This document shows positions 1 through 64,000 of a stretch of 64,000 bases of DNA, in pieces. The DNA is from Raillietiella orientalis (lineage: Eukaryota): positions 3,286,001-3,350,000 of the forward strand of contig JAYWIR010000006.1 in NCBI GenBank assembly GCA_036172245.1. The letters are read 5' to 3'. Under the pieces are notes generated by a model. It searched no databases and was not told where the DNA came from. It worked only from the letters and a program-made list of their open reading frames with translations. How positions within the stretch are numbered: position 1 is the stretch's first letter; each line of letters starts with the position of its first letter. The translations under genes and the position numbers were made by a program.

Positions 1-1199
1 GAGGTGGGATTGTCAGCGCTGACATTTTGAAGAACAGGAGAAACGGGTTCTTTGGTTCAAATGGCTCTTTGTGAAGCATTCATAATCACAATTATTATTA
101 CAAGGACATCAGATGTCTTGTGGAAGAACTGGAAGTTGAAGACAGTGATGGTGTTCTCCACACGATGGAGCACATCTGAATCTTTTCCCTCATGATTTTT
201 TGTTTTCGAAGGCCTTCTTTCATAGGTCCAATGCTTCCTCTGAGACTCTGCTGGGGGAGTTTTCACGGGGTACAGCGTCTGGGATTGCACTTATGATTAG
301 AGGCGCTGCCTCTTTCTGTAAAGAGGATGAAAGAGTGAGTTGCGAAAAGGAATTCAATTCTTTAACCATCTTTTGCTTCGGTTCTTCGAGATTCCGAACT
401 ACTCAGTACCTCGGGATTTGCCAACTACCACAAAAGGAGACACAAAAGAGTGTCAAGAGAAGAAGCGAAAGTAAGACGGAGATCTCTTGCTCCCAACAAC
501 CGATTGTTTGTTTTCATTATTCATTACGTTCGAGAGCTTTCCTTTTAGCTGCAAAGCGAAAGATGACCCACAGGAAGATAAATCCCCCCTTTAAGGCCAT
601 TCTAATTTTCATGGATGCTGCGCTGGTTTCATGCTATTGAGGACTCTCGTTTTCTCGCAGCGATAGGATACAGGCATCTTTCCTATGAAAATGTTGGGCG
701 ACCTCTTGAGGAAAAAATGTGCCCGTTTCCAGTCATGTCAAAGGTGACCACGGTCATAAAGGAAGTCGTGATGCTCTTTCGGGACTCAATATCATTAATG
801 CGCAACGAGGCTAAACTGTTTTGATGATATCATTCTACTTTTGGTTCATAGGCTTCATATCTGGAGGATGAACTGCTTACGCGTGCTTGTTTTCCAGATC
901 TTCGAGCAGTCTAGGTTGTTGCCAAGGTTGGGAAGTACTTGAATGCTTTTCGATTCCAGCAGCCGAAAGTTTAAAGACAAGATGACCATTTTGGTAAAGT
1001 CTGATCACGGAGAGTCATGTAATTATGCTGAAGAGTCAAAGTGGAGTATACTGTGAGCGCTCCCTCTTGCTCCGCCTACTCAAGAGATCTTAGGGGTTGA
1101 AAGAAAGGGTTGAACTTTTCTCGATTTTCAGGAAGTCGGCAATCAGAAATCGTTTGGGCTTCAAGCTTTCTCATCGTCCTTGCATAGCAACTTTTCGTA

Positions 1200-1875
1200 T
1201 TCTAAAGGTTCGGGAGTCCGTTCCTCTCACGCTTGGGGAAGGGGGATCGCACCTCCCACCTTGGTTGTCTGCGAAGGAAATCTCCTTCCTCATTCTCTCC
1301 GGAGGGATCCCCCGGAAGGGGGGTGGTCCTCTCCATTTCATCTTCTCCGAAGGGAACCCGCAAGGGAACCTTCACTCTTCTGAAGAGAACCCCGAAGGGA
1401 CGCTTCCGAGGTGCAGCTTCCCGTGTTGGATCGCTCTCGCTTGCTTCCTTGCACTCTGTGAAGAGGCGACTCGGAGGGTCCCTCCCGTAACAGGGGGGGG
1501 TCTGCTCCTTTGAACAACTGGAGATGTGCCCGTGAGGGCTCCTGCTCCATCTTGAAACCGGAGGGGTCCCTCCGCTGTGAGGAGTCCGCTCTCCGTTCTA
1601 CGACCGGAGGGGGGACTCCCCAGTCCTTGATTCCTGGAAGGACCCAAAGTCCAATTTCCCATTGTTCCGGCCTTCATCGGGAGGCCTCCGGCTTTATCCA
1701 CCGCCGGGGCCACGCCCGAATGTCTCGGCCAACCAGCGCCGTTGCAGGAGAAACTCGGAACCCAACGACGCAGTGGCGTCAGTTTCTGCTCAGTTCGAAT
1801 ACTGAGAGTATTCGAACCCGCAACGCATGGTACCACACGCGGAAGCCTTAACCACAAAGCCTCCGACGCGGGCTC
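1200..1875 (-). mobile_element. tRNA-headed SINE-like repeat, copy A
   Basis: Minus-strand head GCCCGCG...GTGGTTAAGGC...GCGGGTTCGAATAC (A-box/B-box-like). The body contains GAAGGGAACCCGCAAGGG and GAGAACCCCGAAGGG units shared with the other copies. Boundaries approximate. Confidence 0.65.
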
Positions 1876-2946
1876 GTATTCTGAAGGAGTGGGAACGAAG
1901 AGTTCAGGTCATCCTTGAAGCATGTGGAAGCTGAAGTTTGAAATCGGAGCCATCTTTGTGGCAATTCCAAGCTTTGCTTCCATTGATCTATTCACTCTGA
2001 ATGTCCCAGGGTGAGAATCTCAGCTTCCGTGAAACGAGCGGACAGAATTCGGATGAGGATATGAGAATGACAATCTGTTATTAAAGCTCCAAAAAAAAAG
2101 AGGAGGAAGAAACCTTAGGCATCTTCGCTCTTCTTTTCCATATTGTGCTCAGAACTGTAGATAAGGTTTATCTCCATTCAAATGGTTTATCGTCTTCGTG
2201 TAACTTATGAATAGAGATAATCTAGTTGGACTATTTAGACATGTTTTGGATTTGGAAGCTTTCCTGGTAATTCCTTTACGTGGGAGTTGTTTTCAAAAAT
2301 GCGAGCATATGAAAGCAGAAGTCTAATTTATGGAGAGGAGGAACTCGAGGAAAGTCGCTTGGTTATCTTTTGAAGTTCAGTACAAAAGAGCTAATGTCTG
2401 GCTGAACATGATGCTTTGCAGCCTTGGGGAACATTCATTTTTCGGCTGTCGTGTCCAAAGAACATTGAGACAACTGATCTGCCGTGTCATCTGCACGTCG
2501 GCTTGCGAGCAGGAGCTGCTGGCAGTTGGGCGGCAGTTGGATCTCTAGCGAGCATACAGTGCCGTAACAGTTCAGTGATTCTTATTCATCAAGAGAAGTG
2601 CTTCAGCAGCCCTTTCCTTGCACCCTGGGAGCAGGGTGCACCCCCCACCCCGCCCCCACTCACCAGCTAACTGCTGCTCCTCCAGCCTCTTTCTCTCTGC
2701 CACGCGTGCCGGCCACTTGAGACTCATTAAGCAAGGTATGAAGCCAGGTTCTACCAAAGTTTTGCAAGTGTTTTCTGGTTACATCAAGAGGCCCGCAGCT
2801 ATCATTTTGCAAACTTTTCAAAATTGAAAGAGCAAAGAATCAGCGGAACCTCGGATAGACGGTGTGAGGCTGCGGCGAGTGGTGGTGGAAGAGATGGTTC
2901 TGATTTGCCCCCCGGGTGCTGACTGTTTCGCCATTCCGTTGCGGAA

Positions 2947-5652
2947 ATGGGAGGCACGCCGAGCACGAGAAGAATCACGGTTGTCAACACGAACCAGGGA
3001 GGCAGCATAATAGAGGTATGAAGTTTGTGATTCAAACCTGGAACCTTAAACCCGTTCGTTGCCCTTTCTGGGCCGAGGTCTGCGTCAGCGTAAGGCCGAG
3101 TTTTGCGTCGAAACTTTTAACTTGCATGCCTGCTGTGAAGGGAAAAGTGCTTTCCGTGGATCCTAGGCTAACTCGTAATCGTTATCCTGCGAGGGTTATA
3201 TTTATGGGAAGGGAAACGCCCTAGTGTGTTCAGCGTCCTCAGATGTTTGGTCCGGCACCATGCTTTTGTATTGGAGTAAGCTGTAATTTTTTAACAGCCG
3301 ATGTGTACTGCACCAAGTGTGTTATAATTGATTCGCAAGTACGCCTAATGCACTTCAAACGTTCTCCTATCCCTAACATTACTCCTGTATTGTGGTTTAC
3401 AGTATTTAATAGGTGATCAGGTGAACGATGACAGCTTTATGGATGATGTATTGGCCTCTCCAACACTGGTTGGTATAGGCATACCCTTCATGCATGAATT
3501 ACTTCCATCTTTGAAGTCATACTGCAATGCATTCCATGAATATGGTCAAGTTTTTCTTATTCATCAATAGACATCCAGAATAATTTCCAGCTGTTGTTTC
3601 CTCACAACAATTCTGATCAACCAAAAAAGCATAGTCAGTTGTGGATTTGTGCATCAGTACAAAGTCTAAAAGTTTAAATCCAAAAGTAATTTTAGTCCCT
3701 TGTTTGGTAACCGGCACCAATTAAGAAAAAGATATTGCCATTCTGTTTCCTCTAAAAATAGAGTAAGTTATCATGTGAAAGCTGCAGCCAAATATCTGGA
3801 AAGCTGATTGACATATTCTGAACATGCATGCTGTTTGCTTCAGTGTCAAGAATAGACTTTAACTTTCAAGCTAGGCAAACAGATGCATCATTATGGCTAA
3901 TGGAAGCAAAACTTTAATTATGAATCGATATTTTGCTTTTCAATGAAAAATTGATCCTTTTTATTAGTAAATGTTTATTTTCATGGCCTTTTTTTATTCA
4001 TAGATCCCTTTTAAAAGCAATATTGTCAAGTGGGAGTTATTCATGTGTTGCATCTAACAGCATCTTGAATTGAAAATGTGTGATAAATCTGTCAAACAAA
4101 TAAGGGATGTTGATTTAGTAGTGGATCTCATCTGCTATTTCACATGTACAGAGGCCATGAAGCTGTTCAGTTCATTGGAGAAAGAAATAGTTTACTTGGG
4201 ACCTCCACATAATATTGTTACTGTATTTGGCCGCAAGCATAAGCTGCCACGACAGCATGCAGGTTATGGTGACCCTGGTTTAACTTACACATTTTCTGGT
4301 TGTACCCTTGTATCTGAACCATGGACTCCATCCCTTTTGCAGCTCAAAGATGTAGCCAAAGAACTCACTGATGTTGACTTTAATTTTGCTGTTATCAATC
4401 GTTATTCATCAGGGCATGATCACATTGGATTTCATCGAGACAATGAACCTGATTTAGATCCCCAAGCCCCCATCGTATCCTTTTCCTTTGGTGAATCTAG
4501 GAAATTTGTGCTGAAGCACATCCAGAGAGCTCATCCTAAGCATGAGTTGCTCTTGGTTTCTGGCAGTGTGTGTATTATGTGGCCTCCCACCAATGTGTCC
4601 TGGCAACATGCAATCCCATCGTCAGCAAAAGCACTGGGACCACGTATAAATGTTACATTCCGGAAAAACATAAAAAATACACGTTCTGATTAATTGATTG
4701 ATAGATAAGTGTTTTTTTTTTTGAATGGGAGCTTGTAAATTTTTTGTTGAAAGAAGAAAATTATGAAAAACAACCTGGAGCACAGCAGTTAATAATGTTA
4801 GTAATGTGATTTGTGTATGACATGTTTCACTGTACAACAAATTGCCAATTAAAACACTTGACATCAACATGATCAGCCTACACAAAGGATGTATGATAAT
4901 AGATGGCCAAATCCCTGTTAGAGTGCTTGGTGTACATTCCAATACCAATTGGTATTCCAATAACAAAGTGTCAAACAAGGTTTGGTTATCATATTTGATC
5001 AGTTACTTGTGCAGCATGAAAGATACATTATAGACATCATTCTGATGGTTCAGCAGTTTTCAGATGCCGCAATTGACTGGCTGAAAACAGAAGTAGCAGA
5101 ACAGCAGCAAGCTAACAGATCAACTTCAAGAGATGCCCCAACAAAGGAGGATCAACCATCTGAAAAACCTGCATCAGAAGCACCACCTTCAGTGTCATCT
5201 GGTAAGAGAGGAAACAGTACAGCCATTCTAACTGCAATCTTCTGTAGATACTTCATCTCTGTCTTTTTATCCTGCTGGAGAAGTTCACATGGCTGCATTG
5301 CAGTTCATGACAGAAAAAGAACGTGAGCTTCAATCTGTGGAGAGGAAGTGGCAGCAGCGTCTAAAAGAACAGCAGGAGGAGGTATGCATAGTTTTGCTGG
5401 TATTGATGTTAGCTGCGATTTCAGTATGCTGCCATGGCCAATTTGAATCAGGAGGCATTGGAGCAGAGGATACAACATTTGCAAATGTTGCTTCCTGCAT
5501 TACCAGCTCCAGTCTGCCAGGCAGATCAGGAAAAGGTGCATGCCTGCTTACAACAACACCAGAAACAATCTCTGAAATGTAGTCAGTTAGTAAAGCAGTT
5601 TGCTCAGTGTGCAGAAGCTGCCCACTTCCAAGCTGTTTCATCATCCCATTAA
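2947..5652 (+). CDS. CHCHD3: MICOS complex subunit MIC19/MIC25 (CHCHD3/CHCHD6 family); model join(2947..3015,5057..5201,5248..5381,5425..5652), about 191 aa
   Basis: Exon 1 gives MGGTPSTRRITVVNTNQGGSIIE (MIC19-type myristoylation N-terminus). Exon 2 begins FSDAAIDWLK, followed by a coiled-coil middle and a C-terminal twin-CX9C CHCH domain PVCQADQEKVHACLQQHQKQSLKCSQLVKQFAQC. All introns are GT-AG with matching phases (about 2 kb, 46 nt, 43 nt). The exon 2 acceptor is a NAGNAG (5054 or 5057). Confidence 0.88.
4061..4693 (+). CDS. ALKBH2: Alpha-ketoglutarate/Fe(II)-dependent DNA demethylase, ALKBH2-like, nested in MIC19 intron 1 (first ATG 4076; in-frame acceptor at 4060/4061)
   Basis: Contains ALKBH2-type motifs VFGRKHKLPRQHAGYGDPGLTYTFSG, FNFAVINRY, HIGFHRD (HxD), WQHAIP (distal His) and PRINVTFR (2OG-binding Arg pair), all intact. 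The reading frame is uninterrupted. An ATTAAA lies downstream near 4848. Confidence 0.9.
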   Translation, partial: HLELKMCDKSVKQIRDVDLVVDLICYFTCTEAMKLFSSLEKEIVYLGPPHNIVTVFGRKHKLPRQHAGYGDPGLTYTFSGCTLVSEPWTPSLLQLKDVAKELTDVDFNFAVINRYSSGHDHIGFHRDNEPDLDPQAPIVSFSFGESRKFVLKHIQRAHPKHELLLVSGSVCIMWPPTNVSWQHAIPSSAKALGPRINVTFRKNIKNTRSD

Positions 5653-5680
5653 CTAATCTTAAAAAAAAGAAACGCATTTA

Positions 5681-6203
5681 TTAAAGGCCTTCACGTTCAC
5701 GTTCCTTGTATTTCTGTTGTCTGGCCAGAATACGTTTAGGCCTGAATGAAAGCCAAGATTACCAGGAAGAGTAACAGTCTTTTTACCTGGGATACCAATA
5801 GTATTTGGCAGTATGTGTCAACCGTTGCAGTTCAGCAATCATAGCATTTTGTGGTAGTGATGCTCTAAGCAACTTCAAGTCCTTGTGGCATTGTACTTTG
5901 TATATACTGTTTTCTATGTTGCGAAGCTCCACAGGAATTGGCTATTTTGAACTCAGTATGATAGCCTTGCTGATGTTTATTACCTTAGTCAATTCATATG
6001 GAAACTCGGTCTCAGGATGCCAACAGATAACCATGTCATCTTTAGGAATTATCCAGCATTTTCTGTTGAACGGAAACTGTATGGATTAAAACAGAAACTT
6101 TTATGACTTACTTCAATGATTCACTCAGTTCTCTCTTGTAATGGAAACTTCGACTTTGATATGGCAATGTTAAACGCAAAAGACTAGGCAGCAACTTACT
6201 CAT
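5681..6203 (-). CDS. MRPL42: Mitochondrial ribosomal protein L42 (mL42); model complement(join(5681..5741,5787..5941,5984..6062,6112..6203)), 128 aa
   Basis: Spliced translation: MSKLLPSLLRLTLPYQSRSFHY (presequence-like) ...VICWHPETEFPYELTKPIP...MIAELQRLTHTAKYYWYPRPKR...EGL*. This matches the mL42 motifs C[WY]HPxxxxPYExTKPIP and L-x-T-x-K-x-x-WYP. Three GT-AG introns (49, 42, 45 nt) have consistent phases. AATAAA overlaps the stop. Absent from the ORF track. Confidence 0.88.
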
Positions 6204-7514
6204 TTTAAATGTGAGTGAAGAATTTCATAATCTCTGCATATTTACTCTGGAGGACAAACACATCCCTTGTTAGCCATCATGCTGCTTACATTTATTTAAA
6301 AATGCCTCCATGCCCTTCGCTGATCAAAAGTTGTAAATAAAGCTACAATAATGGAGAAAATGTAATAAGCTTGTAAAATAAGCTTTCAGGATATGACACT
6401 TTCCCATTAATCGCTCCTTTTACACCATCTACTGAACTAACACTTAGAAAATGAAGATGCAAACCACGCAAACTTCCTTTCACCTATTACGTGTCTTGTA
6501 TAATATCTGAGAATCCTGTAACATGCAAGAATCAACATTTGTGGATTTCACTTTCCAATGCAATAGCAAGATTTAGGTTGTCCTTGCTACTAGACTGGCT
6601 TGCATATTATAATTAAGAAGCCACAATACAGCTTCATTAATGCAACTTGCAGGCCCCCAGAAACCGGAGCATGCCGTATGCTATCAATTCATCACAAGCC
6701 GTGGATAAAGCGCTTACTTTTGGCATCCCTTTAATTTGATGTTTCATTTCAACACCTTTATAGCCAATGGAAAGAAAAAGTCATGTAGGAAAGTCATCGC
6801 AAGCAGTTTGCAAAAGTAGGTCTATTTTGGCTCATAAACATAACAAGGAGTGAATAAACCTGCAAGACAACTCTAATTTCCTGCACGACATGGTGGCACA
6901 TGAGACGACCCAAATCACCTTTGGCACCTGGAACCAGGCAGAGACGGCTTCAACGTAGGTTTCTGCGCACCGCATCGCTATGCAGCGTCCGAGTTGAGAG
7001 ATTACGATCCAGAAAAATGAATTTCCGGGGTCGTTTGAACGGACCGTTTGTTTTGCACTTACGAAGCCCACCCTTTCCTCTGATAAAGACACTTTTCCGT
7101 CATGATTTGCGTCTTTACAAACAGCTCGTCTCGCATCTTGCGGCTTCAGCAGGAATTTCAGTGGTACCATTTTCAAAATTCAGCTCACGCCATCTACATA
7201 CAAGTGTGGACTCGGTAATCTTCATTCACATATCATTAAAGACATAATGTGTAATATGGCATATGCAAACTCACGCACTGTTTTGCCAAAAAAAAAACAA
7301 GATCTAAAACAAGCTATAATGTAAGACCCAAAGCTATAATCTAAAGAATATCTACTGATAAATAACAAAATAATACGTGTGGAAACAACTTTAGCAGCGA
7401 TATTTTGCGTTCCCATACAGAAGAATGAAGGAATGCTACACCGATAGAAGTTCTTCTAATTTTGGCTTCAGAATAGATGCCATAATAATTTTCGTGACAT
7501 TTTCATGTTCCTCG

Positions 7515-8850
7515 TTACACGATATCTAGATTCATTAAGTGACACAACTGAAGGAAATTCCTGATGCATGTTGCACTAAAAATTACCAGAATTTTGGAAG
7601 CAAACATTGTAATCAAGACAATCGAAGTGTGCTTGTATCTAAAAGGAGATAACAGACTAAGAGTTTCCAACGCCTTAGGTATCCTCGAAACATTTGGTAT
7701 CTCCACAAGTCGTGACCTCGTTGTTGAGATTGAATAAAAATAAGTTCAAGTAATTTCAAGTAATCTTTTCCTCTCTAAAGCTGGGATAACATTTAAAAGG
7801 CATTTTCTGTCTCTAATCTTATGTCTTTGAGCATCTTGCGAAGTTTAAATTTTCTTCGGTTGTTCGTCTGCGTGAAAAGTGTGAAAAGTCCATTGAAGTT
7901 TAACTGTTTGCTAAACAAACCATTTAGAGAGTGATACAAATCTCACGCAAAGGATTTTACTTTAGTGTATGTATTATGGAATCAAAATGAAACAGTGCAA
8001 TGATCAAAAATAAAAATGTCTTGTAAATCTACACAAACAATCGAATGCGTCATTATCTCACTCTGCAAAACAAAATTCATGCTTCAACTTATTGAACATA
8101 CTTTGTTTCGTCTTAAAGTGCACACCAAACTCTTACGGCTTCCTTACTTCTTGTAAAACACTTATAAATCGCCATCATACATCTGTGTGCTCATGTTTGT
8201 ATTTGTATGCTCTCCGAAATGTCTCCATTCATCATCTCACTTCTCCATGTAAGCCACGGACCGACGACAGCGATTTGCAGCATGACTGAGAAAAAAATAA
8301 TCCGCAATTTTTTCTGTGGAGACTCAGCACGAGTCGATTCCAAGTTTCTTTTGTATAAATTATGGTGTAAATCGTAAACTGCCTTGTGAATTACACTGCA
8401 TGCAGTGTAAGAGAGTAGTTTTATGATTTACATGGATTCCTATGGCTATATAGTGCATTTTCCCTAATAAAATCGACATTTTCCTCGTTGAAGGCACGGC
8501 ATATTTTCTCTGTCACATCAACAATTTTCTGACAAGTCGAACCAAACATATGAAAACATCCATCCTCTTCGTTAAAACAGTTCCTTTCTCGGCAAAGTTG
8601 ATTGGTGGGAAACTTGCAAGCTCCCCTGGAAATTTTCTGTTTGTAACAGGCAGATATTGCTGATAATGCAATGCATCTTTGATATTAGCTCAGCTGTCAT
8701 CTAATGCGAGTGTCACACAGTTGAACGATTCCATCCTTATTTTTCTTTTAAAGCAACATTTGCAGACTGTTTCGAGAGACAATTTCTGCTGTTGTTGCCC
8801 CGCCGCTTTCATGGGGCTTTCATAGCACCGTATTCATCTCATCCAGAAAC
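7515..8850 (-). pseudogene. Heavily decayed hAT-type (SPIN/Buster/GTF2IRD2-like) transposase remnant
   Basis: The minus-strand fragment FASKILVIFSATCI...LMNL (7515..7706) resembles the hAT C-terminal dimerisation motif (AxxILSMFGSTYxCEQxFSxMxL). An upstream fragment near 8790-8810 loosely resembles the MKGTTTG motif. Many stops, no TIRs recognised. Confidence 0.35.
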
Positions 8851-10934
8851 ATAATGGGAATTGGAGATTGGGATTAAGATCTTGAAATACCCACTTCCTC
8901 TCAGAAAATCACTGCTCTGAAACTCATCAGCCTCAAAACTGCAACATCCTGCGCCAGTATTTCTTATGGGAGACCTTAGGAAAGTGAAAAAATCTATTTC
9001 ATTTTCCTAAGGAGTAAAGTAATAAAAAAACACGTTCGATTGAAAAAAAAAAAAAAAAAAGTAAAAATCCGGTACGCGAAGATTGTCTGACGCTCTCACG
9101 GCTTGCTGGTGTTTTAATGAGGAGAATGCCAAAATTCAAAGAAAACCACTATAGGTAGAAACTTCAGATGTAACCCTACGGAAACACTCGTCGCTCTAAA
9201 CCAACAAGCTGGAGCTCATATTTCACTATTCCATAAGATTAGAATCCACTAGAGTCCTAATCGGGGAAACGGCTTTTGAAAAGAAAAAAAAAAGGAAAGG
9301 AAAAAGCAGCGTGCGAGCTGGTGCACAATGTCATTTTTCCTTTTCTACACTGTTTCTTGTTTTGCATAGTGGAGAGCTAATGATGCAGGCACCAGACAGA
9401 TCTTGTAAACCAAGTCCGTGCTGATGAAGTTAAAGGCGGAGAATGGAAATCGTCACGATACACTTATCGAGCCTGGTAATCGTTAACCGGAGGAACTCCT
9501 GTTCTAGACGCGGAAGGGGGGAGGGGGGAAAAAAGGAATTGTAAAATGGCGCTGCTCTTTGTCTTGAGGAATAAGCATAATTGCAGGCGGAAACGGCACG
9601 AGAAAGCTAGCCGATCAAAGGGAGGAAATGTATCGAAGGAAATGGCATCTGGGGGAACGCAGTTCGAATGCATTTTCAAGAGCTTTGTAAATGAATACCT
9701 TTTTTTTTAAGCAATTAATCACGTTAGACCTGTCCTTCTTAAGTTATGCAGTGTGTTAAGGGAATCCAGGTCAACTTGGCGCGTGAATTCGAAGTGTCCA
9801 CCACACACGTGGTGAATCATTCGGCTCTAATTCGCGTTGACCGCTGAGTGCAGCAGACGCTTGCCAGACTGTGCTTGGACTATGCCATGGTTGCTGCTTG
9901 GCAGGGCATAAAAGAAAGGTCATCCAGCTCCGATGTGTGCGGAGGACAGCGTTTCTCCGCAGACAGTAGGCTGATGCAGGGTGGCGATGTTAACCGGTGT
10001 GTATTTTTCAGCACCGCTTGGTCAGTGTACTTGGGTATGCATAAAATTTAGCAGCTGATGCATCCTAGCAACCATACCTCCTCAGTTTTTTGTTTGTTTA
10101 TTTCTTTCTTCCGCTCCCTATTCGCCAGAAGAATTCCCAGTAGAGCTCGTGAAGTTAAATGAGCTGTGATATCCGTAATCGCAACTTGAGTGGAATGAAA
10201 CCCTGTTGGCACGCGGTCAGCACAGATTTTTGGTCATCGATAAATGTTAGCGCTCCAATGAGTTTATGCCCATGTAATCGGATTAATCTATATTCAGGTA
10301 TATGGGGTGCGAGGGGAATGAGGGTGTACAGCAGGATGCAACATTGGTATTCAAATAAATTTCAGAGGTGTTCAGAGCAGCAGCTGGTAGTCAAAGAGAG
10401 ATCGAGAAGCAGTATGCGCTGAATTCCGGAAAGCAGACGAATGGGCTGCGCGTAGATAAGATGTGCCAACTACAGAACCATTCGACACTACTAAACTCGT
10501 TTCTAAAACACGAGAGAGAAGACCATTCTCTAGTGGCTGGAGGCTGTTGGGCGTGCCGTCAAGACAGCTGGAGAAGTGATCACAAGAGTACTACTGGAAA
10601 CATCAGTTTGTCGGCGAGTGATGTCGCTAAGTGTCAGGCACGAGCGCCTTCGCTTAACACGAAGGAAACGCTTGGGTTCTCATCACTGTTTCGCTACCCT
10701 TCTTGGCGACGGAAGTGGTACAGCAACAGCACTGTGGGATGCGAGGCTGTCCGAGCCGCGACTGTTGCAAGCTGGAGACGCTCACTTCGTGAGATCTGCT
10801 GTTGGGTGCAGGCTGCAGCAAGTCGTTTTTGTTTGGAGAGGTTGGCGAACAGCTCGCGGCACTTTCAAAGGACGAAGAAGAGTTGGGGCTTGGCGAAAGG
10901 GAACCACCCAACGCAGAAACACTTCTGTAATCAC

Positions 10935-11120
10935 ATGGCCCGCCTCTCTGAGCGTGACACCAAGCGTCGCGGGTTCGAATACCCGGAAAGAATCGATGCC
11001 AGAGAAATGGGGACGCATCGTGGGTTCGTCCTCCACCCTCAAGATGACGCTGGTCGGCCCATAATCGGGTGCGGTGCACTGATAGAAGCTGGATTGGTAG
11101 TTGAACCGAGGAACCTCCTG
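10935..11120 (+). mobile_element. tRNA-headed SINE-like repeat, copy B (5' part only)
   Basis: gcgtgacaccaagcgtcgcgggttcgaatacccgg...cgtgggttcg...gatgacgctggtcggcccata matches copies C, D and H. Confidence 0.65.
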
Positions 11121-11834
11121 CCCCTCCTCCTCTGGTTGTGCAAATGGAGTCATCCTCCTATTGGGGAGGAGCCCCACCTCGTACCATGGAGCTGGTAGAT
11201 TGATACCTCTCCAGAGCGTAAGTGAGGAGGGAGGCATGAGGAGAGATTGGTGCGTGGGGAGGTGCCATGGCGACTGCACTCGAAGGTGCAGCCAACCACC
11301 CATCCACCCTGCTGTACTTCTTCGCCCCCAGTTAGCCGGATTCGAACAGTCCCAGCTCATCTCGAACCCGCCGAGACAGGAAGGACCTCAGAGCAGGGAA
11401 GAACCGCAATCCGACCTTCAGAGGACGAAGCATGTCGTTCTTCTCTCCTGGATCCGCAAGATGCGACACGCTGTCTGCTTCGTTCCCAGCAGGAAGATGA
11501 AGGGGTTGGTGGCTTCGTCTTCCACTTGGAAATTCGGGTGCAGGCAGCTGGCAGACGTTTCCCGAGCCTCGCACTTTCTGCTCCTTTAACGGTCATAGCA
11601 GTTTCTGTTCTTCACTCCTCGATCCCTGCCTCCTCGGGACGCCTGCAACAGCCCCGCTTGGGCACCTCCCTACCATGTCAACCTTTTGAGACACTTCCAC
11701 AAGAGTGTTCTTTTTTCGATTCGCCAGGCACTCGAGAACCGTCGTTCGCCTAGAGGCGTGAAGCTCTTTAACACCGTTCCACGCCACTCGAGGGTGCGTG
11801 TCACCCTTCAAGTTGAGGGTGACCCCTGAGGGAT

Positions 11835-12385
11835 CACCCTATGAATCCAGGAAGGCTCCGGGGGAGAAGTCCGTTCCGGTCACTCCTGGGAGAGAACCCT
11901 GAAGGGAAGAACATCTTCCTTGCCCCTTCTGGAAGCACCCTCCGGAAAGGATCCGCTCCCTGTTTCCTCCTCTGAAGAGAACCTCGAAGGGGAGCTTCCA
12001 AATTTTCTCTGAAGGGCGCTTCCCTGAAGGGAACTGTGCGATTCTCTGCACTCTCTGGAGAGGTGGCGGCACACCATCAGTACGATGCGGAGGGTTCCCT
12101 CAGAATGAAGAGTTTACCCTTTCACAACCGGGGTTGGAAGAACTTGCACTTCTTGATTCCTGGAAAGACCGGAGAGTTTATTTCCAATCCCTAGCACTCA
12201 TCGGGGGCATCCGGTTTGAACCGCTACCGATGCCGCATCTAATGAATGTAGGCCAACCAGCGTCATCTCACGGGTGGAGGTCGAATCCACGATGCACACC
12301 CATCTCTCGGCGCCCGTTCTTTCCAAGTGTTCGAGTCCGCGACTCTTGGTGGTGTCACTGGCGAAGACCGCAGCAGCCGATGCAG
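11835..12385 (-). mobile_element. tRNA-headed SINE-like repeat, copy C
   Basis: Shares ccctatgaatccaggaagg, the gaagagaacc repeats, ccaaccagcgtcatct and ttcgagtccgcgactcttggt with the other copies. Confidence 0.7.
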
Positions 12386-12617
12386 GCAAAGATGATCACA
12401 TCGCTGGAGGAAGAGAGTGGCTTGTCCGCACTGCGGCTAGGGGCGTGGGAGCATTCGCCTGTGGGACGGAGAAAGAGCGTCACAAGAGCCAAATCCGCTC
12501 ATCCAGAGCGGTTCCGGAAGGAGGGCTCTCCTTCTTCCCCTTCTCTCAAGATGGAACCCTGCGGGTTGAAAACCAGGCGCGAGAGGATTCGGACGGGGAA
12601 GATCCCGTGGTCTTCCT

Positions 12618-15600
12618 TTATTGCTGCTGGTCGAGCTTGGGCTGCGAGGCGTGGTGGAAGACCATGCGCAAGACCTCGTTCAGCTTGGCCTCGGTTTCCT
12701 GGATCTTCCTCGTGATGCCTTCCTTGGCTTGCTCCAGCTCGTGCTCGTGTCCCTTGAGCGCGCCCGCGAATCTCTCCCCCGTGGCCTCCGCGGACCTGAT
12801 CAGGTCTTCGCGCAGGTTCGCCAGGAGGACGTTCAGGAGGATGCGTACTCTCTCGCTAGCGTGAAGCAGCAGCTCCTCTGCCTTCATCCTGCTCTCCGTC
12901 GACGGCATCTCTCCCGACTTCTTAAACATCTTCAAAACCTGAGCGCTAGGCTTCTGGGACCCGTTGCTGATGGCTGACTCGCTGCGCCGAGCAATCCTCT
13001 TCGTGTTGCCGCGCATGTTCTTGAAGTTCTTGAAGGCCAAGGCCTTTAGACTCTCCAGGGTCTGTTTCTTCATGAAGCTGCAAGCGTAAGTGGGCTTCTC
13101 CCCGGCGGCCAGGAACTGCTCGTAGTATTTCTGGATGCGGACGATGGTGCTCCTTCTGCTCTCCTCCCTCTGCTTGAAGAAGGGAAAGACAAAGAACCCC
13201 AGGGCGTTCCTCTTCTTTTCGTTGGGGGCCACCCTGATGACCAGATCGGACAGCATGTCCGGGAACATCGTGACGTCCTCCTTGAAGGATCGGATGGAGC
13301 ACCTAGCGTGCAGGATTATGGCTTCGAATTGCTGGAGCAGCTGCACTTGGTGCGACAAGCAGAGGCGTCGGCTCTCCCTGAGCAGCGTCTGGAAAGGGCT
13401 GATGAGGGCGCATGAGAAAAGAAAAAAGAAACGCCGCCGCCGCTGCCGCTGCCGCTTCTCTTCATTTCTAGGACAAAGCGAAGTCCGAAAGAAAAAAAGC
13501 TCCACTTTCTTCTTTTCCTTTTTTTTCCTTTTGGAACCCGAAGCAGGCTCCACTCACTTGGAAAACCGGATGCACGTTCTGTGGATCATGCATATTTACA
13601 TGTTGTATACGGTGTATCTATTACAAGTACAGTATACCTCTGGACTCGTTGGTAATTCGTTCCGGAACTCGTGACGAGTGCCAAAACCGGCGAGTACCAA
13701 CGAGTTTCTTCCTAGGCCTTACCATTTTAGTATTCATGAGTGACGCTTGAAATGCACAGAAAGCACACAAAAAAGAGAGCGATTCGGGCGGCACTCTATG
13801 GAAGTGTTCCGGCTCTTCGCGTGCTGCCATAACGCGAAAGCATGCACCTGTTTCATCATGAGAGCTGGGAGCCGAGTTCCGAGCATGCGCCTCCGAGTGC
13901 CGAAACACTTTTTTTTTTTCCTCGTCAAAATGCGACGAGTACTGAGGTTGACGAGTTCCGACGTCGTCGAGTACCGAGGTATCACTGTATACACGAATGA
14001 CATGCACACATAGAAGCGAAGACTTGAACTCTCGTGCCCGTTGAGAAGCCCTCGAGGAAGGCCTCGCCCGAGCGCGCAAGGAGCGGCTGCAGTTGCCGAG
14101 GGGACAGGGCGAAGCCGACACGCGTTGGTCGGATGGACCAGCAGCGGTCGTTTGCGCGGTTCAGGGAAACACGGCGACAAGGAGCGGATATCGTCTGGGG
14201 GGGAGGGGGAGGAAAATTAGACTAAACCTCGCCCCGCTTCAAGAGAGCTGCCTTTGCGTTTCTTTGCTCCTGCGCCGCGACACAATCGGTCGCTTCATGC
14301 TCCCCGGCCGCGGATCTCTCCCATAAGCACGCGAGACTCCTGCCATCTGGCTTGCAGAGTTGACAATGTGGTCGAGGGTGCGACCGCAATCAGTCAGCAG
14401 ATCTTTCAGCGCGACGCGTGTCCGTTGCTGGCAGCAATCAGGTGACTGTCCTCGAAAGAAGAAGGCGCGAGGGAAGAAGAGGAAAAGGAGATGCCCCCGC
14501 CGCGTCTCTGGGGTACAACAAGGAGGCCGTCAAGGCATACAGAACTGGGAGGGTGAGGTCGTCGCCATCTCCACCGTCGCTGTTGGCGCTGCCTCGGTCG
14601 TGACGACGATGCCGGCGGAGGCGACAGCGCCAATAGCGACGGTGGCGGCGAGGGCAGCGATCACTACGATGACGATGCTGACGCAGATGATGGAGACAGT
14701 GAGGAGGACAGTGGCAATGACGGCGACGACGATGATGATGATGATGATCGAGATGGTGCGAAGTTTGCCGCGATCGTGTCAATGACGGTGACGGATGTCA
14801 GTCGTCATTGATGACGACGACGGTGGTGCCCACGCAACACGACCGGTGAGGACTCCATTCACGATGCCATGACGACGGTGACGGTGGTCGCCCATGGAGG
14901 TCTCTCTCTCTCTTCATCACCCTTCCCTGACCTCTTCCCGCGCGCTTTCGCCTGCGAGGGTGGGCCGGCGAGCATGAAACCGTCGAATGCGCGGGCGGGC
15001 GGACAGGCGCATCGCTCCCCACCCTCACCTGGATGTCGTAGATGGGTATACCCATGACGACGTTGAGGATGATGACGAAGACGAGGAAGACGTAAGCGAG
15101 AAAGATGATACCGATAGCGGTGTGGAAGACTCTGTTGGGCTGATAGAAGAGGCCATCGATGTCGACCTGGCCGATGACCATGGTCAGGATCTTCATGAGG
15201 TGCACGTACAGAGGCTTCTGCTCGTCGGCCTCCCCGTGGCTGAGAACGATCTGAAAGGCGACGCCGAAGCCGACGATGATCCAAGAGAACACCAGGACCA
15301 TGCCCATCATGATGGCAGACACCCTCCGGAACACCATAACGTACACGCTGATGACGGGGATCTTGCCAAGGACGAACACGAACTTGAGGGAAAGGAAGAC
15401 GGCGGAGAAGGCACAGAGGGCCGTCTGCCACACCTGCCTCTGGGCGAAGACGGGCACAAGCAGGGGGACGGCCGCCAGGAGAGCGAAGTCTAGGGGATAC
15501 TCCACGTCCCAGGTGCATCTCTGGTTGGAGAAGACGACGCGCAGCGTCTCCAGGACGACAATGGCCAAGGCAGAGGCCAGCAGCGCCGCCCAGGCGGTCC

Positions 15601-17737
15601 AGACGTCACCGTTCTCCTCCGGGCGGGCAACCCGCGTGCCGCCGGACGCGACGGCGGCGGCCAGATCCAGGCGCAGGAAGACGGCGATGTAGGTGGCGAA
15701 GAGGGCGATGAAGAGCAGCGAGGCCAGGAGGTACGCGTAGACGTACTTGCGCAGGAGGTACCACTTGAGCTCGACAAAGGCCTCGACCAGGGGGTGCTGC
15801 AGCACCCTGGCTTGACCGGCCATGTGCTGCAGCAGGAAGGACTCGGTGCGGAAGACCTTCGCCATCCGACCGAACTGCTGATCCGGGATCAGGGCGGTCA
15901 CGTCCATCTCGAGGACGCAGCTGGCGCTGTGGATGTCAAGCTGCTCGTCCTTGACCTTCCCAGCGTTCTTGCCGGTGACGCACTTGTCGAACATCTCCTC
16001 CAGCAGGTCGGGCATCGTGTCCGTCAGAAAGTAGGAGGCCGTGGCGTCCAGGCGCGCGCCCGCCTGCAGAAGCGCCCTCACGGCGGCCCGATGCCCCTGG
16101 CGGGCCGCCAGCTGCAGCGGACTGAAGCGCTCCGCCCATGCCGCCGTCGGAGGTGGCTTCGCCCGGATGTCCATCCTGGCGGGCAGCTCTTGTGGCGGTA
16201 AGGACGGCCTCTGGTTGACCTCCGCCCCGCTCATGACCAGCAGTAGGATGGCGTCGACCTGCCCTTCGCGGGCAGCGAGGTGCAGCGGCGTCAGCTCGGA
16301 TTCATCCGCGGCGTCGATGTTGGCGCCGCGCTCCAGGAACAGCCTCATCAGCTCCAGGTTCCCGGTCTCGGAGGCGTAGTGCAGGGGCGTGCGCTTCTCG
16401 TTGTCCAGAACGTCCACGGACTCTGGTGAGGAAGGGGAAGGGAACGGTTGGAAGGAAGGGAAGCGAGGAGGAAGCTAGGATCACCAGGGAGCCCCTGTGA
16501 CCTGGGAAGCAGCCCCGTGCCACGCCCACAGGACCACCCGGAAGAAAAAGCCCACGCTTGAGGCCTGCGAGCATCATCAAGCCCGAACCCAGGGTGTCAA
16601 GGCAGGACGCGCGCCTCGCACTCGCCCGATGCGCGACTGCAGCCACTTGGCACCAGCACACAGGGGACGGAGCGTTGGGCAGCTGTTGCCCGTCGGTAGC
16701 GGTTGGTGGTGATAGACCGGGTGAACCACCTCGCAGGAGCTGAGGAGTGATGGGTGGCCGTCTTATGCTCTGCAAAGTGACCCTAGATGCGGGCAGTGAA
16801 GGAGCGCAGTTGCTCGCTCGATGCTCCTCCTCTTTGGCGCCGGCGGCGCGCGACAAGGATGAGAAGAAGGTGGTGCGTGGGATGGACAACCTCAAGCCGC
16901 TCCTTGTGGTGGTGGGTCATCCTCACGCATGGCAAGCAGCGGAAAAAGCAGGGAAAGACAGGGGAGAGGAGCAGTGGGAAGAACAAGAGAAGAAAAAGCA
17001 GGAGGAGGAGGAGGAGGAAGAAGGTAGAAGGAGGCGGAAGAGATGTGAGCATGTCACCTGGCAGGAGGACCTCGACCACGTTCCTGTCCAGCTCGCTGAT
17101 GACGGCCCAGTGCAGGAAGCTCTTCCGCTTTCTCTGCACTTCCGGGACGTCCAAGGTGGCGCTGATCATGTCCTCGACGCCCTCGCGCCACCCAGCTGCC
17201 GCCGCCTTGGCCGCCAGGGTCGTGTCGTCTTCGAAGCGGACGCCGTACAGGAGCTGCTGCAGCAGGTCTGCGTCCTTCTCTTGAGACTCCAGGAGCTCTG
17301 TCAGTCGCTTCCGGTCCTGCGTCTGGACCGCTGTTGACAGCTGGTCTACGGTCTCCCGATCGTGGTCGCTCAGCGGGGTCTCCGTCTCTAGAAAGAAGAA
17401 CTCCCGGCTGTCTTCTTCCCGCTCGCCGAAGGACTGGAAGAGGAAGGAGGTCGGAAGAGTTCAACGGGTCTCGGAGGCATCCCAGCAGGAAACGTGTCAG
17501 CACATTTGCTGGACTCCACCCCCCCTCCGCCTATTCCAGACGTACCTCCCTCCTGCGCCTCGGGATGGCCTCGTCCACGGCGCCGATGATGATGGTGGTC
17601 CTCCTGCTGGACGAGGGAAGCAGCATGGAAGGCTTCTGGAGCAGCATGGAGCTGCTGAAAGCGCCCTCCAGTAGCGAAAGCTTCCTCGAGCTGCTGTGAG
17701 GGGTTTCCTCATCGGACCGGTCGTTGGTCTTGTCCAT
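12618..17737 (-). CDS. TRPA-family cation channel (pyrexia/painless/water-witch-like); model complement(join(12618..13388,15029..16422,17058..17433,17546..17737)), about 910 aa
   Basis: Ankyrin repeats (FLHWAV, TPLHYASETGN, TPLHLAAREGQ, SPLQLAARQGH), pre-S1 motif LQHPLVEAFVELKW, six hydrophobic TM segments, pore region KILTMVIGQVD, S6 ending ILNVVMGIPIYDIQ. The last exon gives a TRP-like helix LSHQVQLLQQFE and a C-terminal coiled coil. GT-AG junctions keep frame (2733 nt). A further upstream exon is possible (acceptor near 17767). Confidence 0.85.
13630..13987. mobile_element. MITE of Tc1/mariner-pogo (Tigger-like) type in the last TRPA intron
   Basis: TA at both flanks (13628-13629, 13988-13989). 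Imperfect TIRs: CAGT-ATACCTCTGGACTCG versus reverse complement CAGTGATACCTCGGTACTCG. About 7 internal CGAGT(A/T/G)C(C/T)(G/A)A motifs. 358 bp, no transposase. Confidence 0.8.
14590..14890. repeat. Degenerate (GAC/GAT/GGC)n trinucleotide low-complexity tract in TRPA intron
   Basis: Runs such as gacgacgatgatgatgatgatg and gacggtgacggtgg. They generate spurious poly-His/poly-Met ORFs. Confidence 0.7.
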
Positions 17738-18069
17738 GATCCCTCGCGTCCCAGGTGACCTTCCTCCTGGGGAGTCAGGAGAGACACGTGCAGCCCGTCT
17801 GGGGCTCTCGGGAGGCGTGGTCGCGGTTCGTCTCTCGCGCGAACCGTCGGCGGAGAGGTCCGTCGTAGGGCCGCCCTCCCGTGGACTGCCACTGCACCCC
17901 CCCCTTCTTCTCTCGACCCCGAGGTGCCTCCCGACAGGAGTGCCCGCGGCCTTTCGGTTCCACTCCCTCTCAGAAAGAAAGCGCTTAAGCCGGAGGCTGA
18001 GCACGGCTGCAGAAACGCAGAGCGAACCCACAGATAAGCGAGGGGAACAGGGAGAGCTGCGTGTGTGTA

Positions 18070-18400
18070 ACATGAACTGGACAAACTGGGGACGGGATGT
18101 GAACCGGATCAACCAGGCAGAACCGTGTAAGCGGGGCAAATAACACAAGCCGGATGAAGGGGGTAGGCAACGTGAACCGGATAAACCAGGCAAGCAAAAT
18201 GAGACGAAGGGACCGAAAGAGGGATGTGAACCGGACAAGTAACGCGAACCAGGTGAACGGGACAGGCAACGTGAACCGGATGGACTGGATGCACGAGGGC
18301 AATAGGGCGAACCGGAAGTGGAATGTGAACCGGACGGACTGAATGGACGAGGCAAACTGGATGAACCAGAGATGCGAGGCGAGCCGGATGTCCCAGATGA
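18070..18400. repeat. Degenerate minisatellite with core GTGAACCGGA upstream of the TRPA start
   Basis: Core (C/T)GTGAACCGGA(T/C) recurs at about 18098, 18171, 18226, 18270 and 18324, with variants in between. Confidence 0.75.
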
Positions 18401-19249
18401 CCGATTCTCTGGGAGCGCATAGGAACCCAGGGAAGAGCGATGAGGGCTAAGGGTGGGAGTCAAAGCGTCAGGTGAGCGAGAACCGCTCAAGAGAGAAGGA
18501 GCAGACTCCGCGAGGGTTTCCCAGTCTCCACGTCATTTTGATGCCTGCGGATGCTGCCAACGGGTGTCGCCTTGCAGCTGCAAACTCAAAGGAGGGCAAA
18601 GTTTCCGCTTGCGGCTAGCACGACGATCCTCTAGGGCAGATATTCTGAGTACGCGTCTCGGATGTAGAGGACGCCCACCGTAGGAACCGCTAGGCCGGAA
18701 ACCGTTCCGAAAGTCATCTTTCCCCCACGGCTTCCTCCCGCGGAAGAACGTGGAACGCGGACGCCTTCCCTGAGTATCTGCTCCGATGCGCCATCTTCCT
18801 CTGAAACGACCGCCTCCGAGCGGCCCGCAAGCGGTCGTCCACCTCTCCTTCTTTGGACAGCGCGCAAAGACGGGTCCACCGCCCGCCAAGTCCCTGCTTG
18901 AAGGGACAGCGCGACAGTAACTGGCGCCAGTGGAAAGAGGGCATCCAAAACCGCCCCATGGGGCGCCCTTCCGTGAATATCGAATTGAGCCAGGCGATGG
19001 AGCTGACCTCTTCTTGCCTTTTTTTCTCGCTCCTGCCTCATGTGGACGCCCCATTCCACCCAGTCCCCGGTTCCATGCTTGCGCCACGTTCCAGCGTGAT
19101 GCAAGCACGAAACCGAAGGATTCCTGCTCGGTCCACTTGCGACCTCTCACGACGACTTCTGGGGCTACAGGAATGGCAGACACACGTACCGCGTCCTTCT
19201 TGGGACGAAGGATGAAGCGAATCCCGGACGGATTTTCCGAAAGCAGCAG

Positions 19250-20270
19250 CAAACGAACCGCCGCCTGCGGTCGAGTCCGCTGCAAAAAAAGCAGGTTGGG
19301 AAGTCGGCCACTGGGTTGCCTCCCTCCGGCATGAGAACGACCAAGTGACAGTGACGACTTTTTGAGCTGCAGGTCCTCCTTCCCGGAAGCGTGCGCCGAG
19401 AAGTCATGAGGCGTTCTGAGGATGTCACCTGTTCTTCGAAGCCGAGTCTGGCAGCAGCACGCCCTCCAGCGCCCATCCCAGCATCCCATCCCCATGCGGT
19501 AGCGGAGGTCGCTGCCTCCGATTTCCGATTGTTCCTTGGACCCCGTTCCTCCGATTCTTCTCTTCCTCTGCGTCCTCCCGCTGCCATCGCGCCGCCTTCA
19601 AACAGGGAAGAAGAAGGCGTGCGCATCTCTGCCTCATTCGTTATTCCAAGAAGAACGCCAACAATCCCACTGGGCTGTCCTGCAGCTCGTGGCTCGCTCG
19701 CTCCAGGAGGAAGGAGGATCCGGACTGGCGAATTCCGCCCACCGCAACCGCCAGAGTCACTTCGCCGACCTGCGTCCCCTCCCCTTCTTTCCTTCCTTTA
19801 TTTTTCTTCCTTCATCCTCTCGCTGCTTCCTCTTCCCTGGACACCCGACACGCTGCCCCGAGTGTGCCTGGAGGACGACTGGGCGCTCCAGAGACGCTAG
19901 ATGTCCCCCATACCATCCGCCTGTCCCCAGACGCCTTCACGACTCATCCCGACGGACCTCTGAACTCGCCCTTCGCCTCCCGGAGCAAGGAGAACCTCCT
20001 CCACGTCCACCTCGCGGGGGGCGTGAAGGCCGGCGTTCCATTTTCTCCCCGATCGAAAGGGCCAGGTCTTCTCGCAGACTCTCCCTGTACTTCTGGAAAA
20101 ATCTTGGATGACCAAGCGCAGATCCCGACTTGAAGGGAAAGCAGCGAATCCCTTAATCGATCGGATTGGCTCTGAAGGGTTGCCATCATCTCAGCATCAC
20201 AGCGGAGTGAGATGACGATGCGTGCAAAGTCTATGTCGTGCTGACCGGAGCAGGTGACCTCTGACAAGCG
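19250..20270 (-). pseudogene. Decayed ORF1/gag-like remnant
   Basis: GLHAPREVDVEEVLLA and PTCFFCSGLDRRRRFVC (degenerate knuckle) occur in different frames with stops. Confidence 0.3.
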
Positions 20271-20787
20271 GACGGCGTCCTATGCGTGCCTTCTGCTCCA
20301 GAGAGCGAGAGTGCTGCGGCAGCGCGTGTCGGGAGAACCCTCCCGTTCTCCCGACGGGCAGAAATCACGAAAAAAAGGGGGAAGGGGCTCCCAGGCGGCC
20401 GCTCCGATGAACGCGAAGACTCTTCGTTTCCCTCAGGTCCAGAGGCACTCATCCCGTCGCCCATCCCACTGTCCGTTCGAGGCTCGGATCTCACGGATTG
20501 TGCGTGAGGCTATGCAGAGGGCACTGTTCTTAATGTCTCTGAAGATTCTAGGCAGGAAGGACCTTCCTGAAGGAGAGGCCGAGCTGGTGGTCGACTCTCG
20601 ACGCAGTGCGTCTCCTTGCACGTAAAGGGGGGGGGAGGCAGCTGTCCTTCTGAGGTGACATCTGAGGTTTCCTGCGAAACGAATGCACCCCGGTGTGACT
20701 CCGTCCTTAAGCGCTCACGCAGAATGAGCTCTCGTCTTCCAATTCGTCTTTGTCTCCAGCATCTGTTTCTGGACGGCGTCCTCGTTC

Positions 20788-21216
20788 TTGCAGTTTGCTT
20801 CAGCATTACGGCTCAGGAGCCCTGTCTTGGATTCCGAGATGATTGCTTTCTTCGTAATGCGTGTTTCCTCTGTTGCATGGATCACCATGCTGTCTCAAAC
20901 TTCCGCGTTCCTCGCCCTTCCTCTTCCTGTGAAACTTCCCAGAATTCCGTCAAAAGTTAATCTTTCCAGACGCTTCGGAGCGAACTTTCGTCATCTTTGT
21001 TTCTTCCAGCTATTAGTAACTGATTTCCGTGGGGCTGGAGTTCGTTTCTGCAATGTCTGGAACTCAAGGGACTTCCGTGGTCACAAATGCTGCAGATGCG
21101 GAGCAGGAAAACCAAACTGCCGATTCTTTCCTTTCTTTCGGAGATGCGCTGCGGATGATGGAGCGAATTTTAACTTCGGAAGAACCATTTTACCTTTGTG
21201 TAATTCGTTTAGGTGA
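20788..21216 (+). pseudogene. Decayed LINE ORF1/gag-like C-terminus with degenerate zinc knuckle
   Basis: LPRIPSKVNL...FRGAGVRF-C-NV-W-NSRD-F-RGHK-C has CX2CX4HX4C spacing with two ligands substituted, and follows an IPS motif typical of L1/Tx1 ORF1. Confidence 0.4.
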
Positions 21217-22415
21217 AGAGCACCAGAAGGTGACATCCGTTCGGTCCAAAGCGCATCCTCTGCGGTTGAGTCGAATCGCACTTCCCCTCCCCTTCTTTCC
21301 CAGGTTCCCAAAGGGTTCCAAGCAACGTGCTCTCCATAATCACGTGACAGCACACGTGCTTTTTCTGCTTCCCGTTCGACTCAGCAAGACGGACTCCTAG
21401 CTTTTTGCCTTTCATGCAGAGTGCAAAGAGGACAGATCCCCTCCGCTCCCTTCCAAAGCAAAAAGGACACAGGGAAAAGGCTCAAGGTCAACCTCCCATG
21501 CTTGCAATCTCAGGAGGTTCTTGTCTTGCAATTCCCACAGCCATGTGTGCGTTCCCTCCCATGTCTGAGGCGCGTCCACCAAGCAGTTGCACGTCTTCTC
21601 AGAAAGGAGCAAGGAATGTTCTGACCCTCATCGGCGACAGCATCGCTTTCGGGGGTGACCTCGCACCGATCTTTTCCTTGTTGGTTCGGAATAGACTCAT
21701 CGTCTGGGTACTTTTTTCCAGCACTGCTTTTTGCAAATGCAATTTTTATTAAGCAGCGATGCTTTCGGTATTTTTTCCTTTCTACTTTTTCTTTTTTTTA
21801 AAATGACTCTAAAAACATGTAAAAGTCGCAAACGCTTTTAAAGGAGAGGGGGTCATCAAGAATTCAACAGCCAAATGTCATCGGAGAGCGTTTATTTGCT
21901 TGATGCAGGCTGGCAGTTTGAATGAATCTTCTGCTTTCAAGATAAATGCCCAAGCAATCGTGGAATCCTTGTTTGTAGAAAATGATGGGGAAGGCGTTAA
22001 ATATTAGTGCATGAAATCGAGGAGTTGATAGGAGAGGGTTGGAAGGGTAGAAAACAATTTTGAATATTGCACTGTGCGTTTTACAATTTATGAGCAAAAT
22101 TACATAAATATGCAATCTGATACATAAAAAATAGAAATTTAGACGCATCGGGTGGTATAAATACATCTAATTGACCAATTATTGTTTAACCAGATAGATT
22201 GATGCACTTGACATTTCACTGGTCCTTTACAAGTATGTCTTAAGAAGAGAAACTTCAGGCATGCTTTGATTTGTAATTATTATTATGTTCAGTGTTTTCA
22301 TCAAATAAAAGCACTGGGCATCATAATAACCTTCCTTGGTAATTAAAAGAAACATTGAAGACTGAACGTTGAGGTGGAAGACAATAGTCGCTCTTAGTAC
22401 ATATGTATATACAAA

Positions 22416-22783
22416 TAAATGAGGAACCACAATTTTCAATTATCCTGACTGTAGTAATTTCTTTGAATAACGTACTTTATATATCCTTTTCCAGCTAAAC
22501 ATTCAAAAATTATTGCTTCTCAACTTTATTTCAACATCAAATTGTAAATAAATGAAACAATGATATATATATATATATATATTTATTTTATTTGTATGTA
22601 CATATGTATATATGCATATTAAGGGTGGTAAATCACAAGCATTGGTTTACACATATACAATTTGATAAAGTAAATTTGAGAAAGCACACTTTTTGAATGT
22701 TTAGCTGGAAAAGGATACATAAAGTACGTTATTCAAAGAAGTTACTACAGTTAGGATGATTGAAGATTGTGATTCTTTATTTA
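22416..22783. repeat. Long imperfect inverted repeat (arms 22416..22562 and 22640..22783) with an (AT)n-containing spacer
   Basis: Core 22416..22509 versus the reverse complement of 22690..22783 is 86/94 identical without gaps. The inner parts of the arms pair more loosely. Confidence 0.9.
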
Positions 22784-24929
22784 CTTAATAATTGAGATTG
22801 GTTTTTGTTTTTTCTTTTTTTCATTTATAAGGAGATGGTCGCGTGGCACCCCTCGCCCACGAAGAAGCGCAGCGCCCCTCGACTGATGCACGGCTGACTA
22901 AAACGAAGGAAATGCGCACTCGAAATTTAAAATGTAATTACGCAAAGGCTATTCGTTCCCCATTTGATTTTTTTTACTAGCTCGGATGATATGACATTTG
23001 TGAATTTCAAGATCTGTAATATGAATATTTTGAACATAAGCGATCATTTGGATGGATCACTATTGGAAAATTTTGCTAATTATGAGCAAACTGTTGAGCA
23101 TAAAAATTGAGCTAGTGTGGCATCTCCTTATTTGCGAGACAAATTGAGGGTAGCCATTTTTTTTTAAAAAGAAGGTTGCTATTCCAACATAGAAGCAGAT
23201 TGTCAAGTAAGCTGCTTTTGAAACCATCGCCATGCCTTATTCTTAGAGAAGTTGGTCAATTTGTTTCTGATGTTTTCCTTTAAAGACTTTTTAATAAACT
23301 TGCAAAGAATATGCGGGGCTTCTGATTCGCGGAAGGGAACGGAAAAACAAACGAACAAACATCAAGAACAGCAAGAGCCTTGCAAACTACCTAAATTAGA
23401 TAGCAGCAGCAAGTTTCCTTAATGGTCGAGCTCTGCAACCCATGGAGAACCCAGACAAGAGTGAAGACTAATGGATGCTTCGGCCCTCTTAAATCTCATC
23501 CGACGGAACGGATCGACATCCGCCTTGCAGTCTTGGTGTGGATCTCCGAGGTGGTATGTTCGCGGTAGGGGGAATGAGAACATTTCGCAATCCTTGTGGA
23601 CAGTTTTTTTTTTTTTTATTCGGAATTTAATTATTTGTATCGACAGGCAGGGGAAAAGCAGGAAGGAAAACGAACGCCGGCGTGTTTTGGCCGTAGGGCA
23701 GCGCGGACGCTTGCTCCACAGCCTCCGCAGAAGCACTTTTCATCATCTTTGGCTGATCCCAGAGCACTGGCGAAAAACAACAAACAAACTCATTCCTGAT
23801 TCTTTGCTCTTCCTGTGCTCCTATAATTCGCTTTGACAGGTTTTAATGATGGAAAAAGTTCAAGGTGATAACCCAAACGTCCTAGCTATGCAAGTATGAT
23901 TTATGAGATGCAGAGCAGGATCTAACGAGATCCGGAGAGAAAAATGTGCCTCTTGCAGAGGCTGGTTCCATTTGCACAAATGAGCAGGCTCCAAACGAGA
24001 TCTCGTTGACGTTTCCAGGTGCATAGATTTCATCGTGTGCATCTCGTGTTTGCTGGGAATGATGGCCGCTGCGCGCTGCACCACCGAGGGTGCTTTGGGG
24101 GTGCGTGCTGCCGCCATGAAAGGTTCCTCGGCTTGGGCTCGGGAGCCTCCCCACCCCGGGAGACGGCTCTCGCTGGTTGCCCGGAAACCCGCGTTGGTGG
24201 GTTTACTGGGGTGGGAAGTTCGAAGGGGAAGGAAGAAAGGGCGTCATGTTCACAGAAATGCTGATGCACAACGGGTTCGGAAGGAGAAGAGCTGAAGACG
24301 CATGCAGTTCACCACGGAGGAGTTTTTCTTTTTTTTTTTTCTTTTTTCATGACAAAGCGAAGACAGGAAAATTTTCACGAGATCGAGAACGGGAGAAAAG
24401 TTCGTTCATCTCCTTAAGCTTCTGATTGATGCAATTAGTGATTTCAAGCACTGCCGAAGGAGTGCCAAATCTCAGCAATCCATATCGCCATCTAATACAA
24501 TTTATCTGGGGAGAAGCGAAGATTTATTCTGAAAGCACGCAGATCATAAGGAACGGCAGCAGCAGCAACGACAAGAACGAAAATTCCGCAGCGATTCCTC
24601 CAAGTAAATCAAATTCACACGGAACAAAATTTCTGGAGGGGAAAAAAAAAAAAAAAAAAATCGCCAGGCAGATCGATCGGCTTCGAAGGCAATCTTGCAA
24701 ATAAAAGTCCCCGAAAGGCAAACTGTGTGCATCTTCTGAAAACGGTAGACTTTTCATTCACGTGTTATTTCAAAGATCGATCCAGAAACACGTCGACAGA
24801 TAGATCCTCAACTATCCGAGCAGACGAAATTTATAACGTATCCCTACGTCACGGAGGAAGGCCCGTGGGAACATGACAGAAAGTTTCAAACGTCCCATCC
24901 GTACAATTATTCTGTTTCTGACACTTTTT

Positions 24930-25280
24930 TTTTTTAAAAAAAAACAAAAAACAAAAGAAAAGAAAATAAAGAAAAAGAGAGAGAGAGGGAGAGAGAGGGA
25001 AAACGTGTGCTGACGTCGTTCCCAGCGCGCCTCCTGAGGTCTCCTGCAGCGGTTTACCTGCTCGCGCGGGACCCTGCAGCCGCACGTACCGCGCATCTCG
25101 CACGCGGCCCTCCCTGACTCAGGTCCAGGTATTGGGGATGGGACTTACAGGATGAAGGTTTTCCGCCTGGAGGAGGAACTCGCCCAGTATCTTCCGAGAA
25201 CTGCCGGGCCGCGACGGCGCTGACCTCCTGGAACACTCGGAGCAGCGCAACAATGACGTGTTTGTCCAGCAACGGTCATT
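24930..25280 (-). pseudogene. Decayed ORF1-like remnant followed directly by a pyrimidine/T-rich tail
   Basis: DKHVIVALLRVFQEV...HPQYLDL, then (frameshift) GTCGCRVPREQVNRC, then a TC/T-rich tract like the LINE 3' UTRs in this window. Confidence 0.3.
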
Positions 25281-26229
25281 AACAACCGCGTACGGCGAGG
25301 TCGGAGACTCCCTCGCGCCGGAAGTGGTGCCTGTCGGAGATTCCCAAGAAGGAAGGAAGCAGAGGGCAGGGAGAGATGGCTGGCACCTGCCGGCAGCTGA
25401 AGCGGACCGAGGCTCCTGGGGAAGAACGCCCATGCATCCCTGCGCTACGCAGCACGCAAGAGTGCGCGCGGCAGCTGCGGAAAGGAAAATTCCGGTGTTT
25501 TCTTAGGGACCACTCCATGCTGGCGCCTTGCATTATTTTCTTGAGATTCGTGGATGTTAGCGGATCGCGCGCCAAGTTTCCGAAACAAAGGCAAACAAAT
25601 CAGATGAGCAGAATGTTTGGCACCGCAGCAGCGGTTCCGTGCCGAATGCTGAGCTGTTCTCGCTTTTCTTGATGGTCCTCCCTGCGGGAGGGGAAGGGGG
25701 GATTCCCGGCAATAAAAGTATTAATGAAAGCGTGAATGCATACCTAACTTAAAAAATACATTGATCCAGAAGCTTTAGGAGCGCCCTATGGGCTATGGGA
25801 TAATGGGAGCTATGCGAATCTTAGAATAGATCGCCGCCTCGTGAACGATGATTTCCTCACTCCTCACATCCAGCTGAACTCGAATCTGCAATCTGCAAGA
25901 CTCGTTGGCAAGTCAGCTCAGGCGTAGCTGTTTCTCTGAAGGAACGCTGAATTCTTACTCAACCTCCGTTCTGTGCATGAGGATCCTTTCTTGAATGTCG
26001 GGAGAGGAGCTGGTGGTGGCATCGTTAATCAGCCACTCCTTTCCTCGCGTTATTCGCTCTTCTTTGAGTTTGACGCTTTAGTTTTCAGCAGCCTCACAAT
26101 GCAAAATCAACTTCCAAGAGTGGCAGGATCAAGCAGTCGGACCACCCTACCATCCTAATGCTCTGAATGCCTGATTATCACGAAACCTGCAGAATAAAAG
26201 ATAAAAACGCGGAGGGATTCCCGCGTTGC

Positions 26230-27445
26230 TAAAGGATGAAATCATCGCAGTCCTCAGCCCTGGAAGCCGAAATGCTTAAAGGAGGTCTGCGTGCATCTTT
26301 GCTTGCTTCATAGGAGCGTACGAACCAATAATTTCGTTTCGAAGGAGACCATAGCCCGGGAAACCAAGTTGTGGGGGATGTTTCGCTCTCCCCTGACCAA
26401 CACACAAGCATTTCCCGAATCGCAGATTCCTCCGCTTCCTCCTGGAGATCCCAGACAACAGAAGCAGTCGGCCTGAGTAACGAAGAATCCGAGTCATGAA
26501 GAGCAAGTAAACCCAGGCGCGGCAGGCCGGATCCTCGTCCCTCCTTCCCGTAAGAGCAGCCCTCCTGCGAACTTCTTGAACTAACAGCAAAGATCACCGC
26601 CACGCCTCGCCACGTTCCGAAGGGACTCCTTCGGTGGAGTGAACACTTAAGTGTGCCCCCCGAAGAACTTGTGGTCCCTCCCTCCTGTTTGAACACTTCT
26701 GTGTTCCCCCTTTCGTGGAAGCAGGACGTCATCATGCTGGTGCATTGGGGTTTTCACTCCAACCAGCGGACGAACCGTGTTTCCGGGGGAGTTGTCTCCC
26801 CGAACTGTAAGCGGTGCGGGGAAGTGGAAACGCTCCCGCACCTGCTCCTGGACTGCGGTGCCCTTCTAGGACTTTGGCGGAGGCTGGCCTCAGCTCTCCT
26901 GCACCAGGGGGACACCGCGAGGGACTTGATGCGCCGCTTCTTCACGCCAGGCGGCCTGTCTTTAGGTGCTGTCGTTGCACCCGCGCCATCGACAAGGCCC
27001 ACCGAGAGTTGGAGAAGCTGGCCATCCTTCGTCAGCCCACCGGATTAGCCAGCGCGAGCATGTCGTCGGCTGCTGAGTGGGCCCACCTACCAGAGAGCGT
27101 GAGGAGAGAGATCGCCGGCATCCATCGCATCCGGTTCTGAAAGGAAGGAACGGCCGAACCAAAGACCCCTGTCCCCTAGGATGGACTCGTCCTGCCAGAG
27201 TTCTTTGCTTCGCGGCACGATCTTGATTTGGTGCTTCCGCACCAGCCGTTCTGCCCTCCATAGTTTTATTTTTATTTTTTACAGTAGTGTATTTGTGGTC
27301 CCCTCCCTCCCGTTCCGGACTTTCGGCATACCGACCTGCATGTCGGGGATCCCACCCCCTTCGTCTCTTGTTTTTCCCTTTGTCCAGGAACTCTGTTCCC
27401 GGATAGTTTTTTTAATAAACGCCCCGGCGCACCCGGGTGATAAAC
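26230..27445 (+). mobile_element. 5'-truncated L1/Tx1-type LINE fragment (C-terminal zinc motif plus 3' UTR)
   Basis: NTSVFPLSWKQ...HWG...NCKRCGEVETLPHLLLDC is homologous to the 58389+ region. Followed by a T-rich UTR and the AATAAA plus terminal hairpin at 27414..27445. 5' boundary approximate. Confidence 0.8.
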
Positions 27446-30400
27446 AGCAAAGATCTGAGCTGTTTCGTTTGACTGCTTCCCGTTGCCGGTTGCAGGACTC
27501 CTGCTCACAAGGTCCGCATAATGCCTGCGTGTTTTGTGGCCCTGCGGCCAGCCTGCACACCCACTATGAACACTGCCTGGCTTCAGCTGCAAACCGCTTT
27601 CGCCAGCTTTGGCAACGCCTCGTTTTGCGTGGAATCAGCTCACGACAAAAAGTCCAGCATCTTGTTCATCACTCACCAGCGTCCCATGCAGGCCCATGGA
27701 GCCGATTTCCAGGTCGGACTGTGCCGTATCGATGATGTGCTTTGAACACGAGGCGGATTCCTCATCCGACCGACGACCGATCCTCTTCCGTCGAACATTT
27801 CATTCATGAGAACCGTACGAGCACCAGGTGGTGGATGGAGGAGGCTGAAACGTATTATGTCCATTCGGAGCTGATAATTCCCATAATGGGATACGGTTTG
27901 AGGAGCTTCGAAAGGAAGACACCTGGCAACGAAAAGAACTTTCTGAATCTAGATAAAACCGATGCTTTTGTAGCAAGCACTAAGTATGCAAGATCTGGAA
28001 TTATCTGCGGTAATTGGTCACGTATCTATCTTGTTCGTATTTGTTGAACAACCAGATGCTAACAGCGCAAATACTCCGCATCGAATGTGTGCAGACCTAC
28101 GCATGTGGTACATCGACTTTCCTTCACTCTGACCGCCATTCAGCGTTCCATTTCCATCTACCATTTCCTCTATCTATTGTTCCATTTCGGGAGGTGCTCC
28201 TGACTAAATGACAGTGTGCGTGCACTCCGCACCTGGCTTGATGATGATTGGAAGAACAGATTGGGGCCTTCGGAGTCAGCCGAAAGTCACATCTGAACGC
28301 AGATGTTTCTGAAATGGCGCTTTGGATCCGTATCAAGGAAGGGAACAAATAAGTGAATCCGAGGTAATGACAAGCTGCTAAGCAAGAAACCCTCCATGGA
28401 TTCACGAATGCGTTCCAAGGTCACTGATCTTCCTTCGTTTGCCGATTCGGTGTAAGACCGTGTGAGCTTTGGATGAGAGAATAAATAACGAGCCTTTCCT
28501 GCACGGAATATGAACTGGCAGCTCGGCGTTCAGGGACTGCGTCCGCGTGTGTGCATTACCACATGTTCCACACGGGACACCATCATTCCTTTTCTGGGAG
28601 GAATTGCGGTGTCCTGGTATGGCTATCTGCGGTTCTTTGACACCCACCAGCTACTTCTGCATGGATTTCGCTTTTTCCTTTCTTTCTAGATTCGTCGACA
28701 CAGACAGCTGTAATCTCGTCGTCGTTTCCCACGTCAGGTCGGCCGCCCTCTTTTCAATGCAAGAAGGAAAAACTCCTCCCCTTTCGGCGAAAGCAGAGGA
28801 CACTGAATTCGCATCAAAGCCATCAGTCGAGTGCTGGGGAAACTTGACTGGCTGCAATTAGATATCGGGAAAGATGCTGCTCTCTCCCAAGGCTGGGAGG
28901 TCGGGCATTTTTGCCTTGCGACGAGGGACGACCTTTGTCGAGAAGGCATCCCGCTGCTGTTGATGCCTTTTACTGTTTTCCCCGGCATCTTCTGCTTATC
29001 AGCCTCATCATCAAGAAACCACTATTGTTCATCCACCGTACTTGATGACAAGCCCTCTCTCTGCTCAAGCGCAACAACCGTGGAGTGCTTTGTCGAGTGG
29101 GGTTGAATTTTTGGTCAATCTGGACGCGATTTGTTCCTTCACTTTTCAACCACAACGTCCCATGTCGCGTAGCATGGTGATGAACGCTGGTTCAGTGCCT
29201 AACTCCTACCTGACCCGAGTCCGAGTCGGACCATCTTCACGGCTGAACGTTTTTGGACGCGCTCCCTTTCTGTGGCGAGGTTTTACATTTTGGACGAATT
29301 GCCACTCTTGGCCGAGGCAAGAAAGGTTCTGGAAGGTTCGCCTGCACAGGTCATCTTGTGGCTGCAGAAGTCTTCTGCACTTCTGGTCGCAGGGACCTGC
29401 TCCCCCCGTTCGAATGCAGAAGATTGGAACTTCGCTGCGCACCGTAAGCAGGGTTCCATCTTGTTGCGTTGTTTCCGCTGGGGGGACGGAGGGTAGGAGA
29501 TGACTCGAAAATCGTTTCCAAAGTAGTTGCACGGTATTCACTGACTTTCTGCGGACACGGGCTTCGTCTGAGAAGAAATCGGGGGGAGGGGGGGAAGTAC
29601 GGGTAACGAGGTGCTTGTCGATCGGAGATCACGAGAGTTGCAGCGGAATTCATCGCAGCCCCATCAGCGTCCACTCCGCAACGCGCATAGCCGTTTCCTT
29701 GGAGAAAGCTTTGCAAGGGCTTGCGCGACTTCTGAACGAGCTGGAATTGTGGAAGGCCAACAGACATCAAGGCGAGCCCGAATCTGATCGAGAGAGAGCA
29801 GATGCTGTAGGGATTCAAGCAGGGACGCACCCACGTAGCGAGCGGGAGGCAAAAGCGGTGGAGGGGATGGGGGTGGCCGACTTTCCAAGTGGAAGTTTCG
29901 AGCGTGGCTGCTTGCAGCTTCCAGGCGAAGGCGATGGAAGGGGGGAAGGATCGCGGTTTCCAGCATCCCAAATCCCAGCCCACTGGCTACAGTAATAACC
30001 GAGAGCCGAAAAGGTCGGAACACAGCTGCTGACGTCACATACACGGGATTGAGGACGGCGCGGAGTTGGTTGCCGGTAGGAATAGGAGACGTCGAACGGA
30101 GTCGAATGAAGTGGCGCGGAAGGCAGAATCAGGATTAGACAAAGAAACAGAGTGCAAAGAAACCGAAGGGAGCTGACAGACTTGCCGAGGAAGGTGGCGG
30201 AGAACGCGTGGAAGTGGGTGTCTTCTATTCGGGCACGCGCAAGGGGGTTCATTTCAAGAAGGGTGCGTCCCAGTCAACCACGGAAAAGGAGAAGCAAAAA
30301 GGAGAAGGGAAGGGGGAAGGGAGAGAGAGAGAGGCAGAAAAAAAAGTCAGGGACCCTTTCCCCAAAGCGGATGCCGCTGGGTTCTTGGGATGGATACGCG

Positions 30401-32115
30401 GCTGCACTCCTGCGTGCGGAGAGTCGGAGACGCTCTGGAAGCTGCGGTTGGCACAAATCAGTTTATCGGCTGCAGACGTGAGGAAACCTCGCGAACCAAT
30501 GCTGACAACTTCCGGAAGGGTACGCCAGTTCGCATCCGACCGGCGGACAGGAACTGAGGGAACGGGTCCTGCTACGAAAGAAATTTGAGCTTCGGGAGTG
30601 ATTCGTCAAATTAGAAGCACGCAGGGAGGATGGGGAAGGTCTGGTTAAGATACGTTGGGAGTGAATAATTTAGGAAGAGCGCTACCCGCCATCGAAAGTG
30701 GTTCGAACTTCGCAGCTCAAAGTAATTTTTATCGTGCAAGAATCAGACGGATTCTTGCAGCGGCAACGTATAATTACTGATTGCTGCGAAGAGGCAGGAT
30801 AGCTCGACAAGAACAAATTACGTCGCAGAGACGGAAAGAAAAATGCTCAAGAAAAGCAGCCGCGGAGCGGTTTTCGCAGATAATTGAGCGTTTTTGAGCC
30901 AGGAGGCTGCTTTTTAATTACACGCAAAAAGAAAACAAAATGAAAAATGCATGCAGGATGCGAGGTCGTGGGGCCGCCGGCGGTGGAAGAGTTCGGAGCG
31001 GACCCCCGTTCTCTTCTCGCGAATTCCTGTGCCATCACCACCATCCCAGCGGCCGGCGAGCGGAGCGTCTGGGGTGTGCCGCCAGCACGCGTCGCGCCGA
31101 TAGGTCGTGCGACGGCACTCACGGCTCGGTTCGACGCCCGCTACGCCCGCGCGCGCGCGCGCTTGCTGCCCGAAACCACCAGTGGTGGGAATCGCCACGC
31201 GGTGTTCCGTGGATCAGCACGCGAAAAAAAAAAGGTCCCCCTTCCACCGCCGACGGCTGGGACGCCACCGTCAAGGGCTCAGGTCACCAAGCTCCGATGG
31301 AACACCCACCTCGTGCTGAGGAGGCACGGATACTCTCGTGCTTCCCTCTTGGGCGGATTTTCCTGGCAGGGGGAATTCGGCTCGTGGGAGTCGCCATTTT
31401 TGTTTGTCTATGTATCGACCAGCCGGCGGTTGCTCTAGTAAGTCTTCGGCGTTTGCAGACCGTCCTGCTGCCTCCGTGTATTCCGGCGCGTTGCGTGACA
31501 AGCTTAGACATCTTTCAAGACAGGGGTGAGGTGCATGGACAAAACGCTCTCGCCTTAGGACAAGGCGAAGTGCACAGGGGTGAGCGGGGCATACGAAGTT
31601 CGGACAGATTTGGTGGAAGCCTGGCGTATTGCAGGAGCGGGCGCCACTCCCTCTGGTCTCATTTCGCGCACCTTTCCCTAATGCCGAGCTCTTCGACGCT
31701 CTCGTGGCACCTCGCAGCCCTCTTATCTAGAACGAAGAAGCCTCACTTCTTTCAATGACAGAGAAGAATCCTGGCAATGGAATGGGCTGTTGGTGTTCCT
31801 GGTCAGTTTTGCGGGGCCCGATCGCTTGCATCGGCACGTCAAGTGGTGGAGGAATGATTCGCATCGGCTAACGCTTTTTCAGGTTGCTTGAAGAGGCCCA
31901 CCTCCCCCTCCCCCGTTCCCCCAAGAAGCGGTAGCGAAAAGAGTCGTACGATTTCGGCAGCGCAATGTTGACCGATCTCCTCACTGCCACGGTGCCATCC
32001 GTACCGAAGGCGAACCGTACGGGAAACCATAAATCACCAGCACAATATTTCCACGTAAGAAATAACAACTGATAAACCTGATTAGAAGTTTTCTAAAAAG
32101 CAATTCTGTCCTAGC

Positions 32116-33000
32116 TTTTTTTTTTTTTTTTTAGTGCTCATTCAACACACAAAAGAAGTCTTCGCTCTTGAGCCACATCAGCTGCTTCCCCGAAGAGTCG
32201 CCTCCCGAAGAAGCCTTCCAGAGCGTACCAAAGGCAGCAGTTCTTTCTTGCATCCGTGAATAGCGGGAAACATGCGCCAAGAGAAAGCACCCGACCACCC
32301 ATCTGATGATGCACTCACCCCAGGGAGTAGGGGAGCTCTCAGAATCCACTCTCAAGTCTTTCCCTCGAATCGTCAGAAAATCTCATTTACTGCATTTCGA
32401 ACGCTCAATTGGGATGGCGCCCCCGTTCCGTGCAAGTGGACCTTTCCGGATCGGCACTATTTGGGCCCCCATGCTAATCGCGCACTCTGACGTCACTGCG
32501 CAGAGCCGGACTCCAGCAGGGCCGATTTCAAGTCGCTCACCGTGTAATAAGAACAAATTCTCCTTAGTACCGGCAGATAATCCACCCCTTTTCATCGGCA
32601 TCCCAGCATCTTCCTCAAACGAATTCCAGCACGTCCAAGGTAGGCTGAAGGCCCAAACAGGCACTTTCCAGCAGCCGACCCTTTTCCTGGACCACTTCGG
32701 ATGGTGGAATCTTCTTCGATCGTATTTTCAAAATTGCTCATGGGTTGATCATTCCTCTTCGTTCTCCAAACGTTCAGGACGATCGTGATCTTGGAGTTCT
32801 CGTCCACGGGTGCTCAGTTCCAGCTCGCCAGCTTTGACCTTGGCGGACACGTGCAAGGAGGGTGCAGCTGTTTAGGCGTGTGACCGACTTTTCCTCAAAG
32901 AGGAGCACAACCGAAGCGAAATCAGCTTTCCGTCGCAGCAGTTTGAGGCAGTTTGCGTGCTCGAGCTGCACGTCGCATCCATGCCAGCTTGCGTGCTTTC
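32116..33000 (-). pseudogene. Decayed ORF1-like remnant ending in poly(A)
   Basis: DFLTIRGKDLRV...PTPWGEC (ORF1-like pre-knuckle pattern) lies about 170 nt before a 17-nt A-run on the minus strand (32116..32132). Confidence 0.3.
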
Positions 33001-35615
33001 ATCATTCCCTCCAGCCATTCCAAGCTCGCTCCATCTTCCCCGTTTGTTGAGTTTAGACGTTCGCGATTTCTTTTCCTCTAAGATGGATACTTGTATTGCA
33101 AGAAGCACTCCCTTGGAAGTCAACTCTTTGACCCGGAAGTGAGAGGCACTAGTGTGTTCAGCAGGGAGGCACTGTCAAAAAAAAAAAAAAAAAAACATCT
33201 TTAATTAGCCTCTAAAAAAAAAAAGAAAACAAAAAGATAGCAGAGACAGCAAGCCAAATCGCGATTTTTCATTGAGCTCTGTCGCGTCTTTGAAGATAGA
33301 GCAGTTCGTTTCCTCTTCATTATGCTGAGGAAAAAAGCACAAAGGTTTCCGGTTCTTGATCGAACAGGCGGCTTTTTGTCGATCCACTTCGCACTTGCCA
33401 GCAGCCACTCTGCTCTTCGGGCAATACCAAAGTATTTGGAACTGGTTAAATGTCTGAGGAGCCCGTTTATTCCTGCTCCTCTATCTCTATTTTTTTCGAA
33501 CGACTTTGGGATTCGAAAAGAGGAAAAAATGTATTTTCTTACCCATCAATTGAGTTTATAAATGTAAACACGGCAGCGGCTACAGTGCTCGCAAGTCAAA
33601 CAAGCTTGAAGAAATCCTGCGGTCATCCAAACGATTTTTTTTTTTTTTTGATCAAATCAACTCCAGGTTTGGGCGGTTTTGCAAGACGAATGATGGAATC
33701 CATTCTCCGGGTCCTTATCGTTTTCCCTTTCTAAGAGCCGCAGAGACTCGCAGGGTATCCCTGTCTTGACAAGTGCTTCTTCTTCGAGTGTTCCACCAGG
33801 TCCGCTTTTCAAGTCGCAGGTATGCCTTCCTCGCACGACGTGGGTGGTACATATCCCTTGGCTGCCAACCAAGAGAAGTGACACGATGCCACCACACCCG
33901 TTGCTTCCAGTCTAAGCCGAATCTTCCAGCTGTTTGCTTCCTTCTGCCTCACTGAGTTGAGGAGCTTCGTGTTTCGCACGGAACTTCTTGCCTTGGAGCT
34001 TCGCTTTTGTGCTGCTTGTCGCTCTAAGCGGGCCTCTGCCTCTTGCACGAGAAGGTCGAGATGTCGAAAAGAAGAATGCATCTGTAAGCAGAGAAAAATG
34101 CTGGGAATGCGAAGCAGGCACAGCTGAAGACACAGGACGACCTCTCCACCATAAAGAAAGAAGAAGAAGAAGAAGAAAAAGAAAGCAAGAATTCGTAGCT
34201 GGATGGCGGCTGGAAGAGCGGCCTGCAGGCAGACAGTTTTGCAAGGATCAGGAACACAGGAGAGAGAGAACACGCGTATCCAAGTGCCACGTCGCGTTAT
34301 TGCATGATGCAAGCAGGAAGAGAACAAGAAGGGAGCCGCGTGGTCGGTTGTAGTCACGAAACGACTAAGGCATTTCACAGCAGCCTGACTGCAGGGAAAA
34401 TAATCGTAATAATAATGATAGATAATAAATAAATAAAAGTTCCTCTTATGCTGGTGCTGCTGGCACACTGATCGGAACGTCTACTGGCGGTGCACGGAAA
34501 AAATACGGACGGCGGCTGCGTCTTGCGAAAGAGGAAATCGGACTCGCCGCGTTCGTCGCCGGAACTCAAGGGTGCCACTTGCACGATCAGGTGCAAGAAA
34601 TCCTGACAGCCCCTCTTCCCGAAGCGTGTTCCATGCTGCACCCGGGATGCCTCGCCACGGCAACGGCGACCCTCTGCGCAGCGCTCGCTTCTCGTGGGTG
34701 AGCGCCGTCGCGTTCGTCTTTTGCCAGCCCCCGAGCGGTTCGGTCGCATCTGCGCGTGCTCGCTCCCTCCACTCTGCACGGGATGCTGCGGGAGGCCGAT
34801 TCTGCCTTCGTAGCAGCGCGGAAGGGAGCAGACATGCGTGGCAGAGTTTGTCCGCCGCGTCCGGGTCGTGACGGGGACGGTCCGAGGTGACGGGGTTTCC
34901 GGATCAGCAGCTTTCTTTGGAGCCTGCGCCATTCGCCTCCGAATTCGCATGCAAAAGGATGGTGATGTTTCCCGTCCTCGGAAACTCCCGATAGGGGGTT
35001 CGCTGTGGGCGGCAGCCCACCCTCAATCCTGGCAGCTTCCGAGCTGCCCAGTGTTCGAGGCAGCTTTCTTTCCAGGGGATGCTTCGGATGTGGTTGGCTG
35101 GCTTTGTTAGCCACTATCGCCGTGCCCGGATCCCGCAGTCTGGCCGTGATGGGTTGGCGGACCAATCTCGCGTGCCTTGGACACTTTGCTCCCTCTAGCC
35201 AACCTCAAGAGACACTGCCTAGGTGTGGCTGAAGTAAGGCGAGGAGTGACAACAGGAAGAGGCGGCTTGAGGCGTCGTTCAAGCTCTACGCTTGAACTTC
35301 CTTTCGTTCCTTTCTTTTCAGTCGGATGTACGTAGAAGACTTCGGTTGTGAATAGAGGTGGCCGCCTCTCCTTAGCCTGCAGCGAGGATGGGTTTCGAAT
35401 CCTCATCCCAAGTTCACGACCAGCTTGATGAATGCGACTCGCTTTCTCTGTGTGCATTTAGCACCGAATTCACCCCCTCAGGCTCACTCAGCCACAGATT
35501 CACGACCCTGGAAAGAGAACGGGTCTTCTATCCGGATGCCCTTCCCCAGAGTTCTAACTACCTTTCCTTCTTCTAGATGGTAGTGACTCCAGCTTTCGGA
35601 CAAAGGGGCGAGAAG

Positions 35616-36500
35616 TTTTTCACCCAGATATGCTGGGGCATTTATTATTAAAATTTTAACAGCGTAAAATCTCATAATGAAATCTTTATGTTCATTCAGG
35701 CAGGACACTTGGTTCTGCCGGTCTTAAGTACTTGTCCTCACCGGTCGTCACGCCGGTGAGGCCCTCTTCGCTGGCGAAGGGGGAAAGGAAAATCACACAA
35801 AAAAAACAAAAACAAAAAGACGAGCGGAAGGCAATGTTTCACGGGTAGAGGAGGGAAGGGAAGGGATCTTAGATCTCCGGGAGGGATCCTCTGCATCCGA
35901 CTTTGGATGCGGACAAGTGCCAGTCGTAATGTCCTTAGGCGGCGCCATCGGGAAGCCTTCTCCATGGAGATGGCTGCCCAGAGAATGGCATTCCGGCTGT
36001 TGTAACCTCTCCTCGACGCAGTCCACTTGTCCAGAATTCCGCGTATGCAGCAGAGAACTGCTACACACGCGGCTGCTGTCAGGAAGTCCCCCATCAGGAG
36101 GCGACGGAAAATGACCTTTGAGTCGCCCACCGGAATGTTCAGAATCGACGACGGTCGACTCCACATGGGTCGAAAGGCGACACAGTCGATGATTAGGTGC
36201 GGGAAGATTTCCTGTTCCCCGAACGCTGCACAATTGGCATCAACACTCCCACGGGTCCAGTAGGAGAGACGTGCTCTGCAAAGGAGTCCCCAATGCAACG
36301 CAAGCAGCGCCGTCTCCTGCCAATCCAAGGGGAGGGTGCCATTGTTCCAATGCGCTGGGGACCACTTCACCTCCTCCGGAGGTATGCCGAGTAGCTCGCC
36401 CCAGCGCACAAGTCCTTTAGGCGGGACACTCGGGGCTGCAGAGTCCGCTAGTTCTCGAGATGTCCACGCTTTCGAGAGTTTTTTCCTGCCTTCAATAGTG
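35616..36500 (-). mobile_element. 5'-truncated L1/Tx1-type LINE fragment
   Basis: NGTLPLDWQETALLALHWG...NCAAFGEQEIFPHLIIDC, with the terminal AATAAA plus hairpin at 35616..35646. Confidence 0.82.
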
Positions 36501-39500
36501 CAGGGGCGAGAGAGGTAATTGTGTGACGGGAGACTTTATTACACCCGGTTTATCGCTGGAGCCGTCCCACACGCAGCAGCATGCCGCAGGAGCGTTGGAA
36601 ATATATGGTACCTGGAGCGATTAATTTGAAATGGTACCTGTCAAACGGATAAGGTTCTTTTCCTCTTTCAAAGCTTGTAGCTGCTGTCGAGGAGGTCCGT
36701 TTTCCCGAGCCCCAAATTGAGCTCGCCGAGGATCGGGAGAAGATTCCAACTGAGTGGGCGAACTTTTGTCATTCAGCTGCCACCGGAGAAGGCAGCTGCC
36801 ATGTGGAACTGCTACTGGGAAAACGTGGCACTCATTGCCGAGTTCGCGGTACCTTGGTGAGGACCGCGCTCCCCGGTGACCGAAGGAACTTCAGCGCAGC
36901 ATGGCGGAATCGCCTACGAAGAAGGAAGACGCAGAGAGTTGGATTTGTCCGAGTTCCGTTTCTCAGGCTTCCCCACGTTTCATGGTTTCCTTGGATTGCA
37001 GACCAATCTATCGCACCGGATTATCGGATGGGCAACTGCGTTTGAGATTCTGAACGGCGCGGTCATTAGTCATCAGTAGCGGTCTTCTGTCCATTCCATG
37101 GCTTCAGCTGCTTCCGATCTGCAGCTTGACTTGCACTTGCCACTGCCTAACCACGAACTTTTCCTGTCGAAATCCAGCAGCGTCTGCAGACAGATTCAAG
37201 CACGAGGATCAACCGGAAAGAATTTTCCACCGCACTCGTCAGGTGGACTGGAAATTTTGGAGCCATCTAAAAACACGTGCTCTCATGAAAAGTCAAGTGC
37301 TGATTCCGGGTTGCCAAGTGGACACCTGCCTGCAGAGAAGACACAAGTATCATATCCACATCTGCGGGGGTGTGCCACTTCAGCGTACTTCTATGAATGC
37401 TATCGATGGCAGCTTGGTAACTCCCAGGTGACCAAACTCGGTGCACCCATGGATGCTGCAGGAAGAATTTCAAAGCTCTTTCGCGGACTTTCTCGGTTTT
37501 TGTCAAATGGTATGCAACCAGATGAGACAGCAGAAAAGCTTCGTCCTTAATGCCAGCAGAAGGACCAAGAAGTAGCGTCCATGACCTTCAACTCCAGTTT
37601 CCTCGTTTGAAAATGCTTTACCAAGCTCATACGCAACCTGTGTGGTCTCAGCGTGTCTTCTTTTTCATCTTGACAGTCTGAAGCAATGATGTTTCGTGGG
37701 ACAGTGGACATAACTCGGCTTTGAAGATATCATTTTTATCCACAGTTGATGGAATCCGGCATTTCGGATGATTTTCAGCCACGTGGAATCTCGTGCTCAC
37801 TCTCCCCTCATCCCAGGGCGACAGAGGAAGGAAGTTCTCGTTCTTTTCATCACTTCTGGTACCTGCCGTCGCAAGTTGGCATTCGGATCCGAATTTTCTC
37901 ACATCAGCGCACCTAACGATTCACTTCCTCTTAGAAGAAGAATGCTGAGCTTCTCAAGCCAGCCAAATCTGCTAAACGGTTTTCTTGCACAGATGATTTA
38001 AAGTTCAAGCTGATGCTGAGGTTCAAGTAAATGCTAATTCCAAGGCAGCGTCTCGCGATGCACGAGAGTGACGCTGCAGCAGCCCGAATGATGCATGTCC
38101 ACGTGACCCTGACGTGAGCGGATATTTATGCAAGAGGCACAGATTGCTACTGGGAGCTATTGAAACGTTCTTCTCGTGGATATCCCATGGTTGCAACGGT
38201 CTGCGTTTTTGCGACCCAGTTGTCTTATTCAGCAGTGCCTTTTTCAATTGTAGAATAAAGCCGAATGTCCTTTCCTCTAATTATTGACTTCTAGATGCTC
38301 TCAATGGCCGCTTTCAGGAGAGCGCGGCACCTGGTATGTGCTCGAGGACAAAGGTGCCAATTCGTGTTCCTAAACATAGGAAGGAAGAGCAAAAAAAAAA
38401 AAAAATCATCATCAGTGCTTCGAAAACTGCTGCGGAATGCACAACTAAAGTGGGACAACTCGTCTGTCCTTAAATCAAACTGCGACGAGTTCGTCTCGAA
38501 AGACTGTTTTTTGCGAGAGCAGAGACTCCCCAGCTGCAGATGTTAATTCCTCGGCGTTACCCCGAAAATGCTGTTTAGGAATCCGGGAGGGAGAAAGGCG
38601 GATCTCGAAATCAGAGGTGTTGGGTATTTTTTTTCTATCTTGAAATTTCCATTTTCTTTTATTTTACTCTATTCTATTCCATTCCACTCCATTTTATTTG
38701 ATTTTTCTATTCTCCTTCATGCTGTTTTGTTGTATTTTATTCTATCCTACCCTACTCCTCCATTCCGTTTTACTTGTTTGCCCAGCGAAGGCGATTCGCT
38801 GAAGAGGTCCGCTCAGGGCCAGCTGCGAGTTCCGCTGACTTGGAGGAATCTCGTGGTCAAACCCGCCGATTCGCCAAAGAGCATGTTCGAAGGCACTCGA
38901 AGGCTCGAGTAGTTTGATAAACTCTCTGGGGAAGGAAGGTGCGGGATCATGAGCAGCAGTCACCTTGGCGACGGAATTGTTTCCGGGAGACCCGCGAAAC
39001 GAGAGAACCAGTTGAGGGACAAAACGGATCGCCTGTTCTTTCTTTCTTTCGCACAGACCAGGGACTGTTCAAGTATCCTAGTAGAGGAGCCGTTTGGCAC
39101 CAAGAAGGGATCTTTCATGTTTTCCAGGGCAGGAATGCTTTCGATGGTCTCAATGAGTCTCTATGCTGTGGGGAACGCACGAAGAAGAAGCGCGGGGAAA
39201 ATCACAGCGGTTTCTAGGTGTTCAAGAAACAGGAATCTATTCATGGAACAACATCGAAGACAGTCAGAGGGCGCCCATCAATTACAGCGAATCAACATCT
39301 GGAGCACAAATCCATGTTGAGGAGCAGTTGGTCCTTCTGATGCGCTGTCGAGGTTTCACGGCCGCGGAGTTCCATCTGCAGGCTCTTCAAGGGATGGTCA
39401 ACAGGTGTTCCTGTCTTTCGCGACCGGAAACGGTTCCAGTAAGTCTACGGCGACGTTCCTGCATCAGGAGCGAGGGACAGCTCAGTCTCCAGAATCAGCA

Positions 39501-41019
39501 GCTTCTCGCGGCGGAGTGAGAGTCCCCGAAAAGCGAGGTCAGGCAGCTGGAAAGTCGTCTTCGGATGGCCAGGAGATCGGCCTGGAGTTGAGGGAGATAC
39601 ATGAAGCGCGAGGGTCATGATGGCGGTTTCGCCGGTGGTCGTCATTCGTCGCGACAAACCGAGGCGTCCAGGTGTGTGTGTTGGGGGGGTGATCTTTTCG
39701 AGCCCACCAGCAGAGAACCAGAAGCGGCCACGGGCAAGGAACTACATCCAGAAACTTCGAGAGGGAAGTTGCGGCGCAAAAAGACAACCTCCAGATGGTA
39801 ATGCCATCGCGCGTGCACGGAGTCTCCGGAGTCTGTGAAAACCCGTTTCGCTCACTACAAAATAGAAGGGGTGGCGAAGGGCAGCGGTGGGAGGTGAGGG
39901 TGGAATGTGTGAAGGCTCGAAAGCATCAGCAGCTTCCCGGCTGCTGGATCGAAGCGATTTCGTTCCGGTAGGTGCGCTAAGAAGCGGATGGGAGAATGTG
40001 GGAGGCTTCCGCCTGCAGGACCGTGCGATCAAAGTCTGTGGTCACCAAGGCTCCGCAAAGTTCCACAAGCGAGAGCCGCCCTGTTTCGTCACGGGGGGCG
40101 ACTACGACGACCACGGGCGAAACCTCCCTCGTTTGCTGAGTGAAGTTCCCTGCCTGCGGCAGCTTCTGGTTCCCTGATGATGGGCACGAAAGGATCAACC
40201 AGTTTGGGTGCTCTGGTTGATCCTGTCCCGACGCCCGCCAAGGTGGGGTGAGTGTTCCAGAGCCCGCGAGAGGCAGGATCTCCCTCTGCATCCCCCACAC
40301 ACCTCGAGAGCGCCCTTTACGGGAGTTTCTAACACCCTGGCTGGCGTGGAGTGGAGTTGGCTGCATTTGCATGTCTTCTTCCGATCACCACCTGCTAACG
40401 GGAGCAAGAACTCAGTCTCTGGACCAGAGAAGCAACAACAACAGAAAAGAAAAAAGGACCGAGAAAAGAAGTGCGAATTTTTGGGAAGCATCCCGAAGAG
40501 ACGGAGGGGCACATCCGTCTCCGCCCATCGGAAAAGCCCGCGGATTCGTCCACGTGCCAGTTCGCCGCCGCGCCCCTTTGCTCGGGAAGGTCCCCTGCTG
40601 GCAGTGGATATGTCAGGGGGCCCTGTCTGGCTAGGCTTTCCACCTCGGGCGCACCTGGAATCACGCACCGGTCTGCGGCGCGCCGTCCGGAAGCTCCGAG
40701 CTCTGGGGAAGTGGTAGAGGCCGCCTCTAGGCTCCACGGCGGGTGTCCCGCGTGCCGTGGAGGTCGTTTCTGCGTTGCCCGGGATCCCACAGCTCGGAGC
40801 CCCTGGAGCGAAGGCCAGTGGCCCTGGCTGCCGCTTGTTTTCTCATGCCGGCGGAGTGCCGGCCACGCGGGGCAACGTCGGACAGGGAGGGAGGGAGATG
40901 GGATAGTGCATTTTCGTATAGTCGTCCCCCAGGGAGTTCCTTGCAATCCTTGAACGTGCGCAGACGGTGGTAGGACTGTCGCTGCTGCGAAGTCGGCCGA
41001 TCGAAGAGCCTGCCGAGGA

Positions 41020-42620
41020 TTTTCACCCGGTCACACCGGAGTGTTTACTGTAAAAAATAAGAAACATACCAAAAAAAACAGTCGATAAATATAAAAATGG
41101 AATAAAAACAAAACATAAAAAGAAATCTTCCTTCGCGGTGGTGGCTCCACAGCACCACTACGAAGGGAAACGCTGCGTCGGAAGTGCCGTTTCTGCGAGT
41201 AGCTTGACCGGTGGGACCCGCGCAGAAGAGGTGGGAGAAGGGGGGTAAACAAAAAGGGGGGAGGAGAACATACACACACGAAGGTCCAGTCTAAAACGAG
41301 TTGGGGAGGGAAGGGGAGGGATCGCAGATTTCTTCCTCTCGTCCTCAGCACCCTCTGGAGGACGTCGGCAACTTCCTCCTTTTTTTTTTTTCCTAAACTT
41401 CCTAGAAAAAAAAAAAAAAAACTTCCTCCTTTTGCTGGAAGATATGGGGCCATCATGTCGCCCTTCCCACGAAGGAACAGACGATTGGGGTGATCTCGCC
41501 GTCCGACCGGCCCCTTCGTTCGGGGCGGCTGCTCGCCGCCGCCATTTCGCGACTCAGCAAGGCCACGCTGCCATCGCCCATTGGGAGTAAGGAAAGCTGC
41601 AGCGACGTGCCCTCTGACCCTCACGAGGGCAACCGTGAAATCCAGCAACAGGAGCGGGCAGGTTTTCCCGTTCTCTGCACCTGGAACAGCCCATGGTCTC
41701 ACTCCCCTTTGTCCACTGTCAAATTCGCGCGTTGCATGGGGTCCCCAGGGCAACAAATACAGCATCGAGTCCCGCCACTTCAGTAGAAGGGCGCGGAGTC
41801 ATCCACGAACACCAGGGGCGTCTCAAATCCTTCTAAGCGACTTTCCAGGAGCCCCGTACAGCGAGGAATCCCTTTGGGACGGGCAGCGGTGGTGCATGCG
41901 TCAGCCAGTCGACTCGCCATCCAGTATCCCAGCTGTTTCTTCTCTACCGTGATCTTGAAGGATACCTCCCATTTCTCACGCCCATCGCTGTGTCCACTTT
42001 GTCGCATGTTGTCCGGTGTGGCTGCAAGCGGGATGCTCCTCCTGATCCAGATGGCCATCTTTATTGGTTAGTCCGTGATTTCCTGCAGGGAATAGCAGGA
42101 ACCGCGATGGTTCCGGGAACGTGCCGTTCTTTCCTCCCATGCCCTAACCGTTTCCTGTCCCAGGCGCTACAGCTGACGGGGAGACAGGAAATCCGCCTGT
42201 TCTCCTGGACCAAGGCGGCCATCTTCCAGTTAGTACCCCCAACGCGGCTTCTCTCGGGCGGCTGAGCAAGAGGAACCCACCGAACCCCTCGGCGCCGGCT
42301 GCTCGCTTGGCCAGAGGTCTGCCTGGGGTGCACTGATGGGCAGTCCAGAACTTCGCCACTAGGGCCATTCTTCGGACCTGAATTGGACGCTCCCTCCTGC
42401 CCAGCGTCGGGACGCCGAGTTCGGCGTCCTGATGCGGGGTGCACGAGTCCTTCAAGCGGACCCGAAACCTCAGCGTTCCCCAGAAGGCTTTTCGTAGGAA
42501 GCCGCGGTTCGCTTTTTCGCATCTCCGGACGATGGGCAAATAAAAAGCAGGAGCTGGAGGGCAGGGAGCCACGAAATGCCGAGAGGGCAGTGCGCAAACG
42601 GGAGAGGGCCTCCTCAGTAG
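41020..42620 (-). mobile_element. 5'-truncated, decayed L1/Tx1-type LINE fragment
   Basis: FLRKAFWGTLRFRVRLKDSCTPHQDAELG aligns with LLRIALWGNGRARVRLKDLCAPHRDGGLG of the 55.5-kb element. Shares its 3' UTR with the 49.3-kb copy. Terminal hairpin at 41020..41049. Confidence 0.75.
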
Positions 42621-43959
42621 CAGAGGGGAGGGGGGCAGACAAAAAAGGAAATAAAATAGAGGAAACTCTGGAAAAGTTCGCCTGCTTCGGGACATCCTCT
42701 GTGTCCGTCCATGGTGCCGGCAAGTTTGGGCTACGCAATTTCCAGATGGGACCACCTCGATGCCACCCTGAAAAAGAGGGTCTCAAGGTGTGTGACGTCC
42801 TAGTCACCCGGCCCCTCTCGGGGTTGCCTGGGGCACAGTCTCGCGGAGGCAGCAACGCGCTTCTGGAGATAAGGCAGGACACTGCGCAAGAAGAGGCGCC
42901 TCTGGGGTTGCCTCCGGGGGCTCGCAGGGTGGCGGCAGAAGGTCCACATGGAGGCCGGAGAGTGTTGCACGGGTGGCCCCAGCGAAACAGTAGGATTGCC
43001 ACCTCCTCCCATTCGAGAAGAGGGAGGGCACGGCTGCTTAGCAGCTCCGGGGGCCACTCGAGTTTTTCCCGGGGGAATTCTGAGCAGCTCACCCAAGCGC
43101 AAAAGTCCTTTAGGGAAGGGGGGAACTTCGGGTCTTGGCATCAGTCAGCTGGCCCGTGGTCCAACCGCTTTCCTCCCGGAGTTCATCTCCTGCGAGGTGA
43201 CTTCACCTTGCCGGAGGTCTGCCGCCACGACCCCCTCAGGGAGAGCAGCGCTACCGCACGGGAGGTTCGCTCTGCCTGCGCTCCCCTTCTGGGATGGACG
43301 AGAACCTCTCAGAACGAGCAGCCCGTTGCACGGTGAGCAACGCGAGCGCCGTGGTGATCCCGGCTCCCGGATCTTCGCCCGTGTGCGAGCCAGGTGCTTC
43401 TGTTCACGGGGCCATAGGACATCGAATCGCTCCCCCCTCGTCAGCACAGTGACCCGCCGTCGACCCGAGACCACAGTGGCACACGCCACGTCGGCGCCTC
43501 GTGAGGGAAGGAGAGACGCGCAGGTACACGCCCCGAAGGTCACTCCAGTCCATTCGCTGCTCCGCGCTGCCGCCGCGTTTATCCGTAGCGTCGAGAAGCG
43601 CTCTGCGAAGGGACGCCTCGCGGCCGCGAAAGAAGCGCTTCCTCTTGGAGAACCGGGACGCTGCCCAGAGGAGCAGTTGGGAGGTTCGCTCCTTCGTGTC
43701 GCACCGTGACGACGTGGGGTCATCTCGGCGGCGAATTAATCATCGGGGCGAACACCATCCTCTCTGGGAATGGAAAACTGGAGAAGAAAATAAATTATGC
43801 AGAATAGATTAGGATAGGTAGGAAGTGAATGGGATGAGTTGACCCCACCGTACGGAATGTGACACCCGAGACAGAGGGAAAACACTGCGTCCACCGGGGT
43901 GTGGGGTCAGCCTGCCCGTGACGCTCCTCAGGTTCACTCGCGTCCCACTTCCCAAATGG

Positions 43960-44270
43960 GACCGCTTTCCTTCACCCTCCTCATGAAGGCGGTGGCAGAT
44001 TGGGGGGGCGGGTCCTCCTGGGATGACGGCCGCGCCTTTCGTGAGTCACGGCGGTCAGTCCTCGCGGCTCTCACGTGGCAGAGAATCACCTGTCAGGAGG
44101 CAATCCCTTTAACGAGGGGTGGACGCCCCTTTAAGGACATCCCGAGCAGCATTACGCGCCACTTCCCGCAGTGGTGGCACGCGCTCTTCTCTTGGGGGAA
44201 ACCGCAGCCAAAATGGCGACCTGCCGGCAGCGTAGAGGAAGGACGGAAGGTGTCAGCCGGGATAGTCGGG
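43960..44270 (+). pseudogene. Decayed ORF1-like remnant
   Basis: KDIPSSIT...GKPQPK, then frameshifted TCRQR...EGRKVSA, resembling IPS...GQPK-TCxxC...GH. Confidence 0.33.
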
Positions 44271-45067
44271 GAATCGGAAACCCTCCGCGGGAAATTCTGG
44301 GAGACTCGGTTCACTCTCGCAAGCACCCCGAGGGGGGAAATTCTGGGCGTGTCCTCGATCGCCAGCCGTGGGATGAGCCCTCAGTTGGAGCGACGTACAG
44401 CTCCTGCCGTCCGGTAGGCGCGGCACCCCCCTCCCACGCGACGCGAGTGTCGTCACTTCCTCCAGAGAGGGCATGGTCGAGGAGTTGAAGTCAAACGGAA
44501 GTGGAGAGAGGAGCATCCAGCATCCAGGCGTCAGCATCTTTGATGGAGAGTGTAACTCTCGGCACTTCGCCTTTCCGCAAGCGTTCGGGAATGCTTGGTT
44601 CGCCGCAGGAAAGCTTCAAAGCCACGTAGGAGCAGGTTCTGTTGATCTCAGCGGCTGCTATCAGTGGAAACCTTCCCCCACGAGGTTGAGGAGGTGCCGG
44701 CCTAAGTGCAAGCTGCAGAGGCGGCCGACCCGAGATATAAAAGCTGCTGCTTTCTCACGGAGGGGTGTTCCGCTGACGTCCCTCGATTCCACATGTTCCG
44801 CTCGAGCGCCTCCGTGCACCGTGACCCCTACCGATGTGGAAAAGAATGGGACGGAATAAAAAGGGGAGCAGGAAGAGTTTGCAAGAGGATAGAAATCCTT
44901 AGCATCCTCAGCTGAAGAGTGAATAAAGAAGCGAGATCCATGGGATGCGACTTGATGATCTGCGGCGATGAAGACTCTCTTTTTGTGGAGCTCCCATTTT
45001 CCCTCGAAGTAATGCAATTCGGGTGAAACTGGGGGAAGGGGGAAGGGAGGAAGAAAGAGGCAGACCC

Positions 45068-45600
45068 TCCCCGCGTTCGCAGTCCGTGCGGCTGCGATCT
45101 CCCCGCACGTGACACCGAGCATGGCAGGTTCGAATCCTGCCCGGAGAGGGAAGGATCAACGTCGAGAACGGGGGACGCGTCGTGGGTTTCAAGATCATCC
45201 CCCTCCCCGCTAGATCACGCTGGTTGGCCCATATTATGGTGCAGTGGCACCGGTGAAAGCCGGATGGCCAGAATGGCCAGGATTGAAAGTTGACCCTCCG
45301 GGTCCCTCTGGGACATCAAGGGAACCTTAGGAGTTGCCCCTCCGGTTGTGAAAAGGGAGTCATCCCACCCACTCACCCCTCGGGGGACTCTTCATCGCAT
45401 ACCATGGAACTGGTTGATACTCCCCCTCGAGGGTTGCCTCTCGGGGGTTTCAGAAGCAAGCTGCTCCCTTCAGAGAAGCTGGGAAGCGTTCCTTCGGGGT
45501 TCTCTCCAGAGGATGAACAAGGAGTGGATTCTTTCCGTGTTCCTTTCGAAGAAGGAACGAGGGATGGCTCCCCCCAGGAGGATCCATCCGTAGAGAATGA
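45068..45600 (+). mobile_element. tRNA-headed SINE-like repeat, copy D
   Basis: Perfect T-arm hairpin GGCAGG-TTCGAAT-CCTGCC at 45123..45141, then cgtgggtttc, cgctggttggcccata, gttgaccctccg and ccttcggggttctct units. Confidence 0.7.
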
Positions 45601-46016
45601 GAAAGAGGTTCTCTTCGGGGTTGTCTACTCACTATCTTTTTTGGCGTTCCTATCCTGCACGCGCCCCGAGCCGCTGGAACCTACTGGTCTATTGGCCACT
45701 GGCAGGCACGAGCGATCGGACAGCTCGGTTTCCGGGAATTCGCGTTCCACCATGCAAGGACACGCTGACGAGCCGCGAAAGTCACTCACTGATCGCTCTG
45801 TGGTGTACCGGAAGAACGCTTTCGTTCCGCGATGCAGTGAGAGCCGGGTGTTCCGCGTGGCGCCGTGACCTCTCCGCCGTCTCCCTGCGAACGGACCAGT
45901 GCAGGTTTTTGCACGGGCACGAAGCGGGAAGCTGCCCCGCGGGCCCGCCGCCGAAACCGCCGCGTCCGCTCCATCGGGCTTTCGCTGCGGCGCGATGCTC
46001 TCAAAGATCGGCTGGA

Positions 46017-47560
46017 CACCCGGTTGCTCCGGGGCATCTATGTATACAAGATAAACATAGATGTCGGTGGCGGGACTCCTGGTCCTGTCACAAGTGCAAC
46101 AATGGGAACCTGCAGGGAACCGCCGCTCAGGCCGAAGAGGTCCGTCTCGGCAGCGGGGGGGGGGGGATGGGGGGGAAAGAAAATATATACAAAAGAAATT
46201 GGGGGGGGGGGGGTTAGGGAAGGGATTACTGTATACTGGAAGGCGTCCTCTGCACCCTTTGCAGGATGCCGGCAAGTTCCGGTTTACAATCCGCAGATGG
46301 CGCCCTCTTGACGCTATCCTCAAGAAGGGACGGCAAAGTAGATGGCGTCTATTTCGTCGTGGCCTCCTTTGGCGTTGCTCCACACGGCCACGATCCTGCA
46401 TGGGCGGCAAAGTGCCGCTGGGATGCAGTCGACGCGTAACTCCAATGCGAAGGTCGGCTGATTACTTCGCAAATCCCCGTCATCGCGGCAGCGGACCTGT
46501 CGGTCGGAGGAACCGATCGGCTGCAGCAACGCTTGAAACACGTGGGGCATGCCAACGAAGGCAGCTGGCATCCCTGCCTGGCCTAAGTGCAACGCGAAGA
46601 GCCGGGGAGGGAGAGGGGAAGCAGCTGCCACCCTCACTCTGGATGCAACCGAATTAGATCCCCCCCCGGAGGGCAGGGTTGCCAACCCTCGCTGCAAGCA
46701 AGCGCGAGTCCGTTTGCTAGACTGGCAGGCACGAGCGGGGAATTCTCCACCACGGGCGGGGCAAGCTCTGTAGTCCGGCCGATAGACGCGCGCGTGCGCG
46801 GCGTGAGAGCAGCAGCAGCAGCACAGAGAGAGCACACGTGGCAGTCCCTGTGGGAAAGGCGCCACAGTTTCAGGATAGGGTTCAGTGCGTGGGTGTGAGC
46901 ACCACGCATCACTTTTCTCCCTTACAAACGGAGAGTCCCTGAGGTACCGGCTACTGCAAATTGGTCCACGCGGCTCGGCCGAATCTCCTCCCGGGATCAG
47001 GGCTGCGGCGGCCGGGAGAAAGGAAGTGGTGCTGCCGGGTACGGGACGAGACGCCACCTCGCTCCGCTGCACGAGGTCCCCATGTTCGCCCGTCCACTGC
47101 GCTATGTGGCGCGGTCCTAGAAAGGATGAGGAACTCCACGGCGGATGCAACTGGGAAACGACTTAGGGTCCCTAGAGAGCAGCGGGGGAGGACGAGGCCG
47201 GCGAATGGAGACCTCACGCATCCGACACCCTGGGGATATCTATGCGACACGCAGCTCAGGAAGAATAGCAGAACAGGCCGAGGCCCCATTCGCAGCCGGA
47301 GGAACACAGAGAGCTGCTCCCGCGCGGCAGGTCCGAACCGGAGAGCGGGATGCCGAAAAGGCAGTACAGGAAGAGGGGCAACCAGGGTACCCAAATAGGC
47401 AGCTGAGGAAATCCGGGAAGATATGAAGAGCCACTCCCCTCAATGCATTGTTGAATTGCATTGGTTGAACATTAGAAACAAGCGTTCCTCCACCGGCAGA
47501 TGGACGCCCAAATCCGTCCGAAGACGCAAGCCAGGGGCGGCCTCCGTGAACGTCATCTCA
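46017..47560 (-). mobile_element. 5'-truncated, decayed L1/Tx1-type LINE fragment
   Basis: DLGVHLP (YLGV-like), CRIVAVWSNAKGGHDEIDAIYFAV and RNLPASCKGCRG match the C-terminus of the 55.5-kb element. Terminal hairpin at 46017..46042. Confidence 0.7.
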
Positions 47561-48525
47561 ATACTGCAACGCGGACTCCGAAAACAGAGGAGGGCGCAGC
47601 GAGCTGTTTCCAGAAGGAAGGGGAAGGGGGGGAGAAGGGGAGGGGGAAGAACAAGAAATAAAGTCATTCCGACTTGCATCGAGACGATACGACGCAGCTT
47701 CGACGTCGCGAATCCATCCGGTTCCTCGAGGAAGAATGGCACCGGTCCGCGGACAGCACCCACCCTTTGCTTCGACCTCGGAAGCTGCACACACCCCTTC
47801 TGAGTCTCCTCGCGTGCCGACGATCCTTCGGCGGAGCGACAGAGGTCTTGGACATGACGGGCCGGTTTTCAGCGAGTTCCTCGACCGGTCGGTCGGTGAA
47901 CCGATTGAGGAAGAGGGAACTTCTTTCCTCAACAGGATGATGGTTCCTTTATTTTTGGGGAGGGTCCTCCATGTGCTTAAGAACAGTTCGCCTGCGGGCC
48001 TACGAAGCTCTTTGACGCTGTCCACTCAGCCCGAAGATGCACGTGATTCTTCGAGTTCTAGGGCATGACCCCGGGAAGGGACCACCAGGAAGGCCCTAGA
48101 GAAAGGGATCCGTTCCTCTCACGCTTGGTAGGAAACCCCCTAAGGGAACCCTCCACCCTGGTTATCTGCGAAGGAAACCTCGAAGGGAAAAACATTTTGT
48201 CCCCTCCGGAAGGACTCCCCAAAAAGAATCCGCTCCCTGTTTCCCCCTCGGAAGAGAACCCCGAAGGGACGCTTCACAGTTTTCCCTGAAGGGCGCTCCT
48301 CGAAGGGAGCGTCACGCTTCTTTGCACTCTGGAGAGGCATCATCGACTTACCAGCTACGTGGTACGAGGTGGAGGGTTCCCCCTACAGAGGAAAGAACGA
48401 CTCCATTTTCCCTACCAGAGGGAAACCCCGAAGGGAGCCGACCCCTTGGTTCTGTTTCCTGGAAGGATCCCGGAGAGTCGACTCCCAATCCCGACCACTC
48501 GTCGGAAGGCATCCGGTTTTTACCA

Positions 48526-49150
48526 GATTCTACCAGGGTACTCCCGAGGAAGACCTGTAGTGTCCCCCGGTGCTCATGAACTCCCTCACCGTTCCCTCAA
48601 AGTTGCAGGAGTGGGCATTGATGCTGCTGCCCTAGAGTCTCCCGTGCAACTCCCGCCGGCATCACTGGACATGGGGTGTGTGTGGATCCAAACTGTGCCA
48701 GGTGCGGGGAGCGGGAATCCTTTCCGCACCTCCTAGTGGATTGTGTTGCCCTCCAGACCCTTTGGGGACTCTTTACCACGACCCTTGGAGCTCCCGGAGG
48801 CAACGCCAGAGATGTTTAAAAGCACCTCTTTCTGTGCGACGCCCTCACGCCGGCCGCATCCCATCACTTTGCTGCCCACGCGGCGGGAGCATGGCTGCAT
48901 GGAGCAGCGCCAGAGTAGGCGAGAATGGCTCCATCTGAGGACCATCTATTTTGCTGTCCTCTTCACAAGGACAGCGTCAAAATGGCCCCATCTGGGAACC
49001 ATAAAACGGGAACTTGCCGGTATCCTTACAAGGATGCAAGGGACGCCCTCCAGCATACAGTGATCCCTTCCCGAACACCACCCTCTTCCTTTTTTTTTAA
49101 TGTATGTTTTTTGTTTTATTTTTTTTCTTTTTGTTGGTCTCCCCTACCCC
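48526..49150 (+). mobile_element. Short L1/Tx1-type LINE 3' fragment inserted into SINE copy E
   Basis: cccccggtgctcatgaac...catcactggacatgggg...cagtgatcccttccc closely parallels 58563..59070. Confidence 0.75.
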
Positions 49151-49234
49151 TGTGCACCCGAATGGAGACCAACCAGCGTCATCTTGCGGGGAGAGTCCGA
49201 ACCCACCACGCATCCCCATTTCTCTGGCGTCGTC

Positions 49235-50089
49235 AATCCTGCAATACGTCAATCCTTTTATTTTTCACTGGTCACGCCGGAAGCGTTTATCGTAAAAAAA
49301 AAATATCCATACAAAAAACAGTCATATAAAATATAAAAAATATTATTCTACGTGGCGGTTTCACAGCAGCACCACTACGACGGGAGGTGCCTCAAAGGCA
49401 CTGCTTCTCGTGAGCAGCTCCCCAACGAGGTCCCCACAGGGAGAAAGGGGAAAACAAAAACGCTGCGAACAAAAAACACAAAAGTTCAGTTCAAAAATGC
49501 TTTGGGGGGAGAAGGGAAGGGATCGCAGATTTCTTCCTGGAGTCCTCAGCATCCTCTGGAGGATCTTGGCAACTTCCTCCTTTCGTTGGCAGAGACGTGG
49601 CCTTCCTCATGAAGGAGCACACGATTGGGATGACGTCACCGTTCGACTGGACTCTTTCGGCGCGCGGCTTCTCGCCACCGCGATACCGCGAATGCGGCAT
49701 AGAGCTGCAAGGGAGGCTGCAGGCGGTGTTGAGTCACGCGCGAAGAGTTGGTCTCTCTGCCGTCGTCCATCGGGAGTGGGGAGGATCGCAGCGAAGCATT
49801 CCCAAATGCTCAGAAGGACAACACAATCCAACACCAGGTGAGGGAAGATTTCCCTTCCCCCGCACCTGGCACAGTCTGGTATCGCACTCTCTCTTGTCCA
49901 GTGGTGGACTCTCGCGTTGCATGGGGACTCCCAGGACAACAACTGCAGAGCCGAGTCCCGCCTCTTCAGAGGAAGTCTGGAATGCCCAGGAGTTTCGTCT
50001 AGAGACGAATTCCTTTGGGGAGAGCAGCAGGGATGCATGCGTCAGTCGGTTGATGAGCTGTCCAGCTAGAATGCTGGATGCCAGTTGAT
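49235..50089 (-). mobile_element. L1/Tx1-type LINE 3' fragment inserted into SINE copy E
   Basis: CNARVHHWTRESAIPDCARCGGREIFPHLVLDC, terminal motif at 49261..49291, and a possible GCGTCG target duplication (49227..49232 and 50090..50095). Confidence 0.78.
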
Positions 50090-53000
50090 GCGTCGACCCT
50101 TTACTGGTATTCGGACCCGCAACGCTTGGTACCACGTGCGGTGACCGGAACCACATGGCCTCCAGCCAGTCTGGTGGTTTGGAAGCGGCGGCTGCTTTGA
50201 ATGCCCAGAGGTCAACAGCCCGCATCAAGGTGTTTCCTACAGGAAGGAAAATAACGAAGCACACGTCCTGCTGGCACCTGCTGCATTCTACCCGTGAAGA
50301 GTCCCAGAGTCCGAGGAAGCGGGTCCTCCGGGACTTCCCAATAGTTGCATTACCAGTAGACAGCCGGCTCACAAGAGTTTGAGGGAGCTCCAATAGGGTG
50401 CGCCCCATGGCATTCGGCGGAAGCTGCCACTCGCAGCTGACCTGCCGATCTCTACCCCCCTCAGATGCATTGGAGACTTTTGGGGGAGGAGGAATCTCTT
50501 GCTGGAAATGACCGGCATCAGGATAAGCGTCGCATTCGACTGTCACCGGAGGTCATGCTTCGTGGACCACATTTCTTCGTAGTCGTTTCCACGGACTCCA
50601 GAGCGCCATCCTAGGAGAAGCAGCTGCCCTCGTAGCATTTTCAGCCCGCCTCTTGGAATCCATTTTCCAGAAGGAAGGCAATCGATAAGGACAGCACGTC
50701 ACCGTAAATTTTTCGTCTCCTTAGAACGATCCCAGCCTCCGGCCACGCGTTCGGGTTCTTTTCCGCATCACTGGGTCACTCGGAGATGCCGGGCATACCG
50801 ACGCTACACTGAAGCAGGGCTATCCCAAGCAGCTGCGTCGAAGATGCATCTGCGGCAACTGCGTCCCACGTCTTGCCTCTCCTTCGGAGCTCGTGCGGGG
50901 TGACCTTCCGCGTTGCTCCCAGCAACTCGCTTGCACACTCACGCAAGGAAAGACCTCGTTCGTGCACGGAGAGGCAAATCGTCCGGCGGAATCCACTTGT
51001 CGAGCATCTCCCATCTCTTCTGTTCGAGGGTGTCTCGTTCGGCGACCCAGATGGCACCTCTTCACCCGTATGCTACCGAGATCGCGGAAGAGTGCAGCAA
51101 GCGATTCCGCGATCGACGCCCTCTTCCCGCCTCTCTGGCATCCACCTGCAGCCGAAGAGACGTGCTTCCAGCGTGACCTGCTGACCATGCCGCAACTTTG
51201 CTTCTCTTCCTCTCTCTCGAGCGGAAGCGACGAGCTGTAGCGATTTCTGCAGCCTGAACCGGATCTTGCATTGGTCACGGAAATGTCAACAAAACACTGA
51301 TCCTGCGACGAAAGCTGGAGCAGCTGGAACTATGTAAAGTTTCTCGCAAGGGGACCTGGTATTCCTGGCTTGAATGCTTCCTCCGGGCAAGCCCTAAGGC
51401 TTGGTGGTGGCGATGGGTAGGAAGTCACCCTGCTAAAGAAGGGTCTTCGATATTCGTTGGGCATTACCCTGCTGTTACAGTTCGAAGGAGTTTTGCCGTC
51501 AGTCAGGTCGGTCAGTTTACGTCACCTCATCACGAAGGGAAAAAGAGACACTCTGGCCCCGTTTGGTGTGCACCACATGCCAGGCAGCGAAAGTATAGGT
51601 TGATCGTAGATCTGTACTTCTCTATTCCTCATGGCGACATACCGCTTTCGTTTCCTAATCTTTCCTCAAGGGCACGCACCTCGTAGGGCAGCCTGAGTTC
51701 CTGGCGGGTTTTCCACGTGGGATGCAGTGCGGACACCGTTCGGTCATCTTGTCCATCGGTAGGCGGGGAGAGAAAGAGGAGGAGAAGAAAAGAGGCTGAG
51801 AGGAGGAGAAGGAAGAGTGCTCTCTTTCTTCTCCTCTTCTTTCCAGAAGAAAAAGAGGTGGAGGAGCTTGCAAAGAAAGTCGTGGAATGGAAAAACCATG
51901 AACCACAAAGGGAGGACCCATTCGGACAGGGACAGCAGGGAAATCCAAGTCCTGCCACTTCCGGTTACTGGGGTTTCCGGTAGAGCAAAGGAGCCGCCGC
52001 GGGAGGCGGGAGATCGCAGCGTCTCGAGGCTGGTCGTGAAGGAGGCGCCACAACGGAGCCTTCCTTCCCGTCCTGCGCCGCGGGTGGACCAGAAAGCGTT
52101 CGTCCGTCCTGTCTGTTTCGATGCGCCTCCGGGACAACACGAATGCTCGAGTGAATGCTGAGCACCTTTCGAGGCCTTTCCCAGCCGGGCCGTAGTTTCA
52201 GTGGCCCAGAGAAGTGAGTCCTCGAGACCTTCGAGGGGAAAAAAGGGCTGCTGTGATCCATTCGTGCTCTCTCCAGCGACATCGTGCGGGATTGGCCGCT
52301 GAGGAGAGCAAGAAGCCAGCGGAAGGCAAAGTTTTCCGGGAGCAGCCTCTGAGAACCACGTGACAGCAAGACCCGCAACCGCGTACCCACTTCGTGCCAC
52401 GACCGCCGGACCTTCTGCGCCGACGCGTAATGGGGTAGCGTGAAGATTGCGTTGTGTCGCAGCTGCAGCAGGAAGGTGGGAGAGAAAAGACGGCAGTTTT
52501 TCGGTTTTACTCCTTTTTTTTTTTTGTCTTCCCGTTTACGGATTCCGCGTTGTTTCCTGTATTGCTCCGCACTCACGTGGCTCCCGCCTCGCCATAAACG
52601 CGGCCAGCCTGCAACTGCTTCCAGAATTCCACGTGCAAGTGACGCCCACTCCGTGTGCTGGATAGATATAGCAAAATTATCCTTCGATTTTGATAAACAA
52701 CAATGGGGATTGATTTGGATCGGAAAGTAGGCGTGGGATTCGTGGAAGGGAAGAATGGGAACGGTTGCTGTTTGCACACATTCCAGGAAGTTTTTCCCTT
52801 TATAAAAAAGTTCATTTCGATTTCATCCAAAATGGCCGACAAGGCTCATTGCGTAGTCGTTCATTTCCCATCAGTTCATCCTTAATTGAAGAAATGTTTT
52901 CATGTGATTCCTGCTTTTCAACGTGATCATTATGACAGTACCTCGGGAAGTTTCTGGAAGAATGCGCTTCGAACGACTATAAACGCTGACAGGCGGTGGG

Positions 53001-54559
53001 CTGACTTGGCGAACCACAACGCGAACGCAATGCAGCCGACACGTTCGCAGCTGCTCCGGGAAACATCACCGTCACAACACTTGGTGTCACTCTGTTCTTT
53101 TTTTCCTTCTTCTTCTGCCTTGGGTTCCCATCGCCAGGGACTGCCGGGCGCTCCGCTCACTCCGGCTACAGCCTCGTTCTTTTCCAAGATGCTTCAGTTC
53201 CTGATGCCTGGATGAGTCGTCTCAGGACGTCCACGGCAGGCGTTGTCTTCCTTTTCCTTTGCCCTTCTCATTACGTGATGAAGGGTCCCCGTCCCTTTCA
53301 AACAATCCCACCGGGATGTCGATCCTTGCGACGGATCTGAGGGAACGTCACGCTGTTCAGTCTTGGGCGCAGCATTCGGGCAGGCGAGCACGCGGAGATG
53401 CTTCTCCTCGTCCCAGCGCTCTGTGCCCGATGCTCTCTTGATGGATGCTGCCCCTCCGGTATTCGGTCCTGGAATTACTCAGGATTTTTTTCCTCCGAGG
53501 TGAAATACGAGGAGGTCATCCTGATTGCCCGGTGATGGGTCGGTTCCTCCAGATTACCGTTCCAACCGCCTGGAGGTTCGCGCGTTCCCGATCCCGAAAC
53601 TCCTGGCAGCCGTGGGAGGCACTTCGTTGCTTACTTCTATTCTGGGAGCGGCTTCTTTGCTGTTTTGGACCACCGCGCGAGGTTTTGATTTTCTCCGCGG
53701 AGCAGGTCAGTCCCATCTCGCAGCACTCGCTATTGGCAGCGAAGCGTTCGCGTTCCTGAACGGTCAACCAATCTTTGTTAAGTCCACATCGTCATCCCCC
53801 ACCAAACGGGAACGATGCTGTACATGGTACACACAACATGCGTGCTGCACATGCAGACTGCATGCAGCGTGCACGCAACAGTACACGCAGTAGATGTACT
53901 ATGCATAGCATACATGCATACTGGACATGTACACTATACAGATCCCAGGGATCTTCCCTCTGCTGGGATCAGAGATGAGGCAGCAAGGAACTCTCGATTG
54001 CGTGGAGGGGAAGCTCGTTGTGGTCGTGGACGAAAATGGATTCTCTGAGCAGACCGGAAGCTCCATGGAATGATTTCCTTTGGTCATGGCTTCCCAGTGA
54101 GTTCAAAGGGGTATTGGGAAAGATGCGGGTCAAATGTCCATCTGACCACCTCCAGTCCTGGCTTCTTTCTCGGGCATCCCAACTAGTGCTTTGTCGTTTT
54201 AATTTGCTGTTTCCCTGCCGGCTTGCCATGCACAACAGCGGCACTGCTTCCATCTCCTCCTCCTCATCCCTCCGAAAGGACAAAGGACGCTGTAAGTCTC
54301 CAGTGCCGTCCCACGGGTGCAGGTGTGTTTCCTACCCCTTCCACGTGCAGCAAAGGACTCCTTGCTCTGCCAGGAGATGCAGGAGCGAATTCTTTCGGCA
54401 CTCCTCACGAGACGGAGTGCTCTTCTGTTTTCTGGCTCTCAAAGAGTGCTGAAGAACCGTCAGCCTCTTCAAAGGAGACTCACAAAGCTCTTTGACCTCG
54501 TCCACGCTCCTCGAGAGTGCGTGTCACTCTTCATGTTAGGGAGGCAGCCCCAAAGAGAC

Positions 54560-55152
54560 CATACCCTATGAATCCAGGAAGGGCTCCGGAGGAAGAAGTC
54601 CGTTCCCCCTATGCATGGGAGGGAATCCTTCGCCCTGGTTGTCCCTCCAAAATTCAGGAGTGGCCCCTGCAAAGCAAGGGCCACTCCTGAATTTCTTCTT
54701 CGGAGGGAACCCGCAAAGGGAACCGCTCCTTGCTTCCTTCTCCTTTGAAGATAATACCGAAGGTACTCTTCCCTTTTTTTCTGGAGGGCGCTCCCCGAAG
54801 GGGACAGCGCGCTTCTTGTTACTCTGGCCATCCCCGAGGGGCGATTTCAACCAGCTCCGTTGGCACAGCTCCCTTTCGTAACCCGAGGGGAACCCCGAAG
54901 GGCTTCTTGATTCCCGGAAGGAACACGGAGGGTCAACTTCCAATCCCGGCGGCCAGTCGACAGGGGCGCCCGGCTTCCACCAGTGCCACATCCAAAGCCC
55001 GTGGTTCATCCTGAGGAAAGGGTGGCGGGCTCGAAACCCACGAGGCACCTCCCTTTTTCGGCATCGATTTTTCCCCGGGCAAGTTTCGAACCCGCAAAGC
55101 CTGTCTCTACGCGCGGGGAGACCGCAGCCACGCTGCCGCCAACGCGGGCCAA
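54560..55152 (-). mobile_element. tRNA-headed SINE-like repeat, copy G
   Basis: ccctatgaatccaggaagggctccggagg...ggaacccgcaagggaacc...gaaccccgaaggg...tcgaaacccacg...ttcgaacccgc. Confidence 0.7.
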
Positions 55153-55473
55153 ATCGATGCGGACAAGCGCGAGGAAAAGCGGGGTGCTCCCGGCCGGGCG
55201 GTGCATGGCTTCTTTCACCCTAAATTGCATTGTCAAAGGGCTGACTTACCGGTTCAGCCTGACGGCTGGAGTTCTTGTCAAGCCACTCGCCGGCGTCGCG
55301 AGCAACTGGAGAATCCCTTCTTCGGAAGAGGCGGGCATGGCATGTAGACTCCATAAATCCATAAGCAGCAGCTCGCGACGCACTCGAAGAGTTGAGCAAA
55401 CCGAAACTTCCATGGTCATCTCACCCGCCTCGGAGGAGGAGGGTCCCTACACACTGATATCTTCCCAGCAGTA

Positions 55474-58400
55474 ATGCCAGGAATCTCCTCCCGCCCCCGT
55501 GTGCGCATCGCCGTTTGGAACGTCAACGGCATGACAGACGTCGGCCGGAGACTAGACATGGCCGCCGTCCTAGGATCCTTCGACCTTGCGCTGCTGCAGG
55601 AGATTCACGTGATCTCTGCAGAACAAGTGCAGGAGATCGAGCGGATCTCTGGAGGACAACTGTGGTATCGGTGTGGGAAAAAGAAGAGTTGCGGTGTTGC
55701 TTTCCTGCTTCGGTCAGCCATCGAGGCCGCAGCGCGGGGCGTGCGGTTCGACGATCAAGGTCGTGTCGCCCAGCTTATTCTCAGGTGGTCCGACTCCATC
55801 GAAACGGGTACCTGGTCGTCACCAACGTGCACGCCCCGAGCGGTGCAGACCTGACGACTAGGAGGGGAAGGAAAGAATTTTTCCTTGCCTTTCGGCGCGA
55901 CTGGCTGACCGAGGCAGGCATGAGGAACGCCCATCTGGTTGCAGCCGATTTTAATGTTCGCCTGAAATCAGATGGGCAGAATCACTAGTGAGACCTGGTC
56001 AACGAGGTGTGCATGGCATGCAAACCTGTAATTTGTTGGCCAGTGAACCGGGGATGGAGGACAGCATCGAACACGTGTTCCTTGACCAGCACCTGTGCCC
56101 TCGCGTGGGCAGGCGCGGCAAGTTACCGTCCGAGCTGTCCGACCATCGTCCGATCGTGCTCGAGGTTTATCAGCGCGCCAGGGGTCCCCCCTCGTTAGTG
56201 TGGAGTCTCCCAGGGGATTGGCTGAAGCTCCTGGACGTCGCGGAACATCGCGCGGTCATACGGAGCTTCAGGATGCGAACGCTTCCGGATTGGGACTGCT
56301 CCAAGCGGTCGGTCCAGGAGTTCTGCGACCAGTTCCCTCTGCACCGCCTACCTGCGGGATTTGGGGATGGGATGCGTAACAAGAGAGCGTTTTTGCACGC
56401 TCGACGTTACGAGAGGACCTCCGACATCCTCAGGCTAGCGGAGTACAGAGCGGGAACCGAGAGGCGAGTCTGGCAGTCCGGATCGGCCAGCTTGCTGGAC
56501 GATCAGGGCCGGAAGCACTCGGCATCCACTCAGGTTTGCGGTCTTTTGCAGTGTTTTTATTCCTCCCTGTACGCGAGAGCGCCTCTGGAACTAGATGTCT
56601 CACGACTTCTGCTCCCGGGAGGCGTTCCAGAGATCGGGGAGGAGGAGAGAAGGACACTCGACGAGCCTTTCACGATGGGCGAGATCATCTCGGGAATCGG
56701 AAAGCTCAAGAGGCGCAAGGCTTCAGGGGAGGACGGCCTGCCCGTGAAGTTTTATCAAACTTTCGTGGCAGAGCTTACCCCCCGGTACATCAACTCACCT
56801 TGCTGATACGCGAGACAGGTGACGTTCCCGCCTCGTTTCGCTCGGCAAAGGTGCGGTTCCTCCCAAAGGCATGAGATCTGAGGAGCATGAGCAACTGGCG
56901 GCCGATTACCGTGATAAACGCGGACGCAAAGCTGCTGGCGAAGTTGTGGACTGAGTGCTTGGGGCGGTTGGCAGGAAGTTTCATCAGCCCGGAGCAGATA
57001 TATGCTGTTCCCGGGCGAAGCATGGAGGCTGACCTGTTCCACGCTTCCACCTGGCTGGAGCTTCAACATGAAAGGGGCTTGATGCGCAGCCGGAATTCCG
57101 GTGAGTCCGTCAGCCATGAATCGGATGGTCGGGTGGTAGAGGGAGCCCTTGCGGTCGCAGTCGACTTGCGTAAAGCATTCGACAGCGTCGACCAGAATCT
57201 CCTGCTGGAGCTTTTGGAACGCTTGGGCTTCCTGGCCTCATTATTGGCCTATCTGCGCTCCTGCTGGCGCGACGCCTTAATTAGTCTTACTTTCAGCGGG
57301 CAGACCGTGCACGGCGTGCCGGTGCGGTGTGGGATACGGCAGGGAGACAGCCTGAGCCCCTTACTCTTCAGTACCTACTTTGAGTTGGTACTGAAAGCGT
57401 ACAGGGTAACTCTGGCGCACCTGCCGCACGAATGCGCCGGTACGCCTGCGGTTTCAGCGTACGCGGACGACCTTCTGCTGCTGCTCCCTATGTCCACCCT
57501 GGCTTCGGCGGTCGAGGAGTTCTTCGACCTGCTGAATCGGGGAACCGGACTTACGGTGAACAGGGCGAAGTCGTCCGTGATGCCAGTTGGTGCGGCGTGG
57601 GCAGGGCAGCAGGACTGGGTCCGTTTGGGGACTTCCACGGTAAGGTACTTCAAGTACCTTGGTGTGCCGTTGGGGGACTACTCCCCTGCAGAAGCGTGGT
57701 CCGGCTGCCTCCAAAAAGTAGAGACGGCGATCGGCCCGTTCCGAGGCGGCAGGTTTTTCCTGCCTGAACGGGCCGCGGTTTGGAACACGTTCGCGGCTCC
57801 TCTCGTCCGTTCCCTGCTTTTTGTTTGCCCCTTCACAGAGAGAATAAGAAAGCGGACAAAGGACCTCCTCCGTATCGCCCTTTGGGGCAACGGGAGGGCC
57901 CGAGTCCGCTTGAAGGACTTGTGCGCTCCGCATCGGGACGGCGGTCTCGGTCTCCTGATATTAGAGCAGCTGGAGCTTCAGCTCCAGCTCCGGATGTTGG
58001 CACTTGTGCCGGAGTTGTGGTGCACTTGCTAATGCGTCCCTGCACGTCTCCTCGTCATGCAAGCCACCGGCAAGACGGGACTCACGTCCTTTCTTGCACT
58101 CCATTGCAGCTGCATCAACCGTTGCGGACTCCACTTTACGGAGGGTGGCTGGCCTGACACGGAAAAACCATGGATGGATCACCTGTCGTCCCGCGAACGG
58201 TAGTGCCTGGTTGCAGGAAACCGTTCGCACGTTGGCACAGAGCAGCATGCAACGCACCGAACAGGAACGAAGGTTCCTGTTGAGGCGTTACAGAAGTTGT
58301 ACGCTCCGAGAGATCCTGGAGGATCCGCAGAAGAGAGCTTGGTCAGGAAGAACCCCCCTTGCTGCTGCGCTGCCCCTCCTAAGGGAAGATGGATAACGAT

Positions 58401-59126
58401 GTTGTGGCGAAGTGGGAGGTTGGTGTAAAAATCTCCGGAAGGGAGAAGATAGGAGCATGGAAGATGGCCCAGCTAACTGAAGCTGCGACCCCGAGTACGC
58501 CTCCCAATGGACTTCTGTGCTGGGGCGCGCTGCTCGATGCTCCAGTGGAACATCTGAAGTGGCCCCCGGTGCTAATTAACACCTCCACGCTCCCCTTAAA
58601 ATGGCAGGAGTCGTCGCTCCTGTTGCTGTACTGGGGACTCTCGTGCAACGCCCGACAACACCATTGGACCTGGGGAGCGGTGAACCCAAATTGTGCTAGG
58701 TTTGGGAAACGGAAGTCCATCCCCCACCTCCTTGTGGATTGTGTTGACCTTCGGCTCCTTTGGCTACGCTGTACCGCGTCCATCGGAATCCCCTACGGCA
58801 ACCCCAGGGACGCTGTAAAAGCCGTCTTCGTTTCCGACGCCCTTCGGCCGGCGGACTCGTTAGCAGCCCTGTACTGCCTTCGCGGAATCGTCGCAGCTTG
58901 GAGCAAGGCAACAGGAGAACCTCGCGATAAGGGTGCCATCCAGCGCGCCGCCGAATTTTCGGGGAGGGCGACGCGATGGCCCCACCGGATCCAGCAATTC
59001 AGAGAGAACTTGCCGGCATCCTGCGAAGGATTCAACGGCTACAGCAGCAACAGTGATCCCTTCCCGCACCCTCTCACGTTTTCTTTTGTTTTTTGTTTGT
59101 CCCCCTTTCCCCCTGCTGCAGCACAG
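55474..59126 (+). mobile_element. Non-LTR retrotransposon (L1/Tx1-type) ORF2, near full length but frameshifted: APE endonuclease - RT - C-terminal CCHC zinc motif
   Basis: APE motifs IAVWNVNG, DLALLQEIH, NVHAP, ADFN and SDHRPI. RT motifs GEDGLPVKFY, NWRPITVINADAK, DLRKAFDSVD, RQGDSLSPLLF, YADD and KYLGV, then GGLG. C-terminal NCARFGKRKSIPHLLVDC. Spread across at least 6 ORF pieces. Confidence 0.92.
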
Positions 59127-61570
59127 AACAGACTGGAGGAAGAGTTCTCCGAAGATGAGGGGAAAGCTGCGTTCTGTGAATTGCGCAAGGACGTGACTGC
59201 GGGCCCTGATAGTGTTCCCATCACGCACTATCAACAGAACCTGCATGCCTACCTGCGCTTATTCCACCAGCTGACCCTCTGCATCCGTGAAGAAGGCAGA
59301 CTACCCGACTCCTTCTACAAAAGTCGGATGAGATTGTTGCCGAAAGGAGGCGACCTAACGCAGGTCGCTCAATGGAGGCCAATCTCCGTTCTGAACTCCG
59401 ACGCCAAGTGGTTGGCAAAGATCTGGTCCAACCGCTTAGGCAGGGTCATGTCGAAGCTCATCTCTCCGGTCCAGACATGTGCGGTGCCCGGACGCCACAT
59501 GTCGGACAATGTCAAGTGTGCCCAGGCTACCATGGGACTGAGCCGATACACCGGCGAGAACCTGGTGCTGGTGTTCACTGACATGGAGAAAGCTTTCGAC
59601 TCCATCGACCATGGAATGCTGCTGAAGATTCTGGATAAGCTGGGCCTTCCGGAATACTCCAGCAACTTCGTGAGGATGGTACTCCAGAACCAGTACTGCA
59701 GCAACGAGATCAACGGCGAGGAGACGGCAGCAATCAGGATGGAATGAGGAGTCCGGCAGGGCGACTCGCTAAGTCCTATGCTGTTCGTCATCTACATCTA
59801 CATGGAGGAGTCTTCGTTTATCGAAAAGAGTGGACGGCTCCAATGCATAACAATTGGCAACCAGCGACTCACCCATCTGGCGTACGCGGATGACCTTCTC
59901 TTCTTCATCAAGGGAGAACGGAATCAGCGCACGTTCCTGGATGTGGTAGACTTGATGCAAGAAGGACTGGGCTTGAAGAGCCAGCTTTTGCCCGTCGGAA
60001 TCCTGGATCTCTCTGCTCTCACGAGGAGAGGATTCCGAACAGTGGACATGGCCAAGTACCTAGGAGTCTACATCGGCGACGACTCAGCGTCGAAGCTGCT
60101 GTGAACAGAAATCCTGGGGAAAGCGGTCAAGGAAGCAGCGAAGTACACCCGTCTGGACATCGGCATGAAGCGAAAGGCCAACCTATGGAATGGAGTACTC
60201 CTTCCTAAGGTGCTCTTCGGAGCGGCCTTCGCTAGAATGAAGAAGAAGACCACCCGAGAAGTGGAAAAGCTGCAAAGGAAAACACTGTGGGGCCACTGCC
60301 GCCCAAGAGTTCGTCTGAAACCCCTGTGTCGTCCCAGAGAAGAAGGTGGAACCGGGATGAAGTCGCTTGCACACTCCATGGCCATCATGGACACGCGACA
60401 CATCCTGGATATCGCCGAACAATGGGACGACTGGCCGTACGCGGCGCATAGGGCCTACTCGATGTTGCTTAACAACTCGAAAGGTCTGATGACTGCGCTG
60501 CTAGGCCAAGCAGGAGAATGGATCAACATCGACCCTACCTGGAGGAGAAAGCAACGGCTGGAACGCAAGTACAAGATGAAGATCGTGCCGAAAAGCAGGG
60601 AGCTCTGGCAGGAGAAATCCATCCTGGTGATCCCGTGGATGCTTCCGGTCCCTCCGGACACGAGAAGTTGGATCTACCAGCGGCCCCGAGTTACCCTGCA
60701 AAGAATCCAGGAATGGCGACGAGGAGGATACCTACATCACACTCGTATACTTCGGTATATAGAGATGATGCTAGGCAGGTTCACCCATATGACCCGCGAA
60801 GTGTGGATCAGCCACAATGACCTCGCGTGGTTCAGGCTAACCAAGATAAATCTCCGAAGATTAATGCCAGAAGGATACCAGTGCCCTCCAAGAAGCCGCC
60901 GATCGCTACGGGAGTGACAGGATCAACCTGCTAGCGATCGGCACGACGCTCTGGAGGAGTGACCTTCCGCCGGACACCCAGGACAACCCCCTGATGTTTT
61001 ATCATGGAAGAATTCTGAGCGGGTCCAGATTAAAATACTTCACTAGAAGACGGGATGATCAAGACTGCAAGACATGTGGAGACACAACACAAGACTCCAC
61101 ATCTTGACGTGTCCCACATTGCTTCACGACTGGCTGATCCTGAAAAGGATCATTGAACTGACCACCAGCTTCACGACGGAAATCCTTGCCGGGATGTTTC
61201 AGGGAGGCGGTAATTTCCCTGCTACAATCCCATGGTGAGGACGACCATTGCTCTCTTCATCACCGCCATACTTGTGCGGTGGTGGAAGATGAGGAAAGCC
61301 AGGAGAGCCGCATCCCCGATGGAGATCCTGCAAGGACTCATCAAGAATGAAATCGGCATCAGAAACTGTGGACGACTCCATGCCTGCACGTACCGATTCA
61401 TCCTGAGGAGGATTGAAGGCGACGCCCGGGACCAAACATCTGGAAACCCACCCTGAATGCAGAACTTGCGACACCCCAAGGACTTCCAAGTGAAAGTGTA
61501 AGGCATGAATGAGTAGTGAATTGTATGAATGGAAAATTGTAGTATGAATGTAATATAAATAGAAAATAAA
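59127..61570 (+). mobile_element. Second, different L1/Tx1-type LINE, 5'-truncated at the start of RT, abutting the 3' UTR of the first; inactivated by stops
   Basis: AGPDSVP, QWRPISVLNSDAK, DMEKAFDSIDH, (stop)GVRQGDSLSPMLF, LAYADDLL, KYLGV, REEGGTG, and DCKTCG near 61064. AATAAA near 61565. Confidence 0.88.
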
Positions 61571-62854
61571 TTTATCCCACCCCTTTTGGAACTTGGGGAA
61601 AATCGAAGAAAAGAATTTATGACGTAATGAAGCAAAGCATCTCCGAGGCATCTCTCGACATCGCGGACTTGGGGAACGGCTCTTGCGCTCAGCACCGTCA
61701 CCAACGGACGGAAAAGGCGAAAGACAAAAAAAAAAAAAAAAATGGATGAAACCAACCGTTGCATTTCCTGCTCCTATCCTTGGAAAGTTCCCTTCCTGAT
61801 ATGGGTCACTGTAAGACAAAGGTTCTGACAGAGTCCATCCGTCCTCAGAGATGAGGGCGAACCACGCGCATTCTGGAAACGAGAAGTAACCACTGTCCAT
61901 CGTGCTGCTTTGCTGCCCGTCCAGTTCCCGTGCAACTTACAGAGGTTAGAACCATTCGACAGCGCCGACTCGTCTGCGACCAGACTGCTACAGGAAGAGG
62001 TTGTTGCGGCTTATCTGCTGATTTTTAAGGCTGAAGCGAAAAGTGGTCCAATGTAATCAGCATACACGATCGCGGTATACGAGAGGAACGTCGCAAGAGC
62101 CATATCTTCTTCAGGGATGCCTTTGTTCCCAGTTGGACGCGCTCTCTGACCAGCTGGCCAGATGATGAAAATCCTTTAGGTTCTTCTGCTTCCTTCAGGC
62201 TTTTTTTCTTTTTATTCTTTCGGGTTTTCTGTTTCGGTTTGCCAAGTGCTGAGGAACTGTTCGCCTCCTCAAGGGGGACTCGCGAAATTCATTAACCCTT
62301 TGGCTGCGGAGCTCATCGGACTAAAATGTTCCGTGTTAACGTTCCGCGTGTCGCAGTGGCCATCCCTGTAGACGGAATGCTTTTTCGCGTACAGCGTGCA
62401 CGATCGAGGTACCGACTGACTACATAAAGAGCTGATCAAAGTCACTATTGTAATTGTTTATTCACATCGCATTAGATGGAATATTTCCATTTTTCCCAAA
62501 TATACAGCATTTATTCAAAAATTATAATTATAATTCGGATAAACCAAAATAATTCATGCACATTTTTAAGATATCACAAAGGCAAAAAACAATATAATAG
62601 ATTCTATATGACACCGAGAAAAATCGAGAATCGCGCGGTCGGTATGAGTAGAATTTTGTTTATTGTCGTTGCTAAGGGAACTAACTTTAAGAACGCAAGC
62701 AACTTATGCGTTCATCTGAAACATGGATAGTGCTAGCTTATACAAGGTGAAAACATTTGCCAGACGCATAGATGTGTCCATGGCACTCAACGCTGTCCAC
62801 GCCACCCGAGGGTCTGTTCCGCTCTTCAAGTTATAGGAGGCAACCCCGGATGAA

Positions 62855-63360
62855 CCACCCTATAAATCCAGGAACGTTCCGGAGGAGGGAAACCCTGTAC
62901 GCTTCGTGGGGGGAACCCCGAAGGGAATCCTCGCCCTGGTTGTCTCTGAAGGGACCTCCCGGAGGGGATCATTGCTCATTTCTTTTTTAGAGGAACCCGC
63001 AAGGGGACCTTCCCTTCTTTCCTCCTCCTCGAAGAGAACCCCGAAGGGACGCTCCCCGAAGAAAGCAGAGCGCTCCTCGACACTCTGGAGAGCCCCGAAG
63101 GGGATTTCCTCCGGTTACGAAAATGACATCGGTTTTTGGAAGGACCCCAGAAGCTCAACTTCCCACCCCGGCCAGCCAGCGAAGCATCCGGTTGCCACCA
63201 GTGCCACAGGCGTCGCCCTGCAGCGGGGACTCGAAACCCACAACGCGTCCCCCGTTCGCATCGTCGACCCCCCCCCCCTCCCCGGGCGGGATTCGAACTC
63301 CCGACGCTTGGTGTCACGCGCGGAGACGGCAGCCACGCGCTCGCTAACGCGTGCACGGTG
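62855..63360 (-). mobile_element. tRNA-headed SINE-like repeat, copy H
   Basis: ccctataaatccaggaacg...gaaccccgaaggg repeats...gggattcgaactcccgacgcttggtgtcacgcg (B-box GTTCGAATCCC on the minus strand). Confidence 0.7.
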
Positions 63361-63399
63361 GTCATCGGCATGACAGTCACGTGCTTGTCTTGGGATGGG

Positions 63400-64000
63400 G
63401 GCGCAGGCCCTCCCGTTTGGAGAGGACGGCCGAAGAGGCTTCGCCTTGAAAAACCGGCAATGTGGAGCTGCGGGGGCGTAGGCTCGCCTCCTGAGTGCTT
63501 TGCGTACGAAGCGCTGGAAAGGTAGCGCTTGAGCATTTTGATGTTCTGGTAACAGAGAATCTCTCCACTGAGACCTGCGGGTCATGTTCCCGTTTGTTGT
63601 GTCTGGAGCGGTCTTGGGCATGACGTCCACGTCGCCAATTTTGTTCCACCCGTGTTCATGTATTCGCCTCGACCACCCCACCGTCGCCCTCTATAGCTTT
63701 GGTTGCGGAATAGACGGTGAAGCCCGAGGCAGCAGCATGGGCAGAAAACGTCGACTGGAGGCGGACTCCCGCGGTGAACTCCGGAATGTCGTAGCCTCGG
63801 GAGCGCTCGAGCAGGAAGTTTGGCACGGTGGTGAGAGACTGCGGTGCCGAGGAAAAGACCAAGGGCTCCAACTCCGGTGGACCCCTCGCCACGGAGCCCT
63901 CGAACACTGCCGCAGGGCAGCTCTCCTCCAGAGACTCCAGGGAGACGCAGCGGCACGAGGCGTGGGAAGTTCCCCGCTCCAGGTATCTTCGCGTAGTCCC
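63400..64000 (-). pseudogene. Decayed ORF1-like remnant running off the window edge
   Basis: APHCRFFKAKPLRPSSP: the expected second Cys, His and last Cys are each one substitution away (TTC, CTT, TCT). Frameshifted upstream. Confidence 0.28.

Follow-up and report, generated by a model that had tools for sequence, protein, structure and literature searches.

An intact ALKBH2 gene within the long intron 1 of a CHCHD3-type MIC19 gene: ordinary nested gene or alternative terminal exon?

INTRODUCTION

In a 64 kb stretch of Raillietiella orientalis DNA, referred to below as the window, an ORF resembling ALKBH2, a demethylase of 1-methyladenine and 3-methylcytosine in double-stranded DNA, lies on the same strand within the first intron of a MIC19-like gene, and the question this locus raises is whether the inner gene is expressed on its own account or as part of its host. 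An initial annotation of the sequence proposed that the two genes may share a promoter and first exon, giving either MIC19 or a myristoylated AlkB protein that could be associated with membranes or mitochondria. Host and nested genes are familiar from mouse and human, where nested genes favour long 5' host introns and lie in the same or the opposite orientation about equally often (PMC11694760). A full-text literature search for ALKBH2 and CHCHD3 together yielded, to judge from the listing of its results, no description of such a locus. We have therefore examined the anatomy of both genes, the splice sites that might connect them and the CpG composition of the DNA around them.

RESULTS

The MIC19 host gene

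Exon 1 of the host (2947..3015, + strand), read directly from the sequence, comprises 23 codons (MGGTPSTRRITVVNTNQGGSIIE), begins with Met-Gly in a strong start context (G at both -3 and +4) and ends in phase 0 at 3015 with the donor GAG/GTATGA. There follow, on the same strand, intron 1 (3016..5053), which hosts ALKBH2, exon 2 (5054..5201), which starts in phase 0 and ends in phase 1, exon 3 (5248..5381) and exon 4 (5425..5652), the last of these containing a twin CX9C (CHCH) motif and the stop codon. When recomputed from the sequence, the joined exons form a 192-codon ORF with no internal stops. The introns measure 2038, 46 and 43 nt, so that only intron 1 is long, and the earlier description of ALKBH2 as nested on the same strand in a MIC19-like gene whose other introns are short is borne out. 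An acceptor AG at 5002 is likewise in phase with exon 2, and intron 1 could accordingly end at 5002 (1987 nt) and not at 5053; on the sequence the nesting of ALKBH2 would hold with either acceptor. An ATTAAA at 5680..5685 (+ strand), at the 3' edge of the CpG-depleted domain described below, is a candidate poly(A) signal for MIC19.

Several features of the encoded protein match MIC19/CHCHD3, a subunit of MICOS: the Met-Gly start of myristoylation type, a coiled middle part, and the two C-x9-C pairs of exon 4, which make up a single C-terminal CHCH domain of the twin-CX9C kind. The N-terminal MGGTPST fits the N-myristoylation consensus, G-{EDRKHPFYW}-x-x-[STAGCN]-{P}, and the modification is predicted from this motif. 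Pfam scans were run on single exons. For exon 4 alone the best family was DUF1690, the fungal Mic19 family, and the CHCH-clan families COX17, Pet191_N, Cmc1 and CHCH matched it weakly; the exon scored below the cut-off for DUF1690 (25.0 versus 29.7 bits, last exon only). Exons 2 and 3, each scanned alone, matched no Pfam family, the comparison of the MIC19 candidate with the solved Mic60-Mic19 fusion structure was non-significant (E 0.31), and a word-indexed protein search with exon 4 gave no match.

The ALKBH2 ORF

The inner gene is a single, intron-less ORF (4076..4693, + strand) of 205 codons plus a stop codon (4691-4693), with A at position -3 of its AUG. Its frame is closed on the upstream side by a TAA at 4055-4057 and is open from 4058; the same TAA terminates a mini upstream ORF (4043..4057, + strand) consisting of an ATG and three further codons, and the preceding part of the intron (3016-4075) contains 27 ATGs in all. 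On the 3' side, an ATTAAA at 4848..4853 (+ strand), 155 nt past the stop codon and 200 nt ahead of MIC19 exon 2, is a candidate ALKBH2 poly(A) signal. The features on which the initial annotation had been built (the end of exon 1 at 3015, the TAA at 4055-4057, the AG at 4060 and the ATTAAA at 4848) were all recovered at these positions.

The ORF matched the Pfam family PF13532 (2OG-FeII_Oxy_2) with an E value of 4.3e-28 and 99.3 bits, against a cut-off of 31.2. The assignment to ALKBH2 made in the initial annotation was confirmed by phmmer comparison with solved structures, in which human ALKBH2 (3RZG, 3H8O, 3BTX and others) gave E 4e-47 and ALKBH3 E 4e-16, with bacterial AlkB (E 1.4e-5) and ALKBH1 (E 1.4e-4) further behind. 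The Fe(II)/2-oxoglutarate dioxygenase core of the human protein aligns over query residues 14-199, and the HxD...H iron ligands and C-terminal arginines of the human enzyme are retained. The iron ligands (H120, D122, H178) and the 2-oxoglutarate-binding arginines (R190, R196) do not vary in an alignment of 12 sequences; all 31 columns that are invariant among the 11 homologues are kept in the ORF, as are 41 of the 44 near-invariant ones. A Phe corresponding to that of the VFG motif, the base-flipping finger of ALKBH2, is also aligned. To judge from its sequence, the inner ORF is a true ALKBH2 orthologue with all catalytic residues intact.

It differs from human ALKBH2 in having no N-terminal extension, as had been suspected, and no APIM-type PCNA-binding motif. 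The conserved core of the homologue alignment begins about 5 residues from AUG 4076, and none of the three + frames of 2700-4100 contains an APIM-type motif, which belongs to the N-terminal extension of vertebrate ALKBH2. Forms limited to the core occur widely: of the 150 best representatives, 58 have a length of 215 aa or less. The best library representatives are no more than 45-49% identical, and none of the 7762 HMMER matches exceeds 49%; a word-indexed protein search returned a single ALKBH2 match, with 35% identity.

The acceptor-like site at 4060

The sequence TCTAACAG (4053..4060, + strand) ends in an AG at 4059-4060, so that an exon beginning at 4061 would join MIC19 exon 1 in phase 0. 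The claim that splice phases permit in-frame joins of exon 1 to ALKBH2 stood up, both the direct join from 3015 to 4061 (233 aa) and the join through a candidate exon at 3403..3468 (255 aa) being open; the candidate exon itself (3403-3468) matched no Pfam family. Among the 108 AG sites tested in intron 1, that at 4060 is the only one that brings the entire ALKBH2 ORF into frame with exon 1. The phase match had originally been given a one-in-three probability of arising by chance; taking the AG frequency of intron 1 (110 AG per 2038 nt), we recomputed, for the six codon slots that separate the TAA from the ATG, a probability of ~0.28 that one or more AGs fall in phase, a different figure but one that leaves the coincidence compatible with chance, as had been suggested. 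The in-phase AG at 4060 is thus not beyond what chance could give.

Nor is the site distinguished by its quality. By a crude acceptor criterion, a YAG preceded by 18 nt with a pyrimidine content of at least 60% and by 12 nt free of AG, intron 1 has 14 sites as good as 4060 among its 52 YAGs. Only 3 nt separate the branch-type hexamer TCTAAC from the AG at 4060, an identical hexamer being found 16 nt from the AG in MIC19 intron 2. The TCTAAC at 4053 was also considered as a branch point for the following AG, at 4103-4104, and this was rejected, the resulting join being out of frame and missing from the list of in-frame joins. The AG at 4060 sits 15 nt 5' of the ALKBH2 AUG, and the first AUG beyond it is that at 4076.

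CpG composition

The only CpG-rich island at the locus (2794..3360) covers the 5' end of MIC19 and is presumed to be its promoter and transcription start region, with an observed/expected ratio (o/e) of 0.96 over 2947-3400 and of 1.03-1.06 for the 200 nt windows of 2800-3199. It is followed by a single CpG-depleted domain (3361..5672) that covers the remainder of intron 1, ALKBH2 and MIC19 exons 2-4. This is the strongest CpG depletion in the window, and the four longest CpG-free runs of the window lie within 3426-5673. In 3401-5652 we counted 16 CpGs where the local background o/e of 0.84 predicts 71.4 (Poisson P 3e-15), and the TpG/CpA o/e in 4001-6000 is 1.51. The depletion may be read as the footprint of germline gene-body methylation.

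Around the start of ALKBH2 the depletion is pronounced. A 306 nt CpG-free run (3926-4232) spans the start codon; 6.5 CpGs were expected in 3927-4231 (P 0.0015), and control windows of low GC and of this length were CpG-free in 0 of 400 and 0 of 170 cases. The 5' flank (3401-4075) has 3 CpGs against 16.4 expected (P 7e-5). The ORF itself, with an o/e of 0.34, stands above its flanks (0.00-0.15). No second CpG island was found at ALKBH2, and the depletion is unbroken from the exon-1 island to the 3' end of MIC19. One island followed by unbroken depletion across ALKBH2 fits a single germline-methylated transcription unit. An active germline promoter is expected to stay unmethylated and to retain its CpGs; since the 5' flank of ALKBH2 has no CpG-rich gap, a shared promoter fits at least as well as an internal one does. 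The single island and single depleted domain may thus be taken as indirect support for promoter sharing between MIC19 and ALKBH2.

Other searches of the intron and window

Eight other ORFs of at least 45 aa lie wholly inside intron 1, counting both strands, and none has a Pfam match above cut-off, the sole sub-threshold match among the intronic ORFs being to DUF5474 (15.9 bits, cut-off 25). Searches with Rfam gave no match in the window at the gathering score, nor in 2400-6000 at E<=1; no tRNA was found, and no sequence from 2400-5800 recurs elsewhere in the window. Look-alikes of ALKBH2 among clustered proteins were bacterial AlkB clusters, and those of the ankyrin/TRP ORF fell equally in arthropod, cnidarian, chordate and chlorophyte clusters. 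In a first metagenome scan for close relatives, none of 173 pattern matches was confirmed. The flanks of 80 distant ALKBH2-like metagenome loci, on contigs that were mostly short and phylogenetically remote, contained no MIC19-like match with E below 1 (0 of 80), three matches to MIC19 having E values of 3.2-8.9.

DISCUSSION

The two genes are identified as ALKBH2 and a CHCHD3-type MIC19, and their exon/intron anatomy, the intact catalytic core of the inner gene and the single CpG-depleted domain are clear. Our preferred explanation, held tentatively and with somewhat less than even confidence, is that they form an ordinary host/nested pair in which a stand-alone, core-only ALKBH2 is made from its own AUG. 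Here an intact, selectively maintained, intron-less ALKBH2 would occupy the sense strand of the long first intron of MIC19; its own short mRNA would start in the CpG-poor region just 5' of 4076 and reach its 3' end beyond the ATTAAA at 4848, and translation from AUG 4076 would give a 205-residue core-only Fe(II)/2-oxoglutarate DNA demethylase. MIC19 transcripts would begin at the exon-1 CpG island, traverse ALKBH2 and discard it with intron 1, and the phase match of the AG at 4060 would be a coincidence or, at most, the mark of a minor read-through isoform. Both the transcription start site and the protein product of ALKBH2 are here inferred. We count in favour of the nested gene the identity and integrity of ALKBH2, the whole conserved core obtained from AUG 4076, its own A(-3) start context and ATTAAA, and the long 5' host introns that nested genes favour. 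Against it we count the 5' flank without a CpG-rich gap, the upstream ATG at 4043, which leaves only about 30 nt of clean leader, and the succession of an intronic 3' splice-type site, an ORF and a poly(A) signal, which is the anatomy of an alternative terminal exon.

That anatomy could be taken at face value. The MIC19 promoter and coding exon 1 would then be shared, splicing from 3015 to 4061 with polyadenylation after 4848 giving a 233-residue fusion of a myristoylatable 23-residue MIC19 head with ALKBH2, and splicing from 3015 to 5054 giving MIC19. The open, in-frame join and the uniqueness of 4060 among the intron AGs in framing the whole ORF speak for this arrangement, as do the lone island at MIC19 exon 1 and the depleted domain with no second island at ALKBH2; moreover, the MIC19 AUG context is strong, and if exon 1 were shared, ALKBH2 would be translatable only through an in-frame join. 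A precedent for a single-exon ORF in the first intron of its host, with promoters shared and splicing alternative, is the cholinergic gene locus (PMC3053374). We nevertheless consider the fusion unlikely: the points that weaken it also count for the nested gene, namely the unremarkable acceptor (P 0.28; one of 14 look-alikes; TCTAAC abutting the AG at a distance of 3 nt) and the N-myristoylation motif, which occurs in 0 of 151 ALKBH2-like homologues. Membrane anchoring would, on general grounds, hold an enzyme specific for double-stranded DNA away from its substrate, and we know of no DNA substrate in the intermembrane space or at the outer membrane. Loss of the CHCH domain leaves ChChd3 fully excluded from mitochondria in human cells despite an intact myristoylation motif (PMC3501047), and yeast Mic19 uses its CHCH domain and the Mia40 route to reach the intermembrane space (PMC6362269); the myristoyl end alone thus fails to target ChChd3, because the CHCH domain is required. 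Together with the lack of the motif among the homologues, this weakens the suggestion of a mitochondrion-associated myristoylated AlkB.

A shared promoter need not entail a fusion. Transcripts could start at the MIC19 promoter and still yield a stand-alone ALKBH2 from 4076, the AG at 4060 serving as acceptor for a trans-spliced leader or for an untranslated leader exon; in the trans-splice version the spliced leader would excise the nested cistron from the host pre-mRNA. We hold this, too, to be rather improbable. The AG lies 15 nt 5' of the AUG at 4076, which is the next AUG, and short leaders past the trans-splice site are typical of trans-splicing animals; very short introns, like those of 43-46 nt in MIC19, are present in several trans-splicing lineages. 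The single island and continuous CpG-depleted domain fit as well, and for an untranslated leader exon the cholinergic locus again provides a precedent (PMC3053374). Against these points stand the lack of any spliced-leader RNA gene or other RNA family in the window (Rfam), the absence of the dinoflagellate leader motif and the ordinary quality of the acceptor. Finally, ALKBH2 here might be a silent or recently dead retrocopy, with the working gene elsewhere. It is intron-less, whereas its host has 3 introns per 192 codons, it has no promoter-like CpG island, and its CpG o/e of 0.34 against 0.00-0.15 in the flanks could mean a later arrival. We think this very improbable, however, given an intact ORF that keeps 31 of 31 invariant positions, with no poly(A) tract on its 3' side and no flanking direct repeat or target-site duplication bracketing it, the five families of direct repeats detected all being 11-13 nt, a size expected by chance.

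Comparison with known systems bears on both the shared-exon reading and the nested pair. At the cholinergic locus the shared 5' exon is non-coding, whereas the putative shared exon at MIC19/ALKBH2 would be coding and would yield a fusion; the two cholinergic proteins, moreover, belong to one pathway, whereas the functions of MIC19 and ALKBH2 are unrelated. The likeness is in the layout, ALKBH2 being a single-exon ORF on the same strand in the first intron of MIC19, just as the whole inner VAChT/unc-17 ORF occupies one exon within intron 1 of ChAT/cha-1; both of these genes are served by multiple promoters and alternative splicing, an arrangement conserved from nematodes to mammals (PMC3053374). 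With the host/nested pairs of animals the locus has in common that the inner gene lies wholly within one long, 5'-most host intron. It differs in that the other introns of the host are tiny (43-46 nt), so that its one long intron is owed to the nested gene.

Were exon 1 shared, a single unit would produce, by choice of terminal exon, an organiser of cristae in one case and an N-myristoylated ALKBH2 tethered to membranes in the other, a possibility to which we give little weight. Such a tether would either bar ALKBH2 from the nucleus or bring it to the surface of the mitochondria, and the single CpG island with unbroken depletion would be the expected genomic trace of one MIC19/ALKBH2 unit. Two unrelated proteins would then have a coding first exon in common, which is rare, and to our knowledge no lipid-anchored DNA repair enzyme of the AlkB family has been known before. 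If, as we prefer, ALKBH2 is an ordinary nested gene, the layout adds one more host/nested gene pair, and its value is chiefly for annotation: automatic pipelines might fuse the intron-less ALKBH2 in error or lose it, and might overlook MIC19 exon 1, situated 2 kb upstream. The CpG-footprint argument is perhaps reusable in genomes with mosaic gene-body methylation, where the sequence alone may hint at the presence or absence of a separate germline-active promoter for a nested gene.

Structure of the nested locus

The sequence from 2400 to 6400 was inspected directly and all coordinates were recomputed; every sequence feature listed in the initial annotation proved to be real. Exon 1 of the host gene, MIC19 (2947-3015, + strand), comprises 23 codons (MGGTPSTRRITVVNTNQGGSIIE) and ends in phase 0, followed by GTATGA; with exons 2-4 (5054-5201, 5248-5381 and 5425-5652, + strand) it forms an open frame of 192 codons. 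The introns measure 2038, 46 and 43 nt, so that the long one is exceptional within MIC19, and ALKBH2 does lie within this intron of about 2 kb on the same strand, as had been claimed. The ALKBH2 frame (+ strand) opens at 4058, directly after a TAA at 4055-4057, with an AG at 4059-4060, an ATG at 4076, a stop codon at 4691-4693 and ATTAAA at 4848. A second acceptor candidate in phase with exon 2, the AG at 5002 after TTACTTGTGCAG, would add 17 codons, and the 3' end of intron 1 may therefore be 5002 rather than 5053, the nesting being the same either way. Initiation at a further in-frame ATG (5045) could yield a MIC19 form that lacks the myristoylation exon.

Judged from its sequence, the host is probably a MIC19/CHCHD3-family gene. 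Its product starts Met-Gly, fitting the N-myristoylation consensus, the final exon encodes a twin CX9C domain, and the first eleven residues of the product are, we presume, closely similar to those of vertebrate CHCHD3. The best Pfam match, to DUF1690, the fungal Mic19 family, scored below the cut-off (25.0 vs 29.7 bits), and that to a solved Mic60-Mic19 fusion was not significant (E 0.31).

Identification of the inner gene as ALKBH2 held up, with E 4e-47 to human ALKBH2 crystal constructs vs 4e-16 to ALKBH3 and 1e-5 to bacterial AlkB, and E 4.3e-28 to Pfam 2OG-FeII_Oxy_2. HMMER, run in full against 1.84 billion representatives, returned 7762 relatives, 99 at E<=1e-30 and none with identity above 49 %. 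When the ORF was aligned with 11 relatives, picked so that short forms were represented as well as long ones, no variation was seen at the iron ligands or the arginines, and the ORF retained all 31 columns invariant in those relatives and 41 of the 44 near-invariant ones; by these measures the gene appears functional. The conserved core starts about five residues past the ATG at 4076, and the vertebrate-type N-terminal extension is therefore absent, as previously noted; no APIM-type motif was found in any + frame of 2700-4100. The short ALKBH2-like form is not unusual (at most 215 residues in 58 of the 150 best representatives). No close relative was found in the protein and metagenome collections searched, and none of 80 distant ALKBH2-like metagenome loci, mostly short contigs from remote organisms and so little informative, had a MIC19-like neighbour.

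The in-phase acceptor at 4060

Splice phases are compatible with an in-frame fusion, as the initial annotation had stated: a splice from 3015 to 4061 leaves a frame of 233 codons open, and the alternative join via 3403-3468 one of 255. The AG at 4060 is the only one of 108 AG sites in intron 1 that brings the complete ALKBH2 frame into the phase of exon 1. Its presence is not more than chance, the probability of at least one right-phase AG in the six codon slots between the TAA and the ATG being 0.28, as computed from the 110 AG in the 2038-nt intron. Of the 52 YAG sites of intron 1, 14 passed a crude acceptor screen that asked for YAG, a pyrimidine content of 60 % or more over the upstream 18 nt and no AG in the upstream 12 nt; 4060 is among them. 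Pyrimidine content is 0.56 at two of the three real acceptors vs 0.61 at 4060, so that in this organism the screen has hardly any discriminating power. The branch-site-like hexamer TCTAAC ends 3 nt before the AG of 4060 and lies 16 nt from the AG in the true 46-nt MIC19 intron.

CpG depletion across the locus

CpG o/e is 0.96 over MIC19 exon 1 and the start of intron 1 (2947-3400), 0.15 in the intron upstream of the ALKBH2 ATG (3401-4075), 0.34 in the ALKBH2 ORF (4076-4693), 0.00 in the 3' part of the intron (4694-5053) and 0.13 across MIC19 exons 2-4 (5054-5652), with values of 0.75-1.09 in all 2-kb bins outside 2001-6000, transposon-rich DNA too. Against the local low-GC background, 3401-5652 holds 16 CpG vs 71.4 expected (P 3e-15), and TpG/CpA are in excess (1.51) over the CpG-depleted stretch. 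The four longest CpG-free runs in the 64 kb all fall within 3426-5673, and the ALKBH2 start codon sits inside the second longest (3926-4232, 306 nt), a length at which 0 of 400 and 0 of 170 control windows in other low-GC DNA were CpG-free. CpG depletion in the window is a mosaic pattern, not genome-wide.

Two reports describe CpG loss as the mark of germline-methylated DNA and, in some invertebrates, methylation that is directed to the transcription units of some genes only (PMC8857923, PMC2975444). We infer that a single germline-methylated transcription unit may run from the exon-1 island to the MIC19 poly(A) signal at 5680; this lends independent support to the gene model with MIC19 exon 1 lying 2 kb upstream, and hence to the nesting. 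The footprint shows ALKBH2 to be without a CpG-protected promoter of its own.

CpG o/e in the ALKBH2 ORF is about three times that of the intronic flanks or MIC19 exons 2-4, and four of its nine surviving CpGs crowd into the last 70 nt (4620-4682); coding constraint, later arrival or a local methylation dip could account for the higher value. GC3 is 0.41 in MIC19 and 0.35 in ALKBH2, both CpG-depleted (2947-5652), in contrast to 0.85 in a 558-codon single-exon ankyrin/TRP-channel-like ORF (14798-16474, minus strand) with CpG o/e of about 1.

Other features of the window

Remains of LINE-type retrotransposons occur at 55396-58032 (+), 58383-59747 (+) and 35738-36535 (-), with one ORF bearing an endonuclease/exonuclease/phosphatase domain (E 8e-6), followed by ORFs for reverse transcriptase (RVT_1, E 3e-21 and 4e-13), and a further ORF with a weak, below cut-off zf-RVT match (E 0.029); they sit in 52-60 % GC DNA, the MIC19 locus being far poorer in GC. 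A GC-rich dispersed repeat at 1100-1950 has partial copies, 72-96 % identical over 28-147 nt, near 11967-11999, 45479-45617, 48105-48275, 50107-50163 and 62992-63056. Within the copy at about 1700-1860, one portion looks by eye like a reversed tRNA-like head of the kind seen in tRNA-derived SINEs; ARAGORN called no tRNA across the whole window. Downstream of MIC19, 5700-10400, a low-GC (38-42 %) stretch of about 4.7 kb, has no ORF above 129 codons and no recognizable gene, so that the genome is not compact despite introns of 43-46 nt.

Expression of the nested gene

An independent internal start is the commonest situation among nested genes. Our tentative preference is that ALKBH2 would be such a gene, with a CpG-poor internal start and a stand-alone protein from the AUG at 4076. 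Favouring this reading, the gene carries an A(-3) start context and an ATTAAA of its own; against it stand the CpG-free 5' flank and an upstream ATG at 4043, which opens a mini-ORF of four codons ending in the TAA that closes the ALKBH2 frame. In mouse and human, nested genes prefer long 5' introns, in either orientation (PMC11694760). That ALKBH2 is instead a silent retrocopy is very improbable, as its conserved positions are intact and neither a poly(A) tract nor flanking duplications were found.

The coding fusion through 3015->4061 put forward in the initial annotation would agree with there being one CpG island and with the strong context of the MIC19 AUG, and the layout of acceptor, ORF and poly(A) signal is the anatomy of an alternative terminal exon; we nevertheless consider it unlikely. 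The mitochondrial role proposed for its product is weakened. In human cells, ChChd3 lacking the CHCH domain is wholly excluded from mitochondria with its myristoylation motif still present, the authors proposing that myristoylation aids outer-membrane binding and that passage across the membrane is effected by the CHCH domain (PMC3501047). Yeast Mic19 takes the Mia40 route into the intermembrane space through its CHCH domain, and its myristoyl group binds Tom20 (PMC6362269); a transiently expressed MIC19 G2A mutant loses membrane binding (PMC6235283). As import needs the CHCH domain, a fusion carrying exon 1 only would at most be tethered to a membrane surface; it would not be imported and would come nowhere near mitochondrial DNA. 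Neither a myristoylation motif nor twin CX9C was found in 151 ALKBH2-like proteins.

It is also doubtful, if conceivable, that host-promoter transcripts yield a non-fusion ALKBH2 mRNA, either because a spliced leader is trans-spliced at 4060 or by way of a leader exon that is untranslated. The model for the latter is the cholinergic locus, where VAChT is a single exon within ChAT intron 1, with several promoters and alternative splicing, an arrangement kept from nematode to mammals (PMC3053374). Host/nested gene pairs such as MIC19 and ALKBH2 are an arrangement already known; the CpG footprint at this locus is new here, and it lends indirect support to a shared MIC19/ALKBH2 transcription unit.
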